This document shows, one piece after another, positions 1-64,000 of a stretch of DNA of 64,000 nucleotides. A program made the position numbers and the translations under genes. The notes below the pieces were generated by a model. That model had not been told where the DNA came from and searched no databases. It worked only from the letters and a program-made list of their open reading frames with translations. Every line of letters begins with the position of its first letter. Position 1 is the first letter of the stretch. The DNA is taken from the IMG/VR virus record IMGVR_UViG_3300029985_000038. The stretch is one strand, 5' to 3'. This DNA is from an uncultured virus (IMG/VR IMGVR_UViG_3300029985_000038). Taxonomy: Duplodnaviria; Heunggongvirae; Uroviricota; Caudoviricetes.

Positions 1-133
1 TTTACGTAGTGCAAAAACAGTAGCAGATACAGATAATGACAAAATTAGGAATTATCCCTTTTTGTCAAAAATCATTCAAGCCATTTTTGAGACTGAGAAT
101 CCCCAATAAAAAATCAAGAGGTATACTCTGATC

Positions 134-577
134 ATGCCAGTAGAGATTTTTACTAAAGAAGAGTTTCAAGAAGCTATGCCACCGAAAGCAACTTGTTTAG
201 GTTTAAATAAAGGTGAATTAATTTGGGCTATTCCAATGCCTCATCCTAAACTCCGTATTGTTGTAAGATCATCAATCCATAGTCAAGGGCAATCTGCTGC
301 ATGTGGGGAAGATTCTATACGTCTTTGGCTTGAAGGATTTGATGGCAAAAACTGGTATACAATGGGTCAAAAACCAGATGATTATACCAATCGTGTAAAA
401 GGATGGCAACAACGAATTAAGGGCAAAATTAGAGATGTTGCAAAAATTGCCTGTAAAGTTCCAAAGGACTTAATACTACAAGATGGCGATAAGATTTTCT
501 TTGTGAAGAAAGAATGCCCCAACAAAGGTAGACCTTTTTTGCAATCGCAAGGAAAGTTCGTTAGGTTTCTGGCATAG
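134..577 (+). CDS. Hypothetical protein, C-terminal GRF-zinc-finger-like motif (VKKECPNKGRPF)
   Basis: ATG 6 nt after repeat -10 box; ORF track. Confidence 0.75.
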   Translation: MPVEIFTKEEFQEAMPPKATCLGLNKGELIWAIPMPHPKLRIVVRSSIHSQGQSAACGEDSIRLWLEGFDGKNWYTMGQKPDDYTNRVKGWQQRIKGKIRDVAKIACKVPKDLILQDGDKIFFVKKECPNKGRPFLQSQGKFVRFLA

Positions 578-648
578 GGATTTTTAAAATCCCCAATAGA
601 GAATTAAGAGGTATACTCTATTCATAGAACGACGGGAGCTAAACTAAA

Positions 649-2229
649 ATGCCTACAATGTACAATAAAAAGCAGTATACCGGTCACCGAAAAAGTTATG
701 GTGCGCCAAAAGTTGAAGCGGGTCTAAGATCAAATGAGGTTCTTCCTACACCTAACAAGTATGGTATTGCAATCTTGGAAGAACTCAAAAACTCCAACAG
801 GAATATTGCAATTCGCGGAGTTGCAGGGTGCGGTAAGACTACGATGCTTCGACAGATTGTAGCATCTTTGACATCACTGCAACGACAGCGAACAACGGTT
901 ATCGCTTTTGGTAATGATATTGCAAAAGAACTCAAAGTAGTTCTACCGGTTGATGTTGATTCCAGTACAGCACACTCGAAAGGCTTAAAAATGCTTCGAG
1001 AGTCAAAAACGCCAACGAGTAACATTGATGCAAATAAGTACAATACCATACTCAAAAATGAGATGGACTTGCAAGGTTATGACTTTGAAACTTTAGGTTT
1101 CGATGAACTGCAAGATACTGATGCAGCACTAAAGTTGTGTCAATTGAATTTAGTAGATCCTCTTTCAGAAGATTTTGCCCTTATGTTGGCACATTATGGA
1201 ATCTCACCATACAAGAATATGGCGCAAAGCATTGCCGTTGCAATGGAATATGGCGCAAGTGATGAAGGAATCTTGCGACATGGAATCAGTTTTACTGATA
1301 TGGTTTATCTTCCAATTCGTAAGGGTTTGAAACCTAGTTACACTTATGATCTAGTTCTAGTTGATGAATGTCAAGACCTTTCAAATGCACTTGCACGTTT
1401 GGCAAAAATGCACATGTCACCAAATGGCAGAATGATCGTTGTAGGTGATCCGCGACAGGCAATTTTTGGGTTTGCAGGGGCAAACCCTGAAAGTTATCAT
1501 TCTCTTGTAAAAGAGCTTGATGCCATCGAATTACCTTTAAGCGTATGCTATCGTTGCCCAAAGTCACACATAGACTTAGCTAACGAAAATTTACCGGATA
1601 TGGGAATGGAAGCTAAAGAGAATGCTATAGACGGGATAATCACTAATCATTCTTATGAGGATGGCTTAGAACTTCTTATGAGTGGGGATATGGTTGTATG
1701 TAGAACTAATGCCCCAATTTTAGGTATGGCTTTTGCACTTCTTAAAATCGGGAAACCGGTTACCGTACCGGGTAGGGAAATTACTACGCAAGTTGCTAAT
1801 ATTGCAAAAAAGATTTTGGGTAAAAAACCATTTAGTTCACTATTGGATTTACTACCTGAGTGGTTGGATAATGAAGTAATGATGTTAGCAAAAAGACGTA
1901 ATTCGGAACTTCAAATTGCAACCGCGCAAGATAAAAAGGAATGTCTCACTATTCTTGCAGAACGGGCTATGTCAGAAGGGGTTACTACAATTAGTGGTTT
2001 TACACAATTTTGCAAAGATCTATTCCCTAATAGAACTCAGTCGATTAAGTTATGTTCTGTACATAAGGCGAAAGGTTTGGAAGCTAATAGGGTGTTTATT
2101 CTTCAGCCTGAGTTAATGCCGCTAAAGATGCCTCAAAAGTGGCAACAAGAACAAGAACTATACTTGAAGAATGTTGCACTAACTCGTTCAAAGAATCATC
2201 TCGGCTTTATCGCAAAGAAGCGACGATAA
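649..2229 (+). CDS. UvrD/Rep-like superfamily 1 helicase
   Basis: Walker A GVAGCGKTT, DECQD, VGDPRQAIFGF, HKAKGLE, VALTRSK; GGGAG SD upstream. Confidence 0.92.
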   Translation: MPTMYNKKQYTGHRKSYGAPKVEAGLRSNEVLPTPNKYGIAILEELKNSNRNIAIRGVAGCGKTTMLRQIVASLTSLQRQRTTVIAFGNDIAKELKVVLPVDVDSSTAHSKGLKMLRESKTPTSNIDANKYNTILKNEMDLQGYDFETLGFDELQDTDAALKLCQLNLVDPLSEDFALMLAHYGISPYKNMAQSIAVAMEYGASDEGILRHGISFTDMVYLPIRKGLKPSYTYDLVLVDECQDLSNALARLAKMHMSPNGRMIVVGDPRQAIFGFAGANPESYHSLVKELDAIELPLSVCYRCPKSHIDLANENLPDMGMEAKENAIDGIITNHSYEDGLELLMSGDMVVCRTNAPILGMAFALLKIGKPVTVPGREITTQVANIAKKILGKKPFSSLLDLLPEWLDNEVMMLAKRRNSELQIATAQDKKECLTILAERAMSEGVTTISGFTQFCKDLFPNRTQSIKLCSVHKAKGLEANRVFILQPELMPLKMPQKWQQEQELYLKNVALTRSKNHLGFIAKKRR

Positions 2230-2291
2230 GGAGTCTTAGGAGTCCAAGCCCTTAAAATCCCCAACGGGGGATTTTAAGGTATACTCAAATC

Positions 2292-2460
2292 ACAGTAAGG
2301 GTAAGAAACTAGAGGAACAAAGTCTAACCTATTAGTGATCGCGAAACTAATCACTGTAAAAAATCTGTAAAGCACTTGAAAGGGTGTGGTTTAGATACCC
2401 GGAAGGTAAGCTAATAAGATTTAAAAGTAAGAAACCTTCAGAAAGTTTCTTGCTTTTGTT
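2292..2460 (+). ncRNA. Candidate small RNA (repeat promoter to terminator, no ORF at +1)
   Basis: Promoter -10 at 2280, +1 is ACA not ATG; terminator 2423-2460. Confidence 0.45.
2423..2460 (+). terminator. Intrinsic terminator
   Basis: AAAAGTAAGAAAC / GTTTCTTGCTTTT stem plus U tract; near-identical to 5317-5354. Confidence 0.8.
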
Positions 2461-3157
2461 TTCCTTGAAACATTTATGATCTATGATTTGTTTTAGTGTA
2501 TAGATCAAACCCTACATCAAAAATAGGGAATAAAATTTGTGATTCTAAGGGCTATTTATGCTGTCTTGGAATATAATAAGGGCGCGGTCCTAAAGGCGCT
2601 TAAAAACGATTCTAGAGGCTTGGAATGGTGCTATAGGTTAGAATTAGGTTTAGGATATGGGTTTCCTGATTGGAATTAAAAATCCCCAATAGAGAAACTC
2701 AAGGTATACTAGAAACGTAACCGAGTAGGATATTAAAGAAAAAAGCGTAAGCAGATAGTTGTGAAATATTGGATAATCCATAAATTAGCTTAAAAATCTA
2801 TGATGGTCTTATGGGAGATGTATGTTATCTCACTACATTTAATCGGTAAAGATACGGTAATAAGCGTACTAGTAACATCATGCGATAAGTACATTCGTGT
2901 GTATATGCCAGAAGAATGCTTTAAAAATTTGCCCATTCTGTAAAATCCCCAATAGGGGAAACTGAGGTATACTCTAAACATGAAGTAAACAAGAACTAAG
3001 AAACAAAACCAAGTATAATTTTTCTCGTCCTTCTCCACTACCGAGTAAGTAACTCAAGGAAGCTTGAATATCCAAATGAGACAGTTTCAGCAAGGTGATC
3101 TACCACCGCCCTCTAAATAAACTTTATACCACTTACTAAATTTAAAAGCGCCTCCAA

Positions 3158-3197
3158 GACTAAGGGCAAGACATGAGTTTCTTGCCCTTAGTCGTTT
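3158..3197 (+). terminator. Intrinsic terminator
   Basis: GACTAAGGGCAAGA / TCTTGCCCTTAGTC inverted repeat. Confidence 0.8.
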
Positions 3198-3326
3198 ATC
3201 AAATTCTTGAGATGTTATCTATTCTTTCGGAGTATTAGTGTATAGATCGAACCCTAACCCGAAAATAGGGAAAACTCCGAAACTCCCAAATTTCCCCAAC
3301 CGCTCAAAATCAGGTATACTCTAATC

Positions 3327-3563
3327 ATGACAGATTGGAACACCCCTAAACAAACTAAGACCGCTTATAAACTAGAAGCTTATGTTCCTAATTTGTCAGG
3401 ATCTTCTATTTCAACTTTAGGTGTTTGGGATGAAGATAACGCTTTAGAACTCGCACTATCAGACCTTAAAACATGGTCTGAATCAAGACCTAATTGGGAA
3501 CTTAAACTGCTTAAAATGACTACTGTAATCACAGTGGAAAATATAACCCCAACAATGGATTAA
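3327..3563 (+). CDS. Hypothetical cassette protein
   Basis: Leaderless ATG after repeat. Confidence 0.8.
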   Translation: MTDWNTPKQTKTAYKLEAYVPNLSGSSISTLGVWDEDNALELALSDLKTWSESRPNWELKLLKMTTVITVENITPTMD

Positions 3564-3579
3564 AAGGTATACTCTAATC

Positions 3580-4008
3580 ATGATAGAAATTTCACAACCC
3601 GATAGTGTGTTTATTCGCACAACTATTGATAAGTTGCAACAAGAATTAGAAATAAGATTTGGCACACGCGAAGCTATGAATAGTAATATTCTTGCAAATG
3701 CTAAAGTGGCAATTCAGATTTTGAGGGATGCGGAAATTGTGAAAATTCCAATCAAAAAAGAAACAACGCAAGAAAGTAAAGCACGAACAATTAAACATTA
3801 CCGCCGTGTTTTACCAAATTATGTTGTTACAGCAATTACATATCAAAGATCAAATGGACTTTGGATTGCGTGGGATTCAGTTGAGGGAATCCACAATAAC
3901 AATTTTCCAACAGAAGAAGATGCAAAAAAATCTCTAGAACCAGAATCTTGGCATAACCCAGAATGTGAATGGGAAATATCCCCAATAGACAAACTAGAGG
4001 TATACTAG
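3580..4008 (+). CDS. Hypothetical cassette protein
   Basis: Leaderless ATG after repeat; C-terminus reads through next repeat. Confidence 0.8.
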   Translation: MIEISQPDSVFIRTTIDKLQQELEIRFGTREAMNSNILANAKVAIQILRDAEIVKIPIKKETTQESKARTIKHYRRVLPNYVVTAITYQRSNGLWIAWDSVEGIHNNNFPTEEDAKKSLEPESWHNPECEWEISPIDKLEVY

Positions 4009-4012
4009 AATC

Positions 4013-4357
4013 ATGGTTAATATCGGAATCTATGACCAAAACAAAAATTTGATTGGCTACAAGGCTGATACTTTTTGGACTTTGACTAAAATCAAGGATC
4101 ATGCAAAAAGTCACTCATTGTTTCTTGGCGAAATCCCAGCAAATATTATTGATAACTTGCAAATCATCTTAAAAGGTAAAGATACTGCAATAGATACTGC
4201 AATAGATGATAAGCGCTCTGTTCTTGATGCACTCATAAATGTTGCGTACCAAAATATAGGTGATTCAAATAACCTACTAGTAGGTTATGAACAAGAGGAT
4301 TATTCAGAAGTTACTATTACCCATAAGATTACAAATGGTATACTCTCACCATTGTAA
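4013..4357 (+). CDS. Hypothetical cassette protein
   Basis: Leaderless ATG after repeat. Confidence 0.8.
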   Translation: MVNIGIYDQNKNLIGYKADTFWTLTKIKDHAKSHSLFLGEIPANIIDNLQIILKGKDTAIDTAIDDKRSVLDALINVAYQNIGDSNNLLVGYEQEDYSEVTITHKITNGILSPL

Positions 4358-4409
4358 CGCGACTCAAATAAAAATCCCCAACAGGAAGAAATAAGGTATA
4401 TTTAACTTA

Positions 4410-5060
4410 ATGAAGCTCACTAAAAATGGAAGAACTGTGATTGTGCAAGGTATGGTACATCATTGTTTCCCTTTTTTCTATTCTATTGTGCAAAAAGAAC
4501 TTGACCTAGCACAAGAAAATAATATGCAAATTATTGCAGAAGGAGTGGATATGGAACAAAATAGAACTTTATCTTCTAGATATCTTGAAGCTTGGTTTAA
4601 TTATGGTAATGAACTAACGCGATACATTGGATTATCTAACCAACATGTGTTGAATTATCCTGAAAATACTAATTGGATAGATGTAACTGGAAGTGAAGTG
4701 TCTGAAGTTATGTACGCTCACAAAACTAGACGTGATATTGCTAAAAAACGATTATCACGTATCCGCTTGATGCAAAAGAAAACCCAATCATGGATTATTT
4801 TTGTTATACTCGCTTTTTATCTTTTTGTTATTATTAACACTTTGGTTCATATCCCTTCGATCATTATTCCATTAGCTATCATTGTTTTAGTAACTAATTG
4901 GATTAAAACACGCAAAGAAAATAAAGTCTTATTAGATAAGCGTAATCGTGTTGTAGTAGATTTTATTAACAATTCTGATGCAAAAGAACTTTATGTAATG
5001 TATGGATTTGCTCATTTACGCGGAATGCGGAAACTTCTAAAAGCTAGTGATTGGAAATAA
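4410..5060 (+). CDS. Membrane protein, weak TraB/GumN-like motifs
   Basis: Two hydrophobic segments; AEGV, RN and YGFAHLRGM motifs. Confidence 0.55.
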   Translation: MKLTKNGRTVIVQGMVHHCFPFFYSIVQKELDLAQENNMQIIAEGVDMEQNRTLSSRYLEAWFNYGNELTRYIGLSNQHVLNYPENTNWIDVTGSEVSEVMYAHKTRRDIAKKRLSRIRLMQKKTQSWIIFVILAFYLFVIINTLVHIPSIIIPLAIIVLVTNWIKTRKENKVLLDKRNRVVVDFINNSDAKELYVMYGFAHLRGMRKLLKASDWK

Positions 5061-5148
5061 AAATCCCCAATAGGTTTTACTGAGGTATACTCCAAGTGTG
5101 AAGTCCGAAAGACTCACAAGACAGACAAAAAAGGAAGGTACGGACGAA

Positions 5149-5307
5149 ATGACTGAAAATGTAAACGTAATCTCTCGCAATGATAAGGGTAACAAGGCTA
5201 TGGTAATCGTTACCAACGACCAGTACCCAAAGGGTAAGACAATGCACTTGGTTCTATCCAAGGAAGGTTGGACGGACTCCAAGGGTAGGACGGGGTACAA
5301 GGTCTAA
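5149..5307 (+). CDS. Small hypothetical protein (leadered; alternative GTG start at 5098)
   Basis: AAGGAAGG SD before ATG 5149; followed by terminator. Confidence 0.65.
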   Translation: MTENVNVISRNDKGNKAMVIVTNDQYPKGKTMHLVLSKEGWTDSKGRTGYKV

Positions 5308-5316
5308 GGACCTTGC

Positions 5317-5354
5317 AAGAGCAAGAAACCTTCAGAAAGTTTCTTGCTCTTTTT
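5317..5354 (+). terminator. Intrinsic terminator
   Basis: AAGAGCAAGAAAC / GTTTCTTGCTCTT plus U tract. Confidence 0.85.
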
Positions 5355-5468
5355 GATTTATCAGTTCCTTTAGATGTCATCTATTCTTTTAGTGTATAGA
5401 TCGACACGTCAGCAGAAAATGGGGAAACCAAAATTCCCCAATACACAGAATTAAGGTATACTAAAAAC

Positions 5469-5654
5469 ATGGACATTGAAATTCAAATTGAAAGAATGCG
5501 AGAGTTACTCATTCTCCGTGGACATAATGGTGCTTTTGCAGGACCTAATCCGATTTCTTACTGGTCTTCTGAAGAAGTTATGGAAAAATTCCAAGAACTG
5601 TATCAGCCAGAATATGACATGATGATGTCAGGAATCCCCAACTACCAAAACTGA
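5469..5654 (+). CDS. Hypothetical cassette protein
   Basis: Leaderless ATG after repeat. Confidence 0.75.
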   Translation: MDIEIQIERMRELLILRGHNGAFAGPNPISYWSSEEVMEKFQELYQPEYDMMMSGIPNYQN

Positions 5655-5668
5655 GGTATACTCTAAAC

Positions 5669-6067
5669 ATGGAAAAACTCTATAAACAACGTATCGTTGT
5701 TGAAATTCTCACTCAAGATCCAGATGCAAGTCGCAAAGATCTGTTCGATATCCTTTTTAGAATTACCAATGGTGATGATTCTGGTGTTGTCACTGTTGGA
5801 TCATTACAGGAAATTGCAATTGCTGATATTGTTAAAGAGATTGTAAACCAAGACAGTGATCCTTCATTCTTTTATCCAATCTTTGAGAAATTGCAAATTG
5901 GTGACTCTGTTGAAGTTCCAGAACCGCAAGAAGGTGACTCTTGGCATTTTGAATTTTCTGGAACGGTTATTGAAATCAAAGGAGATAATGATGAAATTGC
6001 AACAGTAGAAGATCAGGATTCTAACTTCTATGATGTTGAAATTGTACGACTAGAACTTGGGGACTAA
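5669..6067 (+). CDS. Acidic hypothetical protein, possible C-terminal SH3/KOW-like barrel
   Basis: Leaderless ATG after repeat; LQIGDSVEV...GTVIEI pattern. Confidence 0.75.
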   Translation: MEKLYKQRIVVEILTQDPDASRKDLFDILFRITNGDDSGVVTVGSLQEIAIADIVKEIVNQDSDPSFFYPIFEKLQIGDSVEVPEPQEGDSWHFEFSGTVIEIKGDNDEIATVEDQDSNFYDVEIVRLELGD

Positions 6068-6104
6068 AAATCCCCAATAGACAAAATAGAGGTATACTCT
6101 AAAC

Positions 6105-6401
6105 ATGACCGCTCAGCAACTAATCAATCAGCAGATTTTTGTTAAGTCAGAATGGCAGGTAGGTAACACCTATGGACTATTCTGGAAGAATTCTTATCTA
6201 GACGATTGGAACCTTCTTGCAAATGTAGAGGGAATGACTCTGGCAAATCAAATCTGCCAGAAGTTTCACAGAACCAACGAAACCATTGAAAGCCTCAAAG
6301 CTTACATGAATGATCTTTATAGCAATATCCAAAAGGATGCAGAAGCAAATCATGATGCTTCTCTGGTTGCAAAGCTTGAACTTGTTACAAGGATGAATTA
6401 A
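6105..6401 (+). CDS. Hypothetical cassette protein
   Basis: Leaderless ATG after repeat. Confidence 0.8.
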   Translation: MTAQQLINQQIFVKSEWQVGNTYGLFWKNSYLDDWNLLANVEGMTLANQICQKFHRTNETIESLKAYMNDLYSNIQKDAEANHDASLVAKLELVTRMN

Positions 6402-6402
6402 A

Positions 6403-6828
6403 ATGGATGATGTCACTTTTATTGAGGATCGAATTGGTAATCCTATTTTTGCTTTAGAGACTAATCTGCATTCTCTCACACGTCGGCTTGAACCTGACAA
6501 TGCAGAAACAGCACAAATCATGGAAGATATTCAAGGTAACTTAGAGACGCTTAAAGCACGTCTTAAAGAGGTTACTACTCACTTCTTTATTAAGGCTACA
6601 ACTATTACTCTAGTTGTTGATAGCTACGCAGGTACAGAACTTCAAAAGCACTCAGAAACCGATTTTTTAGCCTATGTGCGTGAATCTCTGGAACACTCCT
6701 ATTATGCCCTTCTATGGTCAACCTCGAACCAAATAGAGGCATACATCAAGGTAAACGGTTTAACCTATCATGTTCGATTCCATCAAAACTCTCAAGAATC
6801 CCCAACGGAGGTATTAGAGGTATACTAG
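6403..6828 (+). CDS. Hypothetical protein coupled to upstream gene
   Basis: TAA-A-ATG junction; lacks its own repeat. Confidence 0.7.
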   Translation: MDDVTFIEDRIGNPIFALETNLHSLTRRLEPDNAETAQIMEDIQGNLETLKARLKEVTTHFFIKATTITLVVDSYAGTELQKHSETDFLAYVRESLEHSYYALLWSTSNQIEAYIKVNGLTYHVRFHQNSQESPTEVLEVY

Positions 6829-6832
6829 GAAT

Positions 6833-6937
6833 ATGGATAGAGATAGAATTTTAAAAATCACATTGATTGCTATGATAGTTATTGCAATCATCGTTCAATT
6901 CTTCTTTAATCCAACTCCAAATAAGTTTTGGTTTTAA
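6833..6937 (+). CDS. 34-aa single-pass membrane peptide MDRDRILKITLIAMIVIAIIVQFFFNPTPNKFWF
   Basis: Translated by hand; ATG 6 nt after repeat, stop abuts next repeat. Confidence 0.75.
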   Translation: MDRDRILKITLIAMIVIAIIVQFFFNPTPNKFWF

Positions 6938-6972
6938 ATCCCCAATAAAAGAATTGGAGGTATACTAGGAAT

Positions 6973-7191
6973 ATGGACGCAAGATTTGCTAACCTTGAGG
7001 GAGAAACCCTGTTCAACGAGCTACTAAAAGCTAAGGTAATTTTCGGTTTGGGAGAGGATGGGGTACCAGCCGCATCTCTTCCCTTGATGAAGGAATATGG
7101 CATCGGCAACGCTGATATCACTAGGGTTTTTGATACCCCGCTCTGGATTCCTGTAAAGTGGATACCAGAACATGCCGCAACTGTGGAGTAA
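6973..7191 (+). CDS. Hypothetical cassette protein
   Basis: Leaderless ATG after repeat. Confidence 0.8.
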   Translation: MDARFANLEGETLFNELLKAKVIFGLGEDGVPAASLPLMKEYGIGNADITRVFDTPLWIPVKWIPEHAATVE

Positions 7192-7225
7192 TCCCCAATA
7201 AAAGAATAAGAGGTATACTATAAGC

Positions 7226-7606
7226 ATGACTTACCTTAATGATCGTGTTGAATGGATTGCAGTTGAGACGATCATTAAGGGTGGTTGGTGTAGCGTTGAT
7301 TCTAGCGCCATCAATCAACGACCTGTCAAGAAACTAACTCTTAAAGAGTGGCGTAGTCTTTTGCGATATAAGCGCAAAGACGAATGCTATGAGTACTCTT
7401 ACAACAAACTTAAAACTGAGGGCTTCCGAATGGCACTTTGTTATAGTGTTGGAGAATATGGTGGAGAAGAAATTTTCTTGCATGAGAATGGTCATCATCG
7501 TCTTGCCGCTGCAATTGCACTAGGATATAAATATATTCCTTACATTCGCGGTACTTACTTGACGCTTGCCAACTTCAACGAGGAAGAACTGATTTATCCC
7601 CAATAA
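7226..7606 (+). CDS. ParB/sulfiredoxin-like domain protein
   Basis: NGHHRLAAAIALG motif. Confidence 0.65.
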   Translation: MTYLNDRVEWIAVETIIKGGWCSVDSSAINQRPVKKLTLKEWRSLLRYKRKDECYEYSYNKLKTEGFRMALCYSVGEYGGEEIFLHENGHHRLAAAIALGYKYIPYIRGTYLTLANFNEEELIYPQ

Positions 7607-7630
7607 AATAATAAGAGGTATACTCAGATC

Positions 7631-7729
7631 ATGACAAAGAACAATACTCCTAAGACCCCTAAGAAGATCCTGAAGAAGTTTAAAAAGTTCAAAAAGCTTT
7701 TCGAGTCCTCCCAGAAGAGAGGCGACTGA
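7631..7729 (+). CDS. 32-aa Lys-rich peptide MTKNNTPKTPKKILKKFKKFKKLFESSQKRGD
   Basis: Translated by hand; leaderless ATG after repeat. Confidence 0.75.
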   Translation: MTKNNTPKTPKKILKKFKKFKKLFESSQKRGD

Positions 7730-7850
7730 GGGATAAAAGGAGGTTTTCCCTCTTTTCTCTGTTGGGGTCTATCTATACACTAATACTCCTATACTCTCCT
7801 AAGATTCTATAAGAAATCCCCAACGACCAAACAAGAGGTATACTCTATTC

Positions 7851-8093
7851 ATGAACGTAATTCGAATCAATTCGACAATCCCAGGAAAGAATTGGCTGTA
7901 CTGGCGAAATGGTTTTCAGTTGGTTACTGGCGAATCAACTCTGCCAAACTTCGAATATGCCATCTTTTCAACGATTCAACCAGATACCAGTATCCAATAT
8001 GCGGTAAGAGTCAGAAAGCGCACCAAGTTGGAATATTTTGACAGTTGGGAAAAAGCTGACGCATATGTGGCTGGCATCATAAATCCCCAATAA
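7851..8093 (+). CDS. Hypothetical cassette protein
   Basis: Leaderless ATG after repeat. Confidence 0.8.
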   Translation: MNVIRINSTIPGKNWLYWRNGFQLVTGESTLPNFEYAIFSTIQPDTSIQYAVRVRKRTKLEYFDSWEKADAYVAGIINPQ

Positions 8094-8117
8094 GAAAACT
8101 AGAGGTATACTCAAATC

Positions 8118-8441
8118 ATGGACGACGCTAAGAGACAAGAACGAAATGCAAGGTCTGCAAAAACAGTACTTCAGTTGTTTAATGAACGGTTGGATATTGT
8201 TGTAAGCAAAGCCACTAGAGGCGATAATCTAGCATCTTTAGAGGTAATGCAACTTCTTGCTGATCGTGATTGGACTCTAAGACAACTAGGTTACGAAACC
8301 GGTGATACTGGCAGATTACGCAAATACCGCAAACCTACAAAAAAAGAACAGGTCTTAATTGATCTTTCTGCAAAAGCAATGGAAGGAGATGCGGCTGCTG
8401 CAATCAAATTGATGCAAGTAATGTCGGGGGAACAATTATAA
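8118..8441 (+). CDS. Hypothetical cassette protein
   Basis: Leaderless ATG after repeat. Confidence 0.8.
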   Translation: MDDAKRQERNARSAKTVLQLFNERLDIVVSKATRGDNLASLEVMQLLADRDWTLRQLGYETGDTGRLRKYRKPTKKEQVLIDLSAKAMEGDAAAAIKLMQVMSGEQL

Positions 8442-8476
8442 TTCCCCAATAAGAAAACTAGAGGTATACTAAGATC

Positions 8477-8779
8477 ATGGAACAAACATTGACCGCTTGG
8501 AAAGAACTCCTAGTATCTGAGGCAACAATCTGGGATAATAAGCAAGCTTTTAAAAAGCACTGGAATATTTTTGCTCTTGGAATGTATATCGAAAATATCA
8601 ATGAAGCACTCGAAGATCCTAAATTCCTTGAAGATCCAAAAGCTGCTCTTGCAAAAACGTTTATTATCCGTGGGGAAAGAGGCGGTATCTATCATCGCAA
8701 TATTCCAACAGATTTAACAAACGAACGATTTGTACTTCCATTCCTTAACTCCGCAATCAAAAAGGGAAATCCCCAATAA
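8477..8779 (+). CDS. Hypothetical cassette protein
   Basis: Leaderless ATG after repeat. Confidence 0.8.
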   Translation: MEQTLTAWKELLVSEATIWDNKQAFKKHWNIFALGMYIENINEALEDPKFLEDPKAALAKTFIIRGERGGIYHRNIPTDLTNERFVLPFLNSAIKKGNPQ

Positions 8780-8803
8780 ACAAAAAAGAGGTATACTCAA
8801 ATC

Positions 8804-8980
8804 ATGAAACTGGCTCATCAGTCCAAAATTCAAAAGGTCGCCACCTGGATTACCGAAGATGGTTACAACCTTACAACACTCCCAAAAGGAAATGATTTGA
8901 TCGCACTAGTTGCCAAAGAATACAACAAAGAACTCACTATTGCAGAAGTAGGAGAACTAGAAGCCTTGCTTGGGGAGTAA
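8804..8980 (+). CDS. 58-aa hypothetical cassette protein (MKLAHQSKIQ...LLGE)
   Basis: Translated by hand; bounded by two repeats. Confidence 0.8.
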   Translation: MKLAHQSKIQKVATWITEDGYNLTTLPKGNDLIALVAKEYNKELTIAEVGELEALLGE

Positions 8981-9016
8981 AATCCCCAATAAGAAAACTA
9001 GAGGTATACTCAAATC

Positions 9017-9268
9017 ATGGAAGAAAAAAGTACCGTTCCTAGCGAATTCGATCCTTACTGGGAAAATGGCAAAAAAATGATTTGGTTCGGTGACCATTTT
9101 GCACGTAATTACACGCGAACTCTCACAGGAAATCAAATTGACAAGTGGTACGAATTGGTACTAGCAAAAGTAACGCAACATCAAGCCTATGAACTTGACT
9201 TCATAACAGAAGTATGTCAAAGTTGCTGGAGAATTGCAGTAAAGAAATCCCCAATAAATCCCCAATAA
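9017..9268 (+). CDS. Hypothetical cassette protein
   Basis: Leaderless ATG after repeat. Confidence 0.8.
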   Translation: MEEKSTVPSEFDPYWENGKKMIWFGDHFARNYTRTLTGNQIDKWYELVLAKVTQHQAYELDFITEVCQSCWRIAVKKSPINPQ

Positions 9269-9314
9269 ATCCCCAATAAATCCCCAATAAACAAACAAGA
9301 GGTATACTCAGATC

Positions 9315-9728
9315 ATGGCACCTTTCAGATCACAAGAAGAATTAGATACAATGGAAGACTTCGAAATCATTTCGGCATACTCGCGAGAACAAGCACTGGA
9401 AGATGGAGTTCTCGTTGATATCACTAAAACTGCAAAAGAAGCTGGCGTAAAATTCCATACCGCTATGACTTCAGCCGCTTATGCAGATTGTGTCACATGG
9501 TCGCAAAAATCCGCTATGCAGGACGAATCCGGTAGGCTTTGGGATGTTGCCTATATGTTCTCTCGTGCCGCTCTAAGAAGCAAGGGAAGCCATATAACCT
9601 TTAGTCTGTATAGAGTGCCTAATACGCCACGATCACGGAATGCAAAGCCTGTAACGCTTAAAGCGGTTATAGGACCTGGAGATAACCTAGAACCAGTTAT
9701 TACAATTATGTTGCCCTCAGAAAGCTAA
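9315..9728 (+). CDS. Conserved mobile-element protein (DUF6573-like)
   Basis: YSREQALEDGVLVD, QDESGRLWDV, GPGD..EPVITIMLP motifs recalled from this family. Confidence 0.7.
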   Translation: MAPFRSQEELDTMEDFEIISAYSREQALEDGVLVDITKTAKEAGVKFHTAMTSAAYADCVTWSQKSAMQDESGRLWDVAYMFSRAALRSKGSHITFSLYRVPNTPRSRNAKPVTLKAVIGPGDNLEPVITIMLPSES

Positions 9729-9768
9729 GGAAAATCCCCAATAAACAAAAAAGAGGTATACTTAAATC

Positions 9769-9999
9769 GTGACAAAGAAACAAGTTTTAGAGTGGAATGA
9801 AGAATGTCGTAAGATTGTAAGGAATCCTGAGATTATTGCACTAAAATCTCAGGATTATAAAATTGCATCTTTAGCACAAAAAAGACGTAATAAAATTCAA
9901 ACACAAATTCAGAAGTTGCAAGCAGAATGTCAACATGTTTACAATTTCAATTTATCTAATTCTTGTTTGAAGTGTGGGCTTTTTGATGATAACGAATAA
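9769..9999 (+). CDS. Hypothetical protein with C-terminal CxH...CxxC
   Basis: GTG 6 nt after repeat. Confidence 0.75.
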   Translation: MTKKQVLEWNEECRKIVRNPEIIALKSQDYKIASLAQKRRNKIQTQIQKLQAECQHVYNFNLSNSCLKCGLFDDNE

Positions 10000-10033
10000 T
10001 CCCCAATAAAAGAATTAGAGGTATACTTAAAAC

Positions 10034-10249
10034 GTGAAACCAACAAAACGATATGATAGAATCTGGGATGACATCGCTTCAAAGACAACAGGAATCGTCT
10101 ATACTGAAGTTTTGTGGAGTCAGAATTTTGGTGGCTCATGGATTACTACAACTCAAGAAATCTATGACAAATACCTAAAATCAGGCATTAAATACTTTAG
10201 TGATTTTGTTAAAAAGGAGAACATTACATCGGTCACTCTCCCAGCATAG
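10034..10249 (+). CDS. Hypothetical cassette protein
   Basis: GTG 6 nt after repeat. Confidence 0.75.
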   Translation: MKPTKRYDRIWDDIASKTTGIVYTEVLWSQNFGGSWITTTQEIYDKYLKSGIKYFSDFVKKENITSVTLPA

Positions 10250-10358
10250 GGAGGGTTTCCCTATTTTTCTCTGACACGAATATCTATACACTAATAAGAT
10301 AATAAGATAATAAAAATATAATTCCCCCCAATGACAAATTAAGAGGTATACTCAAATC

Positions 10359-10631
10359 ATGAAATACAATTATCACCTTGACCCAGGACACGGTTGGCTA
10401 GAAGTACCATATAGTGAAATTGTTCAACTTGGAATCAAAGACAAGATATCGCAATGTTCTTACCGTAAAGGTGACACTTGCTACTTGGAAGAAGATTGCG
10501 ATTTTAGTAAGTTTACTAATGCCTATGAAGCAAAATATGGCAATAAAATTGAGATTGAGTATGTTTACCATACTCGTAAATCTGCGCCACCATGTTTCAT
10601 TAGAAACTTAAATCATTATCGGGCTTTATAA
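10359..10631 (+). CDS. Conserved phage hypothetical protein (DPGHGWL...YLEEDCD)
   Basis: Leaderless ATG after repeat; recurrent phage motif. Confidence 0.8.
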   Translation: MKYNYHLDPGHGWLEVPYSEIVQLGIKDKISQCSYRKGDTCYLEEDCDFSKFTNAYEAKYGNKIEIEYVYHTRKSAPPCFIRNLNHYRAL

Positions 10632-10666
10632 TTCCCCAACACTCAAATAAGAGGTATACTAAGATC

Positions 10667-10975
10667 ATGAAAGTAATCATCCATCTCTCCAGTGTTGAAG
10701 TTATCAATTTTCTAAAAATTGCGTTTATGGCGGACGAAATCATTATTGATGATCTTTGTTTCAAGTTTCCTGAAACAGTACAACATCAATTTAATGAAGC
10801 AAAGAGGTATTTACTCAAGGGAGAAAAACTGAATTCGATCAAAAGCGTTAGGGAGATTTTTAATATGGGGATTAAAGAAGCTAAGGATGTTGTTGATTTG
10901 TGGCAAGAAACTGGACGAGAACCAGATTGGCACGATCTGGTGATGCGATATGGATATCGAAAACAATCCTATTGA
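10667..10975 (+). CDS. Protein with ribosomal L7/L12 C-terminal-like domain
   Basis: KLNSIKSVREIFNMGIKEAKDVVD matches K..IK.VR...GL.EAK..V. Confidence 0.7.
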   Translation: MKVIIHLSSVEVINFLKIAFMADEIIIDDLCFKFPETVQHQFNEAKRYLLKGEKLNSIKSVREIFNMGIKEAKDVVDLWQETGREPDWHDLVMRYGYRKQSY

Positions 10976-11131
10976 ATTGTTTTAAAGCAAGATTAACAAT
11001 CTTGCTTTAAAACTTAATAGAGAACAGACATAATTAGCTGATTAGTGTATAGATAATCAACATAGGAGATAATAGGGAAAACATAAGACTGTGAAAATCC
11101 CCAATAGAAATATCCAAGGTATACTACAAGC

Positions 11132-11290
11132 AAGACAGAGAAGGCGGGTGAGCAACCACTAACTCAGGCATCGGCTGGCGAAGGAGTAGTGATCCTAAGT
11201 CCCCGCGCTCTGTTACGAGTTAAAAGTAGGGAAGGTGACTAGCGGTTACGGGCTATCTCGAAGCTATTACAGGCGACATCACCTTTCCTA
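11132..11290 (+). ncRNA. Structured GC-rich ncRNA, two domains
   Basis: Repeat promoter without ATG; ACAGAG/CTCTGT and TAGGGAAGGTGA/TCACCTTTCCTA closing helices. Confidence 0.65.
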
Positions 11291-11328
11291 TAAATCCCCA
11301 ATAAAAGAATAAGAGGTATACTTAGATC

Positions 11329-11547
11329 ATGAAGCGGTTTTACATTCACCACGTTCTAAACTTCCCGCCTACCATTGAGGCACAAAAAGAAATGGTCAAA
11401 AATGGCGCTGGTTCTAACATCAGAACCGCACGAGAAAGAAGCAACCAACCTGCATCTGTAACTTTTTCCGCTGACGATACAACTGCTGAAAACATTTGCA
11501 AGAATCTACCATCAGGTATGACAGTACGAGAAATGCCCTGGAAGTAA
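11329..11547 (+). CDS. Hypothetical cassette protein
   Basis: Leaderless ATG after repeat. Confidence 0.8.
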   Translation: MKRFYIHHVLNFPPTIEAQKEMVKNGAGSNIRTARERSNQPASVTFSADDTTAENICKNLPSGMTVREMPWK

Positions 11548-11582
11548 ATCCCCAATAAGAAAATAAGAGGTATACTTAGAAC

Positions 11583-11762
11583 ATGACTACCGCAGACATC
11601 CAAAGACTAACAAGCAAGGGAAGGTTTGTTATCAAGATCAATGATAAGGATATGGGAATCTCTTATCGCACAAGATTTACAAGAGAAGGAGCCAACGAAG
11701 AAGTACGCTATGCTACACGGCAATGCAACCAGACTGCAACTATCGTAGGCTGTCCTAAGTAA
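11583..11762 (+). CDS. 59-aa hypothetical protein, last cassette (MTTADIQRL...GCPK)
   Basis: Translated by hand; leaderless ATG after repeat. Confidence 0.8.
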   Translation: MTTADIQRLTSKGRFVIKINDKDMGISYRTRFTREGANEEVRYATRQCNQTATIVGCPK

Positions 11763-11802
11763 GTCTTAGACTATTGACAGTAGGTGTCAATAGTCTAAGA
11801 CT
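11762..11802. terminator. Perfect 18-bp hairpin closing the array
   Basis: AGTCTTAGACTATTGACA-GTAGG-TGTCAATAGTCTAAGACT. Confidence 0.7.
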
Positions 11803-12147
11803 GTTACTGATAGTACTATGCTATAGCTATGTAGGCTAGTGCAGTGTAGTAGTTATAGTGTTACTATGCCTAGTGTAGTACTGTACCTGTAGTGCTACTA
11901 TAGCTAGGGTCTGCTAAGAAAAGTAGAGGGTGGCACCCACCGGGGCTATTCAATATTTTCAAAAGGTACCAATCAGCTATGCCATTTTTTTGTGACTCCC
12001 ATATGTTTAAAATCACACATAATATTTTTAAAATTATAAAAGCCTAAATAGTTATGTGTACCTTTATTTGATATTTTTTTTAGAATTTACAGAATTATAA
12101 ATAATATCTATAAAGGTATATATGTACCTTTATTTGAATTTATTAAC

Positions 12148-12528
12148 ATGATCAAAACGTGTAAAGAATGTGGTAGTGAGTTTAACACCAGAGTAAGAAT
12201 TGACGGTAAAATTATTCGTTGTGATAAGCGCCAACGTTGTCAGGATTGTTTTCCGCATGTTCAGGGTAATACTCGTGGAGAAATTATTCAACCTCCTATT
12301 CATGGAGAAACTATAGTATGTTATCGTTGTAGTACTTCTTTTGAATATAATGAACTCATTCCAACTTGTTTATGCGAACAATGCAGACAAGACCTTGGAA
12401 ATCATGTTTACAATCAAGAGTGCAAATATTGCCACAAGCCATTCAAACTAAATAAGATGCATAAACAGCATGATATATTCGACATATGTAGTGCTTGTAT
12501 AAAAAGACATCGCTCATTATTAATTTAG
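12148..12528 (+). CDS. Multi-CxxC zinc-finger protein
   Basis: Six CxxC motifs. Confidence 0.7.
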   Translation: MIKTCKECGSEFNTRVRIDGKIIRCDKRQRCQDCFPHVQGNTRGEIIQPPIHGETIVCYRCSTSFEYNELIPTCLCEQCRQDLGNHVYNQECKYCHKPFKLNKMHKQHDIFDICSACIKRHRSLLI

Positions 12529-13121
12529 AAATTTTAAGAGCGAACTATACTTAATTGATTATGCTCTAATCTGTACAGATTAGCCCCAATGGTTTAACGT
12601 TCGAAACGGCTCAAGTCACTAGATTCGCTCTTAAAACTCCTTAATTCCTTAACTCCTTAACTCCTTAAATTGTTAAATTGTTAAAGTTAACAGAATAGCG
12701 TTTTTACACGCATAAAGTTTACATATTTGCTCCAGTTGCAGTCAAAATGTTTGATTTCTTTTCAATCCGCTCATTTTCCCTGTCTCCATTAAGGTATTCC
12801 TTAATGGCTCTATCTCTGCCCTGTGAGTATAAATAAAAGTCTTCATCCGAAACAAAATTATGAGATGTTAATCCGGGTTGATTATCAAGTTCCATATTAT
12901 AGTAGATTTGTTTCGGGTCACTACAACTCCTACTGTCTGATTCCATAACATATTTATTATACCATCATATATTCAAGATTATCGGATTTAAGATTATACA
13001 CGACAACATCGTGGCAGAATTTAACATATTTTTCATCTAGAGTGTTTTTAAAATTTGGGATTGTATACATATTAAAATAATCCCATTTAGTTTGCTCTAT
13101 TAATTCTTTTCCTTGTTGTTT

Positions 13122-15929
13122 TTAAACTTTAGCTGTATTAACCCATTCTGTTTGACTTGCAACTAAAGTCCAAGATTTTCCTTGTGCTGAAGTTGTAAGT
13201 GGAGTTGATGAAAGTCCTGAAGTAGTAAGGAAATTCTGTGAACTTTGAGTTGCTATACTCACTGTATTACCGGAAGAATCTGTCTGAATAACTCTGACTT
13301 CTTGACCTTGATTTGCTGCTGAAACTACAGGCAAAGTAATAGTGAAATTACCTGAGGTGGCATTAGCTAATATCGTAATTGGAGCGACAGTTGAAGCTAC
13401 AGCCATCGCACCAGTAACAACTGCTGTTTGAGCATTTAACATGAAATAACTTTCTGCTACAGGAAGTGTTAAGCCAACTCTATAAGGTCTGTGTGTATAT
13501 AGATCAAGAAATTGAGCGTTAGCTGTTAAACCAAGATAGTAAGCCGCTATCGAGAATGCTCCAGCATCGGGCGGCAGAGCATAATTTGTTCCCAGATAGT
13601 CAGCAGTAACTAATGTTGGTGTGCCGATTGCCTTCGCTGGCGAGTTAGACGCAGGAATGAAATCCAAATACGTAGATGGATTAATTTCATTAGATAATTT
13701 TGGATCAGAATTCACACTATTGGTGTCAAAACCTGCACCTTGCCACAAAGTCCATGTAGAATATAGATCGGAAATTGTTGACCCTGCTGGACCATAAACA
13801 ACGTTGTTATTGATAGTAAGATTGACGTTTCCTGCCGTCTGGTTAGCACCAGTTTGATAAACAGTATACGTTACACCTGTTGCTGATGCCGCAGTTCTGA
13901 AAAATATATTGTTTTCGACAACACAGCCACTACCCCAAAGCTGATTAACAACCGTTACAGCTTGAGAGTTGTCTGATCCAAAATTCATTGTATCAGCAGC
14001 AGAATTGCTACAAACACCAATGCAGTTAATTACTTTGGCTTGATAAGCACCTTTAAGTTGATATGTATGAAGACTTCCAATACAATTTGCCAAACAATTT
14101 TCAATGACGACAGACGCGATATTTTCTTTAACTCCAAAACCAATATTACATCCAGTACATATATTGTTCTTAACAGTTCCTGCACCAGTACAAGCAACGA
14201 TTAGTCCTTCTACCGCTGTTCCAGAGGTGTTTGGTCCGATGTAAGTATCGCCAGTAGCAACAAATCCAGTGAGTCCAAGAGGATTGGTACAAGCGTAGAA
14301 AATCAGGTTAACGCCAGAAATAGGAGTCCAAGTTGGGCTTGATGTTCCAGCAACAGCGGTTCCAGTGCCCGCATAGGACGTTCCCGCAGTGACAGCTACA
14401 TAATCTGAAACATCACCAGCGGCACTAACTCTTAACACCACAGCGTATTGTGTTGATGGTGACATAACATATGCGCCACGGAACTTGAAGTAGTAAAAAG
14501 CAGCAGTACCACTTATAGTGGAAGCCGATATGGTGTTAACACTGGTGTCTAAAGCTGAACCGGTAATTGCACCACCAGAAGTTGCATATAAATACGCAGT
14601 AATAGTGAATGTTGGACTTCCAACTTTCGCTAATTTAAAATAACAACTATCAAACCAAGGACAATGGGAAGAAGATGCAACTGCTGAGGTTGTAAATATT
14701 TGACCAAGAAAAACTGTGGACACACCATTCCCTAATGGCTGAGCAGAGCCTGAAACTGTTGTTGCAGAAGCATCAGTAAAATACCCACCGTCATTTCCGA
14801 TCACACCTGCATTTGGAGCAGATCCCAGAGCAGTCCATGTGTTTCCAGGTCCAATTTGTAGTCCAGTTGTTGTTATAACAGCTAAATAAGCATCGTCATT
14901 TGTCGCTGTATAGGTGTTTCCAGTTTGACCTGAAGGTGGAACTTGAATATTAGAACTTTGTGCTGAAGCAATTAAGAATAATGCAAGATTTCCAGTTCCA
15001 GTGTTTCCGTAAATTTGTATATTTGAACATGCTATATCTCCAGTTACTGTAAAAGCTCTTTGGTTCATAGTTGCTGAATTTATAGTGTTGTTATTAAAAC
15101 TTACAAGAGTGGAAGTAATAACAGTACCATGAGGAATATATACACCACCTGTTGAGGTTATTTGTGTATTATCAATAATTAAATTTGTAATTGTACCAGT
15201 TTGGCTTAAGTAGATACCAGAATTGTTGGAACCTTGATTTAAAACACCTTGCGTTGTACCATCTCCACCAATTGTAAGGTGTAGACTAGCTAAAGCAGGA
15301 CCAGATCCAGTTCCAAAAGCAGTTCCAGTGTTTAAGAATGAAGACCCCTTTGATAATATATTAGAATTACCAGTTATACCTACTTCGATAGCATATGTTC
15401 CTGTTAATGTTGAAGCAAAAGTACATCTATCTGCTGTTATAGTTCCTGAATTATTACCACACGCTATACCTATACCTGATCCATTTTGAAAATTACACTG
15501 TGTGAATGTAAGTAATGTTTCAGCATGTCCAGCGGCTAGTGTACCACTACCGCCATTACCATCCAAAGATAACCAAGTTAGTTGTTGTGAATGTGTATTA
15601 TTAACATAACTAGTACAACGACCGTTAGTTGCCGTAGGACGAATAACCGGTCTTAAACCATTAGTGTCACCCGTTAATATATAAGCAAATGAAGTTGGTA
15701 ATGCCAAATATCCTGAACCTGAGTTCTCAGCGTAAATATTTGCGCTTCCACCAGTCGGTCCACCATTAACAATAATAGTGTCACCAGCGCCCATAAGAGC
15801 GATAGCGCCGTTAATCGTCAGCGTAGGATTGCCAGGAGAAGTGCCATGACCCGCACCATCAGTTCCGATGATGTAAGTGTTAGAGCCAACAGTCTGTGCT
15901 GCATTTGAAACATACCAAGTATTTGCCAT
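13122..15929 (-). CDS. Large virion/tail-fibre-like protein with beta-helix character
   Basis: 935 aa, G/T/S/N-rich; TWYVS...G.S...P.LTI start; NN-type beta-helix rungs. Confidence 0.7.
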   Translation of the reverse strand: MANTWYVSNAAQTVGSNTYIIGTDGAGHGTSPGNPTLTINGAIALMGAGDTIIVNGGPTGGSANIYAENSGSGYLALPTSFAYILTGDTNGLRPVIRPTATNGRCTSYVNNTHSQQLTWLSLDGNGGSGTLAAGHAETLLTFTQCNFQNGSGIGIACGNNSGTITADRCTFASTLTGTYAIEVGITGNSNILSKGSSFLNTGTAFGTGSGPALASLHLTIGGDGTTQGVLNQGSNNSGIYLSQTGTITNLIIDNTQITSTGGVYIPHGTVITSTLVSFNNNTINSATMNQRAFTVTGDIACSNIQIYGNTGTGNLALFLIASAQSSNIQVPPSGQTGNTYTATNDDAYLAVITTTGLQIGPGNTWTALGSAPNAGVIGNDGGYFTDASATTVSGSAQPLGNGVSTVFLGQIFTTSAVASSSHCPWFDSCYFKLAKVGSPTFTITAYLYATSGGAITGSALDTSVNTISASTISGTAAFYYFKFRGAYVMSPSTQYAVVLRVSAAGDVSDYVAVTAGTSYAGTGTAVAGTSSPTWTPISGVNLIFYACTNPLGLTGFVATGDTYIGPNTSGTAVEGLIVACTGAGTVKNNICTGCNIGFGVKENIASVVIENCLANCIGSLHTYQLKGAYQAKVINCIGVCSNSAADTMNFGSDNSQAVTVVNQLWGSGCVVENNIFFRTAASATGVTYTVYQTGANQTAGNVNLTINNNVVYGPAGSTISDLYSTWTLWQGAGFDTNSVNSDPKLSNEINPSTYLDFIPASNSPAKAIGTPTLVTADYLGTNYALPPDAGAFSIAAYYLGLTANAQFLDLYTHRPYRVGLTLPVAESYFMLNAQTAVVTGAMAVASTVAPITILANATSGNFTITLPVVSAANQGQEVRVIQTDSSGNTVSIATQSSQNFLTTSGLSSTPLTTSAQGKSWTLVASQTEWVNTAKV

Positions 15930-15951
15930 ATTATTTTATCCTTTAAAAATT

Positions 15952-16617
15952 TTAACTATAAGAAAGTGAAGCTCTATTTGACCAAATTTGATTTAAAAGA
16001 GGAATTCCCGCTGAAGACATACCAGCCCAAGGCTGAGAAGTTACAATATTATTTGAATCATAATTAATTTGTTGAATAGTCCAAACTGCTGAAGAAATGT
16101 TATTAATATTTCCTGGCGCACACATACCAATATATAAATAATTATTACCAATTCCAGAATCATCATATTTATATGAGTAATTTTGAGATATTGCAAGTTG
16201 ACTTATTTGATTAGCTGCGGTACTTACGCCGCTAACGGTAAAACTACCTGGAGTAGTACCTGGGTTATTAGTATTTACACTACTTGAAAGTGGAGTAATA
16301 ATACAAGATCCAGAGGAAAAAGCAGAAGCATAAATATAAACTGATCCACCAACAGTATTAACGGAAAAAATACCATTACCATTAGCTGGTATAGCTCCAA
16401 TATTACCAGTTAAAGTACTTATTGAGCCATCTGCATATTGTTGACCAGAAAGACCTGATAAAGATCCACCGACATGAAGCTGACCGACATAAGTTCCATC
16501 AATTTGGAAGTTAAGTACTCCTGGCTGCAAATCTGCAATTAAACAAGCCCCACCAGGAGTTAATGCTGGGAAAGTTCCAATGTTTGCGGTGTTAATAGTA
16601 GTTCCAATAACAATCAT
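15952..16617 (-). CDS. Probable virion structural protein
   Basis: G/S/T-rich; C-terminal W.NRASLSY motif; adjacent to fibre gene. Confidence 0.6.
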   Translation of the reverse strand: MIVIGTTINTANIGTFPALTPGGACLIADLQPGVLNFQIDGTYVGQLHVGGSLSGLSGQQYADGSISTLTGNIGAIPANGNGIFSVNTVGGSVYIYASAFSSGSCIITPLSSSVNTNNPGTTPGSFTVSGVSTAANQISQLAISQNYSYKYDDSGIGNNYLYIGMCAPGNINNISSAVWTIQQINYDSNNIVTSQPWAGMSSAGIPLLNQIWSNRASLSYS

Positions 16618-16698
16618 AAAACTAATTTCTAGATTAAACTGATTATAACCTTTTAAATATTATATAAAAATTACACTTATTTTCTTGTGGTATTAATT

Positions 16699-16739
16699 TT
16701 GACATCCTCCCACGCCTAAAGAGCGTGGGAGGATGTCAA
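16699..16739. mobile_element. IS200/IS605-type end palindrome (PATE/MITE-like remnant)
   Basis: TTGACATCCTCCCACGC-CTAAAGA-GCGTGGGAGGATGTCAA, perfect 17-bp arms. Confidence 0.55.
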
Positions 16740-16807
16740 TGATGCAGAAATCTTAGAAATGATTGAAGAAGATATTGATTGTTATGAATCTGTGGTATAC
16801 TCAGCGC

Positions 16808-17053
16808 ATGAAAGACCCTATTAATTCAGGATTAGATATTCCAGATTCGCCTCATTATCAAATTCACATTTACACTCTGTGTAATCGTCAACCTCAAATA
16901 TATGTTTATAATTCGGAAAAAGTTTGGTTAGACGATCTTAAACAAGCTCATAATTTATATTCTTTCGATAAAAATCATATTATCAAAGCTTTTCACATAG
17001 AATACACAGCATACACTGAGTCTCCTATAGTGGTGCATAAAAGGTGGGATTAA
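16808..17053 (+). CDS. Hypothetical protein
   Basis: ATG just after GGTATACT; start revised from 16763. Confidence 0.6.
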   Translation: MKDPINSGLDIPDSPHYQIHIYTLCNRQPQIYVYNSEKVWLDDLKQAHNLYSFDKNHIIKAFHIEYTAYTESPIVVHKRWD

Positions 17054-17119
17054 AAAGAACTAAGGTTGTTGGAGTTTCATAATTAGAAATCAAATAGGAT
17101 TTCTAATTATACTAACGAT

Positions 17120-18001
17120 ATGAGTAAGTTTATTTTAGAGACTGATTTAGGAAGAGATCCTGATGATTTTTTCGCTTTATGTTATCTTGTTAGTTCTGGT
17201 CGTGTTCCTGATGCGATAGTTTTATCTCCTGGTGATCCTGATCAAGTTTGTTTATGTCGTATTGTTCTTGATGTACTCAATATTGATATTCCAATTGGTG
17301 TTGCCAAGCTTGGTCGTGATAAATCTTCAGTAGGAAGTATTCATTTAGACATTATCAATAAGTATAAGAAGAATAGGAATTACGATCATGATGGTTTAGG
17401 AAGTCGTGTAATTGCGGATTTGGTAGGATCTGAGGAAGCCACCGCATTAGTAATTGGTCCAGTGACATCTGTTGCTGGTGCATTATCTATTGGTGTAAAG
17501 ATCACATGTGTTCTCATGCAGGGTGGATTTGTTCCTTACAGTTTCCACAATCATGATGTTCCCAGGTTAGATAAATTTGAAGAACAGAATAAAGTTGCTA
17601 CATTCAATTTAGGTGGTGATAAGAATGCTGGATTAGTTTTAGTGAATGCTCTTAATTGTTATCGTTATTTTGTTGGCAAGAACATTTGTCATTGCATTGA
17701 ATACAACAAGAGCATTCATGATTATGTTCTCAGTTTTGAGAGTAAGAATCGTGCTGACGAATTATTCCGTGAAGGCATGGATTTATATTTAGCCAAGCAT
17801 GATTCAAAAAAGTTTCATGATCCATCTGCTGCTTATGCATTATTATATCCTGAAGAAGTTCATTTTGTATTAGGTCGTATGGGTTATGCTCAAGGTAAGT
17901 GGGGAGCGGAAGAAGATGGTGCGGATTTATTAGCTATTAATATTGACATGGATAAATTTTGGCTTTCTATTGCGAATCCATCAGGGTATAATAAGTCATG
18001 A
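17120..18001 (+). CDS. Nucleoside hydrolase (IUNH family)
   Basis: ETDLGRDPDDFFAL, TFN, FHDP motifs. Confidence 0.85.
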   Translation: MSKFILETDLGRDPDDFFALCYLVSSGRVPDAIVLSPGDPDQVCLCRIVLDVLNIDIPIGVAKLGRDKSSVGSIHLDIINKYKKNRNYDHDGLGSRVIADLVGSEEATALVIGPVTSVAGALSIGVKITCVLMQGGFVPYSFHNHDVPRLDKFEEQNKVATFNLGGDKNAGLVLVNALNCYRYFVGKNICHCIEYNKSIHDYVLSFESKNRADELFREGMDLYLAKHDSKKFHDPSAAYALLYPEEVHFVLGRMGYAQGKWGAEEDGADLLAINIDMDKFWLSIANPSGYNKS

Positions 18002-18567
18002 TCAAGAAAGCTAAATTTGATGTTGTTTATACTACTTCAAAAACATTAGAAAAATACATTCATGAAGATAGTTATGAAGATGAATATGGTCGTTGGGCTA
18101 AAGAAAAAACCATAAAATGGCGTCCAACTACTCCTGATTTATATTACATTATTGGGGACGACAAGCTTTTTTATCGTTTACCACCTTCTGGAAAATACAA
18201 TGAATTTTATGGTTTTTTCAACAGAAAAGAATTAACTGATTATGAATTGTGCGGAACATTTGATGGTGAATATTTCAATGGTTGTAAGATCCCTAATATT
18301 GGTACATCCTTATTAGAACTTCAGCAATATGATGTATTCACCTTAGAAGAGGAATACAGATATAAAAATATATTTAGTAAAGATGAAGATATTGTTATTC
18401 CCGTTGATGTTTCATTAGTATTAGAATCTCCCTCAAAGCTTCGCGGGGAAATTATGGTATCTTTTTTGGATGACCCTAAAAAACGCACGACTATATATTT
18501 TTATAATGATATTCTTGTTAAAGTAATTGGCAAGATCAAGGTTGTTAGAGAATTTATTGAATTTTAG
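17998..18567 (+). CDS. Hypothetical protein
   Basis: GGTATAATAAGTC-ATG. Confidence 0.75.
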   Translation: MIKKAKFDVVYTTSKTLEKYIHEDSYEDEYGRWAKEKTIKWRPTTPDLYYIIGDDKLFYRLPPSGKYNEFYGFFNRKELTDYELCGTFDGEYFNGCKIPNIGTSLLELQQYDVFTLEEEYRYKNIFSKDEDIVIPVDVSLVLESPSKLRGEIMVSFLDDPKKRTTIYFYNDILVKVIGKIKVVREFIEF

Positions 18568-18623
18568 AAAAATGCGTTATTGAGCCAATTGTTGAACGGG
18601 GATATGATGGGGTATAATAAGTC

Positions 18624-19121
18624 ATGAAAGTTTTAACGTTAAAACATGAGCGTGTAGGTGCCTTTGAGTTAGAGGTTTATGAAACCGTTTATGAATGTCC
18701 CGAATTTTCAGACTACAAAAAATACGTTTATGAATATTGCCATAATGCTTTAGTGCGGACTCGCAAAGAATTAAAGATTTATGCTAAATTAATTGATGAA
18801 ACTGAGAGAAAGATCAATGAGTTAGGTGTAACCAGAGAAAATCTCACTACACTTGCCCAGATGCAGAGAAATATTGATAATTACATGAATCCTTTCAAGT
18901 GTTTAACTGAGCGTTTTCAGCATCTTAGTGAACTTGAAGATTTCATTATGAATGAGGCACCCACTTATGAAAAAATCAAATCTGCTCTAGATTATTTTGA
19001 TGAACGTTATGATGACGAAGACATGGATTGTAAGGTTGGTTTTTATCGTCTCAGTTGGGAAGAAATTGATGGATATGATAATTTTCGCAAAGAATTACGT
19101 TATGAGGGGAGAGAAGAATGA
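18624..19121 (+). CDS. Hypothetical coiled-coil protein
   Basis: GGTATAATAAGTC-ATG. Confidence 0.75.
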   Translation: MKVLTLKHERVGAFELEVYETVYECPEFSDYKKYVYEYCHNALVRTRKELKIYAKLIDETERKINELGVTRENLTTLAQMQRNIDNYMNPFKCLTERFQHLSELEDFIMNEAPTYEKIKSALDYFDERYDDEDMDCKVGFYRLSWEEIDGYDNFRKELRYEGREE

Positions 19122-19693
19122 AATATTTAGTTAAAAAGGGTGATATATTGTATGAGGCTCCATTATTAAATGATTTTAAAAGTTGTTTAATAGTTTATAT
19201 TAAATCACAAATAGTGTTTATAACAAGTTGTAAAATTGTAAATGAGAAAAACTTAGAAACAGTAAACAAGGATATTGAAAAAGAATTAGATAAGATTATT
19301 GAATTAACTGATAGTGGCAATAAGTATTATAATAAGTATTGCGATGAATTTATTATTAAAAAGGTCATGCCCATTGTAAAGTCTATCGGTAATGCAAATC
19401 GTGCAAAGCAAAATTTGCTAGATATAATTACTCGAAAAGAAAATAATATTTTAATTTTACAAAACTTCATTAATAAAATTAAAAGCTGTACCAATTACGA
19501 AACCATAATAGATGCTATTAACGATGAACATATCTTGGACTCCATTGATATGAGTGATTTTGAATTGATTGAGGCTAAATCACAAAATGATTTCATCAGA
19601 GATGTTGTGCCTAAAAAACATAATTGTTTCAAAACTCCTGTGGTTACTAAATTCCTTGATGATGAAGATCCAGAATTCGGGTGGGATCAATGA
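19118..19693 (+). CDS. Hypothetical coiled-coil protein
   Basis: ATGA overlap with upstream gene. Confidence 0.7.
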   Translation: MKYLVKKGDILYEAPLLNDFKSCLIVYIKSQIVFITSCKIVNEKNLETVNKDIEKELDKIIELTDSGNKYYNKYCDEFIIKKVMPIVKSIGNANRAKQNLLDIITRKENNILILQNFINKIKSCTNYETIIDAINDEHILDSIDMSDFELIEAKSQNDFIRDVVPKKHNCFKTPVVTKFLDDEDPEFGWDQ

Positions 19694-20187
19694 AGTATTA
19701 TGTTAAGTTTTTAAGTTTAGATTCTGAGGATTTCACTCTTTATGAGGGTGAAAATTTTCTAGGCTGTTTAAATTTATACTTACGTGCATACTTAGAGGTA
19801 TACGAATACAATCGAAAAGTTATAGTATCTGAGATACACAAACAGGAAATCATTCTCGGTGCGATTCCTCCAAAAGACGCCGCTCACAATAACATTGAAT
19901 ACAATGTTAAGTTTATTGAAAATATTGAAAAGGAACTTGCATTTTACAAAACCAAATTAGTTAAATGCGATAAAGACATTGCGGAAATGATGAAAATTCA
20001 TTCTGAGATGCATCATAAGACATATTATCAAGTTGTACAAATGTTGAATAAATCTCATTTAAACAATGAGTTGTCTTTATGGCGTTTCAAACTTGAGAAA
20101 ATTGCTCCAATTAAGCAGTTTCAAGATTTTGCTAACAAATTAAAGGAAGTAGAGATAGAGGTTATTGATAAATTTGGAGTAAGATAG
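19690..20187 (+). CDS. Hypothetical protein, likely paralog of 19118-19693
   Basis: Shared MKY.VK...LYE...F..CL..Y start. Confidence 0.65.
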   Translation: MKYYVKFLSLDSEDFTLYEGENFLGCLNLYLRAYLEVYEYNRKVIVSEIHKQEIILGAIPPKDAAHNNIEYNVKFIENIEKELAFYKTKLVKCDKDIAEMMKIHSEMHHKTYYQVVQMLNKSHLNNELSLWRFKLEKIAPIKQFQDFANKLKEVEIEVIDKFGVR

Positions 20188-20636
20188 TGGACCTACATAA
20201 ATATATTGAAGATTACGCATTTGATGGTTTTAAAGAAAGATATCCAGAAGTAATTGAATACTTAAAGTATTCATCAGAGTTTTTTGCTGTAACTCGTGGT
20301 TTATGCGGTGATAAGATGAATGATGGCATTTATTATTTCACCGCATCTCGTTTGTCGGACATTAACATGATTGTCATGAAAGCCAGAATGTCCTTAGAAG
20401 ATTATGAGAAATTCATAACTGAATTAGATCGTCTCATTAAGTTAGAACACATGTTGAATGAAGATGCTGAAAAGACTTTCAAGCCACAGCATTTATTGGT
20501 TGAAAATGAAGATGGCACTCAAGAGGTCATTACTGTTATTGAAGTCGAAGACGACGAACCAGTAAAAGACGACGAAGAAGAATTACCTGAGTCATTTGAT
20601 TGGGACCTTAAATCTCTTGAGGAATTTCGTCGTTAA
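20187..20636 (+). CDS. Acidic hypothetical protein
   Basis: ORF track, coupled start. Confidence 0.7.
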   Translation: MDLHKYIEDYAFDGFKERYPEVIEYLKYSSEFFAVTRGLCGDKMNDGIYYFTASRLSDINMIVMKARMSLEDYEKFITELDRLIKLEHMLNEDAEKTFKPQHLLVENEDGTQEVITVIEVEDDEPVKDDEEELPESFDWDLKSLEEFRR

Positions 20637-20650
20637 GAGATTTAAGAGAT

Positions 20651-21409
20651 TTAAGAGAAATATTGTGGATCAGCTTGTCGGCAGGTAATATAAACAGTAT
20701 ACTTGCCGACAAAGTTCTTTGTATATTTATACGAAATACTCATATTCGAGAACTGACTTATTTTCTTAACTGCCACTAGAATTGCATTAGCATCTTCTTT
20801 ATTTTTATTATTAGCTGTTAATGTAAATTCTGTGTCGCCTCCACGTACCAATCGTTTCATAAGTTCATTTTCAATATTAGCAGCTATTTCATTTTCAAGA
20901 TCATTAAACACTCTCCAATCGCTAGGTTCAAACGCTCTATTAACTTTACGTTCTTTTCTAGGTTGTTTATTAGTAAAATCTTGCATTCTCTGAAAGTTTT
21001 CTTGTTCTGTTTTAGTACGAGCCGCAGCTTCTTGTTGTTTGCGCATAGCTTCTTCAGCGGCTTTTTGTTGTGAATCTACACCACCAGCTAAATATTGATC
21101 ATACATATTACGATCTGCTGGATTAATTAAAACACCATGTGCCAAATTCAATGCTTGAATAATATCTTTAGCTCTTGGATGATTACTAACATCTGGATGA
21201 TGTTTTTGTACTAATCTTCGATAAGCGGCTTTAAGGTCTGCATTTTCCGCTTTAGGTGAAACGCCTAATAATTGATAAAAATTCGCATTATGTTCAGCAT
21301 GATAATTATCTACATCTTGATTTATAGCTATTCTTATTAAATAATTATCTATTTTGTCTGCCAGAACAGGGTTCTTAGCGTCTATATGTGTAGCAAAATC
21401 TGAAAGCAT
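20651..21409 (-). CDS. J-domain (DnaJ-like) protein
   Basis: FYQLLGV...AYRRLVQKHHPD. Confidence 0.9.
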   Translation of the reverse strand: MLSDFATHIDAKNPVLADKIDNYLIRIAINQDVDNYHAEHNANFYQLLGVSPKAENADLKAAYRRLVQKHHPDVSNHPRAKDIIQALNLAHGVLINPADRNMYDQYLAGGVDSQQKAAEEAMRKQQEAAARTKTEQENFQRMQDFTNKQPRKERKVNRAFEPSDWRVFNDLENEIAANIENELMKRLVRGGDTEFTLTANNKNKEDANAILVAVKKISQFSNMSISYKYTKNFVGKYTVYITCRQADPQYFS

Positions 21410-21449
21410 ATTTAGATTTTCTAAAATAATCTAAATATACCTTCAAAAT

Positions 21450-22079
21450 TTAGTTGCAACACCTATTATTTTGTCTAATTTGCGTAGAACTCACGTTCAT
21501 AAATTCATTACTACATAAATGTCCTCCAAACATATTAGAAGGTTTTTCTGGAAGATCGTTATAGGTTTTATCACACCTATCATAAACCCAAAAAGTAGCT
21601 CTAATACCTTGTATTCCGAGTTTTGTATCATCGCTCAGAATTCTAGTTGCCGTATCATATCCAAGATGAAAATGCAATTCTACTTCTTTACGGAAGCAGC
21701 CAGCTTTACGAGCAAAGAAATCTGCATTAGTGATAACCACGAATTCATCTTCTTCAAACTGTTCTAATCGTGTAATTAAATCGTCTAATGATAGAGGTTC
21801 TTTTTCTCTGCGCTTTAGGGAGAGTTCATAAGCGGTAAAACGCCCGAAACAATCTTTAACGCTTTTACTAAGGTTACGATGTCCACCATGAAGTGGATTA
21901 AAGCTACCTGGAATCAGATGAATAATTCCAAGTGAATAGTTGATACAACCATCAAGCTTATTATAGAAGAAATAATTAATTTCTTTATTCAAGATGGCGT
22001 TATAACCTCTTTCAATTTGTTGTTTATGCAATTCGTTCAACTGTAACTCCCCGATATATACCGCACACTGCAACTGCAT
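21450..22079 (-). CDS. Nucleotidyltransferase, NMN/NaMN adenylyltransferase-like
   Basis: GSFNPLHGGH and SSTQIR motifs. Confidence 0.75.
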   Translation of the reverse strand: MQLQCAVYIGELQLNELHKQQIERGYNAILNKEINYFFYNKLDGCINYSLGIIHLIPGSFNPLHGGHRNLSKSVKDCFGRFTAYELSLKRREKEPLSLDDLITRLEQFEEDEFVVITNADFFARKAGCFRKEVELHFHLGYDTATRILSDDTKLGIQGIRATFWVYDRCDKTYNDLPEKPSNMFGGHLCSNEFMNVSSTQIRQNNRCCN

Positions 22080-22659
22080 ATTCTCTACTACTGCTTGTAG
22101 CTGTATATTCTCTACTACTACTTGAAGTTAACAATTTCCATAGTACATACATTACAAAAATGTCCTGTTTTGTTCTATGTGTTGCAAGATTATCAATAGC
22201 ATTATATTCGTCTTCCGTCATTTTATCAAACTTAACTCTATAGACTTCATCATCAATAGCGAGATATGCTTGATCGTCACTTCTTCGGAAGCGATTAGTA
22301 ATCAATCCACCAGTACAGACAACCTTAGTGACTGTATCTCCCCACTTTGCTTGAAGCGAGTCTTGAAGGATTTTACAGCCTTCTACGCTAACTGACGATA
22401 TCTTTTCCGTGGTATCTGTTTTAAGTGCCTCAAAAGCCTCTGTAGCGTAAGGAATGTAGATATCATGAACAACCTTACTTGCCCCAGGAATAGTAATAAG
22501 ACTTCCCCATTGTCCACCAGCCCCAGTTGTAATGATGGCTAGTTTCTTTGTGTGGTGGATAGGATAGTCTGTGACTAGATCATTCAAAATACTGTTAACA
22601 ACTTCTTGATCCATCCAGTCAAGATTTAGATCTGTTGCGATAATGGAATTTGCGTTCAT
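22024..22659 (-). CDS. CinA C-terminal/PncC-like protein
   Basis: TGAGG...IPGASKVV...PY pattern; start after TATAAT. Confidence 0.55.
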   Translation of the reverse strand: MNANSIIATDLNLDWMDQEVVNSILNDLVTDYPIHHTKKLAIITTGAGGQWGSLITIPGASKVVHDIYIPYATEAFEALKTDTTEKISSVSVEGCKILQDSLQAKWGDTVTKVVCTGGLITNRFRRSDDQAYLAIDDEVYRVKFDKMTEDEYNAIDNLATHRTKQDIFVMYVLWKLLTSSSSREYTATSSSREYAVAVCGIYRGVTVERIA

Positions 22660-22730
22660 GCATTTATTATAGCAGGGTGAATCACTGGGTGTCAAGAGGA
22701 AGAAGAGTATGTGTATAAGAAATATTATCT

Positions 22731-22952
22731 ATGAACACAGATAAAGTTTTACTCAATCTTATCAGAAATTTTGCCAAAGAAGTTATGGAATTTAGTGATC
22801 GTGATGACTTAGTTCAACTTTGTGACATCACTCTTGTTGAATGTACAGACGAAAATATGGAAGTTGTTTTCAAAGAGTTAGCTGAATATCGCTGGATTTA
22901 TGATGCTTGGATTGAACATATTCAAGAATTAGGATTGTTAAAACAATCCTAA
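22731..22952 (+). CDS. Hypothetical protein
   Basis: ORF track. Confidence 0.6.
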   Translation: MNTDKVLLNLIRNFAKEVMEFSDRDDLVQLCDITLVECTDENMEVVFKELAEYRWIYDAWIEHIQELGLLKQS

Positions 22953-23408
22953 TTAAATTGGATTTTTCTTTAGCGCAGCATGAAAACCTTCCAATTTCTT
23001 AAATAATGCTTGCTTTGTTTTTGGCATTATCTTTTTCATAGATTCAATAAATAATGTTTTTGGAATGGTTACAGGGTTTTTGTTAAAAGCGTTTTTTGAA
23101 TTAAATATTACATTTTCCTCTTCGATATTAACTGTGTACTGTTCTGTCATGGGATTAAACCAACAAGGCGAAGGTCTTTCTGGAAATTCTATAATAGTTC
23201 CACTATTACCAATAGCATCCCAAACAGTTTTGGCTTCTATTGGTAATAGATCAACATAACCATGATCCTTATGACTAAATCTATCAAAATTATTTTTAGG
23301 TGCATCAACACTATCAATAGTCCAATAAATTGTACCATGTGTTACGGTGCCAGCCACTAATTCTTTATCATCAAACTTGTTGCTATACATAGCTATGTTC
23401 ATACTCAT
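22953..23408 (-). CDS. Hypothetical protein
   Basis: ORF track, part of minus-strand run. Confidence 0.65.
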   Translation of the reverse strand: MSMNIAMYSNKFDDKELVAGTVTHGTIYWTIDSVDAPKNNFDRFSHKDHGYVDLLPIEAKTVWDAIGNSGTIIEFPERPSPCWFNPMTEQYTVNIEEENVIFNSKNAFNKNPVTIPKTLFIESMKKIMPKTKQALFKKLEGFHAALKKNPI

Positions 23409-23411
23409 AAT

Positions 23412-23714
23412 TTATTTCTCATTTTTAGGTGTTCTATTAAATTCCCATGTTCCATCAGGAAGAATTTCCCAACAATGAGGGTACATAATACGAGAAAGTT
23501 CTGGTTTTTCCGTTGATAACCTCATAAAAAATTCTCCCCATAAATTTTCTGTCTTTTCAATAAAGTCAGAAAAAACTTCAAGATCAGAATTATTACGTAG
23601 TGTTGAACAAACTTTCCTAAATGATTCAATTATTGTTTGGTATTCATGTAAAATCCAATATTGATCATATTGTTCTTCTAATTGTTCTTTTGTGGTGAAT
23701 TTTGATGTTTCCAT
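23412..23714 (-). CDS. Hypothetical protein
   Basis: TATAAT-N5-ATG. Confidence 0.7.
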   Translation of the reverse strand: METSKFTTKEQLEEQYDQYWILHEYQTIIESFRKVCSTLRNNSDLEVFSDFIEKTENLWGEFFMRLSTEKPELSRIMYPHCWEILPDGTWEFNRTPKNEK

Positions 23715-23726
23715 GAACTATTATAC

Positions 23727-24185
23727 TTATACTTGTGCCTCTATGTTAGATGGATGATTCCAAGGAATTCTATTATTTTTAGCATCATAGAATTGAATAT
23801 TATAAGGTTCTATTATAGCATTCAATAATGCTTGTCTTTGTTCTTTTGTTTCAGATATATTTAATGTTCTATCAACATATTTCAATACTGTTTTTTCGTT
23901 TTTTGTAGTTGCACCTGGATGTAACTTCAAAAAGTCTTCAATCAATTGCTTTTCTTTAGTTGTATAGTAATTCTTATAGTAATTCTTTTGTTCATCTGCA
24001 AGTCTTTTTCTTTCTTTAATTTCTACAACTGTTTCTGGGCGACGACCAACGATAAAGTATTCACCATCGCTTCCATCAATTCCAAAACTATCAAAACCTG
24101 AAAGTGTTTCTAATTTATCAGCGGCTGTGCGTAAAGATTCTGGAGTGATTTCATTAATATCAAATAATGATTGTGTAATGTTCAT
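23727..24185 (-). CDS. Hypothetical protein
   Basis: TATAAT-N5-ATG. Confidence 0.7.
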   Translation of the reverse strand: MNITQSLFDINEITPESLRTAADKLETLSGFDSFGIDGSDGEYFIVGRRPETVVEIKERKRLADEQKNYYKNYYTTKEKQLIEDFLKLHPGATTKNEKTVLKYVDRTLNISETKEQRQALLNAIIEPYNIQFYDAKNNRIPWNHPSNIEAQV

Positions 24186-24327
24186 AAGTTATTATATATC
24201 ATCTTTCTTTATTATTACAGTCTCGCCATCCACAATTTTAATTAATGTGTGTGGATCACATTTTGCACCCATTCGATATCCTGATGCGAATTCGACAAAC
24301 ACCCAAAATTCTTTTTTAAATTTAGGA

Positions 24328-24735
24328 TCACGCAGTTTTTGTTTCAGTTTTTGGAACATATTCTTCTCTTAAACGCGCCATTTCAGGTTCTAGTAATGAC
24401 TTAACGTATTCATACGTTGGAATTTCATCACTAAAAAGAATAATTTGTGGTTCTTTGGGCATGTGGTTCAATTTCGAATAAGTATCTTCATCTTCAAATG
24501 GATGAATAATTTCCCTTCCTGAATCAACAACTAAAGCATGGTATTGTCTTTTTTCATTATCGGTAGTTTGAATCATCCACCAATGTCCTTCATCCCAATT
24601 TGCTGATGCTTTCACAAACACGCTACAAATCCAAATGAATTCGCCCAATTGTTGTTTAGAGCATCCAGCAAACCAATAATTTGTGTTCTTAGGAATTATC
24701 ATGATTATCCATTTTAAATTCGATATACTTATCAA
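24328..24735 (-). CDS. Hypothetical protein
   Basis: ORF track; start uncertain. Confidence 0.55.
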   Translation of the reverse strand: MISISNLKWIIMIIPKNTNYWFAGCSKQQLGEFIWICSVFVKASANWDEGHWWMIQTTDNEKRQYHALVVDSGREIIHPFEDEDTYSKLNHMPKEPQIILFSDEIPTYEYVKSLLEPEMARLREEYVPKTETKTA

Positions 24736-24955
24736 ACCATTCTCTTTTGATCATAAAATCAACACCGGTTTGCATTCTAATTAAACCCATTTGTTCATTA
24801 TAATCTCTAGAGTAAACGACCTTATCAATTTCGATATAAACGAAACCAAAATCTTGAGCAACATGGTTGCCATAAGCGCCACTTTCTAACGCTTCAACGC
24901 CTTCGTGCGGGATTGCAAATACATTCTTATTCATACTGTGGATTATATCATCCAA
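24689..24955 (-). CDS. Hypothetical protein
   Basis: ORF track. Confidence 0.55.
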   Translation of the reverse strand: MDDIIHSMNKNVFAIPHEGVEALESGAYGNHVAQDFGFVYIEIDKVVYSRDYNEQMGLIRMQTGVDFMIKREWFDKYIEFKMDNHDNS

Positions 24956-25326
24956 TAAGGATCTTTGTCAAGGTTCTTTAAGAAGTCTTCAAGAAATTCC
25001 GCAGTTTTTGGCGCTTTCTCTGAGAGTTTTGCCAATCCTGTACCCAATCCATTTTCAGAAATAACAATAGGTTTATCTCTAGGAACTTGCTGGAAGGACC
25101 AAATAATAGCAGAGATATTTCCCATGTATTCATCATCGGTAAAGAAACTTTGCTCAGTCATTGCCGGTAATTTTTTAGTAGGAATTCCAAAAGCATTTGG
25201 TAGTCCTCTAATTGCGGCTTGGGCAGCCATTCCTCTATTTATTAAATTATCACCAAATAAATAGTTTCTATGATTATCTTTTTCTACTTCTTCTCTTGTG
25301 AAGAAGCCTTTATGAACTACAAGCAT
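24943..25326 (-). CDS. Macro-domain-like phage protein
   Basis: YLFGDNL...QAAIRG.PNAFGIPTKK...GLGTGLA. Confidence 0.6.
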   Translation of the reverse strand: MLVVHKGFFTREEVEKDNHRNYLFGDNLINRGMAAQAAIRGLPNAFGIPTKKLPAMTEQSFFTDDEYMGNISAIIWSFQQVPRDKPIVISENGLGTGLAKLSEKAPKTAEFLEDFLKNLDKDPYWMI

Positions 25327-25360
25327 GGCATTATTATAGCCTAATCAAGTAGAATAAGAC

Positions 25361-25681
25361 ATGGAACAAGAAAAGACACCAATAACTTTACAATCAAAGC
25401 CTGAAACCCCTACAGAGATTTATGAATATTTAAATTTAATCGAAGGCGAATTGAATATGTCAGATCGCAGATGTTTTCGAAGAACCATTCTTCGTTTAAA
25501 GATGACCTTAAATATTAAGAACCAAGCTATTACAGTTTTATATTGTATTATTTTTGGAATTATTGCTGTAATTACTCACACTGTTTGGCTTTGGTTAGTC
25601 ATTTTGGTTGGTGGCATTAATTGGATTGGTGGTTTTTTACAGAACATCAGATATTATACCGAAATAAATTCTCTAGATTAA
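25361..25681 (+). CDS. Membrane protein
   Basis: Two hydrophobic helices. Confidence 0.65.
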   Translation: MEQEKTPITLQSKPETPTEIYEYLNLIEGELNMSDRRCFRRTILRLKMTLNIKNQAITVLYCIIFGIIAVITHTVWLWLVILVGGINWIGGFLQNIRYYTEINSLD

Positions 25682-26208
25682 TCTAGAGAATTTGATAATT
25701 CTGTATACGTTGCACCACATTCTATAATGTACTTTTTAGTCTTTTCAAATGCGGCACCCCAACGTTCGAGTGCGTTTGCAGAAGGTTCAGGGAAAACAAA
25801 GTGTGTAATTCCAGCTTGTAACATTTGAACACAACACCTATCACATGGAGCGAAAGGATAAGTATAAAGTGTACATCCTCTCACTGGTTGACCAGCAAAG
25901 ATCAAAGCATTAATTTCGGCATGTACAACGCGAGATAGCTTCTCTTCTCTATTAGTATACCATTCTTCTTTATCTTCCATTTCTTGTGGAAACCCATTAA
26001 ATCCAATTGATGCTATTGTCTTATTAGGTCTAATAATAGCTGCGCCAACTTTTGTTGATGGATCGCGCGAAAATGTCGAAATTAATCTTGCTAATTGCAT
26101 AAAACGATAATCCCATTTATTTTCATTAACAGGCGCGGACATAGCAATGACATTCCAAGCTTCTTCATAATTTAAATAATTTCCGATTAATTCTCCTAAG
26201 TTACCCAT
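25678..26208 (-). CDS. dCMP deaminase family protein
   Basis: SRDPSTKVGA, HAEINA, PCDRC. Confidence 0.92.
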   Translation of the reverse strand: MGNLGELIGNYLNYEEAWNVIAMSAPVNENKWDYRFMQLARLISTFSRDPSTKVGAAIIRPNKTIASIGFNGFPQEMEDKEEWYTNREEKLSRVVHAEINALIFAGQPVRGCTLYTYPFAPCDRCCVQMLQAGITHFVFPEPSANALERWGAAFEKTKKYIIECGATYTELSNSLD

Positions 26209-26226
26209 ATCTAATTATAATGAGTT

Positions 26227-27504
26227 ATGAGAGTTGTCGTTATAGGGTTGGGATATTCTGGCATTGCCACTGCGTTAAGTTTGTGCGAAATCGGTCACAC
26301 AGTTGTTGGAATAGATATCAATCCTAATAAGGTTGTATCTTTGAACATGGGAAAAAGTCCAGTATATGAACCTGACACTGATCATCTTATTTACAAATAT
26401 GTTAATGAAAACAAATTAATGTTCAGAGATAATTACAGTTTAGTTAGTACATGTCAAGCAGTAATGTTCTGTGTAAACGCTGGTTTAAATAATGAATTCG
26501 GATTAGAATACAATGAATTAGCTACAGCAGTTAAAAGTGTCATACCACATACAAAATCAAATATTCCTTTGATTATACGTACAACGGTAGAACCAGGCAC
26601 TTGTCAAAATCTTTATGAATTCCTTGAAAGAGAAGCACCTTTTACGGATATCAGTCTCATTTACTTTCCTGATTTTTCAAAACATGGTACAGCCATGCGG
26701 GATAATCTTTTTCCAGATCGTATTGTTATTGGTTGTAGCAATAGAAAACATGCAGAAGTAGTATGCGAATTATACGCAAACAATTGTAAGACATTTGTTA
26801 TTACAAGCTGGGTAAACGCAGAGATTATCAAATTAAGTTCTGATGTTTTCCTTGCCACTAAAATTTCTTATATTAACTTGCTTTCGCGCCTTTCTGATGC
26901 ATTAGGTGGAGATATCGAAGATATATCATTAGGATTAGGTTTAGATTCTCGCATCAATCCTGGCGCATTGCAAGCTGGCATGGGTTGGGGTGGAAGTGAG
27001 TTACCTAAAGATGTTATGGTCTTCAATCGTATGCTCACAGAAATAGGTATTGACAACCACATAATCAATGGTGTAATCGGTATTAACGATAACCAGGTCA
27101 CTTATCTAGCTAATAAGATTGAAAAAGCCTTAAAGGGCTTAAAAGGCAAAGAAATCGCCATATTAGGTTTGACATACAAGCCTGATACAGATGATATCAG
27201 TGATAGTAAGAGTATGGAATTGGCAAGATACTTAATGTTACGTGGTGCGGTTATTAAGGTATACGATCCAATTAGGAATGATAAGATTCCTAATTTCAAA
27301 GCAGATCATTACGTAGACATTGAGAAGACTATAGCGTATTCCCAGGCGGTTATTGTGGCTACTCCTTGGAAAGATTTTAGTAATCTCAATTGGGTTGACA
27401 TAAAGAATTGGATGGGTGGAAGTTTAATTGTTGACGCCCAAAACACTTTAAATCGCCAAGACATTGAGGGAGTTGGTCTTAGGTATTTAGGAATCGGAAA
27501 GTAA
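26227..27504 (+). CDS. UDP-glucose/GDP-mannose dehydrogenase family protein, catalytic Cys replaced
   Basis: GLGYSG Rossmann motif, PDRIVIG, GGSELPKD, LGLTYKPDTDD. Confidence 0.88.
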   Translation: MRVVVIGLGYSGIATALSLCEIGHTVVGIDINPNKVVSLNMGKSPVYEPDTDHLIYKYVNENKLMFRDNYSLVSTCQAVMFCVNAGLNNEFGLEYNELATAVKSVIPHTKSNIPLIIRTTVEPGTCQNLYEFLEREAPFTDISLIYFPDFSKHGTAMRDNLFPDRIVIGCSNRKHAEVVCELYANNCKTFVITSWVNAEIIKLSSDVFLATKISYINLLSRLSDALGGDIEDISLGLGLDSRINPGALQAGMGWGGSELPKDVMVFNRMLTEIGIDNHIINGVIGINDNQVTYLANKIEKALKGLKGKEIAILGLTYKPDTDDISDSKSMELARYLMLRGAVIKVYDPIRNDKIPNFKADHYVDIEKTIAYSQAVIVATPWKDFSNLNWVDIKNWMGGSLIVDAQNTLNRQDIEGVGLRYLGIGK

Positions 27505-27540
27505 AAGGATTTTTATTATTGATTTATAAATATATAGATA

Positions 27541-28776
27541 ATGTTAAAATCAATTAAATTTAGAATATATCCAGATAGTATCCAGATTGAACAACTAGAA
27601 AATCAATTTGGATGTTCTCGTTTTATTTATAATTGGGCTTTAGATTATTCTAATTGGGAATACAAAAATAATAAAACACGCACTTTTAAAAAGGATTGGA
27701 AAATATTATTACCAAAGCTCAAGGAGTGGCTTCCTTGGTTGAAAACAACAAATTCTCAATCTCTTCAGGAGGAATTAATACATTTAGAAATTGCTTATAA
27801 AAGATTTTTTAAAAAGCAAGGAAATTATCCTAATTTTAAATCAAAATACGACAATCAATCTTTTTCCGTGCCACAACATTTTAAATTAGAAAATGGATTA
27901 TTATCTATTCCTAAAATTAAAAATATTAAAATTATTGTTTCTAAGCAAATAGGAGGAATATTAAGATCAATAACTATATCAAAAACGAAAACCAATAAAT
28001 ATTTTGCTTCTGTTTTATATGATACAGGATTAGATGCTCCTATATTACCTGTTCCAGATAAAGATAAAGCATTAGGAATAGATTTAGGAATTAAACATTT
28101 TATGATCTTAGATACTGGTTATAAAATTAATAATCCTAAATTTTTAGAAAGAACTTCTAAAAAACTTAGATTGTTAAGTAAAAGTTTGTCTAGAAAACAA
28201 AAATCAAGTAAAAATAGATATAAAGCTAAAATGAAATTAGCTTTATATCACGAGATTATAAGTAATAAACGTAATGATTTTATTCACAAAATAACAAATA
28301 GTATAGTTTGCAAAAAACAAGAAATTAATACAATTTGTGTGGAAAATCTGAATGTTAAAAATATGCTTAAAAATCGAAAACTAGCAAAATCAATCTCTTC
28401 AGTTAGCTGGGGAGAAACTTTAAGACAATTAAAATATAAATGTTTATGGTTTGGAATGAATTTATTACAATGTGATGCTTTTGACCCAACTTCTCGTTTA
28501 TGTAATAATTGTAAATATAAAAATAATGATTTGTTATTATCAGATCGCTATTGGACTTGCAATAACTGCAACACCAAACACGATAGAGACATTAATGCTT
28601 CTAAAAACATTAAGGATTTTGCTTTTAAAAAATTATACCCAAGGGATAATGGGAATTTTAAGTCTGTGGAGATGAAAGCTCTGGTTGAAGTCAATAATAT
28701 TGTCAACGAAACTATTATCTATGAAACAGAAAAATATATTGCGAAATATATTATACATTCAAGAATCGGGCATTAA
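27541..28776 (+). mobile_element. tnpB: IS200/IS605-family TnpB RNA-guided nuclease, no TnpA seen
   Basis: KFRIYP...GCSRFIYN; RuvC GIDLG, ENL, DRDINA; CxxC...CxxC. Confidence 0.93.
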
Positions 28777-29455
28777 CTGTATTTTGCCAATCTTCTTCTG
28801 TGGTGTCCATTTTATCGAAGCATTCCACGGTAAGGTATTTATCTTCCCAGCTAAATGTCTTAGGGTTTTTACCTGAAGCAAGCCACCATTCTGCATCCCA
28901 TCTATTATTCCAATCAAAGGACTGTATTTTTCTTGTTGTCCTAAGATAAGAAGCTTTAGCCCACCAGTAATTTCCACAGAAAAATCTAAAAACGCCTTGT
29001 TTATCGCGCCACACTGAAGTTCCCACTACATCATATTTTTCTAGGTTAACCACGCTATACCTCCAATTTTTAAGAAGATAGAAGTTCATATAATGTCGCC
29101 AGTTGTTGGTAGCTTTGTAGTATTTATTTTCTTTATTATAAGAGGTACCTTTAACATGAAAGTACAATACATCATCGTTATGATTTTGAACATAGTTTTG
29201 AACAAACATTAAAGTTGGAAATTCATATTCTGTAACATTCTTACTAAGATGAGTTACAACGATTTTTTCATAGGGAGCCACCATAATTTTAAGGAACTCA
29301 AAATCTTTTTCTCCACCAATAAAGCAGAAGAATATTTTTGTAGCTTGATCATATAGTTCAGATGTATCCAATAATTCTAGATGTTCTAGGACTATTGATT
29401 TCCATCGCAATATGCCAGCAATGTGGTAAAAAACCGCTATACCTTTATTCTTCAT
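28751..29455 (-). CDS. Glycosyltransferase-like protein
   Basis: YEFPTL, YFHVKG, GNYWWA motifs. Confidence 0.6.
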   Translation of the reverse strand: MKNKGIAVFYHIAGILRWKSIVLEHLELLDTSELYDQATKIFFCFIGGEKDFEFLKIMVAPYEKIVVTHLSKNVTEYEFPTLMFVQNYVQNHNDDVLYFHVKGTSYNKENKYYKATNNWRHYMNFYLLKNWRYSVVNLEKYDVVGTSVWRDKQGVFRFFCGNYWWAKASYLRTTRKIQSFDWNNRWDAEWWLASGKNPKTFSWEDKYLTVECFDKMDTTEEDWQNTVNARFLNV

Positions 29456-29740
29456 ATAATGTTTTTGTACACCATTTAAAAGTATAATAAATCACGAATT
29501 AAGATATCAATAAAATACATATCTTTTATTCAATTATATCTTAACTTATAAAGAGAACATCATCTTCTTCTTCATAATATTCTAACCAATCCGCATAGTC
29601 ACGAGGATGTTCTTGAACATCTTTATTCATTAAAAGAGCAAGACCAACCAACGTGCTTGTAATACAAGTTGCTATAAAAAATCCAAAAATCTTTGTTTTC
29701 ATACTACTATTTATACATTAAATGAGGTATAAATAACGTT

Positions 29741-30085
29741 ATGATTGATTCTGTTCTTGGTAAACAAGTTATATTAGATTTATATGATTGCAATCCCGAT
29801 ATGCTAAAAAAGGCTGATGTAGTTGAGGCGATTTTACGCAAGGCTGCTAAAGTTGGTGAATGTAATGTTGTGGCTTCTCATTTTCATCAATTTGAACCAG
29901 ATGGAGTATCTGGTGCTTTATTTTTGAGTGAGAGTCATTTAAGTGTTCATAGTTGGACTTCCGAAAAATATGCAGCTATAGATATCTTTTATTGTTCTGA
30001 TATAAAAGAACAAGACATGATTCATTGTTTAGCCACTGAGTTTGGTGCATCCAATTTCAAGATTCAGATTTTAATACGGGAATGA
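29741..30085 (+). CDS. speD: S-adenosylmethionine decarboxylase proenzyme
   Basis: FEPDGVS...LSESHLSVHSW...AAIDIFYC. Confidence 0.92.
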   Translation: MIDSVLGKQVILDLYDCNPDMLKKADVVEAILRKAAKVGECNVVASHFHQFEPDGVSGALFLSESHLSVHSWTSEKYAAIDIFYCSDIKEQDMIHCLATEFGASNFKIQILIRE

Positions 30086-30653
30086 CTGGCTTATGTTTTT
30101 CAATTAAGTCTGGTATGATTTGGAAGTATTTAAGATTTGTAAATCCTAAAGATTTCAAGTGTTCCAAAGCCTTTTGAATCATTTCGATACCTTTTTCATA
30201 AGTGATTTCTGCACCTGTTGAATCATCATAAAGATGTTGACTAACCGTGCTGACACCAATTGATTTTGCATAAAGAAATTCTTCAATACAACCAATACTA
30301 TATTCCCAACCATCCCTAAAGAAGATCATCCATACATAATCTTTGATTGTGGTTCGCCAAAACACCATATATTCATGTTGTCCCCAATCTTTCATATGTA
30401 AAGATCCAGGGCAAATAATAGGAGTTTTTGTTTGATTACGTAATTCTAATACTGTTTGTTCAGCTAAAAACAAATTGTTTTTAACAGCTTGATCAACTTC
30501 ATCTTTATCTTCCCATTCAAGTGTTGAATGATCTTTCTTGTTTAAATAAAATTCTAAGCCAGTAGTGATAGGGGTACTCAAATAATAAGCTTTTCTATTG
30601 CCTAAAATACTTTTATAAGCAGTAGTTGCTCCGATGATTTCTTGTTCAGTCAT
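30057..30653 (-). CDS. Nucleoside deoxyribosyltransferase-fold (DUF4406-like) protein
   Basis: YLSTPITTG...WEYSIGCIEEF. Confidence 0.5.
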   Translation of the reverse strand: MTEQEIIGATTAYKSILGNRKAYYLSTPITTGLEFYLNKKDHSTLEWEDKDEVDQAVKNNLFLAEQTVLELRNQTKTPIICPGSLHMKDWGQHEYMVFWRTTIKDYVWMIFFRDGWEYSIGCIEEFLYAKSIGVSTVSQHLYDDSTGAEITYEKGIEMIQKALEHLKSLGFTNLKYFQIIPDLIEKHKPVIPVLKSES

Positions 30654-30674
30654 AAATATTTCCTTTGTAATAAT

Positions 30675-31271
30675 CTAGTAATTTCTGCATTCCCACACGA
30701 TCATATTTCTATGGGGTACACAACCTAAGTCCATTTCATATACCGAAAATTCGATTACTGAATTTGGGTATTTATCAAGAAGTAACATTAAATCTTCATA
30801 AGAGTTTGGGCTTAAATATTCTTTTAGTATTATTATTACTTTCAATCCTTTAGCATTTAACGGATTATTACGCATAGCAATTCCCATTTTTGTTTTTTCA
30901 AAGGAGTACACCAAGTAATAATAATTAATATCTCTCATGATTTCACCTTGAAATATTAATCTTTCATCAGGAGCAGATTCATTGAATTGAATTAATTTTG
31001 ACTCAAAACCTTGAGAAACCCATAATTCTATTTCATCTGGGATGTTTTCTATTTTAATATTGTAGGCAGACCGCCCGCCGCCAGCTTTACCTTTGTAGCG
31101 CATAGAAACGGTGCCTACGTATTTTGATTTTAAAAGGTCTTCATAAGAAGACCAAGTTAGCAATTTGTTTCCAAATGCACCTTGGTAATAGAGACGGTAC
31201 ATCTCTTCTTTAGTCTGTACCGTCTCTATTTTTTTACCATGTAATGTTGATTGTACTGGGTTCATACACAT
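30675..31271 (-). CDS. Conserved hypothetical protein
   Basis: ORF track. Confidence 0.7.
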   Translation of the reverse strand: MCMNPVQSTLHGKKIETVQTKEEMYRLYYQGAFGNKLLTWSSYEDLLKSKYVGTVSMRYKGKAGGGRSAYNIKIENIPDEIELWVSQGFESKLIQFNESAPDERLIFQGEIMRDINYYYLVYSFEKTKMGIAMRNNPLNAKGLKVIIILKEYLSPNSYEDLMLLLDKYPNSVIEFSVYEMDLGCVPHRNMIVWECRNY

Positions 31272-31992
31272 TAATTATAAGTGTTTTTGAACCGTCTTGT
31301 ACGTCTTCATCTTCCAAGTTTTCATCTTCAGATTGTTGATGACATCCACAACGACAATTAGGATTATCTAATATATCACAAAGACAATCGCAGTAAAATT
31401 CTGATTGTCGGATATCAAATTCGCAGTCACACTTATGATCACATGTGCCAGCATAACAGCCACAGTGAATGCATTTTGATGATTCTTCTTCATCATCATC
31501 ATCATCATCATCGTCATCTTCTGTGTCTACAAAATATTCATTACAGAAGAAATCTACAAGATTTTCCGTAACTCCAAATAAATCAAAGAATGCAATTTCT
31601 TCAACTGGCATTTTCAGAAGATCATCTAGAGCGATCCATTTGTATTGATAACACTTATCAGGTTCAGCATTATAAAGTGTATCTAGTACAGAGTTGTCAC
31701 GAACCATATAGAGTCCATAAACAGTCAAATGGTAAGAGTCGTGTTCTGGGTAATAACAAGTATCGAAATCAATCTTGTAAATTTCATCTCTGTAGTCGCT
31801 CAAGTCAATACCGGTTTCCTCAACAGTTTCTCTTATGAAAGCATCTACAGGTTTTTCGCCTCTTTCAAGTCCACCACCAGGCAGACACCATTTTCCATCA
31901 TCAAAATTTTCGGTTTTTCGTTGCATCAACAATACTTCGTATTTATCGTTTACAATGAAAAGAGCCACGCCAGGTCTAAAAGTATTCATCAA
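31234..31992 (-). CDS. Nudix hydrolase with acidic, Cys-rich tail
   Basis: Nudix box GGGLERGEKPVDAFIRETVEETG. Confidence 0.9.
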   Translation of the reverse strand: MMNTFRPGVALFIVNDKYEVLLMQRKTENFDDGKWCLPGGGLERGEKPVDAFIRETVEETGIDLSDYRDEIYKIDFDTCYYPEHDSYHLTVYGLYMVRDNSVLDTLYNAEPDKCYQYKWIALDDLLKMPVEEIAFFDLFGVTENLVDFFCNEYFVDTEDDDDDDDDDEEESSKCIHCGCYAGTCDHKCDCEFDIRQSEFYCDCLCDILDNPNCRCGCHQQSEDENLEDEDVQDGSKTLIINVYEPSTINITW

Positions 31993-31996
31993 TTAA

Positions 31997-33970
31997 TTAT
32001 AGAACATCTGGTTCTAGTAATTCAACCTTTGGTTCGACATAATTCGGAATATTCTCTTTCATCCATTGTTGCTTGTTGAATGGTTGATTTTGACTTACCG
32101 CCGCATGTTGTGCATTCCATGCATTAGTAATATGATCCCCCATACCTCTACCCTGGAAATAAGGTGCAATATCTTGCTTTTTGACAGCAGACAAAGAGGG
32201 TCGTAAGTAGTTATGAAGCCATGCTTTACCACCTTCTTCGTCAGTGAATTGATTATTCAACCATGCTGCATCAGCAGCTTGAACAGCTTCTCCAATATGT
32301 TTACCTTGTGTACCAAGAGGATGTCCTTGATAATAAGGTTGTACGTGTTGTCCCTTAATTGGGGATTTTGGTAATTCATTATAATAGCCTAATTGTTTTA
32401 CATGTTCACGCATTTTTTCAGCAGCAGGATGAAGCCCTTTCGGTAGTGGTGGTCGTGAACTATGATCTGCTTCAAAAATATGAAATAAGGATTCATAATC
32501 CGCACTTCCAAGTTTTCTTCCAAGCTTTCTCAACCATGCAATTTTATCATTAACATTTGGATAAGTGATATGTGCAAGATGTTGTTCAATAATAGGTTGA
32601 ATTTTATCAATGATAGATTTTTTAACACCCATTTGTTCAAGAACTTTTCTAGCAATAGGTCCACCAGCAGGTTCATGCCCTGGTGAAGTAATTCTTTCCA
32701 CACCATTTTTAATTTCTCTTTTAGTTGTTACTGGTTTTGCAACATCATGAAGTAAAATGCCATACATACGCACTAATTGATCGTCTTCAGACATTGGCGG
32801 TAATCCTTTATATTTTCTTTCATTATTTTCTCTATTAATAATTTCTTTCATGTGCATCATGCCATATTGCACATGATCATGAAGCCAAATTTCTGGATGC
32901 CAATCTTTTTCCTGTTCAACACCACGTTGCGCTCCAAGTTCAGGAAATACAGTGTCAATACCTAAAAGATGCATATTATTAAAGAAATGAGAATAATCCT
33001 TACCCTTTAACATTGCTTTATTAAACTCTTCTACGATTCTTTCTTTCGGTAACATGGAATTATCATTTGGATTTTCTTTGGCATGATTTACATATTCAGC
33101 AATCATATCTCTAGACATTTCAGCAGTAGCAGGATCAATGGTAAAGCTTTTACCATCTGGGGTTTTTAATCTTGTGGAAAATTGTAACAACCTCCACACC
33201 CTTAGCAAGTCTTCACTAAAAGCACTTGTAGTCGCTTTTAAGACTCCATTATTAAGATCCTCAACTCCATTGTAATAATCGTGAATTTGATTATTTAAAG
33301 GATTAAAGGCTAAAGCATTAATAGTTATATCTCTTCTTCCAGCAGCTTCTTTTGGAGACATATTTGGATCGACTTCAACTTGGAAATCGGTGTGTTTAGT
33401 TCCAACTTTATTATCTCTTCTAGGAACAGAAAAATCATATTCAGGAGTAACATCTTCAATAGATTTCATATTATTAAGAATAGATTTTAAAACTGGGTCC
33501 TGAAGTGATGCTTTGTAATCTTTAGAATTTGGATTTAATGATTTAGCTTTTTTAATAAGCTCACGAATATTTTTTTGAAGATTTGGATTGTCAAGATCCA
33601 TTCCTTCATACGGTGTTCCTTGAAATACTTTTTGCATTGTCTTAACAACTTCAGGACTTTTAAAATTAATAGGTTCTGAAAATTTAATAACACCAAAAGC
33701 AGCCCCAACTAAATTAGTGTATCCATATTTATTTAATTCATGTGCTAGTGCTTCAAGATTAACCCCATACACTTCTACGTCAATGTCTTTAGGATCAAGA
33801 CCTAATAAAGCATCTCTTACAGCGCCACCAACAACTAAGCCTTTCTTACCCTTTTGATCAAGGTCTTTTAGGATGTTCATCAAGGAACTTGGCAATTTTA
33901 AATTGGGAAGTTCAGCTTGATATACACCTTCATTATTTGAGGCTATTAGTTTTCGATACCACATATTCAC
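31997..33970 (-). CDS. cca: CCA-adding tRNA nucleotidyltransferase with HD domain
   Basis: VGGAVRDALLG, DIDVE, RRDITINAL, FSEDLLRV, WHPE, LLHDVAK. Confidence 0.9.
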   Translation of the reverse strand: MNMWYRKLIASNNEGVYQAELPNLKLPSSLMNILKDLDQKGKKGLVVGGAVRDALLGLDPKDIDVEVYGVNLEALAHELNKYGYTNLVGAAFGVIKFSEPINFKSPEVVKTMQKVFQGTPYEGMDLDNPNLQKNIRELIKKAKSLNPNSKDYKASLQDPVLKSILNNMKSIEDVTPEYDFSVPRRDNKVGTKHTDFQVEVDPNMSPKEAAGRRDITINALAFNPLNNQIHDYYNGVEDLNNGVLKATTSAFSEDLLRVWRLLQFSTRLKTPDGKSFTIDPATAEMSRDMIAEYVNHAKENPNDNSMLPKERIVEEFNKAMLKGKDYSHFFNNMHLLGIDTVFPELGAQRGVEQEKDWHPEIWLHDHVQYGMMHMKEIINRENNERKYKGLPPMSEDDQLVRMYGILLHDVAKPVTTKREIKNGVERITSPGHEPAGGPIARKVLEQMGVKKSIIDKIQPIIEQHLAHITYPNVNDKIAWLRKLGRKLGSADYESLFHIFEADHSSRPPLPKGLHPAAEKMREHVKQLGYYNELPKSPIKGQHVQPYYQGHPLGTQGKHIGEAVQAADAAWLNNQFTDEEGGKAWLHNYLRPSLSAVKKQDIAPYFQGRGMGDHITNAWNAQHAAVSQNQPFNKQQWMKENIPNYVEPKVELLEPDVL

Positions 33971-34033
33971 ATATTATACCTGAAGGCAGTAAAAACCTGT
34001 AGGGATTTGATTTTCTTTCACGAACAGAATAAT

Positions 34034-34273
34034 ATGAATCGTGTAGCAGTAGCATTAACAATAGATGAATATGCAGCAAAGTGTGAAGCTAAAGGGTATT
34101 TACAAGAAGCAGATGCTTTAGAATACCTTTATCGTCATGTTGTTGCTCAAATTCAAGAAGAAACAGAAAAAGAAGTGGAATCTCAATTGGACATTGAAAA
34201 AGACCACAACGTTATGCTTTTTGATAAATCATTGAAGTACAAACAACAACCTCAAAAACCAGCAAAGGTGTAA
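34034..34273 (+). CDS. Small protein with A..(C/L)(D/E)..G...EAD motif
   Basis: Start revised to ATG 34034 after AGG-N17-CGAA. Confidence 0.65.
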   Translation: MNRVAVALTIDEYAAKCEAKGYLQEADALEYLYRHVVAQIQEETEKEVESQLDIEKDHNVMLFDKSLKYKQQPQKPAKV

Positions 34274-34274
34274 T

Positions 34275-34472
34275 TTGAATAGAATTTTTGTAATGGAAAC
34301 CATACATGCGTTTGCTGGTAAATGCGATGAAAAAGGTTATTTGGAGGAATCCGATAAATTACAAGAAATTTTAACAGATTTAGCTCATGCAAAAGGTAAG
34401 TCTATTAATGTTGCGGATATTTATAGAGCAAGAAATGAGGTCCTAAATAAAACCCTAGATGCTTTCCGTTAA
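34275..34472 (+). CDS. Paralog of 34034-34273
   Basis: Shared AxKC(D/E)xKGYLxExD. Confidence 0.65.
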   Translation: MNRIFVMETIHAFAGKCDEKGYLEESDKLQEILTDLAHAKGKSINVADIYRARNEVLNKTLDAFR

Positions 34473-35163
34473 TCTATGGTATACTCTGCGTATTATGAAT
34501 ATGATTGGATATAAGTTTCTAGATGAATCTCATTTGAGACGTTCTGCTGAAGAGTTAAAAATGGAAATTGGCGAAAGCCTTCCGCAATTTAAAAAGCGAT
34601 GTAAGGATTTAGGATTTGAATGCTGCGATGCTAAAAATGTTATTAATAGATATAAGGAGTTAACCACTACTTTAATTAAAGCAGACTTAAATGAAAGAAA
34701 ATTTAATTTTTCTGTGTTCTTACAGAATTTATCAGGAGATTTTAATAAGGCAAGTATTATCAGAAATTGTTCCTGTTTTTGTGGACAAGAAGTAATTTTA
34801 TTTGGTTCAAAAGAGTACGACCGTCGTGGCACATGTGGCGCACATTCGTATTTAGACTTTCAACATGTTAAGGAAGTGTCAGAATTAGATGGTTTTTTTG
34901 AGCAATATGATATTGTTATTGCTATTGACAATATTGAAAATTCTATCCCCATTCAAACATATGAATGGGATTATAATGCAAAAACATTATTCGTTTTTGG
35001 AGAAGAGTCGCTTGGAATTTGTCCTGAAATATTAGATAGGTGTCACACAACCTTATATATTCCACAATTTGGTCCGCTTCGCAGTCTTAACGTGAGTAGT
35101 GCTTCTGCTATTGTTTTTCATGAATATACAAGAAAATTTTATAAGGATAATGTTTTTATTTAA
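34459..35163 (+). CDS. TrmH/SpoU-family RNA methyltransferase
   Basis: N.ASIIR, VFGEESLG, IPQFGPLRSLNVSSA. Confidence 0.9.
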   Translation: MLSVNLWYTLRIMNMIGYKFLDESHLRRSAEELKMEIGESLPQFKKRCKDLGFECCDAKNVINRYKELTTTLIKADLNERKFNFSVFLQNLSGDFNKASIIRNCSCFCGQEVILFGSKEYDRRGTCGAHSYLDFQHVKEVSELDGFFEQYDIVIAIDNIENSIPIQTYEWDYNAKTLFVFGEESLGICPEILDRCHTTLYIPQFGPLRSLNVSSASAIVFHEYTRKFYKDNVFI

Positions 35164-35202
35164 AAATGCAAGATAATTAAAAATATTATTGAAATAATCA
35201 AT

Positions 35203-35475
35203 ATGCAAGCAGTAAGTATTGATTATGATGGTAGACCAGCTATTATGTTTCAGTGTCCAGGTTGCGAATGTTGTCATTGCGTAACCATAGATGAAAAGGG
35301 TTGGAAATTTAATGGTGATATGAACTGTTTGGACATATCACCAAGTATTATGGTTTCCAACTCTCAAGGAACAATGTGCCACTCTTATGTTCGCAATGGA
35401 AAATATGAATATTTCGCAGACTGCAAACACAAGTATGCTGGACAAACTATTCCTGTACCTGATTTTGACGATTAA
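35203..35475 (+). CDS. Small Cys/His zinc-binding protein
   Basis: CPGC...W.FNG...PSI...CHS...DC.H. Confidence 0.7.
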   Translation: MQAVSIDYDGRPAIMFQCPGCECCHCVTIDEKGWKFNGDMNCLDISPSIMVSNSQGTMCHSYVRNGKYEYFADCKHKYAGQTIPVPDFDD

Positions 35476-36146
35476 GCTTGTAAAACAACTTTAAATGATT
35501 GTTTTATTTTTTTGTTTACTGTTCCATAAGTATTTAACGAATATATTTGAGTTGGTATAGAAACTTTTTCAATAGATAAAACTTTATTGTTGATTAGTGA
35601 TTTCCACGTACCACGATTTTCAGATGTAGGATGAAACCTCTCAATACTGAAGTTTAATTTATCATTTAGTGTAATTAAGGTTTCTTCTTCATCGCTGTCA
35701 TGTATTAAATAATAATTTAAATATCCATCTATTATGATTTTATCATTCTTAAAATCGAAATCAAAATATAGACCTTCCACGTGTAATGATTGTTCTAAAA
35801 CATCGACTCTAAAATCGTACCATTTAGAAAGTCTACTATTACTAAATACAGGTTGGGTGTCCACTAAATATCTAGAAACATCTTGTTTTGATACTCTTGC
35901 TTTAGTTGTACATGCTTCATTTTTAGCTATCAGACTAAAAGAACCTGGTACCTTGTTTTTAAAACAGTGTTTCAATAAAAATTCACCATCTTTAAATGGT
36001 ATTTTATCTTCCGACACTATAAACGGTACAGATAAAATGGTTTTTTCATAGGTTTCCTCAAATTTGTCTAATATATAATTATTGCGATTGTATTTATAGA
36101 CAACATATTTGGATTTATTTTGTTCGGATAAACAATTTTCTTTCAT
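35472..36146 (-). CDS. Hypothetical protein
   Basis: ORF track; TATAAT upstream. Confidence 0.65.
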   Translation of the reverse strand: MKENCLSEQNKSKYVVYKYNRNNYILDKFEETYEKTILSVPFIVSEDKIPFKDGEFLLKHCFKNKVPGSFSLIAKNEACTTKARVSKQDVSRYLVDTQPVFSNSRLSKWYDFRVDVLEQSLHVEGLYFDFDFKNDKIIIDGYLNYYLIHDSDEEETLITLNDKLNFSIERFHPTSENRGTWKSLINNKVLSIEKVSIPTQIYSLNTYGTVNKKIKQSFKVVLQA

Positions 36147-36169
36147 GTAATTGATTATACAGACAAAAT

Positions 36170-37504
36170 CTATAGAATTTCAATCAAAGCTAAACCAGGT
36201 CGATTAGTCAAATAAAGCATTAATAAGCTTTCAAGCAAGAATCCAAAATTACGTTTTCTTTCATTAGGATCTGGATGCACAAAAGGAATATTAAATTCAA
36301 AACTTTCATAGATATACTCTACGTTGGCTTGAATAAATGCGGTAATTTCTTTAGCTATTTTCTGATGACAGATAAAGTTACCAGACCAAATAAATGGTTT
36401 ATTATGTTGCCTTGTCATATGATTAAATTCTTCTAAATCATTAAAGAGTTCTTCACCATCAAATTGTTTTAACCAAGAGTCCCATTTGGATTTATCTATA
36501 TGCGAACACCAAACAACATTAGGTGACATATTCAAAGAATGAAGAGTTTCTAATCTGTTTTGTTTATTAGGATATTTTTCGTTCCATCTGCCAGATACAA
36601 ATCCCCAATATTCATGTTCTGATAATTTTTCGTCATCCAAGGACATGTAAACTCTGAATTCAGCTAATTGATTATCTTGAAATTCTTCAATTTCTAATTC
36701 ATTCAAATTAACTTTAGTAATTCTATTTAATGTAGGAACCTTATCTAAAATAGCCTGATCATGAGATAATGCCAAAAGCTGAACATCATTAGTTCTTTGA
36801 CTTAATAATCCCATTCCAAAATATGGTTCCTTTTGGAATTCTGGATATTGATAAATAAATTCATATACAAAATCATGAGAAGCTTTCTTTTTGATTTCTT
36901 GCCATTTTTGTCCAACACCTGGAACAGCAACATTTGTGATATCGTGCATGGCAACATACTTAACATATGGGGCAAAAGCATCATAATCTTTACTCACATA
37001 ATCATAGTCATGATTGCCGTCAATTAATATAAGTATGTTGTGGTATTTTTCACTTAATTCAGATAGCAATTTAACTGTTTTTTGTCTAACTTCTGATTCA
37101 TCCCAAATGTAATAATGGGCATTTTCAGCTTGACAATAATCCCCAATCATTTCACCGTGTTTGACGATATCCACACAATGCGCTTCTAAGTTGGTGTCAT
37201 TATATTTATTAAACAATTCTCTTGTGGCGATGAATGTTCCACCACGATAAACACCATACTCAACATAACAGTCAATTGGTAAATTAATGACATGATGTAA
37301 GTATTGCGCAAATTGTTGTGGAGATTGCCAAATTTCTAATCCCTTACCCATATATGCTTTATGAATAATAGATTGTTGAAAATCGAATTCATTAGAACTG
37401 ACTCCCAAAAGGGGAATTACAAATTTTTCTAAATATTTAGCATCATTAAGATTTTCTTTTTTTACTTTTTCTAGGAGATCTTTATACATACATACCTTAT
37501 ACAA
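36170..37504 (-). CDS. Class I SAM methyltransferase fused to a second (glycan-related?) domain
   Basis: VEYGVYRGGT, IDGNHDYDYV..D, MHD. Confidence 0.75.
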   Translation of the reverse strand: MYKVCMYKDLLEKVKKENLNDAKYLEKFVIPLLGVSSNEFDFQQSIIHKAYMGKGLEIWQSPQQFAQYLHHVINLPIDCYVEYGVYRGGTFIATRELFNKYNDTNLEAHCVDIVKHGEMIGDYCQAENAHYYIWDESEVRQKTVKLLSELSEKYHNILILIDGNHDYDYVSKDYDAFAPYVKYVAMHDITNVAVPGVGQKWQEIKKKASHDFVYEFIYQYPEFQKEPYFGMGLLSQRTNDVQLLALSHDQAILDKVPTLNRITKVNLNELEIEEFQDNQLAEFRVYMSLDDEKLSEHEYWGFVSGRWNEKYPNKQNRLETLHSLNMSPNVVWCSHIDKSKWDSWLKQFDGEELFNDLEEFNHMTRQHNKPFIWSGNFICHQKIAKEITAFIQANVEYIYESFEFNIPFVHPDPNERKRNFGFLLESLLMLYLTNRPGLALIEIL

Positions 37505-38183
37505 TGATCTGCTTTTCGTGCCCTACTTTTATTGTAGTATCCACCCATATATCTATATTTTTTTCTTTTAGATCATGACAAAATCCAACATCTTCAGATG
37601 AAAAATCGTATGCATTACCTATATTATGAAAATGTGGTTTAAACCAAGGATATTCTAATTGTTCGATAACACCTTTTTTCATTAGCATCCACCCCATGCC
37701 AGTGTAATCAACCTTAATTAAAGGATTTTTAACCTCATAAGATTGAATTTGTAAATCAGATATTTTTAAAAACTGAAAAGTGCCGTGCTTTTGAAAGTAA
37801 GCTTCATCCCAATTTTTAACAACCGTAGTATGAACACGATCTTCCATTAAATATGGTCCAGCAAGAACTTGAACTTCGGGAAGATGTTGCATCTTATCCA
37901 ACATTCTAGTAAAATCATCAATTTGAAAAACCATATCAGAATCAATCCACATGATATAATCATATTTTAATTTACCCTGCCAAGGTTTTTGATTTTTACC
38001 TTTGAGAACATCGCCACCTAAACAAGATGATCGCGACCAATAAACAACAGGACTATACTGTGAAGATAAAACAGGTTTATAGCCTAGATTTTTTAAATGC
38101 GCAAATAAAGCAGTCCAAGAAATTAAAAAATTTCTACTAAATGTTTTACCAGGCACACAAAAGACAATGGTTGGTTGTTCCAT
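37497..38183 (-). CDS. GT-A glycosyltransferase-like protein
   Basis: WIDSD, TGMGW, SEDVGFC, GHEK. Confidence 0.75.
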   Translation of the reverse strand: MEQPTIVFCVPGKTFSRNFLISWTALFAHLKNLGYKPVLSSQYSPVVYWSRSSCLGGDVLKGKNQKPWQGKLKYDYIMWIDSDMVFQIDDFTRMLDKMQHLPEVQVLAGPYLMEDRVHTTVVKNWDEAYFQKHGTFQFLKISDLQIQSYEVKNPLIKVDYTGMGWMLMKKGVIEQLEYPWFKPHFHNIGNAYDFSSEDVGFCHDLKEKNIDIWVDTTIKVGHEKQIIV

Positions 38184-38343
38184 AGTTCATGTTAAAGAAA
38201 AACCACATGAAATATCATTCTCATTTTTGGCATACATAATAAGGCATTTAATAATTTAAGCTAGATAGTAGTATATAGAGATTAATCAAAAGAGGTAAAG
38301 AGCCGTTTTGTAACTTATTTATTTCTTCGTTTTATAATAACGT

Positions 38344-39522
38344 ATGGGATTGAAAACGAAAAAAATTGATAGTTTTACACAACATTATATTGAGGGATTG
38401 TTATTGAGCGACGGAAGTATGTCTTGCAATAATATATATGACCCAAAAAACGGAGCAAGATATTCTCAAGCTTGCATTTGTTTATCTTGGCTTGAAGAAA
38501 TTGCTAAGGTTTTAAACAATTCAGGTCTTAAAGCTACAATTGTTTCAGAACCTAGAGATGTTGGTAAACCAATATGGAGATTATATACAAATTATTGTGA
38601 AGCTTTAAGACCTATTTACAATAGATGGTATCATGGAAGTAAACAAGTACCTAGAGATATTGAATTTACTCCAACTTTATTAAGAAATTGGTATTTAGGA
38701 GATGGTTCATCTTGCCGTTCGGGAGCTAATTTATATGCAGAGGGATTTACAGTTGATTGTGTGGAATTTTTAACACAAAAATTATCGTTATATTTAGAAA
38801 GTCCTGTAACTCATACTAAAAATAATAATATATTTTTACCAGTATCAACTAGAATAAAATTTATTGATTTAATTTTACAGGCGAATACAGTTCCCGCAAA
38901 CATGGAACATAAATTTATTTTTAATGCCGATATGGTACAGCCCAATAAAGCTGTATTGTTTGGAGTTTCTGGTAAAAAGCGACATGGCAAAGATACTACG
39001 TTTAATATTTTGTCAGAATTACATAGTGATAAAAATTTCTATAAATTAGCATTAGCAGATCCATTAAAAGAAGAAACTAGTAGAATGTTGGCAAATACTT
39101 ATGTTAATTATGATATAGATAGTTTGGCATGGGTTGAAATTTATAAAAAAATTCGTTTAGAAATGGACTTAGATGAAACCAAAGAAGAATATAGAGGTAT
39201 TAATGCTTGGTGGGGAACAGAATTTCGAAGAAATAAATTTAGTCAAACTTATTGGACGGATAGATTATATCATAGAATACAACAATTATTAGGATCTAAA
39301 TGTTATATTGGTTGTACAGATTTAAGATTTCCAAATGAAATGCAATTGATTAAAGATTTAGGTGGGAAAACAATTAGGATTAATAATCCTAGAATCCCCA
39401 TTCTACCTAATGAGCATATAAGTGAAACTGCTTTAGATGATTATGATGGTTTTGATTATGTAATTACTAATGATGGTACATTAGAAGATTTAAAGAATAA
39501 AATAAAGGAATTACAATTATGA
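38344..39522 (+). CDS. LAGLIDADG-like domain fused to deoxynucleoside monophosphate kinase
   Basis: GLLLSDGS and WYLGDGS; then GKKRHGKDT, ADPLK, DLRFPNE, HISE. Confidence 0.85.
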   Translation: MGLKTKKIDSFTQHYIEGLLLSDGSMSCNNIYDPKNGARYSQACICLSWLEEIAKVLNNSGLKATIVSEPRDVGKPIWRLYTNYCEALRPIYNRWYHGSKQVPRDIEFTPTLLRNWYLGDGSSCRSGANLYAEGFTVDCVEFLTQKLSLYLESPVTHTKNNNIFLPVSTRIKFIDLILQANTVPANMEHKFIFNADMVQPNKAVLFGVSGKKRHGKDTTFNILSELHSDKNFYKLALADPLKEETSRMLANTYVNYDIDSLAWVEIYKKIRLEMDLDETKEEYRGINAWWGTEFRRNKFSQTYWTDRLYHRIQQLLGSKCYIGCTDLRFPNEMQLIKDLGGKTIRINNPRIPILPNEHISETALDDYDGFDYVITNDGTLEDLKNKIKELQL

Positions 39523-40109
39523 ACAAAAAACCAACTTGTATTATATGCGATTTAGATGGCGTCGTAGTTGATTCATCTTGTAGGCTTAAAAAATTAATTG
39601 ATTTTGCTGCATGGGATCGGGGTGATTTCAATGCCTATTACAAGAGTTATATCGGATATGGTTTAACTGTTGAAGGTGATGTTGCTCTAGAAGAAGGAAT
39701 TAAAGAACTCAAGTCAATTGTGGATCTTTACAATCCAGAAGAAATATTTTTTTTAACCGCTCGTGGAGATGTTGGAAGACCTTTAACTCTTAAATGGATT
39801 AGAGAACACATTTTTGCTGGTTTTTCTTCATCACATTTGATTATGAATCGTCATTTAGCGCAACTTGACCCTGCATGGGAATTTAAAGAAGGTGATCACT
39901 TTAGTCAAGTTGACTACAAAGAATATGAAATTAAAAAATTCATGGAAAATTATGAAGTCTTATTAGTTCTAGACGATCATCCTTCAATCATTGAAATGTA
40001 TGAAAGTTTAAATATTCCATGTAAATTAATTAAGTTTGAGAACGTTGATTGTGTAACACCAACTTCTAGGAGTGATAAAGCAGCACATGGTAACAAAAGA
40101 AAAAATTGA
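39519..40109 (+). CDS. HAD-family phosphatase (PNKP phosphatase-like)
   Basis: DLDG, TAR, K, DD motifs. Confidence 0.8.
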   Translation: MNKKPTCIICDLDGVVVDSSCRLKKLIDFAAWDRGDFNAYYKSYIGYGLTVEGDVALEEGIKELKSIVDLYNPEEIFFLTARGDVGRPLTLKWIREHIFAGFSSSHLIMNRHLAQLDPAWEFKEGDHFSQVDYKEYEIKKFMENYEVLLVLDDHPSIIEMYESLNIPCKLIKFENVDCVTPTSRSDKAAHGNKRKN

Positions 40110-40377
40110 TTACTTTCTACTCAAACCCATTGATTGGTTAGATGAAAATAGTTCAACCTGGTCTGATTGGTTGGATTATGCTTTACGACATGAAGATAAT
40201 ATCATAGACATTATTGATAATAATCGTAAAGACTTATCTCAAGCATTATCATTAATTAATCCTTATATTGTGCTATATGTAGGTAATGATATGATCATTA
40301 ATGAGTATGAACTGGAAAACACCTTGGTAGACGTAATAAAGTACATTACATTATTGGAGCAAGTCAAAGAAGACTAA
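40072..40377 (+). CDS. Hypothetical protein
   Basis: ORF track. Confidence 0.6.
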   Translation: MIKQHMVTKEKIDYFLLKPIDWLDENSSTWSDWLDYALRHEDNIIDIIDNNRKDLSQALSLINPYIVLYVGNDMIINEYELENTLVDVIKYITLLEQVKED

Positions 40378-40436
40378 TAAAAAATATAGACTTCATAGTT
40401 ATTCTAAGGTATAATAACGTTATATTAAGGAACATT

Positions 40437-41057
40437 ATGAAATTTTTTACAGGAGATACGCATTTTAAAGAAGAGGGTGTAATTATTAGGTCAAACCGCC
40501 CATTTATTGATATTGAGGAACATGATAAGGTTTTAATTGCAAATTGGAATAGTGTAGTTACACCAAATGACGATGTTTATCATTTGGGGGACTTTGCCTA
40601 TAATCCATTTTATAGAAATTCTAGTAAAGATACCGAAGATAAAGCTTATGAAACTTTTGCTGCGATTTTAGAACAGCTTAATGGGAGAATTCACTGGATC
40701 TATGGAAATCACGATCCAATTAAAAAGAAAAACTTAATGAGTGCTTTGAAGCAATATTTTGTTTGGACTGGAACACAATTAGAGATTAGCATTAGAGATG
40801 AAGATTTAGAAAGGAAAAATCAAAAAATTGTTTTACACCATTGCCCTTGGGAAGATTGGTATAATAAAGAAAGTTCATCATGGCAGCTTCATGCTCACAC
40901 TCATAACAAGTTACCAGATCGTCCTGATCTTTTAAGAATTGATGTTGGTGTGGATTGTCATAATTATACTCCTGTTTCTTATGAACAATTAAAAGAAAAA
41001 ATGAGTTATAAAACTTTTATTCCTCCTAAAAATAGGATGTTAAAAGCTACCAATTAA
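40437..41057 (+). CDS. Calcineurin-like metallophosphoesterase
   Basis: DTH, GD, GNHD, HAH, DVGVD. Confidence 0.9.
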   Translation: MKFFTGDTHFKEEGVIIRSNRPFIDIEEHDKVLIANWNSVVTPNDDVYHLGDFAYNPFYRNSSKDTEDKAYETFAAILEQLNGRIHWIYGNHDPIKKKNLMSALKQYFVWTGTQLEISIRDEDLERKNQKIVLHHCPWEDWYNKESSSWQLHAHTHNKLPDRPDLLRIDVGVDCHNYTPVSYEQLKEKMSYKTFIPPKNRMLKATN

Positions 41058-41515
41058 ACACTGGTAGCTTTTTCTTTTAATAATTGTTCTAAGGTTTTTA
41101 CATATCTTTCATCTTTAAATGGCATTAATTCTTGTAATTTTTTAATGCCTTCGTCTAACGAAAAATGTTCTTTTGCATAGCGATATATTTCATGCCAAGG
41201 TTCGTGGATGGTTAAAATTTGATGTGGTGCAACATCATTAAATTGATAAACATCACTTTGTAAATTTTTAGGATTTTCCCAATATTCAACTACAGGCTTA
41301 ATCCAATTTGGGAAATTCGGACTAGACCAAATAGCCCTTGGATCGCCATATTTATAACTCTCTGATTTATCTAAACGTAATCCTTCATTTCTTAATGCAT
41401 CTAAATCGTCAGTTTTAGTATAATGGAATCTTCTTGACATTCCTTCTGGTATTGGTAAATTCCCAGGTTTATGAATTTCATTATTTGTTGAACTAATTAT
41501 TTTTCTATACCACAT
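41054..41515 (-). CDS. MWYRK-leader protein, possible ADP-ribosyltransferase-like fold
   Basis: FHYT......LRNEGL pattern. Confidence 0.5.
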   Translation of the reverse strand: MWYRKIISSTNNEIHKPGNLPIPEGMSRRFHYTKTDDLDALRNEGLRLDKSESYKYGDPRAIWSSPNFPNWIKPVVEYWENPKNLQSDVYQFNDVAPHQILTIHEPWHEIYRYAKEHFSLDEGIKKLQELMPFKDERYVKTLEQLLKEKATSV

Positions 41516-41591
41516 ATTTAAAATTTCGTGTATTTTGAATAATTACCTTTAAACTTATTTGATCATTTTCTATTGACTTCTATAACAGGGA

Positions 41592-41963
41592 GTGGTTATA
41601 ATGAATGAGATGAATACAAAAACAATTATCGTAATTGTGTTAGGTCTATTTCTTGCTGGTGGTTTATTCTATGGATTAACTTTAGCTGGTTATGGTTTTA
41701 GCACAAAAGTCGTTGCACCACTTGAGGGAAACTTAGCTCAAGCAAATGCGGAAGCACAAAATAAAGCTTTCAAATCTTCTATCCCCTATATTGAATCTCG
41801 TAATACGCGAATTTCTCAATATATTTACCAATACAAAAACTCAAAAGACGAAGTTGCTAAAGCAGGGATTTTATCAGAAATCAATGATATAGCAAATGAA
41901 GTTTTAGATAAATCTAAACTATCGTCTAGTAATCAATCGTTTTTACAGGAGCATGGATTATGA
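41592..41963 (+). CDS. Membrane-anchored protein
   Basis: N-terminal hydrophobic helix. Confidence 0.7.
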   Translation: MVIMNEMNTKTIIVIVLGLFLAGGLFYGLTLAGYGFSTKVVAPLEGNLAQANAEAQNKAFKSSIPYIESRNTRISQYIYQYKNSKDEVAKAGILSEINDIANEVLDKSKLSSSNQSFLQEHGL

Positions 41964-42508
41964 AAACAACATTATGGTTATTACCACTCATTATTGTCGT
42001 AATTGGCTGTGCGCAGAATCCAACTGTTAACGAAAAAGAATCTGTTGCACAAGATGTTATTCAACAAAATCTTAATTCAAAAGTTGGTGGAGCGCCAAAC
42101 ATTACAAATGGTACAGATAAATTAACTGTAAAGAAAATTTATGAAAAGCGTGATCAAGCTAATTTAATCACGTATGTTTATTCTGAAGATATGGTGGGTA
42201 TTCTTCATTTTAGGTTTAGAGCCAAAGGTTACCCTACTTGTTTAGCAACACAATGGTCCGCTCCTACAAAATGGACTTATGGTGGTTCCACTCGTGGTTA
42301 CTATCAAGAACCCCAGGCTGAGCCTAATGGTATTTATCCTCCAGCTACATCAGAAGGTGATTATATTCTTGCTATTGATGAAAACAACCCAAGTGTTGAT
42401 CATTTAGTGTTTTTTGAACCACGATGGGTTGTTTATGATTATCCTGTATCATATTTAAATCAAACTCCATTAATTGTTGATGGAAAGACGCTAATTTCAG
42501 GAAAATAA
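41960..42508 (+). CDS. Lipoprotein
   Basis: Signal peptide with VIGC lipobox. Confidence 0.75.
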   Translation: MKTTLWLLPLIIVVIGCAQNPTVNEKESVAQDVIQQNLNSKVGGAPNITNGTDKLTVKKIYEKRDQANLITYVYSEDMVGILHFRFRAKGYPTCLATQWSAPTKWTYGGSTRGYYQEPQAEPNGIYPPATSEGDYILAIDENNPSVDHLVFFEPRWVVYDYPVSYLNQTPLIVDGKTLISGK

Positions 42509-42523
42509 GGGTATAATAAGAAC

Positions 42524-42586
42524 ATGAAAGTAAGAGTAATGGTTATGGTAGTGGAAATGGAGGAACGTGAAGTAGAGACTTCATGA
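42524..42586 (+). CDS. Leader peptide MKVRVMVMVVEMEEREVETS (putative attenuator of tRNA cluster 1)
   Basis: TATAAT 42512-42517, ATG 6 nt later; 15 of 20 codons are Val/Met/Glu. Confidence 0.8.
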   Translation: MKVRVMVMVVEMEEREVETS

Positions 42587-42612
42587 CCATCTAGCTTTTA
42601 GAAATGCTCTTA

Positions 42613-42653
42613 AAGAACCCAGATGGTAAGAACTATCTGGGTTCTTGTTGTTT
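42613..42653 (+). terminator. Terminator with competing antiterminator
   Basis: AAGAACCCAGATGGT / ACTATCTGGGTTCTT; ACCATCT (42586-42592) is complementary to AGATGGT (42621-42627). Confidence 0.8.
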
Positions 42654-42656
42654 ATT

Positions 42657-42905
42657 ATGAAAAAAGATAAAAGTAAAATAAAGGAATGGTTGAGTTTCGC
42701 AAGAGAACAAAAGAAAAGTCATCTTTTAATTATTGAACAAACGTATAAAGGAATTAAAATTCCAGTATACATCAATAGAAAAGAAGATTTAGAAAAAACC
42801 ATTAATGATTACTCTAGTCTTAGTAAGGTAAATATTTTGGAAATATATAATACAAATTTAGATCCAAATATACAATTAAATAGCGTTAAGAATTGGGAAA
42901 AATAA
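42657..42905 (+). CDS. Hypothetical protein at head of tRNA cluster 1
   Basis: ORF track, ATG after terminator. Confidence 0.6.
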   Translation: MKKDKSKIKEWLSFAREQKKSHLLIIEQTYKGIKIPVYINRKEDLEKTINDYSSLSKVNILEIYNTNLDPNIQLNSVKNWEK

Positions 42906-42932
42906 AAAACTTTTGAAAATTAAATAATATTA

Positions 42933-43006
42933 CCTCGGTTGGCGCAATTTGGTAGCGCAACTCATTTACATTGAGAAGGTTGTAAGTTCAAATCTTACAC
43001 TGAGGA
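42933..43006 (+). tRNA. tRNA-Val(TAC)
   Basis: CCTCGGT/ACTGAGG acceptor; loop TTTACAT; GTAAG-TTCAAAT-CTTAC. Confidence 0.85.
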
Positions 43007-43016
43007 CGAGAAATAT

Positions 43017-43093
43017 GGCGGCATAGATTAGTGGCTTAAATCGCTTCGTTCTCACCGAAGAAATCACGGATTCGAATTCCGTTGTCGCTACCA
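43017..43093 (+). tRNA. tRNA-Glu(CTC), encoded CCA
   Basis: GGCGGCA/TGTCGCT; CTTCG-TTCTCAC-CGAAG. Confidence 0.9.
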
Positions 43094-43113
43094 CGAGAAA
43101 TACGAGATAAAAT

Positions 43114-43202
43114 GGCGGTGTCTTCCAAGGGTAGGAAACCGGACTTTCTAAGGCAAAGGCTTTAGAAATCCGTAAATCGGAGTTCAATTCTCCGCATCGC
43201 TA
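43114..43202 (+). tRNA. tRNA with 25-nt anticodon loop (18-nt insertion); Glu(TTC) if removed 3' of the anticodon
   Basis: Normal acceptor, D and T arms; loop 43144-43168 holds a 10-bp hairpin. Confidence 0.7.
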
Positions 43203-43231
43203 CGAGAGGTATAGGAGGTATAGGAGGAAAC

Positions 43232-43429
43232 ATGAAACGTACAATTAAGTTATTTTACAACGATAAAGTAGTTGGCACTATTTATGCAGACAAAGATGAA
43301 CCTTGGAACTCTATTCAAATGAGAGGATTCCAAAAGTTACAAATGGATGCAATTAGTCCCAATAGTAGATTATTCGCCGTCAAGCTTCAACGAGATAAAT
43401 TGAAGTGCGTGGAACAGGCAGTCGCGTAA
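43232..43429 (+). CDS. Hypothetical protein within tRNA cluster
   Basis: AGGAGG SD. Confidence 0.65.
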   Translation: MKRTIKLFYNDKVVGTIYADKDEPWNSIQMRGFQKLQMDAISPNSRLFAVKLQRDKLKCVEQAVA

Positions 43430-43439
43430 TTGCCAAAAT

Positions 43440-43517
43440 ACAACAACATAGTTTAATTAAAACACCTGGTCGTCTTGGACTGGGAGAGTGCAGATTTGGA
43501 TTCTGGCTGTTGTTGTA
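43440..43517 (+). pseudogene. Degenerate tRNA-like element
   Basis: ACAACAACA/TGTTGTTGT closing stem, D-, anticodon- and T-like arms, CGAGA trailer. Confidence 0.5.
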
Positions 43518-43701
43518 CGAGAAAAACATGAATATAAAATCAGATAATCGTAAAATAAAAAGAAAATCATTAAAAGAAACAAGATGTATGGATTGTAAAA
43601 AAACCTTGGGTTTATGAAGGTTTAGATGATAGAAATTAAATAGAGTTAACTTTCGCAGAAGAAGACGCTTTCAATTAGTCCTAATGCGAAACGAGATGTA
43701 C

Positions 43702-43770
43702 GGCTAGTGCCTGGGGTAAGGGCTGGTTTTTCATAAGAATCGGAAATGGGTTCGAATCCCATACTAGCTA
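43702..43770 (+). tRNA. Compact tRNA with CAT anticodon (Met or Ile2)
   Basis: GGCTAGT/ACTAGCT; loop TTCATAA; ATGGG-TTCGAAT-CCCAT. Confidence 0.75.
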
Positions 43771-43983
43771 CGAGAATTTATAGTTTCCAGTAACAGCAAG
43801 CCATTATCAAACTCTCTGTGACAGTTTGGGCATAGATATATTAAATTATTTATATCGTTTATTTCACTTAATTTGATGTCATTAGAAAAATCCTTTACTG
43901 CTTTAATATGACAAGTGTCAACAAATTTATTATAACTACAATTTTTACAAGGCTTACCACGATCTAGATATTAATCCGTAATA

Positions 43984-44808
43984 TCAAACCCAAACTTTAT
44001 GGATATTATTTGGGTTTAAATACATTCCCGTATTCATAAAGGCAGTAATAACAAATCTTAATTTGTGATCCACTATTTCGTTTGTTAGATAAAAATTTCC
44101 TAAACCAAATGAATACATTTTCCCTGAATTATTATGGAATAGTAATGGCATATTTTTTTCTACCATTGTTGTACTAACCATAATTTTAGTTTTATGGAAT
44201 GTTCCGTAAATTTGAGTTTTAAGAATATCCACTTGATCTTCATTAACAATAAAATCTTTTCTAACATCTGATCTTTTATAATGCATGAAATCTTTGCCAG
44301 TTTGTCCATTTGGAAATTTAAAATTTCCATAATCTTTTGGATGTAAGACTAAATATCCTTCCATACTTTTTGAAATTTCTTCTAATTCTTCCCAACCAGT
44401 TAAGGGTGTTATTAACTTATAGTGATTTACTATAGATAGTTTTATTTTAGTTTGTAATTGTCTATCTAACGAATCCCTAATTTTTATTATTAATCTTTCG
44501 TTTAGGTATTCTCTATGTTTAGAGTTGTTTTGTTTGAAAATTTCATCCAAATAGACATGACATTCTAATGGAATTTTTGCTATGAAAATTTCACTACCTT
44601 CAACTAATGGGGCATTATCAATTAATGGCATTATGTATTTATCGTTTTCTGATTTTTTAACTCTTAGAATTTCTTCGTTAGTGTGAGGTTCGTTGTTAAA
44701 TAATTTATAAACCCAGTTGGTGTCGATAATTTCCTGAAAAAATGGATCAGTTTTTTCGTGGGCGATAGGCTTAAAAGCCCATAGAATTTCTTCTGTTATA
44801 TTAATCAT
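43984..44808 (-). CDS. Hypothetical protein, possible divergent major-capsid-protein paralog
   Basis: LHPKDY...ILKTQIYGTF....IMVS resembles HK97-fold A-domain pattern. Confidence 0.4.
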   Translation of the reverse strand: MINITEEILWAFKPIAHEKTDPFFQEIIDTNWVYKLFNNEPHTNEEILRVKKSENDKYIMPLIDNAPLVEGSEIFIAKIPLECHVYLDEIFKQNNSKHREYLNERLIIKIRDSLDRQLQTKIKLSIVNHYKLITPLTGWEELEEISKSMEGYLVLHPKDYGNFKFPNGQTGKDFMHYKRSDVRKDFIVNEDQVDILKTQIYGTFHKTKIMVSTTMVEKNMPLLFHNNSGKMYSFGLGNFYLTNEIVDHKLRFVITAFMNTGMYLNPNNIHKVWV

Positions 44809-44911
44809 ATATTTTCCTTGGTTCATCACCAAATGAAACTTCATCAGTTTCAAGGTTAGTATAATTAAAATCATACTTGATAATCCAAAATTATGGTATA
44901 CTTCCTTCATT

Positions 44912-45298
44912 ATGGGACATTGGAGTGAAGAACCTTACGATAATGATGGCGCAATGGATTTATTGCCAGATTATCACTATGCTATTTTTAAAGCTATTAA
45001 GCAACAAGTTGACAAATGGGATTTAACAGACTTAAATCGTTTCCCATATGATGCAATCAGATGTACAGCACAATACATCATTGATTATTTAGAAGTGTTT
45101 TCCGTAGATACTGACGATGCCTATTTGGTGTGCGTAAAGATACTTGAAGCGTTAAATATCATTGATAATTCTACTTATTTTGAATGTTGGCGCGATCCAG
45201 TAGCTTTTCGTACCTCATTAGAGGGTATGATTGTTAGAATGAAAGATATTGAATCGAAACAAAAAGAAGTATATGATTTGTTTAGTGGTGATGAATAA
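44912..45298 (+). CDS. DUF4259-like protein
   Basis: MGHW....YDNDGAMD start. Confidence 0.6.
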   Translation: MGHWSEEPYDNDGAMDLLPDYHYAIFKAIKQQVDKWDLTDLNRFPYDAIRCTAQYIIDYLEVFSVDTDDAYLVCVKILEALNIIDNSTYFECWRDPVAFRTSLEGMIVRMKDIESKQKEVYDLFSGDE

Positions 45299-45873
45299 TG
45301 GCTAAAATTTTAGAAACATCTTTAGAAACACAGGTGCGTATGGCAGAAGCTTTGCGTCAACTGTTGTCGTTGTTGGATTTTAGACCAGAATTCGGACCAA
45401 ATAAAAAGAGTTTTAAGGATACGGACTTCCAAAATGAAGATGGTACACCTTGTGAACTTTTTGATGGATGGATTAGCACCTTTTTATACAAGGAAGATAG
45501 TCGGAGTGTTACGGGTAAAATTGAATGTCTCAGGCGCACATTGGAAGGTGCGGAAACTGGAGAGATTTTAGTTGATTATCTTAATGTCTGTGATCAAGTA
45601 ATGAAAAAATCTTGGAATATTGAAAGTAAGTTTAAAAAGCTATCTAGTCTTATCAATACTCCAGAAAACGAAAGCACATACATCAAAGATGAAGTAAGAC
45701 GACAAGAAACAATTAATAAGAGTATTCAGTATACTCTTAAAGAACTTGAGCAAGATTTATCTGAATTCAATGACTTTAAGTATAAAGCTACACAATGTCG
45801 CAATAAACTTAGAGACGTAAAATTAGTTGAAGAAGTCAACGGTGTACAAACAGATAAAAGGGAATGGGAATGA
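45298..45873 (+). CDS. Hypothetical protein
   Basis: Coupled TAATG start. Confidence 0.7.
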   Translation: MAKILETSLETQVRMAEALRQLLSLLDFRPEFGPNKKSFKDTDFQNEDGTPCELFDGWISTFLYKEDSRSVTGKIECLRRTLEGAETGEILVDYLNVCDQVMKKSWNIESKFKKLSSLINTPENESTYIKDEVRRQETINKSIQYTLKELEQDLSEFNDFKYKATQCRNKLRDVKLVEEVNGVQTDKREWE

Positions 45874-46384
45874 CATGGGTATGAAATTATTAAATGACGT
45901 AGAAACTTTTCGTGCTAATATTGAGGCTAAGGGCGCGGTGTCTGTTTTTGATTCATTGGTGTCAGACTATCGTTCAGAAAAGGCGGGTATTGAATCTCAG
46001 ATAAAGAGAGAATATAAATGGGATAGGTCTGGATTTTTAGCCAAGATTTCAGGTTGGATTATTGCGGGTATTTTAACTGCTAGTATTGTTGTTTTTTGGA
46101 GCTATATTGGGTTATCTAATGCTCAACTAAATCAAGATCAATATTATTTCAATATTCAAAAAAAAGAATTTGCCAATTATCAAGACTCTGAAAACAGTAA
46201 ATTTGCGATATATAAAAATAGCGAAATGAATCGTATTCATAATATAGAAATTGAAATGAAGAAATCCAATGATGATACAGTGCTAAAAGAACAGGCTTAT
46301 ACTGAAAAAATGCGCAGAATGCTTATTGCGCACGGTATTGATCCAGATCCTAATTGGCGTTCTGGTTCACCAATACAAAAATAA
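45827..46384 (+). CDS. Membrane protein
   Basis: One TM helix; start uncertain. Confidence 0.65.
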   Translation: MKKSTVYKQIKGNGNDMGMKLLNDVETFRANIEAKGAVSVFDSLVSDYRSEKAGIESQIKREYKWDRSGFLAKISGWIIAGILTASIVVFWSYIGLSNAQLNQDQYYFNIQKKEFANYQDSENSKFAIYKNSEMNRIHNIEIEMKKSNDDTVLKEQAYTEKMRRMLIAHGIDPDPNWRSGSPIQK

Positions 46385-46604
46385 TAATGTATAACAGCTA
46401 TATGAGTTTCAGTTTAGACGAAGATTCAATAAAGCCAATTAAAGTATTAGACAGTTATTTGACAAACATTGCCAAAACACCAGCCGATAATCCACTTGTT
46501 ATAGCAGTAAAAGCCGCTATAACAAGTGAATCTGCATCAGACATAGACAATGTGTGGTATTATTTATATGAAGAAGAAGAAGACTTAGGATTCAAATTCG
46601 ACAT

Positions 46605-46895
46605 ATGGGTAATGAAAAATTATGGACAATAATATTCCGCATTAAATTATTAGATTTTGTAAATAAAAACATTGACGATATTGATACAATTGTTGTTCAT
46701 TGTCATGCGGGATGCTCTAGATCAGCAGGTTTAGCATGTATTTTATCGAAAATCTATAATAATCAAGAGAGTTGGTTTTGGGAAAACCCAGAATTAAGAT
46801 GTAATACTCTAGTTTACAAAGTAACCTTAGAGTATTTTAACGAAACTGTAGACAAAGATAAACGTCTACAAACAGTATTGGAGGAAGATGTATGA
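46605..46895 (+). CDS. Protein-tyrosine-phosphatase-like protein, apparently N-truncated
   Basis: HCHAGCSRSAG (CX5R). Confidence 0.65.
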   Translation: MGNEKLWTIIFRIKLLDFVNKNIDDIDTIVVHCHAGCSRSAGLACILSKIYNNQESWFWENPELRCNTLVYKVTLEYFNETVDKDKRLQTVLEEDV

Positions 46896-47179
46896 AAAAA
46901 AGTTTATTATTAATTCTAGCAAGTTTGATGTTGGTATCTATGTCGTTTGCGCAAGATGGCAAAATCATCAGGCGTATTAAAATTCGTAGCGCAGATCCAT
47001 ATTTTATCGCTATGATGTTGGCTGGTCGTCAAAATTACAATTTAGCACCAGAAACCTCTACTATTCTAAAAACTAATTTAGGTGGTGGAAGATCAGGAGG
47101 ATCAGGTAGTTTCGGTGGTTTCGGATCAGGTTCAGGATCAGGTGGTTTTGGTAGCGGTGGTCGCGGCAACGGTGGTTAA
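46892..47179 (+). CDS. Secreted small protein with Gly-rich tail
   Basis: Signal peptide ending SFA; GGFGSG repeats. Confidence 0.75.
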   Translation: MKKSLLLILASLMLVSMSFAQDGKIIRRIKIRSADPYFIAMMLAGRQNYNLAPETSTILKTNLGGGRSGGSGSFGGFGSGSGSGGFGSGGRGNGG

Positions 47180-47206
47180 TTTTAATGGCACTATTTGATA
47201 GTGCCA

Positions 47207-47539
47207 TTAAAATAGTTTTTGAACCGTGAAAGACCCTCTTTGTGTGATTGATAAATCGCCAGAAGCATTGAATAAAAATTTATATTGTCCAGCTACTGTT
47301 GTAAGCCAATCTATATAGTAGGTTCCTGTAATATTTAAGTTATTTCCATCGTTGCAATAGTGTAATACTCCAATACCGTCTGGTTCAGGGGTTGTATATG
47401 TGACGACAGTTGGGGATGTAGCACCAGGAATTAGCATGGTGAATGTTAATGTGGCTGGATTATAAGGAACCCCACAGTCTGTTGTTATTACACATTCTAA
47501 GCGAATTGTAGTTCCACTTTCAAAAACATTTGTTATCAT
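47207..47539 (-). CDS. Probable virion protein (Ig-like/baseplate-upper-like)
   Basis: TGTYY...AGQY.F pattern; structural operon context. Confidence 0.55.
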   Translation of the reverse strand: MITNVFESGTTIRLECVITTDCGVPYNPATLTFTMLIPGATSPTVVTYTTPEPDGIGVLHYCNDGNNLNITGTYYIDWLTTVAGQYKFLFNASGDLSITQRGSFTVQKLF

Positions 47540-47578
47540 GGTGTATCTATTATTTAATAAAAACTATGATTAAAACCT

Positions 47579-49549
47579 TTAACTAGTGATATTAATTGTC
47601 ATATTTGATCTTGGGCTAATACTTATTTCCATGTTATATGCAATATTACTAATTGACATATTTGATCTTGGAGATACCGTGGCGTACATCTTACCACTTA
47701 AAACATTAAATGTAAACATAGGTTTATAAATAAAGGCTATACTTTTAATGCCAATAGGCAAAACAGTTTGTGGTGTTTCTAAAACTGGATAACCAAAAGC
47801 TATTACACTGTTAATGCCATTTGGTGATAATTGTGCAGAAGGTAAACCGAGAGAGGCGAATCCAAAAGCAATATTCGAAGAAATACCACTTGTATTAGTT
47901 GTTATGTTACCAGATACTGTTGATGTACCAAAAGCAATATGTGAATTTAGTCCTAATGGACTAATTATTACTTCTCCTGCTTGTAAAATTTGTGATCCAA
48001 AAGCTATATGTGAAGCTAAACCAGCTACAGACAAGACGCTAGAAGATATTATGGTGTTGTTACCAAAAGCCATGTGTGAAGCAATGCCTGACACACTTAA
48101 AGTGAAATTACTTGGCACCATTGATGGTAAACCAAAAGCTATGTTTGATGGAATACCTGAAACTCCAAAAGTAGTACTTCCTCCAGCTATTGAGTGTACT
48201 CCAAAAGCGATATGAGAAGCCAATCCTGTTAAGTTTAATGTTGTGGAACTAGATAGCGTATGCGCTCCGAAAGCTATATGCGAGGTTAATCCACTAGGAT
48301 TGATTATAACTACTCCAGGGGTCAACACATGTGATCCAAAAGCGATATGAGAAGCTAATCCACTTGGACTTACTGTGGCTGTTCCAGGGGTTAGTGTGTG
48401 TGATCCAAAAGCGATATGTGAAGCTAACCCTGTTACTGTAATTGTTTTAACACTAGATAATGTATGTGATCCAAAAGCAATATGAGAAGCTAATCCACTT
48501 GGACTAATGTTTACTGTTCCAGGGGTTAATGTATGTGATCCAAAAGCAATTTTAGAAGCAATACCTACAGGGAAAACACTTGCTGTTCCAGGGGTTAATG
48601 TATGTGATCCAAAAGCTATATGTGAAGTTAAACCGCTTGGACTAATGTTTACTGTTCCAGGGGTCAACGTAGGCGCACCAAATGCTATATGAGAAGTTAA
48701 TCCACTTGGACTAATGTTTACTGTTCCAGGGGTTAATGTATGTGATCCAAAAGCTATATGAGAAGTTAACCCATTAGGGCTAACTGTAACTGTTCCAGGC
48801 GTTAAAGTGTCTGAACCAAAAGCAATTCCTGAAGCAATTCCACCTGGGCTGAGTGTTATTGTGACTATTCCTGGTAAAAATGATACGATGATAGATTGAC
48901 AGTAGAAACTACTTGAAAAACTTGCACTAAATCCTTGACTGCTAGAATAAGATCCTGTTGAACTTTCATTTGCATAAGCAAATTGGCTTAAAGAATTAAC
49001 AGATCCTGCACTAGATTCTGTATTAATAGATGTAAACGAATTAACAGGTGAACCACTATAATTTTGTGGAGATCCTTGATAAATATTATTCATGAACGCT
49101 ACAACAAGTTCATTGTTATTGTTAACGCCAACACTGCTTGTGGTACATGTTGCTGAAGTTCCACTTTGAAGACTTTGATTATTAGATACATAAGCATCAA
49201 CAACGGTACTTGTATCTACACCAGAAAATTCTGCAATTTGAGCCTGAATAGATTGACCAGAAGAACCTCCACTGCCAAAATTAACAGCGACGTTAGTTCC
49301 TGCTGATGCCCCAACAATTCCATAATATAAATATATTGTATATGATACAGAATAATTACTTATCTGAGATGTAATTAGTGTCCAAGTAACATTTGTTTGG
49401 GTAATAGATGGAACACCAGCGGCAGTTGGACCAATAACGCCCATAACCATAACGTTTCCATTGGTTGGGGCTGATACAGTTAAGTTTAATGTGAAGGCAC
49501 CAATGCCAATTGTACCATTATTCTTAGCATTATTAACAAGTGTAGCCAT
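47579..49549 (-). CDS. Virion protein with tandem ~23-aa repeats (GL.SHIAFGSHTLTPGTV.ISP)
   Basis: Repeats visible in protein and as ~69-bp DNA units. Confidence 0.8.
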   Translation of the reverse strand: MATLVNNAKNNGTIGIGAFTLNLTVSAPTNGNVMVMGVIGPTAAGVPSITQTNVTWTLITSQISNYSVSYTIYLYYGIVGASAGTNVAVNFGSGGSSGQSIQAQIAEFSGVDTSTVVDAYVSNNQSLQSGTSATCTTSSVGVNNNNELVVAFMNNIYQGSPQNYSGSPVNSFTSINTESSAGSVNSLSQFAYANESSTGSYSSSQGFSASFSSSFYCQSIIVSFLPGIVTITLSPGGIASGIAFGSDTLTPGTVTVSPNGLTSHIAFGSHTLTPGTVNISPSGLTSHIAFGAPTLTPGTVNISPSGLTSHIAFGSHTLTPGTASVFPVGIASKIAFGSHTLTPGTVNISPSGLASHIAFGSHTLSSVKTITVTGLASHIAFGSHTLTPGTATVSPSGLASHIAFGSHVLTPGVVIINPSGLTSHIAFGAHTLSSSTTLNLTGLASHIAFGVHSIAGGSTTFGVSGIPSNIAFGLPSMVPSNFTLSVSGIASHMAFGNNTIISSSVLSVAGLASHIAFGSQILQAGEVIISPLGLNSHIAFGTSTVSGNITTNTSGISSNIAFGFASLGLPSAQLSPNGINSVIAFGYPVLETPQTVLPIGIKSIAFIYKPMFTFNVLSGKMYATVSPRSNMSISNIAYNMEISISPRSNMTINITS

Positions 49550-49605
49550 AATTATTGTGTCCTAATATAAGATTCAATAATTATGGCTATATAACCTATA
49601 AAAAA

Positions 49606-49872
49606 TTATAGTGTTGTTACGGCTTCTTCTGAATGTATTCCTCCTGCAACAAGTGTTTGTGCTTCAGGTAGGGATTTTGTTAAAATTTTATGTAGAGTAG
49701 CAATTTCTTCAGGTGATAAGTCTTTTATTTTATCTTTTAGATCATTTTCATGAATTTTTGCATCATAGGCACTGACTACATCAGTTAATTCGGTACGTAA
49801 TGTAGCGATTTGTTGTTGTAGTTCAAGGCGTCTTGCTTGTAATTGTTCGGTTGTTAATTCAGTGTAATTCAT
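49606..49872 (-). CDS. Small coiled-coil protein
   Basis: ORF track. Confidence 0.65.
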   Translation of the reverse strand: MNYTELTTEQLQARRLELQQQIATLRTELTDVVSAYDAKIHENDLKDKIKDLSPEEIATLHKILTKSLPEAQTLVAGGIHSEEAVTTL

Positions 49873-49873
49873 T

Positions 49874-50188
49874 TTAATAATTTCCTATAATACTTTTTAT
49901 AATATCTTCTTGAATATCCTTTGATAAGTTATTAAAACTTATACATGATCTAGCTCTGCTTACTGCCTCTTCTAATAAATCTCTTACTCTTGATCCTACT
50001 GGATCTTTTTTAGATTTATTGTGAATTACCCATAATTCTAGATTTTCTATTCTATTATCGTCTCTAATACCGTTTTTATGATAAATTCTTTCATCTTTAT
50101 GTAACTGTCTTTGAAGATATTGCTCCATTATATAACGATGTTCTTGTACCCATTGTTGAGATTTTAAACCATTATTTTTATTATACAT
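49874..50188 (-). CDS. HNH endonuclease, short or degenerate
   Basis: EHRYIME...YHKNGIRDDNRIENLELW. Confidence 0.8.
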   Translation of the reverse strand: MYNKNNGLKSQQWVQEHRYIMEQYLQRQLHKDERIYHKNGIRDDNRIENLELWVIHNKSKKDPVGSRVRDLLEEAVSRARSCISFNNLSKDIQEDIIKSIIGNY

Positions 50189-50208
50189 ATTCTAATGGAT
50201 GATACCTA

Positions 50209-50610
50209 TCACAACACGAATATTTTGTTCGCCCCTGAGTCCCATTGAATCGTAATATTTCCTGAGTTTGGTGTTATAGGTAAGTTAGAAGCAGTATCAA
50301 AGTAAGCAATTAATTGAGAAGTACTATCTGTTCCAGTGTTTGCATAAATCACAAAGTAATCAACTGTAGCACCAGTAACTGAGGAAAAAGTAACATTAGC
50401 TGCATTTGCAACACCACCAGTGCTTGTAACACTCGTTAGGGAACTAGAACGTGCAACGATGTAAGAGGCAATTGTGGAAACATATTGATCAGTAGCAAGG
50501 TTAACAGTATAGCTACTATTAACTAGTGCAACACGAAGATCCGCTGTTGCCCAATCAATACCGCCGTTTAAAAATGATTGTCTAGCCAAAGTGTATAAAG
50601 CGTTTGCCAT
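50209..50610 (-). CDS. Virion/tail-associated protein (MANALY type)
   Basis: LIAYFD...LPITPN.GNITIQW motif; SD present. Confidence 0.7.
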   Translation of the reverse strand: MANALYTLARQSFLNGGIDWATADLRVALVNSSYTVNLATDQYVSTIASYIVARSSSLTSVTSTGGVANAANVTFSSVTGATVDYFVIYANTGTDSTSQLIAYFDTASNLPITPNSGNITIQWDSGANKIFVL

Positions 50611-50709
50611 TTAATTTTTCTCCAATATTTTATTATTCGTGTCGGTTAATACAAACCCTTTAATTTGATAATAAAATCTATAAAATTTTGAAACATGGTA
50701 TAATAAGGC

Positions 50710-51492
50710 ATGTCTTTATTTCGCGTAACTTTCACTGGAGTTGATGGAAAAACTGATTTAAGAAGATTAAATCAGTTGTCAACTGATTATCCCTTTATTG
50801 AATGGGGTGTATTGTTTTCTAGATCAAAGCAAGGTTTAGAAAATCGTTATCCAAATCTTAATGTAATTGCTGATTTTGTAAATCTAGAAAAGCCAATTAA
50901 ATCCGCACATATCTGTGGCAATTGGACTGGAGAAAACCGTAATTATCAATGTCCTCGTGATATAGCTAAAGCACTTTATGATTTATTTGGTGGATTCAAT
51001 AGGTATCAATTTAATATTAGTAATGCCAAAGATGCCCACAGTTATGAAATCTTTCATCAAAACGTGGTTAATTGTGATAATCTACCTTTTTATCAAGGTG
51101 GATTTGTCAACTATCCTAAATTCATTCTTCAAAGTAAGAGTTTTAATTTAACTCAACAAACAATAGAATTATTGAGCTATATACGTGATTACGATGGTAA
51201 TGTACATAATTCAAACCACAACGATCCATTAATCCATGTGCTTTTGGATAATTCAGGGGGCATAGGTAGGGTTTTAGACATCGTAGCTCCACCTGAAGAC
51301 TTTAGATATACCCCAGGTTATGCAGGAGGCATTAATCCTGAGAATGTTGCAGAAGTGATTGGTAAAATTGAAGCCTTAAATCTTAAACAGGATTATTGGA
51401 TTGATATGGAAACAGGCGTAAGAATAGATGATTGGTTTGATTTAGACAAATGTGAAGCTGTAGCCAAGATTGCTAAACAATTTATACACTAG
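50710..51492 (+). CDS. TrpF-like TIM-barrel protein
   Basis: D.SGG.G, GYAGGINPENV, WIDMETGVR. Confidence 0.7.
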   Translation: MSLFRVTFTGVDGKTDLRRLNQLSTDYPFIEWGVLFSRSKQGLENRYPNLNVIADFVNLEKPIKSAHICGNWTGENRNYQCPRDIAKALYDLFGGFNRYQFNISNAKDAHSYEIFHQNVVNCDNLPFYQGGFVNYPKFILQSKSFNLTQQTIELLSYIRDYDGNVHNSNHNDPLIHVLLDNSGGIGRVLDIVAPPEDFRYTPGYAGGINPENVAEVIGKIEALNLKQDYWIDMETGVRIDDWFDLDKCEAVAKIAKQFIH

Positions 51493-51530
51493 TTGAAATA
51501 CTAGTGTATAAATATATGGGAGGTACAAAT

Positions 51531-51668
51531 ATGGAATCAATGCAATCAATCAAAGGAATACTTCTTATAGCCGCAGTTATATTATTTATAGTCGCATCAT
51601 GGCTTAATAATTCAAAAGTCGCATATGCTGGTTTGGCATGTTTCGCGGCTTCCCAGTTGCCAATCTAA
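51531..51668 (+). CDS. 45-aa membrane peptide
   Basis: GGGAGG SD; translated by hand (MESMQSIKGILLIAAVILFIVASW...). Confidence 0.65.
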   Translation: MESMQSIKGILLIAAVILFIVASWLNNSKVAYAGLACFAASQLPI

Positions 51669-51736
51669 AAAAGTCTAGAAAAAGTAGTAAAACCCAAAGA
51701 AACCTGGGTATAATAAGAACAGTTAGGAAAACTATC

Positions 51737-51808
51737 ATGAAAACACAAGTCGCCACAATTATTATTGCAGCCGCAGCAGCGATTATCGCTGATGCCGAAC
51801 TTGGGTAA
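51737..51808 (+). CDS. Leader peptide MKTQVATIIIAAAAAIIADAELG (putative attenuator of tRNA cluster 2)
   Basis: TATAAT 51709-51714, AGGA SD; 8 Ala, 5 Ile, 1 Val codons. Confidence 0.82.
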   Translation: MKTQVATIIIAAAAAIIADAELG

Positions 51809-51835
51809 CTAAAGATAGTAACTAAACTAATCAAC

Positions 51836-51870
51836 AAAAGACTCAAGTTCAAGAAACTTGAGTCTTTTTT
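51836..51870 (+). terminator. Terminator with competing antiterminator
   Basis: AAAAGACTCAAGTT / AACTTGAGTCTTTT plus U tract; GAACTTGGGT (51797-51806) pairs with ACTCAAGTTC (51841-51850). Confidence 0.88.
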
Positions 51871-51894
51871 GTGTTTTGTAGTTACGAGATGAAT

Positions 51895-51971
51895 GGGGAG
51901 TGGGACTGCTTTGGGGTGGTCGTTTCTATGGCATAGAAAACACTAGACGGGTTCGATGCCCGTACTCTCCA
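51895..51971 (+). tRNA. tRNA-Ala(GGC)
   Basis: G3:U70; TTTCT-ATGGCAT-AGAAA. Confidence 0.85.
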
Positions 51972-51982
51972 CGAGAATAAAT

Positions 51983-52054
51983 GGGGGATTAGCTCAGCGG
52001 GAGAGCGGGACTTTTGCAAAGTTCAGGTCAGGGATTCGAATTCCCTATCCTCCA
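51983..52054 (+). tRNA. tRNA-Ala(TGC)
   Basis: G3:U70; loop TTTGCAA; canonical cloverleaf. Confidence 0.92.
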
Positions 52055-52065
52055 CCGAGATAAAT

Positions 52066-52137
52066 CGCCGTATGTCGAAATGGGAAAGAAAATGCCTGAT
52101 TAGCGTTCATGACTGGGTTCGATTCCTAGTGCGGCGA
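52066..52137 (+). tRNA. tRNA-Ile(GAT)
   Basis: CGCCGTA/TGCGGCG; AATGC-CTGATTA-GCGTT. Confidence 0.8.
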
Positions 52138-52165
52138 CGAGAAAATTGATTTCAAATATCGTGCT

Positions 52166-52348
52166 ATGAAAAATATAAATCAATATAAAAAAGAAAATGA
52201 GCGTTTAATTTCATTACTTAAAAAAGTCCAATGGAATGCAGAACCTAATTGTTGTGGTGCATGTGTTTATTGTTATTGTTATGAATGGGAAGAACATAGC
52301 GAAGATTGTGAATTAAATAATTTATTACATGAAAATATAGGAAAATAA
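52166..52348 (+). CDS. Small Cys-rich protein
   Basis: ORF track. Confidence 0.6.
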   Translation: MKNINQYKKENERLISLLKKVQWNAEPNCCGACVYCYCYEWEEHSEDCELNNLLHENIGK

Positions 52349-52349
52349 T

Positions 52350-52685
52350 ATGGAAAACTTAATGCAAAGATTTTTGGAAAAAACAGACGAAACCGGAAGA
52401 TTTATGGTATACTCTAAAAAGACTGGTATCAAGTATTTTGTTGAGCCTATTATGGGTGGAGAAAGAAGATCTTGGGGCGATCTTATCCCTGGTAAATCTG
52501 GTGCTGGAATTGAAGGTGATTATGGTTCTAAATATTTAGGAGCAGTTCACAAAGAAGACTCTTTAATAACAGAAGAAAATGGTTTTAAGAATATTGAATT
52601 GTTAGGTAGAGGGGTTAGTCCTCATGGAACAATTCATGAGGTAGATGACGAAAGATATGCTCAAGGTTTCAGACCAAGAGCATAA
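52350..52685 (+). CDS. Conserved phage hypothetical protein
   Basis: ORF track. Confidence 0.75.
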   Translation: MENLMQRFLEKTDETGRFMVYSKKTGIKYFVEPIMGGERRSWGDLIPGKSGAGIEGDYGSKYLGAVHKEDSLITEENGFKNIELLGRGVSPHGTIHEVDDERYAQGFRPRA

Positions 52686-52709
52686 TGATCAAATCCCAAC
52701 GAGATAAAT

Positions 52710-52778
52710 GGGGGATGTACGGGGTGTACTTCTGACACTTGCAATGTCGGCAAAAGGATTCGAGTTCCTTATTCTCCA
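52710..52778 (+). tRNA. Compact tRNA-Ala(TGC) with 6-bp anticodon stem
   Basis: G3:U70; CTGACA-CTTGCAA-TGTCGG. Confidence 0.8.
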
Positions 52779-52791
52779 CCGAGATAAATAT

Positions 52792-52881
52792 CTCCTGCTA
52801 CCTCAACGGCTAGAGGACTCGACTGAAAAATCCAGAGATTTTTCTAATTGAGCTATCCAAGTTCGATTCTTGGGCGGGAGA
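52792..52881 (+). tRNA. tRNA with 25-nt anticodon loop (18-nt insertion); Phe(GAA) or Arg(TCT) after removal
   Basis: CTCCTGC/GCGGGAG; loop 52823-52847 holds an 8-bp hairpin. Confidence 0.7.
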
Positions 52882-52896
52882 CGAGAAAAATTGTAC

Positions 52897-52972
52897 TAGA
52901 ATATAGTTTTGCGGAAAAACACAGTTTTGAGATTAATACAACTGGGACGTAAGTTCGACTCTTACTATTCAT
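52897..52972 (+). pseudogene. Degenerate tRNA-like element
   Basis: GTAAG-TTCGACT-CTTAC T arm; CAGTT/AACTG stem with 13-nt loop. Confidence 0.45.
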
Positions 52973-53056
52973 AGACATAGGTTGGAATGTTGGTTGGCTA
53001 CCGTGTCTTAATCCGCGATACAGTTCGATTCTGTATAATAATTTCTAACCGAATCT

Positions 53057-53128
53057 GGGCGCATAGATCAATGGCAGATCGCAAACTTGACAGGTTTGAG
53101 GTTATGGGTTCGAACCCCATTGTGCCCA
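53057..53128 (+). tRNA. tRNA-Val(GAC)
   Basis: GGGCGCA/TGTGCCC; CAAAC-TTGACAG-GTTTG. Confidence 0.92.
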
Positions 53129-53157
53129 CGAGTAAAATGTGGTATACTGATTATCTT

Positions 53158-53358
53158 ATGACAGTGTATTTATTAGTTAAAGGAAGAAAAGTTTTCCATA
53201 ATGATGGACCAATGGACGAAGAAGAGTATACAACTACCGAATTAGATCCTGTAGAAATTACTTTTTCCGAATCAAAAGCTAAAGCTTGGAATGAACAAGA
53301 TAAAACTATGTATGGCTTTAAAGCTTTTGAAGTTACAGGAGAACCAGATCAGGTATAA
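53158..53358 (+). CDS. Hypothetical protein
   Basis: Start revised, after GGTATACT. Confidence 0.65.
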   Translation: MTVYLLVKGRKVFHNDGPMDEEEYTTTELDPVEITFSESKAKAWNEQDKTMYGFKAFEVTGEPDQV

Positions 53359-53364
53359 TAAAAC

Positions 53365-53655
53365 ATGATTCAAAATATTATTATTACAAATGGTGTCAAG
53401 ACCGCATCTTGTGAAATTTTAGGAACACCTAAATTTCCATACAATATAGATAATATCTCATTTCATGAGATTCCCGGTTATGGTTTAAACGATTTTTCGT
53501 ATGATGTTCTTGGTTATTTAATTGATGCCGATCAAAGAGTTTGGGTGAAATTACAAGAAAATGTTCCATTTCGTGAAACTACAATGGAAGAATTAACAGC
53601 CTATCAATTAGAATCCGTTAGAAAATGGGACTATTTGATAGTGCCATTAAAATAG
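53365..53655 (+). CDS. Hypothetical protein
   Basis: GGTATAAT-N5-ATG. Confidence 0.7.
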   Translation: MIQNIIITNGVKTASCEILGTPKFPYNIDNISFHEIPGYGLNDFSYDVLGYLIDADQRVWVKLQENVPFRETTMEELTAYQLESVRKWDYLIVPLK

Positions 53656-53924
53656 GAGATTATCCTTTAGCTACAGTCGTTATTACTTCACCAGAAGTGC
53701 GTTTTACAATTAAAGGCACATATTCTGGAAAGGATATTCCTAATATATTTGAATATGCTGATGACAATGGTTGTACTAAAGATTTTATAAAATGGTTAAA
53801 ATCTAACAATATTAAGTGCCGTGATCAAAAGGTTGGCGATTCTTATTCTTTCACTGTTAATGCTAGAAGTGCGGTTGGGGTAAGACAATGGTTTTATGAT
53901 AATGAGGTTAAAACACAATCATGA
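53625..53924 (+). CDS. Hypothetical protein
   Basis: ORF track. Confidence 0.6.
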   Translation: MGLFDSAIKIGDYPLATVVITSPEVRFTIKGTYSGKDIPNIFEYADDNGCTKDFIKWLKSNNIKCRDQKVGDSYSFTVNARSAVGVRQWFYDNEVKTQS

Positions 53925-54140
53925 CAATGAACCTTCAAGAAGAATATGATGATTTAATTTCGGGATGGAGCCATTTTACAGATGCTCATAAAGTTTTCTT
54001 TGATTATTTGAATGCAATGTTAACAGAAGAACAAAAAGAAAAACTTATAAACAAAGCAAGATTAACTGTGCTTGAATTAAGCTTTCCAAATCAGTAAGAT
54101 CAACAAAGGAAAGTTTAATGGTTTATGTGTACATAAAGTT

Positions 54141-54332
54141 ATGGCACAATTAATCTTATCGTCCACAGAACCAGCAAAAGTACTTAAACTTGTTGAACAA
54201 CTATTTCCAGGTGTTGATCTTAAAATTATAGAAGGTATCATCTCAGGTATTGAATTAGACGGAACTTTAAATGCTACAGATACAGCTTCTGGCGTTACCC
54301 TATCAGTCACCATCAATAAAGCACCTAAATAA
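54141..54332 (+). CDS. Hypothetical protein
   Basis: ORF track. Confidence 0.6.
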   Translation: MAQLILSSTEPAKVLKLVEQLFPGVDLKIIEGIISGIELDGTLNATDTASGVTLSVTINKAPK

Positions 54333-54333
54333 T

Positions 54334-54753
54334 ATGGAAGTTAGCGCAAATAAACAAGATATACTTGCGTACATAACCCTAGCTAATAAACATTTTAATT
54401 TAGGCATTGACCAAGTGATAGAAGTCCTTAATAGTGATGCTACTATTAATAATGACATCTATATTAAGTACCCACTACCTTTGGGTGCTTCTGTCACCAT
54501 GACTTTAGGTATAACTGCTGGTGATGGTTATTTAGAGGTTAATATTGAAAACCCTAAAGCTTTCGGTATGGGTGGTTTTGGATTATTACGTGTTGCAATA
54601 GCCGCAGTTATTTTAAAAAAATTAAATCCATATCAACATGTTCTTACAAGTTACAAAGCCAAAAATGGTAATTTACATTTTGGATTTCCTGGTGTAAATA
54701 TTACATCAGGAACATGTAGTAATGGCACATTATTTATTGACATTACTCTATAA
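54334..54753 (+). CDS. Hypothetical protein
   Basis: Start revised to coupled ATG. Confidence 0.65.
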   Translation: MEVSANKQDILAYITLANKHFNLGIDQVIEVLNSDATINNDIYIKYPLPLGASVTMTLGITAGDGYLEVNIENPKAFGMGGFGLLRVAIAAVILKKLNPYQHVLTSYKAKNGNLHFGFPGVNITSGTCSNGTLFIDITL

Positions 54754-55083
54754 TTGAGTATGGATCAAGTACACCCAAATTTGATTAATCAAATTAATCA
54801 AATTAGAATTGATAAATATATTAGTCTTTATTTTTGGATTAAAGGTGACGAAATAATGACGACACGGTTGAGTGACGGATTCTATTTATTGGTTGCTGAT
54901 ACACCTTTAGGTGCAGTTGAAATGCTTAGGCGTTTTCAGGTTGATTGCGAACAATGGACTATGAAATATTACAGTCCTAGTTATTTAGATTGCGTGAGAG
55001 AAGAATTCCCACAACAACAGATTTTAGGATATTTAATTTGGTCTACCAGAAAACCTCTTAAATTAGTGGATTTTGTTGATTAG
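54754..55083 (+). CDS. Hypothetical protein
   Basis: ORF track. Confidence 0.6.
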   Translation: MSMDQVHPNLINQINQIRIDKYISLYFWIKGDEIMTTRLSDGFYLLVADTPLGAVEMLRRFQVDCEQWTMKYYSPSYLDCVREEFPQQQILGYLIWSTRKPLKLVDFVD

Positions 55084-55099
55084 TCTGGTATAATATATG

Positions 55100-55259
55100 T
55101 ACTGCGGTTGGCTTGTGAAATAGAACTCACTGAGTGTAGGAACAAGGTAGCCTCGAAATATAACAACACGATACATACGGCGGCGGTGAGAACTACACTT
55201 AATTCCGTGCCCAATGAAAATTAGATAGGATCGTTATATACCAGTCGTCAACCGCAGTA
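55100..55259 (+). ncRNA. Structured ~160-nt ncRNA
   Basis: TATAAT at 55089; 13-bp closing helix TACTGCGGTTGGC/GTCAACCGCAGTA; internal TGAGTGTAG/CTACACTTA. Confidence 0.7.
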
Positions 55260-55281
55260 ATCTTTTCATTATAATAATATT

Positions 55282-56028
55282 ATGAAATACGATAAAAAAC
55301 TGTACGAACAAAAAAGAAATGAAGCTCTACATCTTAGAGTTCAAGGTGATTCAACAAGAACTATCGCTAAAAAGTTGAAAATTTCTAGAAGTACAGCTAG
55401 TGTTTGGACTAGAAGCATTACACCAAAACCAGAATTAAAAACCAGCAAAGCATTTACTTCACAACTTCCACCAATAGTAGCCACTATTAAAGTGCCCAAA
55501 AATGATATTGATAAATTAGAAGAGTTAATTACTAGTGTTGAAAATGCTTGCCAACAACAAGATGATAATTTGCCTAAAGTCATGTTTGATAAGGGTTATA
55601 GTATGGCTAAGGTTAATGAGCCATTTAGGATGCTATGTGTTCTATTTATGAGATTACAACTTGGGGATGAAACAAATTATAGATTAGAATGGAATCAAAC
55701 TTTAGATTCCTCAAAATCTGTGTTATCTGAAATCAAATTAGTCAACAACCTCTTTAAATATATTCCTCAAAATTTAGGTTGGCAACTGATTTTACAAACC
55801 GACTATATCGAAAGATGCAAAAGTCTAGTGGAATATTTTGCTACAGCCAATTCTATTGTAACTGATGATATGCTTAGGGTTTGTCAAGGTAAAACACTAA
55901 ATGGTAATCGTGTTATTGCTTATGCCAATACACCTGTTCATGGCGTTCAATACTTGTTCGAAGACCCTAAAGTAGTGTATCATTTCATTAAGGGTGGAAT
56001 TACATATGTCAAAGACGCAATTAGTTAA
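55282..56028 (+). CDS. N-terminal helix-turn-helix protein
   Basis: LRVQGDSTRTIAKKLKISRSTASVW. Confidence 0.75.
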   Translation: MKYDKKLYEQKRNEALHLRVQGDSTRTIAKKLKISRSTASVWTRSITPKPELKTSKAFTSQLPPIVATIKVPKNDIDKLEELITSVENACQQQDDNLPKVMFDKGYSMAKVNEPFRMLCVLFMRLQLGDETNYRLEWNQTLDSSKSVLSEIKLVNNLFKYIPQNLGWQLILQTDYIERCKSLVEYFATANSIVTDDMLRVCQGKTLNGNRVIAYANTPVHGVQYLFEDPKVVYHFIKGGITYVKDAIS

Positions 56029-56851
56029 CTGGTTAATAGATGATACGTATGATGATGATATTCGTGGGTTAATATCCACATTAGAATCTCGTAAAACTCC
56101 ATACAAACTTTTCACAATTAAAGATTATTATCAGTGTTTTTTACCAGACCCTAAATGGGATATGATTCCCTATGCTCCAGAAGATAAAGTTTTCTTTTTG
56201 GGGTGTATCTTGATGATGCAAAAAATTCAAAGAGGTACACCTTGGATTCCTGGTGCATTAGGGGATTTTAAATTTGTAGAATGCATCAATTACTATCCTA
56301 TATTGCATAAATTTTTATTAAACAAAGATTATGCTTTTACAAACGTAATAAACCTAAGAGAGAATTGGGCATTTTATCAATCTTGCTTTGGTGAAGATAT
56401 CTTTGTGCGTCCAAATTCAGGTAAGAAGATTTTTAGTGGTTGTGTTATTCATGATCCTCAAGAAATTTTCGATGATAATCAGTCTACATTGGGTAATGAT
56501 TTATTACCTACAGAATTAGCTGTTTTAAGCCGTGCCGTTAACATTGAGTCTGAATATAGATTTTTAACCGTTAACGGTGAGCCAATTACAGGTAGTTCTT
56601 ATCGTGTAAATGGGGAAATGATAAGAGAATTAGCGCCAGAATATTTATATCCATATGTAAAAGATATAGCACAAGTATTGAAAAAATATGAAGTTGCTTC
56701 GATTGTTGATGTTGCGATTGTTGAAAGTAAGCCATATTTATTAGAAATAAATACAGTAAGTTGTTCTGGGTTATACAAAATGGATATGAATAAGTACATC
56801 GAAGGCGTTGAAGAAGCTTGTCGAATTGTAATTGAACAAGAGGAAGTCTAA
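56006..56851 (+). CDS. ATP-grasp domain protein
   Basis: FVRPNSGKKIFSG, EYRF, VDVA, LLEIN. Confidence 0.8.
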   Translation: MSKTQLVNWLIDDTYDDDIRGLISTLESRKTPYKLFTIKDYYQCFLPDPKWDMIPYAPEDKVFFLGCILMMQKIQRGTPWIPGALGDFKFVECINYYPILHKFLLNKDYAFTNVINLRENWAFYQSCFGEDIFVRPNSGKKIFSGCVIHDPQEIFDDNQSTLGNDLLPTELAVLSRAVNIESEYRFLTVNGEPITGSSYRVNGEMIRELAPEYLYPYVKDIAQVLKKYEVASIVDVAIVESKPYLLEINTVSCSGLYKMDMNKYIEGVEEACRIVIEQEEV

Positions 56852-56875
56852 TTTGAAACTTAGAATAATATAAAT

Positions 56876-58252
56876 ATGGATCTCAAAAATACCTTTATTA
56901 AATTAGCACAAGCGAGTGACTATGATGGTTTATTAAAGTATGCGCAAACCTTGGACCAAGTTGATGATTATGAATTATCCGATAAAATCATCAACTATGT
57001 TAAGGTGTCTTCTGAAGTGAACCAAAACAAAAGATTTGCTTCCTATGTAGATGATAACCAACGTATTGCTGCAACTTTAGCTAATAATGTTAATCGTACA
57101 GAGAGGATTATTGAAGGTCCACTTAAAAACATTTTTGAAGCTATTATTAATGCAAAAACAGGTTTAAATTTCCCATTAGATAAGATTCCGCACATTAAGA
57201 ATATTTTTGATATACTTAAAGATCCTTCTACAAAAAACGATTTTTACAATGCTGGTTATCATCTTTTTACAATTAGACACGATTTAACAAGAGAACATGC
57301 GCGACAACGTTTAAATCGTGCATGGAAAGCTTTTGTTAATTATGTCACTAATCATCATAAACCTATCACATTAGATGAAAAAGAGTATGAACATGTTAAA
57401 TCTATTCCTAATTTGAATTACTCTGTGGCTTTGAAAATATTATCCACAGTAGCAGAAAGAGCATTAAATAGACATCATATTGAATTTACTATGGGTGATT
57501 TTCTAAATCCACATAGTGCAATTTTTTATGATGTTTTCGGTCCTACTTCTCCAGTTAAAAAAGAAATTGATCAAGATTTAATTACTGAAGTTGGTCATGA
57601 AAAAGCACAACAAATTTTAAATATAGTACAAGAAGATATTGCGCAAATTCCATTAAACAAGAATTTAATGAAACAGGCAGTTCAGCAACATCACAAAAAT
57701 CAAACTAATAGAAATTATGGTATTCAACACGACAATGATTTACAAACAATAATGAAAGCAATTGAATTGACTGATCCAAATTTGGTTGCTAAAAATGTGT
57801 TTAATTTTCAAACTGAAGATCATTGGAAATTTTTTGATGCTTTTAATTTAAATAAGTTTCATGAGAATTTATATGCAATTGTTTTTGATGAACTTAAAGA
57901 TGAAGTTCATGCTGGAGAAGTTGCTGATAGACTATATAATGCAGTCACTAAAATCCACACTGATAATGTTAAAAAGAATCCCAACTACAATCAGTATCAA
58001 GAAAACTATAGAAATCGTTTAGTTCAACAGGAGCAATTCAGAAAACAACAGTTTTTTCAACAGCAAGAACGTGAAAGGAAAATGCATGAATTGGCTCAAC
58101 AACAAGATGATCAAAAAAACAATATCTATAATGACATTCAGACTATGATTGATACTCGTGAACAAAATCCAGCATATACACCTACTAAAAAGAAATGGTG
58201 GCAATTATGGAAGCAAGCCTCATTAGAAATGGAAGAATTAAGGTATGATTAA
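56876..58252 (+). CDS. Hypothetical protein, possible internal virion protein
   Basis: AQTLD...YELSDKI N-terminal motif; AGG-N18-AGAA upstream. Confidence 0.7.
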   Translation: MDLKNTFIKLAQASDYDGLLKYAQTLDQVDDYELSDKIINYVKVSSEVNQNKRFASYVDDNQRIAATLANNVNRTERIIEGPLKNIFEAIINAKTGLNFPLDKIPHIKNIFDILKDPSTKNDFYNAGYHLFTIRHDLTREHARQRLNRAWKAFVNYVTNHHKPITLDEKEYEHVKSIPNLNYSVALKILSTVAERALNRHHIEFTMGDFLNPHSAIFYDVFGPTSPVKKEIDQDLITEVGHEKAQQILNIVQEDIAQIPLNKNLMKQAVQQHHKNQTNRNYGIQHDNDLQTIMKAIELTDPNLVAKNVFNFQTEDHWKFFDAFNLNKFHENLYAIVFDELKDEVHAGEVADRLYNAVTKIHTDNVKKNPNYNQYQENYRNRLVQQEQFRKQQFFQQQERERKMHELAQQQDDQKNNIYNDIQTMIDTREQNPAYTPTKKKWWQLWKQASLEMEELRYD

Positions 58253-58255
58253 TCC

Positions 58256-59044
58256 ATGTATATTGTTGGGGATGTTCACGCAGATTTAGATAGATTAAAA
58301 TTATTATTGAACACCAATAATTTAATTAATCATCATGATAATTGGATTGGAAAACAATCTAAATTATTTTTTGTGGGTGATTTAGTAGCTAGAGGTCCTT
58401 ATGATCTTGAGACTATTCAGTTTGTAAGAGAGCTACAAAGGCAAGCTTATTTGGATGGTGGTAAAATTAATTCATGTATTGGTAATCATGACGCCTTGTT
58501 TGTTAGTTTAGTTTTAGGTCTTGAAGAACATGAATCTTATAAAGCTATAGATCCTGCCATTAGATATCATTATTACTTAAATGGCGGTAAAGAATCAATT
58601 ATTGAAAGAGCATATGAGTCTTTTGATGATATCTTATGGTTATCAGAAAGACCAATGATGATTGTAGAGGATGGAATTGCTATTCAACATGCAGATTCAA
58701 TTTCCTACTACAAACATTTAGCTTACTCAATGGATAAAGATGATTTTGTTGAAGCTGCAAATGAAAAAGGGCAAGAACTAATGTCTACACATTTAGGTGC
58801 CTGGGAAGTTTTTGGAGATATGACTGACAGAAGAGATTGGGATTATTATGGTAGATCCACTAAGGAAATGCAAGTTTATTTAGATATTTTAGGGGCTAAG
58901 CATTTGGTACATGGTCACAGTAGACATGATTTTAATTATCCTGTTATTTATTACGATGGCTTAATTGCTAATATTGATGGAAGTATGAGTTGTGGCTATA
59001 GAAATGATGAAGATCGTGGTTTTATTTACTGTCCCGAATTATAA
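58256..59044 (+). CDS. Metallophosphoesterase
   Basis: GDVH, GDLVARG, GNHD, HGH. Confidence 0.9.
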   Translation: MYIVGDVHADLDRLKLLLNTNNLINHHDNWIGKQSKLFFVGDLVARGPYDLETIQFVRELQRQAYLDGGKINSCIGNHDALFVSLVLGLEEHESYKAIDPAIRYHYYLNGGKESIIERAYESFDDILWLSERPMMIVEDGIAIQHADSISYYKHLAYSMDKDDFVEAANEKGQELMSTHLGAWEVFGDMTDRRDWDYYGRSTKEMQVYLDILGAKHLVHGHSRHDFNYPVIYYDGLIANIDGSMSCGYRNDEDRGFIYCPEL

Positions 59045-59050
59045 TTAATC

Positions 59051-59833
59051 ATGAGTTATTTGTCTAGCGCAATTGTGTTAAACTGGAATGAATCTCACGT
59101 ATCAGTCGATACCGTGAGATTACTCCTAAATGAAAATGTTGAAGTTATAGTTGTTGATAATGGATCTGAGGATGGATCTTTTGATAAACTTAAAAAGGAA
59201 TTCGGCGCATCAGCTAAAGTAATTGGATGTAATGAAAATTACGGTTCTTCAATTGGCAGGAATTTAGGGATAGAATTAGCTAGTCAAGAGTATACTTTCT
59301 TAATTGACGGTGACATTCTATACGTTCCTGGTACTATATCTGCTTATAAAGCAATATTAAAAGAATTTCCAGAGGCTGCTGTTGTGGGTTATTTTGACGC
59401 AGAACATAGAGCTAAAACCGGCTGGGCACATGGAGCTAGAAGTAGAGAAGAAGCAGATAAAAAAATGTCTGAAATCAAGAACATAGCAGATTGGTATCCT
59501 GTGGCGTGGACTCAATATGGACTTTTTAGAACAGCACTCTTAAAGAAGTATAAATTTGTAACAATTCCTCCATTTAATCAATATGGATATGGATTGGAAG
59601 ATGATTGGTTCTATAATCAATTGAAAGCAGACGGTCATGAATCGCTCAGTGTTGATAAGCCTTTTTATTATCATGATGCACACTTTTCCATCAGAGAATT
59701 GACTAAAAAGGGTTTGTCTGATATGGCGGTTGAAAGAATGAGAGTTTATTCCAAACATTGGGGTGTAGGTAATACTTCTGGTGAAAAATTGCTTAAAGGT
59801 ATTCCTTTATCATTTAAGAGAGTGGCTTACTAA
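59051..59833 (+). CDS. Glycosyltransferase family 2
   Basis: VVDNGSED, RNLG, DGD, ED. Confidence 0.88.
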   Translation: MSYLSSAIVLNWNESHVSVDTVRLLLNENVEVIVVDNGSEDGSFDKLKKEFGASAKVIGCNENYGSSIGRNLGIELASQEYTFLIDGDILYVPGTISAYKAILKEFPEAAVVGYFDAEHRAKTGWAHGARSREEADKKMSEIKNIADWYPVAWTQYGLFRTALLKKYKFVTIPPFNQYGYGLEDDWFYNQLKADGHESLSVDKPFYYHDAHFSIRELTKKGLSDMAVERMRVYSKHWGVGNTSGEKLLKGIPLSFKRVAY

Positions 59834-60500
59834 ACCATTTTTGATTAAAGATAGACGCTGGCTCTAGGCAGAATTCACTAATACGTTCTCCAATCAAATA
59901 TGCAGATTGACTGCCTAGATGTTCCACTTTAGAAGTACTTACTAATGCATGTTTAAGACCGTGTGCTTTAATTGTTTGAATAATATCATCATCTTGATAC
60001 CAATAAGCAAAACGTTCATCTAATGGTGCTATTAAATCAATGGCTTTGCGACTGTAAACAGTACACCAAGGGGAAAATAATATACCGTTTTCATAGCCCT
60101 CAATTACACCCAATGGCATATTTACATGACGCCACCAAGATGGAGATAGTGGAGATGCTACATCTAATTGATGACTTACAATGCCTTCATAAATGTTTGT
60201 GAACCAATGATGATCAAAGATCAAATCATTGTTGGAAAAAACAACATAATCATTTTTACAGTATGACAATCCTATATTAAGGTAAGCATTGTAGTTAAAA
60301 GGTGTTTTAGGTTCTATGTAATGTGTATTTGGAAAAACATACTCCATATTTTTACGTTTATCTATATCAGCAGACTCCATTATAATAATATTAAATTCAT
60401 GATCTGATTCGGAGTTTATTAAAGAAATTATTGCATTGCTCGTTAGGAGGAACTGATGTTGATCAACTGTTTTTGTTAGTATTATTACGTCTACTTTCAT
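59814..60500 (-). CDS. Glycosyltransferase family 2
   Basis: FNYN..LNIG, NND, LDERF..WYQDDD. Confidence 0.82.
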   Translation of the reverse strand: MKVDVIILTKTVDQHQFLLTSNAIISLINSESDHEFNIIIMESADIDKRKNMEYVFPNTHYIEPKTPFNYNAYLNIGLSYCKNDYVVFSNNDLIFDHHWFTNIYEGIVSHQLDVASPLSPSWWRHVNMPLGVIEGYENGILFSPWCTVYSRKAIDLIAPLDERFAYWYQDDDIIQTIKAHGLKHALVSTSKVEHLGSQSAYLIGERISEFCLEPASIFNQKWFSKPLS

Positions 60501-60521
60501 GTGTAAAGTCCTATGTATATT

Positions 60522-61343
60522 TTAATTGGAAACCTCGTGGTATTGTTCGAGTAGATTGGCATTTTTAGATAAATATGAAAAGCTGGGTCGATATGAAAAA
60601 TGTGAAGCTATTGCATTTCCACATATTAGCCAGTCTGCTTTTGCTTGGCTTCTTCCTACGTAATTGAAATGACTTTCATCGTGAGTTCCAAATGGTAGCA
60701 TTGTTTCAAGAGTTGAACCACTCCAACAAATCATATTAATGGATACATAGTTTATATCAGGATAATTTATTGGGGCTTTAAACATATTTGTGTGTTGTGT
60801 CTTAATAGCTTTAAGTAAAAAGGTGTGAAGAAACATAGCTAATTCACCATTTTCATGATATGAAAAATTCTTAAACTTCTTATTGGGTATAATATTTCTT
60901 TTAAGAAAGGGTAAATGTGTATGAGAAGTATTAATAACATTAGCAGATACCAATTTATATGAAGTGCCTTCCATTTCAGTTAGTAATTTACACATATTGT
61001 AAATGCAGTGTTCATCTATCCAGCATATATCGTCGTCCATTTTTATATATATGGTGTTTGGGTCAATACAACGTTCGTAGTATTTAACATAATTAGATGG
61101 ATGAAATTTCCAACCCTCTTCATCTTCAAGATTTACTACTTCGCACCAATTAGGATGTTTTTGTTGGAATTTACGTATATACATGATATCGTATGGTTTT
61201 TGTGTGCAAAGCCAAAGTTCAAGTTTGTCGATGATATGCTTGTGTTTAACTAAATTATTAAATAAGGTTTTTAAATGATACTCCCTGCCAACGGGGATGA
61301 CAACAATCACCTTCTTATCATTAAACATACTATTTTTATACAT
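60522..61343 (-). CDS. Glycosyltransferase-like protein
   Basis: IPVGR, YIKMDDD, SIN, DE motifs. Confidence 0.65.
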   Translation of the reverse strand: MYKNSMFNDKKVIVVIPVGREYHLKTLFNNLVKHKHIIDKLELWLCTQKPYDIMYIRKFQQKHPNWCEVVNLEDEEGWKFHPSNYVKYYERCIDPNTIYIKMDDDICWIDEHCIYNMCKLLTEMEGTSYKLVSANVINTSHTHLPFLKRNIIPNKKFKNFSYHENGELAMFLHTFLLKAIKTQHTNMFKAPINYPDINYVSINMICWSGSTLETMLPFGTHDESHFNYVGRSQAKADWLICGNAIASHFSYRPSFSYLSKNANLLEQYHEVSN

Positions 61344-61363
61344 CTAATTAGGTATAATAAGGT

Positions 61364-61813
61364 ATGATTTTCAAAACAAAACCAATGGATCTTTTAGTTA
61401 TGGCATCGGAAATTGATCCAACCGAACAAGAGCGAAAACTTAAAGAAGCTAAAGAATTATTGATTGCTGATGGGTGGGTTAGTTTGAGTACAGAGTGTTC
61501 AGAGGACTATTATTTAGTTTACACTGCTGATGGAACCTTTGGTATTTATTGGCTTGAATGGGATAGTGATTATAGTGATTGGACATGGCAAACGACTTAT
61601 TATCCTGTTTTTTGGAAGTTTAAACCGCATTTATCTTATAAAGATAATGACTATTACAAATACATGGATGAAATGGTAACTCAAGGTCCAGGTTGGATTT
61701 TAGTAGCAAAAACTTTACCACAACTTACTGAAAATTCTTTAAAGGCTCATAAGCTTATGGGCGAATATTGGAGCCTTGAATGTGGTGATGCTGAAGAAGA
61801 GGTCGTGGTATGA
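61364..61813 (+). CDS. Hypothetical protein (paralog pair, 1)
   Basis: AKELLI.DGW...FW.FKP...YYKY.D...TENS shared with next ORF. Confidence 0.8.
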   Translation: MIFKTKPMDLLVMASEIDPTEQERKLKEAKELLIADGWVSLSTECSEDYYLVYTADGTFGIYWLEWDSDYSDWTWQTTYYPVFWKFKPHLSYKDNDYYKYMDEMVTQGPGWILVAKTLPQLTENSLKAHKLMGEYWSLECGDAEEEVVV

Positions 61814-62202
61814 TTAAAACAAAAGAACAAGAAGAACAAGAAGAGTTATTTCGCTCAGCTAAAGAATTATTAATTAAAGACGGCTGGTTAGTTTTAGATA
61901 AAACTATTCCAGATGGTTATTATTTGTTACATACGTCATCCAACGAAAATGTGGATCTTTATTGGATACAATGGGAAAATGAAAAAACCTGTTTCTGGAG
62001 ATTTAAGCCAACGGGTTCACCTGAAGAAACTCCAAAATATTACAAATATTTTGATGATTGTATGACACCCTCACCAGAATCATTCTTTTTAGTATCACCT
62101 ACAGTAATTAGTCCAACTGAAAATTCTATTCAGGCATATGAATTATTAGAGACGTTTTGGGATAGAGTGTTATATTCAGAAGATTATGCAGAGGAAGTAT
62201 AA
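61810..62202 (+). CDS. Hypothetical protein (paralog pair, 2)
   Basis: As above. Confidence 0.8.
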   Translation: MIKTKEQEEQEELFRSAKELLIKDGWLVLDKTIPDGYYLLHTSSNENVDLYWIQWENEKTCFWRFKPTGSPEETPKYYKYFDDCMTPSPESFFLVSPTVISPTENSIQAYELLETFWDRVLYSEDYAEEV

Positions 62203-62208
62203 TTAAAT

Positions 62209-63432
62209 ATGTTAAAATTTCCAATTTTATACCACAAAGGTAAGGGTGGGGAAATTCGTGTTTGGTCTGTTTGGTCTGATGGCGATACTGTTTTTACAGA
62301 ATATGGCGTCGAAAACGGTATTATGCAAATTTCCTCAAAGAAAGTTATTGCTAAAAATGTAGGTAAGAAATCTGCTACAACAGTAGAAGAACAAGCCGAT
62401 AAAGAAGCTAAAAGTCAATGGGAGTTCAAAAAGAAACGAAAGTATTCTGAATCAGTTGATGCAGCAGAAGAAGTTTTGCAACTTCCTATGTTAGCTAAAG
62501 ATTACACTCCTGATAAGATTGTTTTCCCAGCTTTAATGCAACCAAAATTAGATGGTGTACGTTGTGAAGCGTTTTGGGACGGCGATAGAATTAAACTTAT
62601 TTCTAGAGCAGGTTTAGAGTGGACTGTACCAAATCATATTGCTGAACAAGTTGCGAATGTGTTACCTAAAGGTTCACAATTCGACGGAGAGCTATATGTT
62701 CATGGTAAGTCATGTCAAACTATCACTTCGTATGTAAAGCGTCTACAACCGCAAACAGAACTAGTAGAATATCATATCTATGATATGCCAGTGGTTGATG
62801 GTGATGATACATTAACTAATGAAGAAAGACATGCTGCTTTAACTAATATTTTAAAGGATTGTCAAGAAACTCACTTAATTCTAGTGGAAACAATTGAAGT
62901 TCATAATGAAAAAGAAATTAAAGATACAGAAGCATATTGGGTATCTTTAGGTTATGAAGGTGGAATTGTGAGAAATAAGAAAGGTATTTATCGTTTTGGT
63001 TATCGTTCTTGGGATTTACAAAAAGTAAAAACCTTTAAAGATGGTGAGTTTGAAGTGATTGGCTGTAAAGAGGGTGTTGGAAAAATGGTGGGTTGTGCTA
63101 TTTTTGAATGTCGTAATGATATTACAGACGCAACTTTTGACGTTACTTGTTCATGCCCAACAATAGAAAAACAAGAACAATATAAAAATAGACATAAATA
63201 TATTGGAAAATTATTGACGGTTAAGTATTTTGATAGGACTGATGATGGCATTCTTCGCTTCCCGGTGGGTAAACTATTTAGAGCAGATGAAGATTTATCT
63301 AAAAATCTTATACCTATTAAAGTTTCACTTAATGAGGTATTAGTTAATGCTATAATCTCCAAAGCAACAGTAAAGCCAAAGGATAAAACCAAGAAGAAAT
63401 CTTTGTTTGACACTATTTTAGAAGAAGATTAA
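62209..63432 (+). CDS. ATP-dependent DNA ligase
   Basis: PMLA, KLDGVR, DGELY, EG..VR, K.K, RFP. Confidence 0.93.
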   Translation: MLKFPILYHKGKGGEIRVWSVWSDGDTVFTEYGVENGIMQISSKKVIAKNVGKKSATTVEEQADKEAKSQWEFKKKRKYSESVDAAEEVLQLPMLAKDYTPDKIVFPALMQPKLDGVRCEAFWDGDRIKLISRAGLEWTVPNHIAEQVANVLPKGSQFDGELYVHGKSCQTITSYVKRLQPQTELVEYHIYDMPVVDGDDTLTNEERHAALTNILKDCQETHLILVETIEVHNEKEIKDTEAYWVSLGYEGGIVRNKKGIYRFGYRSWDLQKVKTFKDGEFEVIGCKEGVGKMVGCAIFECRNDITDATFDVTCSCPTIEKQEQYKNRHKYIGKLLTVKYFDRTDDGILRFPVGKLFRADEDLSKNLIPIKVSLNEVLVNAIISKATVKPKDKTKKKSLFDTILEED

Positions 63433-63935
63433 TGAAACTTACAAATTTAATTGTTACGCAAGATGACGTGCGAAATGTCGATATCATAATTCCCATGATG
63501 GATTCTATTTATTATGGGGTTCTGTTTGATGAAGCACACGTTTGTTCTTACCATCGAAATGGAAGTCCTAACGCCTTAATCAAGTTAAGTCGTTTTCCAG
63601 ACGGTCTTGTTTTCGTACATGATGGTCATCATCGTTTAGTTGCTAAGCAGCTTTGTGGTGTATTGGAAATTTACGAATGTGAATACAAAATTACAGATTG
63701 GAAGTGTTACACAGATTATTCTAAGGCGAATTTGGATCATGGTTGGTATACTCCATTTGATCCTAGATTTGAAATTCGTAAAGCTGAATTTTTTGATTTT
63801 AAAGAAGAGGTTTTATCTCAGATGGAGCATGAAAGAATTGGTTATATTTATGATAACAGACATAAATATTGTAAACCTCGGACGCTACATACTGTAGCGG
63901 AATTAGCAGACAAAATTAAAAGTAGACTCAAATGA
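63432..63935 (+). CDS. ParB-like domain protein
   Basis: HDGHHRL motif. Confidence 0.6.
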   Translation: MKLTNLIVTQDDVRNVDIIIPMMDSIYYGVLFDEAHVCSYHRNGSPNALIKLSRFPDGLVFVHDGHHRLVAKQLCGVLEIYECEYKITDWKCYTDYSKANLDHGWYTPFDPRFEIRKAEFFDFKEEVLSQMEHERIGYIYDNRHKYCKPRTLHTVAELADKIKSRLK

Positions 63936-64000
63936 ATCTGCTTTTAATTTATCTAATATTATGAATTAGTTGCGCTTCCATACCATTCTTCTTATCCCAT

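Follow-up and report, generated by a model that had tools for sequence, protein, structure and literature searches.

How do phages control the tRNA genes that they carry, and why do they carry them? A locus in the 64,000-nucleotide stretch of DNA analysed here (hereafter the window), which comes from the huge uncultured virus IMGVR_UViG_3300029985_000038 (Caudoviricetes), raises both questions, and an attenuator at this place would bear on both. A promoter-like string, a 20-codon open reading frame (ORF) and a hairpin with a T-rich tail stand there in this order in front of a group of tRNA genes (unit 1), and the same layout is found again in a sister unit (unit 2). An earlier note on this DNA had read unit 1 as a leader-peptide attenuator, and the sequence-level tests reported below, on the start signal, the codons, the terminator, the pairing and the sister unit, support that reading. 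The coordinates of the features are collected in Table 1. As to the genetic code of the window, reassignment of a stop codon was considered and is unlikely: ORFs of at least 100 aa read in code 11 cover 77% of it, and all three stops are used.

Table 1. Features of the two tRNA units in the window
Feature	Position	Strand	Basis or remark
Unit 1
Promoter string GGGTATAATAAGAAC	42509..42523	+	putative promoter, from sequence
20-codon leader ORF MKVRVMVMVVEMEEREVETS, TGA stop, predicted leaderless	42524..42586	+	sequence
Segment 1, within the regulatory codons; pairs with segment 2 in the absence of a ribosome	42549..42562	+	in silico folds
Segment 2, containing ACCATCT, 5' strand of the antiterminator	42579..42593	+	in silico folds
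Intrinsic terminator hairpin, segments 3 and 4	42613..42646	+	terminator scan
T-rich tail GTTGTTTATT of the terminator	42647..42656	+	tract interrupted
82-aa ORF between terminator and tRNAs	42657..42905	+	read from ATG 42657
tRNA-Val(TAC)	42933..43007	+	ARAGORN and Rfam, 61.5 bits
tRNA-Glu(CTC)	43017..43093	+	ARAGORN and Rfam, 61.0 bits
tRNA-shaped element, a 14-bp rod replacing the anticodon arm	43114..43202	+	cloverleaf fold
65-aa ORF inside the tRNA unit	43232..43429	+	ORF listing
tRNA with CAT anticodon	43702..43771	+	ARAGORN (Met) and Rfam, 34.5 bits
Sister unit
Whole unit, same layout as unit 1	51706..53129	+	sequence, ARAGORN, terminator scan, folds
Promoter string, identical 15 nt	51706..51720	+
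Leader MKTQVATIIIAAAAAIIADAELG, Ala/Ile-rich	51737..51808	+	start corrected to 51737
Antiterminator strand GAACTTGGGT	51797..51806	+
Terminator, 14 pairs	51836..51868	+
tRNA-Ala(GGC)-like, first of the cluster	51895..51971	+

Candidate promoter and start of the leader ORF

The window contains the string GGGTATAATAAGAAC twice without mismatch (starting at 42509 and 51706), where 0.28 copies are expected by chance, and two or more copies were seen in 3 of 100 shuffles. The earlier note had pointed out that the same 15 nt precede both tRNA clusters; the two copies are indeed exact, but their identity is mostly that of the shared promoter consensus GGTATAATAAG. We defined the phage promoter class as GGTATAAT followed by an ATG 4-6 nt downstream. 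With at most one mismatch, GGGTATAATA occurs 18 times against 6.0 expected. Of the 20 G[GC]TATAAT motifs that the window contains, 10 have an ATG 4-6 nt later; 7 of these 10 start ORFs of 96-260 aa, at least seven real genes thus beginning with this promoter class and no leader, and the motif copies with a longer leader carry an AGGA-like site instead. The ATG 4-6 nt after the motif, together with the AGGA-like site on the longer leaders, agrees with a -10 element whose transcript starts at the ATG. At unit 1 the -10 hexamer TATAAT occupies 42512-42517, 6 nt ahead of the ATG at 42524, therefore the predicted transcript start is the A of this ATG; no -35 hexamer is evident at the promoter string. 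The short ORF appears to possess, at 42524, a credible start signal directly behind a putative promoter.

Codon content of the leader

The codon count given in the earlier note is correct: the leader contains four GTA, one GTG, one GTT, four ATG (start included), three GAA and two GAG codons. Val, Met and Glu make up 14 of the 19 codons after the start, where a fraction of 0.142 is expected; the probability of this codon match, a calculation which that note had proposed, is 7.7e-9 against the codon usage of the window. If only the codons directly cognate to the three confidently called tRNAs are counted, the share is 10 of 19 (0.052 expected, p = 9.4e-9). As a cross-control we scored the same leader for Ala, Ile and Val, which gave 6 of 19 codons and no significance (p = 0.14). 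Among the 708 ATG-started small ORFs (sORFs) of 15-40 codons in the window, 14/19 Val, Met and Glu is reached by two only, the leader itself and its nested ATG form. A share of at least 0.74 for the top three amino acids is reached by 6 of the 708, i.e. a skewed composition alone is not rare. The composition of the unit-1 leader exceeds chance, and the leader is enriched in the codons tied to the genes that it would regulate.

Five codons of the leader (Lys, two Arg, Thr and Ser) have no called tRNA, and tRNA-Glu(CTC) decodes GAG only, that is, two of the five Glu codons. Among synonymous codons the tracking is weak. The argument that Val codon choice follows the cluster is weak, p being 0.056 for GTA in at least four of the six Val codons, and for GAG in at least two of five Glu codons p is 0.15. 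The single strain variant seen in the leader, G to A at 42577 in one low-depth contig, is synonymous (GAG to GAA). The leader RNA is rich in G, A and U, with about 40 nt nearly free of C and several GAG and UAG triplets.

Terminator and the genes behind it

The hairpin which the earlier note had described as a 15-bp terminator is a strong one, with 15 pairs of which six are G-C; its loop is 4 nt long and its tail reads GTTGTTTATT. Its 5' arm (42613-42627) contains AGATGGT at 42621-42627. It begins 27 nt past the stop codon of the leader and is included in the minimum-energy fold of the full leader (42524-42656; -43.8 kcal/mol). The terminator scan gave no other terminator-like site on the + strand before 43775, and the stretch from the terminator to the tRNAs has no copy of the phage promoter motif. 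An intrinsic terminator separates the leader ORF from the genes that it would regulate.

The frame behind the hairpin is listed from TTG 42645 as an ORF of 86 aa and has 82 aa when read from ATG 42657, which lies 11 nt past the hairpin and abuts its tail; no PHROG or Pfam match was obtained for it. Of the tRNAs named in the earlier note, Val(TAC), Glu(CTC) and the one with a CAT anticodon were each called by both ARAGORN and Rfam, whereas the possible Glu(TTC) is unproven: the element at 43114-43202 is called neither by default ARAGORN nor by Rfam at E <= 10, and permissive ARAGORN names it Leu(AAG). Its cloverleaf fold has an energy of -34.3 kcal/mol (z = -4.4), and UUC comes to the anticodon place if 18 nt are taken as an insert. 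To the element at 43440-43517 no tRNA identity could be given. The CAT tRNA could be elongator tRNA-Met or a lysidine-Ile tRNA (Ile2). A spacer, CGAGAWAAAT, is repeated in the tRNA units.

Antiterminator pairing and ribosome-masked folds

The heptamer ACCATCT (42586-42592) overlaps the stop codon of the leader, its first letter being the A of TGA, and it is, as had been proposed, the Watson-Crick complement of AGATGGT in the 5' arm of the terminator. The 7-bp antiterminator helix (42586-92 with 42621-27) spans the loop-proximal half of the 15-nt arm and leaves AAGAACCC free. Its statistical weight is modest, as it was equalled in 155 of 5000 shuffles anywhere and in 50 of 5000 near the stop, and in 1122 of 5000 when G-U pairs were permitted.

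The pairing of segment 1 was taken from the minimum-energy folds of 42524-42656 and 42524-42631. With no ribosome the antiterminator is absent and segments 1 and 2 pair together; in equilibrium folding the terminator always wins. When a ribosome was placed on the leader by masking, the antiterminator was part of the minimum-energy fold with the A site at codons 2-13 and 16 (13 of 20 positions) and was absent at codons 14, 15 and 17-21. These in silico folds predict, with the modest weight just given, an antiterminator that excludes the terminator and depends on the position of the ribosome. Like the anatomy of the unit and its codon match, the alternative pairings are present in the DNA itself.

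The sister unit

In the sister leader, Ala, Ile and Val account for 14 of 22 codons (p = 6.5e-6; codon-level p = 3.0e-7), and the cross-control for Val, Met and Glu gave 2 of 22 (p = 0.84, not significant). The Ala(GGC)-like gene of this cluster is followed, in order, by Ala(TGC), Ile(GAT), Ala(TGC), two odd tRNA-like elements and Val(GAC). The antiterminator strand GAACTTGGGT also overlaps the stop codon of its leader and pairs with the 5' arm of the terminator; among 5000 shuffles, two gave as good a helix near the stop as the 9-10 bp seen here. With a masking ribosome the antiterminator forms at codons 2-16 but not at codons 18-24. The two leaders and terminators had been described as sharing no obvious sequence, and we likewise found no sequence common to the units beyond the promoter string. 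The terminator of the sister unit, with its 14 pairs, is likewise strong; no ORF follows its hairpin and no copy of the phage promoter motif was found between it and the tRNAs. Since the first tRNA-like gene begins 26 nt past the hairpin, read-through appears to be needed there.

Searches for further examples and relatives

We scanned 116 tRNA clusters blindly for the combination of a terminator-like hairpin, an sORF and a tRNA cluster. A hairpin within 450 nt upstream was present in 17 of them, and in 15 of these there was, in addition, an sORF that ended no more than 75 nt from the hairpin. The two units of the window scored p = 1.1e-6 and 4.9e-6, and the other 13 candidate phage clusters yielded no second example, the best having p = 0.03.

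Neither 41900-44000 (near mode) nor 42400-44000 (distant mode) had a match in the DNA of the phage collection. The proteins encoded at 41960-42508 and 43984-44910 had no match in IMG/VR, the phage collection or the metagenome contigs, the neighbouring 935-aa protein had none in the phage collection, and the 182-aa neighbour protein has no homologue besides itself among 5.8 billion proteins. The PRAI-like protein encoded at 50710-51492 has 223 homologues; an alignment of 33 of them retrieved 80 metagenome loci at 29-37% identity, four with tRNAs, and none of these four carries a leader and terminator. The protein P0003, 52% identical to the PRAI-like protein, was not found in IMG/VR or the genome contigs. 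A 21-mer consisting of the promoter string and ATGAAA had no match in IMG/VR; the 15-mer alone matches 34 stretches, 2 with tRNAs and none with the unit-1 layout, and these 34 matches look like chance. The T-loop motif joined to a CGAGA trailer was found at 120 loci, with a systematic CGAGA spacer at none. In LR756508.1, a distant huge phage whose helicase is 31% identical to that of the window, Rfam counts 28 tRNAs. In the six stretches of it that were analysed ARAGORN called 27 tRNAs, none with a leader-terminator unit, and the two terminator-like hairpins there are not upstream of any tRNA. Among the public sequencing runs the one RNA library gave a single contig (42312-42509), which ends before the leader and terminator, and the lake-water and peat DNA runs gave near-identical pieces only.

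Proposed mechanism and alternative explanations

We put at roughly 60% the probability that unit 1 is a ribosome-mediated leader-peptide attenuator that gates the phage tRNA unit in a feedback loop on tRNA supply. From the sequence we infer use of the promoter, translation of a leaderless mRNA, stalling, and read-through under regulation, and we propose the following course of events. Transcription would begin at the phage promoter, the 5' end of the mRNA being the AUG of the 20-codon leader. With fast decoding of the Val, Met and Glu codons the ribosome would arrive at the stop and sit on ACCAUCU (segment 2), which would let the 15-bp hairpin form, and most transcripts would end at about 42650. 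If charged cognate tRNAs were scarce, decoding would be slow and the ribosome would stall within codons 2-13, covering segment 1; the freed segment 2 would then pair with AGAUGGU of the terminator 5' arm, and with the antiterminator formed RNA polymerase would go on to transcribe the 82-aa ORF together with the genes for the Val, Glu and CAT tRNAs. In this way the phage probably makes Val, Glu and Met tRNAs mainly when those codons are read slowly, and the outcome would be a negative feedback that acts on precisely those tRNAs whose genes lie in the unit, through their supply. Equivalent control for Ala, Ile and Val would be exerted by the sister unit.

It is conceivable, if unlikely, that the leader senses decoding speed and that the output is something other than termination, the hairpin serving processing or stability of the tRNA precursor or gating translation of the 82-aa ORF; stalling could also work by way of Rho or of mRNA cleavage. 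The ATG of that ORF abuts the hairpin tail, the repeated spacer of the tRNA units suggests heavy processing, and the unit-1 antiterminator is weak. However, the hairpin with its T tail has the form of an intrinsic terminator, the competing strand lies exactly at the stop codon in both units, which is the geometry of termination control, and the hairpin of the sister unit has no ORF after it.

That the hairpin is an ordinary constitutive or leaky terminator closing the upstream genes, the 20-codon ORF being an unrelated small gene or noise and its match with the tRNAs a coincidence, we regard as rather improbable. In its favour, the hairpin lies only about 105 nt past the stop codon of the gene at 41960-42508; skewed sORFs do arise by chance, as the 6 of 708 above indicate, and a 7-bp complement appears in 3% of shuffles, or 22% with G-U pairs. 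The promoter motif, on the other hand, stands between the upstream stop and the hairpin, and its transcript would run for only about 130 nt to the terminator. Moreover, the match of leader and tRNAs is found twice (p about 1e-8 and 1e-6) with cross-controls that are not significant, and none of the 13 other phage clusters reaches p < 0.03.

A translation-independent attenuator, in which the purine-rich RNA of the leader would itself be the binding site of a protein or a tRNA, after the fashion of TRAP or a T-box, could draw on the almost C-free stretch with its GAG and UAG triplets and on regulated genes that are tRNAs, likewise T-box ligands, but is very improbable in view of the strict three-base periodicity, the coincidence of an ATG with the predicted start and the in-frame stop beside the competing strand, the quite different composition of the sister leader, and an Rfam search at E <= 10 without any T-box or cis-regulatory match near the family cut-off.

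Under the attenuator reading, sensing the decoding speed of its own tRNAs' codons would give the phage a direct feedback loop on tRNA supply. We see even odds that the two units form a previously undescribed phage tRNA homeostat, in which every cluster has its gate in a very short leader composed of its own codons. If so, transcription of each set of tRNAs would take place only under a shortage of that set at the ribosomes, and the shortage could follow decay of host tRNAs after shut-off or cuts by an anticodon-nuclease defence. According to the available portions of two recent reports, host tRNAs that are lost to defence systems can be made good by those of the phage (PMC11464382, PMC11555353). 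Two sequence-unrelated units with different amino-acid sets would then point to a modular, evolvable design. If the attenuator is real, the amino-acid content of a leader should forecast the set of tRNAs behind it, and such leaders would be compact parts from nature with which the availability of specific tRNAs could be read out.

Comparison with known systems

Leader-peptide attenuation is known for amino-acid operons of enterobacteria (trpL, hisL, pheL, leuL, thrL and ilvL) and for synthetase genes. A literature search found no published account of leader-peptide attenuation of tRNA genes; its nearest match mentions, in the portion available, a tRNA operon in another context. Like the enterobacterial attenuators, unit 1 has a promoter-proximal short ORF rich in regulatory codons, a stop codon beside a segment that would compete with an intrinsic terminator for the 5' arm of its hairpin, a predicted pairing of segments 1 and 2 without a ribosome, and a leader of about 130 nt. 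As in thrL and ilvL, several amino acids would be sensed together. Unlike those attenuators, it is a phage element with a predicted leaderless mRNA, interleaved regulatory codons and a short 7-bp antiterminator, and what lies downstream is not genes for amino-acid biosynthesis or synthetases but tRNAs and small ORFs. Since the targets are tRNAs, the sensed molecule would itself be the product.

The attenuator of the Escherichia coli pheST operon, which encodes phenylalanyl-tRNA synthetase, has the Phe-rich leader pheM. Unit 1 resembles it as a candidate case of leader-peptide attenuation on a gene of the translation apparatus, responding to decoding of the cognate codons; it differs in that pheST is cellular with a synthetase as target, whereas unit 1 is viral and its targets would be tRNA genes. 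With T-box riboswitches it would have in common that a switch between terminator and antiterminator signals the state of a particular tRNA. Rfam matched no T-box in 42500-43900 at E <= 10, and we do not place unit 1 in that class: a T-box binds uncharged tRNA directly by a conserved fold, whereas the sensor of unit 1 would be a translated ORF.

Predicted leader peptides match the tRNA genes behind them

The 20-codon ORF (leader 1) of unit 1, the cluster 1 leader with its terminator and tRNA genes, encodes MKVRVMVMVVEMEEREVETS, and its codon counts are those of the earlier note. Both ARAGORN and Rfam call tRNA-Val(TAC), tRNA-Glu(CTC) and a CAT-anticodon tRNA downstream, while an element proposed as a possible tRNA-Glu(TTC) was not confirmed as a tRNA by ARAGORN, Rfam or fold checks. 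Leader 2 (MKTQVATIIIAAAAAIIADAELG) of the sister unit (unit 2) precedes three Ala-type tRNAs with G3:U70, tRNA-Ile(GAT) and tRNA-Val(GAC). Using as background 13,003 codons from the 46 window ORFs of at least 150 aa, we found that Val, Met and Glu account for 14/19 codons of leader 1, the expected share being 0.142 (p = 7.7e-9). Each leader was enriched for the amino acids of its own cluster and showed no significant match in the cross-control.

Codon-match tests on the two leaders
Test	Codons	Expected share	p
Leader 1, codons read directly by the three confident tRNAs (GTA, GTG, GAG, ATG)	10/19	0.052	9.4e-9
Leader 2, Ala+Ile+Val	14/22	0.193	6.5e-6
Leader 2, cognate codons	14/22	0.151	3.0e-7
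Cross-control, leader 1 vs Ala/Ile/Val	6/19	0.193	0.14
Cross-control, leader 2 vs Val/Met/Glu	2/22	0.142	0.84

Among the window's 708 sORFs that start with ATG and span 15-40 codons, the Val/Met/Glu share of leader 1 was equalled only by its nested form, and leader 2 alone reached its Ala/Ile/Val share; skewed composition by itself is no rarity, since in 6/708 the top-3 share is 0.74 or more. It had also been claimed that the choice of Val codon tracks the tRNAs of the own cluster. Such tracking by synonymous codons is only suggestive, with p = 0.056 for GTA in at least 4/6 Val codons and p = 0.15 for GAG in at least 2/5 Glu codons in leader 1, and p = 0.038 for GCC in at least 3/8 Ala codons in leader 2. 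A strain variant in leader 1 (42577 G>A; one contig, low depth) is synonymous.

Promoter string and leaderless gene starts

The 15-nt promoter string occurs exactly twice in the window, once at each unit (0.28 expected by chance), and the two units have no sequence in common apart from it. Allowing at most one mismatch, GGGTATAATA was found 18 times against 6.0 expected, a number reached in 0/100 shuffles. An ATG lies 4-6 nt downstream of 10/20 G[GC]TATAAT motifs, and 7/10 of those open ORFs of 96-260 aa; where the ATG is more distant (motifs at 40408, 51707 and 60886), it is preceded by an AGGA-like site. The string is thus consistent with a -10 element that lacks an obvious -35, the predicted transcripts often beginning at AUG, and therefore the 20-codon ORF would start exactly as the real genes of the phage do. 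Judged by its distribution, it is probably a general gene-start signal of the phage, and the identity of the two copies mostly reflects the common consensus GGTATAATAAG. A GGTATAAT motif stands 4-6 nt ahead of many window genes, implying that leaderless mRNAs are widespread in the phage.

Terminators and predicted switch

The unit 1 terminator of the earlier note is a hairpin of 15 pairs with a T-rich tail. ACCATCT begins on the final base of the TGA stop and is fully complementary to AGATGGT in the 5' arm of the hairpin. The full leader fold leaves the terminator intact (-43.8 kcal/mol). When 30 nt were masked to represent the ribosome in folds of the RNA present before synthesis of the 3' arm (42524-42631), the ACCAUCU:AGAUGGU helix appeared in the minimum-energy fold with the A site at codons 2-13 and 16 (13/20 positions), which cover most Val, Met and Glu codons, and was missing at codons 14, 15 and 17-21. 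It was also missing from the ribosome-free fold, in which 42549-42562 pairs with 42579-42593 instead; these alternative pairings follow the four-segment logic of classical attenuators. In unit 2, GAACUUGGGU (last codons and stop) pairs with the terminator 5' arm in a helix of 9-10 bp, which in masked folds forms at codons 2-16 and is lost at codons 18-24.

Pairing at least as good as the 7 bp of unit 1 arose in 155/5000 shuffles with Watson-Crick pairs only (50 of these near the stop) and in 1122/5000 with G-U allowed (280 near the stop); for the 9 bp of unit 2, G-U allowed, it arose in 14/5000 (2 near the stop). Taken by itself, the unit 1 helix is thus modest, and it spans only the loop-proximal half of the terminator arm.

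Predicted read-through and tRNA-like elements

No + strand copy of the phage promoter motif lies between the unit 1 terminator and the tRNAs, where only a weak sigma-70-like match (9/12) was seen. Since the first tRNA-like gene of unit 2 begins 26 nt past the hairpin, the unit 2 tRNAs could hardly be produced without read-through. The promoter gap, this spacing and related context favour a predicted regulated read-through.

Each unit contains a tRNA-shaped element that folds as a cloverleaf with a long rod in place of the anticodon arm (fold z-scores -4.4 in unit 1 and -3.2 in unit 2). Rfam made no call for either, and ARAGORN calls that of unit 2 with a 4-base anticodon. In each, 25 nt (7 plus 18) separate the anticodon-stem strands. 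As the first five of these read CUUUC in one element and CUGAA in the other, each may carry an 18-nt insert adjoining its anticodon, UUC (Glu) or GAA (Phe). Short-intron tRNAs and anticodon-masked decoys are both possible identities. The discriminator base of almost all tRNAs and tRNA-like elements is directly followed by CGAGA(A/T)AAAT, a conserved spacer that also precedes the next element; CCA is encoded only in tRNA-Glu(CTC) among the elements of the two units. The window contains 26 copies of ACGAGA where 13.5 would be expected, 13/26 lying within the two units. The spacer is probably a processing signal, and was found in none of 120 loci of other phages.

Coordinates of features in the window
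Feature	Position	Strand
Promoter string, start of copies	42509; 51706	
Leader 1	42524-42586	
ACCATCT; AGATGGT	42586-42592; 42621-42627	
Terminator, unit 1	42613-42646	
Weak sigma-70-like match	42733-42760	
Unit 2	51706-53129	
Leader 2	51737-51808	
Rod elements, units 1 and 2	43114-43202; 52792-52881	
CGAGA(A/T)AAAT spacer regions	43006-43775; 51884-53135	+
Genes 4-6 nt after GGTATAAT motif, examples	17985, 18611, 50697, 53352, 61351; 22673, 25340	+; -
tRNA-care/RNA-repair gene set (five genes)	31997-33970; 34459-35163, 39519-40109, 40437-41057, 62209-63432	-; +
IS605/TnpB-like transposase and dNMP kinase genes	27541-28776; 38344-39522	+
TTAAGGAG-like unit, four tandem copies	12640-12675	-

Blind control over tRNA clusters

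The control set comprised 116 tRNA clusters, 2 from the window and 114 from 154 unrelated IMG/VR loci. A terminator-like hairpin was sought at most 450 nt upstream, together with an sORF whose end lies at most 75 nt before the hairpin, and the sORF was compared with the amino acids of its cluster by a binomial test. A hairpin was present in 17/116 clusters, 15/17 of them also with an sORF. Scores were 1.1e-6 and 4.9e-6 for the two window units and 0.03 at best for the other 13; the procedure therefore does not readily yield such a signal, and it gave no second example of leader, hairpin and tRNA match among the 114 non-window clusters. Nor was a further example found in LR756508.1, a distantly related 484-kb phage, in which 27 tRNAs in six stretches were examined. 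One of these stretches (L240) carries at 1335-1406 a CTA-anticodon, amber suppressor-type tRNA, labelled 'Pyl' by ARAGORN, which hints at stop-codon reassignment in LR756508.1; there is no such sign within the window.

The phage

The window comes from the genome of a very large uncultured phage and encodes, among other products, a helicase, tRNA nucleotidyltransferase, polynucleotide kinase, phosphoesterase, ligase and tail-like proteins. The top phage match of the helicase has 32% identity, and 101/101 matching records are below 60%; the neighbour protein at 41960-42508 has itself as sole record, present on 6 contigs of up to 521,591 bp. The G+C content is 30-39%. The standard genetic code fits; ORFs of at least 100 aa cover 77% of the window under it and all three stop codons are used. 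Peat metagenome runs contain near-identical DNA, and two lake-water runs contain it in pieces. DNA, pattern and neighbour-protein searches of the phage collection, IMG/VR and genome and metagenome contigs found no relatives.

Near the tRNA units lies a tRNA-care and RNA-repair gene set (tRNA nucleotidyltransferase, SpoU-type methylase, polynucleotide kinase, phosphoesterase, ATP-dependent ligase). The phage also carries an IS605/TnpB-like transposase gene and a dNMP kinase gene, the N-terminal half of the kinase matching a LAGLIDADG homing endonuclease. The TTAAGGAG-like repeats follow a 75-aa gene (12719-12946).

Comparison with known attenuators

Apart from Glu(TTC) as a tRNA, everything from which a leader-peptide attenuator had been proposed is present in unit 1. 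We regard a putative leader-peptide attenuator of tRNA genes as the best explanation of unit 1, with a probability of about 0.62. Rfam gave no T-box match at unit 1, and full-text literature searches found no description of leader-peptide attenuation of tRNA genes. Among genes of the translation apparatus, the pheST attenuator comes closest. Unit 1 has the same anatomy as the enterobacterial leader-peptide attenuators, but differs from them in that its mRNA is predicted to be leaderless, the element is phage-borne and the target is tRNA genes, so that the molecule sensed would be the product itself.

Follow-up and report, generated by a model that had tools for sequence, protein, structure and literature searches.

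Two tRNA genes of a large uncultured virus raise the question of how a tRNA whose anticodon is buried in an extra hairpin can decode, and whether this hairpin is cut out of the transcript at all. Both genes lie in the window (the whole 64,000-nt stretch of DNA that was analysed), which is a huge-phage-like fragment, rich in tRNA genes, of a large uncultured bacteriophage from peat. The bacterial nature of the virus is suggested by such traits of its sequence as an L7/L12-like ORF, a class-II-type CCA enzyme and AGGAGG ribosome-binding sites.

Two Cloverleaves with Enlarged Anticodon Loops

The genes and their loops are the following.

43114..43202, + strand: tRNA 1, a cloverleaf of Glu(UUC) type whose anticodon loop has 25 nt (fold, scanner 20/21, body matches, alignment)
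43144..43168, + strand: 25-nt anticodon loop of tRNA 1, CTTTCTAAGGCAAAGGCTTTAGAAA (fold, scanner)
52792..52881, + strand: tRNA 2, a cloverleaf with a 25-nt anticodon loop; Ile, Phe or Arg (fold, scanner 21/21, ARAGORN tRNA-???, identity pairs)
52823..52847, + strand: 25-nt anticodon loop of tRNA 2, CTGAAAAATCCAGAGATTTTTCTAA (fold, scanner)

On folding, both genes give a 7-bp acceptor stem, a 4-bp D stem, a 5-bp T stem and a closed, extended anticodon arm. The anticodon loop is 25 nt and not 7 nt according to the fold and to our own cloverleaf scanner, which also assigns a 4-nt variable region to both. The first-pass annotation had reported tRNAs with normal arms and 25-nt loops at these positions, one in each array, and the present results agree with it. 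The numbers of stem pairs parsed by the scanner (20 of 21 in tRNA 1 and 21 of 21 in tRNA 2) equal the scores of canonical neighbours, and U8, A14, G18-G19, A21, G53, T54-T55-C56, A58 and C61 are kept in both genes, as was established by direct reading. The 5′ part of each enlarged loop retains C32-U33 and a sensible anticodon agreeing with independent features of the tRNA body.

In both genes, the enlarged loop forms a hairpin stacked on the anticodon stem (stacked helices of 14–15 bp in tRNA 1 and 13 bp in tRNA 2), and the anticodon is paired, not exposed, in the minimum-energy fold. The extra hairpin burying the anticodon amounts to 18 nt per gene. As had been noticed earlier, the two inserts have the same length and differ in sequence; they have no sequence in common, and further copies were not seen. 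Whole-gene fold z-scores were −4.43 for tRNA 1 and −3.22 for tRNA 2, with 0 of 200 shuffles folding as well for each gene, and the z-scores of the arm only were −5.11 (0/200 shuffles) and −3.17 (2/200), respectively. The earlier statement that bulge-helix-bulge structures are absent also stood: a scan for the motif, defined as a pair of 3-nt bulges on opposite strands with 4 bp between them, gave 0 perfect matches in either window gene and, with one mispair allowed, one match per gene, neither of which restores a 7-nt loop.

The insert-bearing sequence is no assembly artefact. Contigs of three other peat runs (X3, X4 and X5) span tRNA 1 and those of X3 and X4 span tRNA 2, with no differences and no indels; no insert-free allele was found among these contigs, though contigs drop rare variants.

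ARAGORN in its default bacterial mode missed tRNA 1 and reported tRNA 2 as tRNA-???, and the Rfam tRNA model (RF00005) had no match at either locus, at the gathering threshold or at E ≤ 10. With neither gene recognised by Rfam, and one overlooked and the other left untyped by ARAGORN, phage tRNA inventories are undercounts. The ARAGORN output for 52792-52882 presents tRNA 2 as a class-II-like tRNA whose anticodon loop has 8 nt (four-base anticodon GAAA) and whose variable arm is long, so that the extra bases would lie outside the anticodon loop, and the program likewise gives a long arm to one of the related genes considered below (L020), which it calls Leu(TAA). This fold, however, requires two mismatches, C.C in the anticodon stem and A.G in the extra arm, the minimum-energy fold of tRNA 2 is the extended hairpin (ensemble frequency 0.39), and such an alternative does not exist for tRNA 1; we consider it most improbable.

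Identity of the Interrupted tRNAs

43149..43166, + strand: putative 18-nt intervening hairpin of tRNA 1, inserted after nt 36 and before nt 37 (position of the alignment gap relative to Glu(TTC) homologues that lack an interruption)
43017..43093, + strand: intact tRNA-Glu(CTC), paralogue of tRNA 1 (ARAGORN, Rfam, alignment, direct reading)

Judged by its sequence, tRNA 1 is a Glu(UUC) paralogue with an insert between nucleotides 36 and 37. Its acceptor positions 1-5 and 68-72 are identical to those of the adjacent Glu(CTC), two G.U pairs included, and pairs 6-67 and 7-66 differ from it on both sides. Among 620 ARAGORN tRNAs, 4 of the 7 bodies matching tRNA 1 best belong to Glu(TTC), and in the alignment to uninterrupted Glu(TTC) genes the entire 18-nt gap falls between TTTC and AA. 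These data uphold the initial assignment of the gene to Glu(TTC). The comparison of homologous genes that the first-pass annotation had proposed was productive in part: uninterrupted Glu(TTC) genes place the insert, but no orthologue with or without it was found, and hence there is no within-lineage covariation and no exact empty site.

The anticodon TTC (43146-43148) of tRNA 1 lies within a 10-bp helix with the tetraloop AAAG and a bulged C32. The insert itself consists of a 6-bp stem, this tetraloop and then 2 nt complementary to nt 35-36. According to the frame table, removal of 43149-43166 is the only frame yielding Glu with A37, and frames at the canonical intron position 37/38 leave T at position 37; the insert is therefore placed at 36/37. 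RNase III geometry (2-nt 3′ overhangs) is predicted from the same table to be compatible with this insert. In 74 ORFs of the window (16,475 codons), GAA is the commonest codon, with 55.9 per 1000, against 10.2 per 1000 for GAG, so the interrupted tRNA 1 gene is the one that the phage would need most. Beyond this codon usage, nothing observed backs the earlier remark that GAA serves as a sensor codon in the leader.

52827..52844, + strand: candidate 18-nt intervening hairpin of tRNA 2, which would leave Ile(GAU) (frame table)
52066..52138, + strand: intact tRNA-Ile(GAT), located in the array that holds tRNA 2 (ARAGORN, Rfam)

The loop of tRNA 2 contains an 8-bp helix (52825-52832 / 52837-52844) with the tetraloop CAGA (52833-52836), flanked by unpaired stretches of 2 and 3 nt. 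The candidate insert has the same build as that of tRNA 1 (6 bp, tetraloop, 2 nt). The alternative removal frame, 52828-52845, would leave Phe(GAA), and the insertion point is ambiguous relative to 37/38. Three base pairs in the body of tRNA 2 correspond to what we take to be the isoleucine identity set of E. coli; in the comparison set they occur together in 0 of 11 Phe(GAA), 2 of 21 Ile(GAT) and 2 of 7 Arg(TCT) tRNAs. The intact tRNA-Ile(GAT), like tRNA 2, starts with C1-G72 and has C4-G69. Judged by its sequence, tRNA 2 may be Ile(GAU), Phe(GAA) or Arg(UCU): the earlier proposal of Phe(GAA) or Arg(TCT) keeps both its options and has to be widened to Ile(GAU) in view of the identity pairs and the removal frame.

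Arrays, Flanks and Encoded Enzymes

43203..43207, + strand: CGAGA punctuation motif directly 3′ of the tRNA 1 discriminator base
52882..52886, + strand: CGAGA punctuation motif directly 3′ of the tRNA 2 discriminator base
31997..33970, − strand: tRNA nucleotidyltransferase (CCA-adding enzyme) with an HD domain (Pfam PolyA_pol 1e-16; phrog_2244 1.6e-51)
39519..40109, + strand: HAD-type polynucleotide 3′-phosphatase, Pnkp-like (Pfam HAD_PNKP; phrog_415 4.6e-18; translation)
40437..41057, + strand: metallophosphoesterase adjoining the Pnkp-like gene (Pfam Metallophos; phrog_547 1.2e-41)

The CGAGA motif also comes after canonical tRNAs of the window. The arrays hold decaying tRNA-like units at 43438-43517, 51895-51971 and 52897-52973, and visibly decayed units there score 18.5 or less with the cloverleaf scanner. 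Most array tRNAs encode no CCA. In the translation of the Pnkp-like gene, a DxD motif is present and a kinase P-loop was not seen; the window as a whole yielded neither a ligase nor a kinase domain. The search for RtcB or Rnl ligases and endonucleases that had been suggested at the outset gave a divided result. A Pfam search of 106 window ORFs (64 kb of phage) revealed no RNA ligase, RtcB, EndA or RNase III. Of 5 related phage records, 4 have a match to the RNA-ligase family PF09414 above its cut-off, among them the one with the weak case L112 described below. RtcB was found in one of these five records and RNase III (PF14622) in none of them.

Recurrence in Related Phage Contigs

A survey covered about 0.79 Mb of tRNA-array DNA with about 410 high-scoring cloverleaves having 7-nt loops, duplicates included. 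The same design was found five times in four phages, namely in the two window genes, L020:8544-8639, L075:9714-9816 and L112(−):1523-1613; L020 and L075 are clear cases and L112 is a weak one. Insert lengths are 18, 18, 18, 24 and 30 nt. L075 is an alanine tRNA gene by its G3:U70 pair, anticodon TGC and best body matches, which are Ala tRNAs, and it scores 50 bits with the Rfam tRNA model. When the first five and last two loop nucleotides are retained, U33 and a purine at position 37 are obtained in all five cases. The symmetric frame with 2-nt overhangs gives Glu, Ile, UUA and Ala, and an implausible Gln(UUG) with G37 for L020. L075 and L112 do not discriminate between removal frames, and no single cut rule in the frame table fits all five cases.

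Although tRNA 1 and L075 are different tRNAs of different phages, their inserts begin with the same five nucleotides, TAAGG, and share the matching TTTAG, which suggests that the junction is under some constraint. The contig of L075 also bears an intact Ala(TGC) copy; together with the intact Ile(GAT) beside tRNA 2, it indicates that at least some interrupted copies are redundant. Capped tRNA-like genes with arm loops of 3 to 6 nt were found, for example, at L009:239-306, L009:4960-5030, L045:4066-4134, L058:108-181 and window positions 51895-51971, and such closed-arm units recur only in near-identical contigs. A nested insert resembling those of Lak phages, discussed below, is located at L038:259-380.

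Comparison with Known Systems

The inserts resemble the introns of archaea and eukaryotes, which are removed by EndA/Sen and then RtcB or Trl1, in being short, next to the anticodon and able to extend the anticodon stem by pairing. In contrast to these introns, they have no bulge-helix-bulge, and that of tRNA 1 lies at 36/37 and not at 37/38; moreover, the virus looks bacterial and no EndA family match was obtained among the 106 window ORFs. With group I introns of bacterial and phage tRNAs they share the interruption of the anticodon loop and the pairing of the 5′ exon end into a hairpin (P1 in those introns). Group I introns, however, need a catalytic core (P3-P9) of roughly 200 nt or more, whereas the insert here has only 18 nt, and Rfam detected no intron families in the window. 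Rickettsia palindromic elements are small palindromic insertions in RNA genes and form families of many similar copies. They are likewise short hairpin-forming DNA within structural RNA genes, but the two window inserts are unrelated in sequence and no other copies were seen.

The nearest published case is provided by Lak megaphages, whose tRNA genes have "enigmatic" introns conserved across cohorts (Devoto et al. 2019, PMC6784885; preprint 10.1101/356790). In Table S6 of that work, Lak inserts measure 79-141 nt and comprise a small hairpin and, after it, a nested tRNA-like arm that bears a T-loop, and those of another large phage are shorter, at 23, 52 and 76 nt (PMC6784885). As in Lak, the interruption of a huge-phage tRNA gene falls in the anticodon loop, immediately 3′ of the anticodon, and the insert is too short for self-splicing, has no known removal route and occurs in a virus of a bacterial host (PMC6784885). 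Unlike the Lak inserts as that table presents them, those of the window are bare 18-nt hairpins that pair with the anticodon and lack a nested T-loop arm; the simple hairpin type is not described for Lak in the parts of the source cited here. In phage T4, tRNA restriction by PrrC is followed by repair with Pnkp and Rnl1 (PMC7824862). Breakage and re-ligation in the anticodon loop by phage enzymes would be common to both systems, and the window encodes a phosphatase of Pnkp type as well as a CCA-adding enzyme; T4, as portrayed in that source, mends a single host-inflicted cut and removes no sequence, and a ligase or kinase domain was not found in the window.

Possible Nature of the Hairpins

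In our opinion, the best reading of these sequences, although a tentative one, is that the genes encode precursor tRNAs carrying a short hairpin beside or inside the anticodon. Proteins would excise the hairpin and rejoin the two halves, and only then would the tRNA decode. The product of tRNA 1 would be tRNA-Glu(UUC) once 43149-43166 is removed, and that of tRNA 2 would be tRNA-Ile(GAU) or tRNA-Phe(GAA). In the favoured frame, both excised pieces would consist of a 6-bp stem, a tetraloop and a 2-nt 3′ tail pairing with the last two exon nucleotides, and this shared build would explain their equal length despite unrelated sequence. A double-strand-specific nuclease that staggers its cut to give 2-nt 3′ overhangs, as RNase III does, would leave such a geometry, and the resulting 3′-OH and 5′-phosphate ends are directly sealable by an ATP-dependent RNA ligase; the RNase III-plus-ligase route by itself is nevertheless quite unlikely. 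Removal as such, the enzymes and the exact cut sites are what we infer here. Excision is favoured by the intact bodies, universal tertiary nucleotides and CGAGA kept in both genes, and by the CCA-adding enzyme and RNA-end phosphatase encoded in the window. The agreement of anticodon and body features, the gap placement in tRNA 1, the recurrence in related phages, U33 with a purine at 37 in all five cases, the high usage of GAA, the PF09414 matches and the Lak precedent speak for it as well. The missing bulge-helix-bulge, the negative search for EndA, RtcB, RNA ligase and RNase III among the 106 window ORFs, the failure to find an orthologue, the misfit of any single cut rule and the intact isoacceptor copies speak against it. 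On the same side, five cases in about 410, each of them unique, fit recent damage too, and we know of no protein-dependent tRNA splicing in bacteria or phages.

Such damage would have arisen by palindromic insertion at the DNA level into good tRNA genes, through fold-back (snap-back) repair of a break in anticodon-loop DNA or a tiny hairpin-forming mobile element. We add this reading to the mini-introns, pro-tRNAs and decoys of the first-pass annotation. The young pseudogenes so formed would be tolerated because the arrays are redundant or the host supplies the tRNA. Each well-defined insert is indeed a self-complementary hairpin plus a 2-nt inverted copy of the 2 nt just upstream, the product expected of fold-back synthesis, and the hairpins are nearly perfect, as young ones should be. 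The rarity and uniqueness of the cases, the intact isoacceptor copies beside some of them, the decaying units in the window arrays and the closed-arm units in relatives point the same way. However, two independent insertions of equal length in one genome, in top-scoring bodies, would require an active and specific mechanism, and the inserts share no sequence, with no further copies seen. The canonical C32-U33-anticodon string is retained 5′ wherever the insertion side can be judged, the TAAGG/TTTAG shared by tRNA 1 and L075 suggests a junction constraint, and the interrupted tRNA 1 gene reads the commonest phage codon. We regard a pseudogene origin as somewhat unlikely.

Less probable still is that the hairpin is never removed. 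The products would then resemble tRNAs, down to their processing and CCA-tailing, but would not decode. They might act as decoys or sponges, directed at defence nucleases with which the host attacks tRNAs or at other factors that bind tRNA, or else be stable RNAs like the unexplained ones from the tRNA cluster of phage T4. The anticodon is in a duplex in the predicted fold, and an anticodon so held would neither decode nor be cut by nucleases needing a single-stranded loop. A decoy for anticodon nucleases, however, ought to show the anticodon loop and not conceal it, and the retention of a bona fide anticodon with C32-U33, matching the identity elements of the body, would be left unexplained. 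Since GluRS, and PheRS or IleRS, read the anticodon, these RNAs would also stay uncharged. Related arrays do hold capped-arm tRNA-like genes beyond rescue by splicing, but closed-arm units are confined to near-identical contigs and thus give no sign of conservation. Jumbo phages carry tRNA-repair and counter-defence genes (PMC7824862), which would suit such a role.

Conclusions

Either the transcripts of these genes undergo cutting and rejoining along a path that bacteria and their viruses are not known to have, or they no longer decode. To our knowledge, self-splicing is the only means of tRNA intron removal in bacteria and their viruses, and short introns spliced by proteins are characteristic of archaea and eukaryotes. 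Intact phage tRNAs with 18- to 30-nt hairpins and without the archaeal motif may point to an undescribed cut-and-rejoin pathway consisting of a nuclease and a ligase or, alternatively, to a specific mutational or mobile process aimed at the anticodon loop of phage tRNA genes. Either outcome bears on the handling of large tRNA sets by huge phages and on their arms race with host anticodon nucleases.

A broader and rather doubtful proposal is that huge phages of bacteria own a protein-dependent tRNA splicing, in which hairpin mini-introns of fixed format (6 bp, a tetraloop and a 2-nt tail), located at or inside the anticodon, would be cut out by a staggered double-strand-specific nuclease and the halves rejoined by a phage RNA ligase, so that the most needed tRNAs would be masked, nuclease-proof pro-tRNAs switched on during infection. 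If true, phage mini-intron splicing would be the first tRNA splicing of such a kind in the bacterial world, and masked pro-tRNAs would add a new layer to the phage-host conflict over tRNAs.

Gene Content of the Window and Its tRNA Arrays

The predicted gene content of the window (64 kb, G+C about 34%) is that of a large phage. The proteins encoded include a UvrD-type helicase, TnpB, a DnaJ-domain protein, NUDIX, dCMP deaminase, an ATP-dependent DNA ligase, a tail-like 656-aa protein, a SpoU-type RNA methylase, a 657-aa tRNA nucleotidyltransferase, a HAD Pnkp-type phosphatase with the DxD motif present and two metallophosphoesterases. The metagenomes containing this DNA are peat DNA runs, with no RNA run among those listed for window 43000-52999; a megablast search of window 42000-54000 against phage records gave no match at the DNA level, and the 656-aa ORF (47579-49549) was found at 0 loci among the viral contigs searched. 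The TnpB gene, at 27541-28776 (+) within the phage DNA, is complete (OrfB_IS605 with a Cas12f-like TNB domain). At 10667-10975 (+) there is a 102-aa ORF similar to the ribosomal protein L7/L12 C-terminal domain, and the N-terminal half of a deoxynucleotide monophosphate kinase ORF at 38344-39522 (+) contains a LAGLIDADG endonuclease domain, which could be an intein or a fusion.

The tRNA features of the window considered here are as follows.

42933-43780 (+), first tRNA array
43114-43202 (+), tRNA 1, interrupted, 25-nt anticodon loop
51885-53137 (+), second tRNA array
52350-52685 (+), 111-aa ORF embedded in the second array
52792-52881 (+), tRNA 2, interrupted, 25-nt anticodon loop

Each array is preceded by a strong terminator-like hairpin. 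In nearly all of their tRNA and tRNA-like units, CGAGA, not CCA, stands directly 3' of the discriminator base, usually within a spacer of 10 nt (CGAGATAAAT or similar) running up to the first base of the next tRNA. The two arrays (2.2 kb) hold 15 of the 28 copies of CGAGA on the window + strand, and the motif has the look of a processing or punctuation signal specific to this phage. The arrays of the closest relative, locus L020, lack it. Small ORFs without a family match are located between tRNA units inside the arrays (43232-43429, 43529-43617 and 52166-52348), one of them with a strong AGGAGG ribosome-binding site.

Structure of the Two Interrupted Genes

The interrupted tRNA pair is a real and unusual feature. 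Both genes fold as a cloverleaf with a closed, elongated anticodon arm, and for neither whole gene was any of 200 shuffles as stable (z -4.43 for tRNA 1 and -3.22 for tRNA 2). For the anticodon arm only, z was -5.11 and -3.17. Our own cloverleaf scanner, in which the T-loop and the acceptor, D and anticodon stems are fixed and the loop length is free, found 20 of 21 pairs in tRNA 1 and 21 of 21 in tRNA 2, with loops of 25 nt in both. Moreover, tRNA 1 is present letter for letter in independent contigs of three other peat runs (X3, X4 and X5) and tRNA 2 in those of two of them (X3 and X4). These data bear out the first-pass annotation, which had described two tRNAs with 25-nt anticodon loops closed into hairpins.

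Standard tools handle such genes poorly. ARAGORN detected tRNA 2 without naming it and missed tRNA 1; its intron mode did not find tRNA 1 either, the sole addition being a 6-nt "intron" call at 52897-52973, and the Rfam tRNA model matched neither gene. ARAGORN draws tRNA 2 with a loop of 8 nt plus a long extra arm; this fold was ruled out by its mismatches and energy.

Identity of the Interrupted tRNAs

Sequence comparison identifies tRNA 1 as a glutamate tRNA. At acceptor positions 1-5 and 68-72 it is identical to the adjoining Glu(CTC) gene, two G.U pairs included, with pairs 6-67 and 7-66 changed on both sides. Among 620 tRNAs called by ARAGORN, Glu(TTC) accounts for four of the seven best-matching bodies, and the D arm and anticodon stem of tRNA 1 closely match those of a Glu(TTC) gene of a related contig (L060). 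The aligned loops of uninterrupted Glu(TTC) genes have TTTC and then a purine at the end, and against them tRNA 1 aligns with one gap, of 18 nt, which falls precisely at the junction of TTTC and AA. This puts the insert at window 43149-43166, after nt 36 and before nt 37. The earlier proposal that tRNA 1 less 18 nt gives Glu(TTC) thus agrees with the acceptor, the best bodies and the alignment gap. GAA, the codon read by Glu(UUC), is the commonest in the window (55.9 vs 10.2 per 1000 for GAG).

For tRNA 2, different choices of the 18 nt to be removed (frames) give Arg(UCU), Ser(GCU), Ile(GAU) or Phe(GAA), of which Ser is ruled out because the variable region is short. C4-G69, U12-A23, C29-G41 and A73 are present in the body of tRNA 2, and we take these to be the E. 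coli isoleucine identity set. All three pairs occur in 6 of 244 unique canonical tRNAs of the data set, namely 2 of 21 Ile(GAT), 2 of 7 Arg(TCT), one Arg(CCT) and one Pro. A20, presumably the main arginine determinant, is missing from tRNA 2 and present in the Arg(TCT) genes of loci L009 and L018, and the 5' strand of the anticodon stem is identical to that of an Ile(GAT) gene of locus L075. Overall body matches are indecisive, with best scores of only 15-18, to Val, Ile and Arg, and Phe is absent among the top 12. Because of the identity pairs, the missing A20 and the stem match, Ile may be placed, with low confidence, slightly ahead of Phe and Arg. The first-pass annotation had named Phe(GAA) or Arg(TCT); both frames exist, but there is an Ile(GAU) frame too, and the three pairs were found in 0 of 11 Phe(GAA) tRNAs.

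Recurrence in Related Phages

The small conserved ORF inside the second array (52350-52685) served as an anchor for relatives and gave 19 viral and 80 metagenome loci, most of them huge-phage tRNA arrays, with contigs up to 436 kb. After the addition of 14 tRNA-dense stretches from eight of the fetched records, the scan of about 0.79 Mb gave about 410 high-scoring cloverleaves with 7-nt loops (duplicates between overlapping loci included) and five, both window genes among them, in which the loop closes into a hairpin atop the anticodon stem. The other three, found by the scanner, are the following.

L020:8544-8639, interrupted tRNA, 31-nt loop
L075:9714-9816, interrupted tRNA, 37-nt loop
L112(-):1523-1613 (record G008), weak case, 25-nt loop

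The last counts as no more than a weak case, since the complete gene does not fold into a cloverleaf (z -0.07); of the eight frames tested (k=0-7), those from k=4 to k=7 give it the anticodon TTA, of the ochre-suppressor type. The inserts of the five genes are 18, 18, 18, 24 and 30 nt long. This hairpin-insert design is present in four phages and is thus recurrent, not a one-off. The L075 gene has G3:U70, an anticodon TGC and Ala tRNAs as its nearest bodies, and this match shows that the genuine anticodon is the one read on the 5' side of the enlarged loop.

A candidate with a 25-nt "loop" (L021:5565-5657) was dropped, as it showed no cloverleaf or tRNA fold, and so were many 15- to 23-nt "loops", which belong to class II tRNAs with the variable arm mis-assigned by the parser. 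Exact 3'-half patterns of tRNA 1 (24 nt) and tRNA 2 (22 nt) had 0 matches in viral contigs. By neighbour protein, the nearest relatives are only 64% (metagenomes) and 55% (viral contigs) identical, and for this reason no orthologous site, filled or empty, is comparable.

Other Aberrant tRNA Units

Further unusual tRNA-like units were found in the window and in the related loci.

Window 51895-51971, 52897-52973, 43438-43517 and about 52975-53050, aberrant tRNA-like units
L009:239-306, L009:4960-5030, L045:4066-4134, L058:108-181, L100(-):1961-2032 and window 51895-51971, capped arms, 3- to 6-nt loop, no anticodon
L002:4868-4980, L003:4331-4451, L009:1351-1466, L009:2787-2913, L106(-):14470-14582 and L106/L107, larger-insert family

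In one of the four window units the anticodon arm closes into a hairpin of 8 bp topped by 3 nt and has TTTCTA/TAGAAA in common with the tRNA 1 hairpin, in another the anticodon loop is 13 nt long (Rfam tRNA 36.9 bits), and two are degenerate cloverleaves. The capped-arm units of relatives are otherwise well formed and recur in near-identical contigs across several samples. The larger inserts, of 37 to 50 nt, have in common an A-rich run, a small hairpin and then a CAGCAA-like motif; they occupy more than one tRNA position, and some come from gut metagenomes. Cys, Met and Lys tRNAs of 88-93 nt (L007:8165-8256, L020:8864-8955, L009:2936-3028 and L010:1594-1681) have a long extra region between the anticodon and T arms, unusual for these isotypes.

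Splice Signals and Candidate Enzymes

The five interrupted genes were scanned for the bulge-helix-bulge, defined as two 3-nt bulges 4 bp apart. No perfect motif was present in tRNA 1 or tRNA 2, and in none of the five does such a motif restore a 7-nt loop without a mispair; hence the archaeal/eukaryal recognition element is absent, as had been supposed from inspection.

The frames could be discriminated for tRNA 1 only, and L075 and L112 give an identical loop in three frames. In tRNA 1, and in tRNA 2 taken as Ile, the removable 18 nt have a 6-bp stem closed by a tetraloop, plus two 3' nt complementary to the last two exon nt, a common build that would explain the identical length despite unrelated sequence. 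A staggered cut of both strands leaving 2-nt 3' overhangs would yield just such a piece, a geometry for which support is thin. As a single splice rule, the 3'-overhang frame fails for L020, where it gives an unlikely Gln(UUG) with G37. Symmetric blunt or 5'-overhang cuts were rejected since they would equip class I bodies with anticodons of Ser or of suppressors, as was position 37/38, which leaves T37 in tRNA 1 and L075. Under a rule measured from the body, with five loop nt kept on the 5' side and two on the 3' side, all five genes have U33 and a purine 37, and tRNA 2 would be a Phe tRNA. TAAGG starts the inserts of both tRNA 1 and L075, different tRNAs of different phages, and a matching TTTAG is found near the end of each.

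By Pfam, no RNA ligase, RtcB, EndA or RNase III was found among 106 non-overlapping window ORFs (25 + 81). In five related records, the RNA-ligase family PF09414 was above cut-off in four, including G008, RtcB was found in one and RNase III (PF14622) in none, but two of the five are fragments, so enzyme absences there mean little. A host enzyme may act instead. The family of the 111-aa ORF, present in 19 viral and 104 metagenome stretches, mostly inside huge-phage tRNA arrays, has 15 invariant columns in a 25-sequence alignment, including a near-invariant SLITEENGFKNI block. It belongs to no Pfam or PHROG family, its AlphaFold model (pLDDT 83) has no Foldseek match in the PDB at E <= 0.001 (best VIA-align Z 2.9), and the protein atlas held no usable match. 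A role as the processing factor was set aside, no family, fold or atlas match backing it; this protein is a candidate tRNA-related factor.

Origin and Significance of the Hairpin Inserts

In our opinion, it may tentatively be proposed, on the strength of sequence comparison, that the hairpins of tRNA 1 and tRNA 2 are intervening sequences excised from the transcripts. This is favoured by the intact bodies and the kept punctuation motif, the agreement of the anticodons with identity elements, the recurrence of the design in four phages and the fact that the interrupted Glu(UUC) would read the commonest codon. It is disfavoured by the rarity of the cases, the lack of a uniform cut rule and the intact isoacceptor copies near some interrupted ones; in addition, we know of no machinery for excising such hairpins, and this also counts against it.

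That rarity, together with the inverted 2-nt copy, would be explained if an event at the DNA level had placed the insert in the tRNA genes, a somewhat less likely course, which requires that one genome was recently hit twice by inserts of the same size. It is still less probable that the hairpin tRNAs are tRNA look-alikes: capped, anticodon-less units do exist in relatives, but the retention of true anticodons would be left unexplained. Excision from the transcript thus remains our provisional choice.

Introns described as "enigmatic" were reported in tRNAs of Lak megaphages by Devoto et al. 2019 (PMC6784885), who consider them perhaps common in large phages. The inserts in its Table S6 are 79-141 nt long with a nested tRNA-like arm, apart from a small number, from another phage, that measure 23-76 nt; unlike those of the window, they are not bare hairpins pairing with the anticodon. 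The build of the Lak introns is also that of a 56-nt anticodon-loop insert with a nested T-arm-like hairpin, observed in a His(GTG)-type tRNA of a metagenome contig (L038:259-380). For short hairpin inserts in phage tRNA genes, the literature, represented mostly by titles and the beginnings of abstracts, shows nothing closer than the Lak work. The window genes are a further variant within the little-understood interrupted tRNA genes of huge phages.

Follow-up and report, generated by a model that had tools for sequence, protein, structure and literature searches.

Two tRNA blocks in the DNA of an uncultured tailed phage—a stretch of 64 kb that was analysed as a whole and is called the window here—are each preceded by a short ORF rich in codons for the downstream tRNAs and by an intrinsic terminator. 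We regard it as quite likely that both units are ribosome-mediated leader-peptide transcription attenuators with a phage tRNA block as cargo, which would provide a demand-driven feedback on tRNA supply. Among uncultured jumbo phages the design is widespread, with examples in samples of peat, soil, sediment, and gut, and at least one cultured phage has it too—a jumbo phage in which one such unit lies unannotated. The literature searched contains no published description of leader-peptide gating of phage tRNA genes.

Unit 2, all of whose elements lie on the + strand, begins with the promoter-like box GGGTATAATAAGAAC at 51706–51720, which carries a −10-like TATAAT, no clear −35, and is identical to the box of its sibling, unit 1. 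A sigma-70 scan, which requires both hexamers, does not list this box. Its 15 bases occur just twice in the 64 kb at up to two mismatches, against 0.28 occurrences expected by chance, and two or more copies were present in 3 of 100 shuffles. A Shine–Dalgarno-like AGGA, as read from the sequence, is located at 51725–51728, 8 nt upstream of the ATG of a leader ORF of 23 codons (51737–51808; MKTQVATIIIAAAAAIIADAELG). This ORF bears GCC three times, GCA three times, GCG, GCT, ATT four times, ATC, and GTC, so that Ala, Ile, and Val make up 14 of 22 codons (binomial P 7e-6), a count that none of 17,766 sliding 22-residue windows in the ORFs of the 64-kb window reaches (maximum 13). The 14 codons are packed into a sensor run of 16 codons (51749–51796). 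The final sense codons together with the initial stop-codon base constitute the predicted 5′ strand of an antiterminator (51798–51806), which in folds pairs with 51841–51849. This stretch of the terminator 5′ arm is common to both structures—the antiterminator and the intrinsic terminator, which spans 51836–51877 including its U tract and has a 14-bp stem with a 5-nt loop (51836–51868). The promoter, the ORF with its codons, the terminator, and the tRNAs all stand where the preliminary description had placed them, and the pairing it had claimed between the last codons of the ORF and the terminator 5′ arm is recovered in the folds. The leader peptide is hydrophobic, and a 54-aa membrane-like ORF is located directly upstream of the unit (51504–51668).

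The tRNA array of unit 2 is read from the + strand as well. Its first gene, tRNA-Ala(GGC) at 51895–51972, starts 26 nt past the terminator stem; it was missed by default ARAGORN and by an Rfam search and is called by ARAGORN at a relaxed threshold only, with a cloverleaf fold (z −2.6). By reading of its sequence, it appears to carry a G3–U70 pair. Default ARAGORN calls two copies of tRNA-Ala(UGC) (51983–52056 and 52710–52780), tRNA-Ile(GAU) (52066–52138), and tRNA-Val(GAC) (53057–53129). Two ORFs of 60 and 111 aa, neither of which matches a Pfam or PHROG family, are embedded in the array (52166–52685), and many phages carry relatives of the 111-aa protein within their tRNA arrays. Further tRNA-like genes carry insertions in the anticodon loop: one at 52792–52882 has a loop of 25 nt (ARAGORN anticodon 'gaaa', and folding) and would correspond to Phe(GAA) plus an 18-nt insertion, and one at 52897–52973, Leu(GAG), has a 6-nt insertion and is covered by an RNA contig. 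Another tRNA-like gene might be present at 52975–53050. The five tRNA genes named earlier hold; these two tRNA-like genes, and perhaps the third, had been omitted. The phage also encodes a CCA-adding enzyme, for which no relatives were found when it was used as a query. The spacer motif CGAGAWAAAT is not enriched across the 64-kb window (21 matches versus 14.2 expected); its clustering is confined to tRNA arrays.

Unit 1 at 42.5 kb repeats this anatomy on the same strand with a different set of amino acids. Its box—the identical 15 bases, 42509–42523—directly abuts the ATG, and without a 5′ UTR the transcript is possibly a leaderless mRNA. The leader ORF MKVRVMVMVVEMEEREVETS (42524–42586) is rich in Val, Met, and Glu, which account for 14 of 19 codons; 0 of 18,138 sliding windows in the ORFs of the window reach this value. 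The predicted antiterminator strand begins with the final stop-codon base (42586–42596) and pairs with 42614–42627 in ribosome-masked folds only, with none seen in unmasked folds (ddG −0.4; 0 arm bases paired). The intrinsic terminator and its T-rich tail occupy 42614–42654 (14-bp stem, 42614–42645), and the cargo at 42933–43771 comprises tRNA-Val(UAC), Glu(CUC), a tRNA-like gene at 43115–43200, a 65-aa ORF, and Met(CAU).

The correspondence between leader and cargo extends to other phages. Units were picked by a structure-only rule, namely a terminator stem of ≥10, a tRNA on its downstream side at a distance of ≤500 nt, and, ending 15–35 nt before the stem, the longest ATG ORF with 12–50 codons. 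Together, the window and unrelated phage contigs gave 25 units, 15 in a first set and 10 in a replication. In the first set, leaders match the codons of their own tRNA set with 0.307, compared with 0.113 ± 0.024 when tRNA sets are permuted (0/100,000 permutations); in the replication, ten unique units from 80 metagenome loci, with 0.364 compared with 0.194 ± 0.029 (0/50,000). All 25 units pooled give 0.330 versus 0.138 (z 11.4; 0/50,000), and the match drops to 0.106 and 0.087 in frames +1 and +2, compared with 0.33 in the ORF frame. The specificity persists inside single phages: only 2 of 1,152 within-phage permutations equal the observed value, one being the identity and the other a trivial tie. 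Within the window, the unit 1 leader matches its own tRNA set with 0.53 and the other set with 0.05, and the unit 2 leader with 0.45 and 0.00, respectively. The preliminary description had suggested comparing leader codons with anticodon content in relatives; they covary strongly, also within phages and in the replication set. The leader peptide sequences themselves are not conserved among units, and their composition follows the local tRNA set.

Matching among synonymous codons is weak and stays within expectation (57/71 versus 51.5 expected, z 1.7), and the earlier wording of a "codon by codon" monitoring reaches further than this result. In unit 2, default tRNA calls account for 10 of the 22 leader codons and relaxed calls for 15; seven of 22 stay unmatched, and some downstream tRNAs have no leader codon at all. 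Two doubtful units, G003 3408 and G004 2772, resemble homologous small proteins and were retained in all counts. Unit G007 2759 (MIFKFYRQSVAM, 1/11 codons matched), which sits upstream of the stronger unit G007 2964 and has its tRNA set in common with it, was left out of the folding analyses (n = 14) and retained in all permutation tests.

Such units accompany a part of phage tRNA arrays. Among the 80 metagenome loci, 53 bear tRNAs, and these yielded only 12 units. Many arrays are without one, including G005, G008, G010, and that of phage DLP6—which carries a homologue of the 111-aa protein within its tRNA array, but no unit in the 18 kb examined—with G003 and G004 being doubtful. A blastn search of the region against phage records returned a tRNA-Ala of phage DLP6 as sole match, the upstream 260-aa protein as query found one distant relative without tRNAs, and one uncultured record (L156) has no tRNA within 20 kb. 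A scan of viral contigs for the 15-mer gave 34 loci, mostly intragenic and unrelated, with tRNAs at 2 of the 34 and a leader at neither, and an initial screen for low-complexity short ORFs was too noisy to be of use.

In silico folding describes how the two structures may exclude each other. In the full-length MFE structure, 14 of 14 terminator stem pairs are present in both unit 1 and unit 2. In 12 of 14 units, removal of the 3′ arm lets the 5′ arm pair with the 3′ portion of the ORF; the mean stabilisation is −5.67 kcal/mol compared with −2.43 ± 0.52 in dinucleotide shuffles (0/200 shuffle sets). Taken individually, only 7 of 14 units reach ≤0.025 against shuffles, unit 2 among them with p = 0.025. 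With a ribosome modelled as a 30-nt mask, the antiterminator is worth 8–17 kcal/mol as long as the A site has not moved beyond the sensor run and collapses afterward, and matched codons are concentrated inside this permissive zone (96/238) relative to outside (32/182; Fisher p = 4e-7). With the ribosome at the stop codon, the terminator forms in both window units. The masked folds of both window units and of most relatives thus agree with the switch logic claimed in the preliminary description, in which the antiterminator is covered once a ribosome reaches the stop and set free when the ribosome stalls. Under the assumed footprint, 5 of 14 units still have a free antiterminator when the ribosome has reached the stop, and in G006a the antiterminator beats the terminator in the full-length MFE structure. 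A clear 1:2 pause hairpin, the anti-antiterminator known from trp, was not found in the folds: 51740–51751 can pair weakly with the same partners when the ribosome is at the stop, and this pairing is otherwise absent from the MFE structure.

From these elements the following mechanism can be proposed. Transcripts begun at the shared box or farther upstream would run into the short ORF, whose middle consists of codons for the downstream tRNAs and whose final codons form the putative 5′ strand of the antiterminator. If decoding is fast, the ribosome would reach the stop codon and cover this strand, the 14-bp terminator would form, and RNA polymerase would halt before the tRNAs. If cognate charged tRNAs are scarce, slow decoding would stall the ribosome upstream, the antiterminator would capture the terminator 5′ arm, and the tRNA block would be transcribed. 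The outcome would be a negative feedback in which every tRNA block is produced on demand. For unit 2, this means that the leader probably limits the synthesis of Ala, Ile, and Val tRNAs to times at which these codons are decoded slowly. The analysis shows the anatomy, the covariation of leaders with tRNA sets, and the predicted alternative structures; that the leader ORF is translated, in which direction the switch acts, and what triggers it physiologically are inferred.

The trigger might also be of a more general kind. The switch may be real but selected for amino-acid starvation or general translation stress rather than for tRNA supply, which we consider improbable, albeit the least so among the alternatives. 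From attenuators of the trp and his type it is established that a leader peptide reads charged-tRNA availability and does not distinguish low tRNA from low charging. Against starvation sensing speaks the cargo, as tRNAs bring no relief of amino-acid starvation, and likewise the fact that every block has its own leader fitted to its own tRNAs, even inside one phage.

The sign of the switch is a separate matter, as codon matching alone leaves it unfixed. If the feedback were positive, a leader translated efficiently with the aid of the phage tRNAs would suppress the terminator, and tRNA transcription would climb once tRNAs exist. According to one account (PMC4824070), a ribosome that closely follows RNA polymerase can suppress termination at a site a few bases past a gene. 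Here, the gap between stop codon and terminator stem is 21–27 nt in 20 of 25 units and 18–32 nt in all 25, which places the terminator outside of the ribosome's reach. Furthermore, the terminator's competitor strand is located 3′ of the sensor codons, and in the folds a ribosome beyond these codons masks it. Positive feedback is hence unlikely, and attenuation with negative feedback is the reading we retain.

How transcription reaches the units can be appreciated from spacing and from RNA contigs. The first tRNA follows the stem after 26 nt in unit 2 and after 10–25 nt in several relatives; these 10–26 nt leave no space for a separate promoter. A Shine–Dalgarno sequence is absent from most relatives. 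The stretch is present in DNA runs of peat metagenomes and, in small shares, in three RNA runs. RNA contigs from two metatranscriptomes (51544–51754 and 51583–51753) cross the promoter box and break off 17 nt inside the ORF rather than at the terminator—although assembled RNA contigs cannot reveal true transcript ends and their uncovered parts carry no meaning. Since they span the box, upstream transcription enters the leader of unit 2 as well. Neither a terminated nor a read-through transcript is seen among the RNA contigs over unit 2. That these contigs run from the 54-aa membrane-like ORF just upstream (51504–51668) into the leader, and that the unit 2 peptide is hydrophobic, would suit a further explanation, in which the short ORFs encode functional small peptides co-adapted to the adjacent tRNAs and the hairpin serves the upstream operon as a normal, leaky terminator. 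We give this little credence: the peptides are not conserved in sequence and follow the local tRNA set in composition, that of unit 1 is Val/Met/Glu-rich and not membrane-like, and both the 21–27 nt spacing and the antiterminator signal would be left unexplained. Chance, by which a low-complexity ORF would have come to lie beside a terminator and a tRNA array, profits from the abundance of short low-complexity ORFs in AT-rich phage DNA, but it is highly implausible and was rejected by the permutation tests, as no permutation or sliding window reaches the observed values and the same 15-mer heads both units.

If the attenuation model is true, a leader composed of codons that the downstream tRNAs read would be a direct feedback sensor of decoding capacity, and phages would produce tRNAs on demand, block by block. 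Such units would also offer modular, programmable switches for tRNA shortage. Why phages carry tRNAs at all is debated, with codon compensation and escape from tRNA-targeting defences as the two positions in one source (PMC10264068). One may speculate that host anticodon nucleases are the trigger. In a bolder version, which we put forward tentatively and deem rather doubtful, a tRNA repertoire divided into independently gated blocks—each with its bespoke multi-amino-acid test peptide—would measure host decoding capacity in real time and in multiplex, and would replace exactly the species that become scarce during infection, including those cut by host defence nucleases. It would hence be a counter-defence sensor, and the tRNA-like genes with anticodon-loop insertions could be nuclease-proof or decoy variants.

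tRNA genes are usually regarded as promoter-controlled. Ordinary phage tRNA clusters, transcribed from ungated early or middle promoters, are likewise dense arrays with interspersed small ORFs, but bear no leader ORF or terminator; on contig L009, the 15-mer of the two window units stands immediately before tRNAs without a leader. T-box riboswitches bind uncharged tRNA directly, without an ORF. The phage units share with them a predicted terminator/antiterminator switch that would read a specific tRNA state and control translation-related genes, but differ by their in-frame codon signal, and no Rfam match to the T-box was found over 41000–55000 or over 51850–53200. The E. coli pheM leader controls pheST—phenylalanyl-tRNA synthetase—by attenuation; as proposed for the phage units, a component of the decoding apparatus and not a biosynthetic pathway is regulated by a leader peptide. 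pheM regulates a synthetase with one amino acid as signal, whereas the tRNAs themselves, several species together, would be gated in the phage units. The leaders trpL, hisL, leuL, thrL, ilvL, and pheL are the transcription attenuators of enterobacterial amino-acid operons. The Rfam leader families (Trp, His, Leu, Thr) give no match at E ≤ 1 over 41000–55000 and none at E ≤ 10 over 51850–53200, a range that begins 3′ of the leader. In architecture, the phage units resemble these attenuators: regulatory codons lie in runs within a short ORF, an intrinsic terminator follows, and the availability of a predicted competing antiterminator depends on ribosome position. A mixture of several amino acids in one leader is likewise known from the multivalent leaders of thr and ilv. 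In contrast to them, the phage-borne leaders mix up to ~7 amino acids, tailored per tRNA block, and their cargo is tRNA genes instead of biosynthetic enzymes—hence, the molecule that is sensed would be the product itself.

The leader–terminator–tRNA arrangement is real and non-random. In the unit carrying the Ala/Ile/Val tRNAs (unit 2), a promoter-like box, GGGTATAATAAGAAC (51706-51720, + strand), is followed by AGGA and then by a leader ORF of 23 codons, MKTQVATIIIAAAAAIIADAELG (51737-51808, +). A 14-bp terminator with a T tail (51836-51868) starts 27 bases past the leader stop. The tRNA array begins 26 bases beyond its stem with tRNA-Ala(GGC)—called at a relaxed threshold only, with a cloverleaf fold—and continues with Ala(UGC), Ile(GAU), two ORFs, Ala(UGC), two tRNA-like genes with enlarged anticodon loops, and Val(GAC). 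Box, ORF, terminator, and tRNAs could all be relocated, and the preliminary description of them was right in all particulars. Ala, Ile, and Val account for 14 of 22 leader residues, which is reached by 0/17,766 windows of the ORFs in the same 64 kb. Metatranscriptome RNA contigs from two studies (51544-51754) show that upstream RNA crosses the box into the leader ORF. Both contigs end 17 nt inside this ORF, at 51753 and 51754, where a DNA contig continues; the low-complexity codon run may have broken the assembly here, or a genuine RNA end may lie at this point.

The 15-mer of unit 2 has one other copy in the 64 kb (42509-42523), which heads a sibling unit (unit 1). The ATG of its leader, MKVRVMVMVVEMEEREVETS, directly adjoins the 15-mer, and this ORF, beginning at the expected transcription start, is possibly leaderless. 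A 14-bp terminator lies 27 nt past the leader stop, followed in order by an 86-aa ORF, tRNA-Val(UAC), Glu(CUC), a tRNA-like gene, and Met(CAU), up to 43771. Val, Glu, and Met make up 14 of 19 leader residues (0/18,138 windows of the same ORFs). The two leaders are nearly disjoint in their amino acids and each fits its own array: the codon match of the unit 1 leader is 0.53 for its own tRNA set and 0.05 for that of unit 2, and the unit 2 leader scores 0.45 and 0.00, respectively.

Covariation of leader codons with anticodon content, proposed earlier as a check in related phages, was indeed found. Units were picked by a composition-blind rule: the terminator stem had to have 10 or more pairs, a tRNA had to lie at most 500 nt downstream, and the leader was taken as the longest ATG-initiated ORF (12-50 codons) whose end falls 15-35 nt upstream of the stem. 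This yielded 15 units from the window and six contigs, and 10 more unique units from 80 metagenome loci. Leaders with the sensors ...SRSSRSRSWSSRSSS..., ...HTQPQPQQHPQ..., ...ILLQQLQLLQL..., and ...YYKQYYYK... precede tRNAs for Ser, Phe, Met, Arg, Ser, Ser, Trp; for Pro, His, Pro, His, Gln, Gln; for Gln (three) and Leu (four); and for Lys, Lys, Tyr, Lys, respectively. The own-set codon match is 0.307 in the first 15 units versus 0.113 ± 0.024 when permuted (reached in 0/100,000 permutations), 0.364 versus 0.194 ± 0.029 in the 10-unit replication set (0/50,000), and 0.330 versus 0.138 ± 0.017 in all 25 (0/50,000). Leaving out the two window units gives 0.316 versus 0.142, and the other two reading frames reach only 0.106 and 0.087. 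Permuting within phages, the observed value is reached by 2 of 1,152 arrangements, one being the identity and the other a trivial tie. Leaders and tRNA sets agree essentially in amino acids: in 4- and 6-fold families, the anticodons of the same unit read 57 of 71 codons, with 51.5 expected (z 1.7). Synonymous-codon matching is weak. Many tRNA arrays, in relatives and in the cultured phage DLP6, carry no unit under this rule, which is strict, and with ARAGORN defaults, which overlook odd tRNAs.

Within each phage, a short box of its own is reused before the leaders: TTAACTATTTA, TATATAAT, and TACCTTTG on the relatives' contigs G001, G002, and G006. The last resembles the Bacteroidota -7 promoter motif. 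Some tRNAs of relatives bear the anticodons CUA and UUA, suppressor-type according to ARAGORN (regions of G001, G006a, and G007; loci L055-L058, L068, L070-L071), a hint that some of these phages may read through or recode stop codons.

In full-length minimum free energy folds, at least seven terminator pairs are kept in 13 of 14 units, G006a of a relative being the sole exception, and all 14 pairs in both window units. Once the 3' arm is removed from the folded sequence, 12/14 units form a helix between the 5' arm and the 3' part of the ORF (exceptions: unit 1 and a relative's unit, G007 2964). The pooled antiterminator stabilisation of -5.67 versus -2.43 ± 0.52 kcal/mol beats 200/200 dinucleotide-shuffle sets; singly, seven of 14 units reach ≤0.025, unit 2 among them and unit 1 not. 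With a 30-nt ribosome mask—an assumed footprint—placed about every A-site position in turn, the predicted antiterminator contributes 8-17 kcal/mol for ribosome positions up to and including the sensor run, and collapses past it. Matched codons are 96/238 inside this permissive zone versus 32/182 outside (p = 4e-7). A ribosome of this assumed size at the stop makes the antiterminator unavailable in 9/14 units, both window units included. In unit 2 the competing helix joins 51798-51806 to 51841-51849, as had been anticipated for the end of its ORF and the terminator's 5' arm, and in unit 1 it joins 42586-42596 to 42614-42627. The masked folds of both window units give the ribosome-dependent choice between two conformers that the preliminary description foresaw.

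A positive-feedback reading, in which a ribosome terminating at the leader stop would block the hairpin, is argued against by the stop-to-stem gap: at 21-27 nt in 20 of 25 units, it lies beyond such a ribosome's reach. Judged by anatomy, covariation, and predicted folds, the units most likely work by ribosome-mediated attenuation, the cargo being tRNA genes. A ribosome slowed at the sensor codons would bring about antitermination, and thereby production of the cognate tRNAs; one that decodes them quickly would bring about termination. As far as sequence analysis reaches, the attenuation interpretation offered at the outset holds.

The arrays bear further elements. Three tRNA-like genes (43115-43200, 52792-52882, 52897-52973) fold into cloverleaves whose anticodon loops are enlarged by insertions, to 25 nt in two of them (7 + 18) and to 13 nt in the third (7 + 6). 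The insertion base-pairs with the anticodon region; mini-introns, decoys, or pseudogenes are possible readings. An RNA contig shows stable RNA over 52906-53047 and retains the insertion. A CGAGA(A/T)AAAT-like spacer, possibly a processing signal, lies before or after nearly every tRNA (43007-43527 and 51885-53138); 12 of the window's 21 matches fall within these 2 kb, each on the + strand. CCA is not encoded in the tRNA genes, and the phage has its own CCA-adding enzyme (31997-33964). A 111-aa protein inside the unit 2 array (52350-52685), matching no Pfam or PHROG family, has relatives within tRNA arrays of more than 100 phage contigs from many habitats, many of them uncultured jumbo phages; phages DLP6 and RsoM2USA also carry relatives. 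The protein is a possible tRNA-related factor.

The surrounding DNA is AT-rich phage DNA (34% G+C) present in peat metagenome runs. It also encodes a helicase (32% identity to the nearest cultured phage), a ligase, a deoxynucleoside monophosphate kinase whose N-terminal part resembles a LAGLIDADG homing endonuclease (38344-39522), a transposase-like ORF (27541-28776; phrog_506, E 1e-110), and a tail-like protein of 656 aa with ~20 repeats of a ~23-residue unit (...SHIAFGSHTLTPGT...; 47579-49549, - strand).

A cultured example is the jumbo Ralstonia phage RsoM2USA (MG752970.1). On the reverse strand of this record, an unannotated leader encoding MFNAFNNNQRQNQAAMFDVRAIAFNAKNDIKGVALVE (9196-9309 of its locus, L155) is followed after a 25 nt gap by a terminator (9335-9362) and, 16 bases further, by eight tRNAs (Met, Ile, Asn, Asn, Gln, Lys, Arg, Phe); the feature table of the record holds no tRNAs in this stretch. 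In the phage's description paper (PMC8504454), "terminator", "attenuat", and "leader" occur nowhere. Full-text searches outside subscription journals turned up no paper on tRNA genes, phage or cellular, that are controlled by leader-peptide attenuation. Rfam leader and T-box models gave no match, so the units share a mechanism class with known leaders without being members of those RNA families. The leader logic itself is that of the trp, his, leu, thr, ilv, and pheL leaders and of pheM-pheST.
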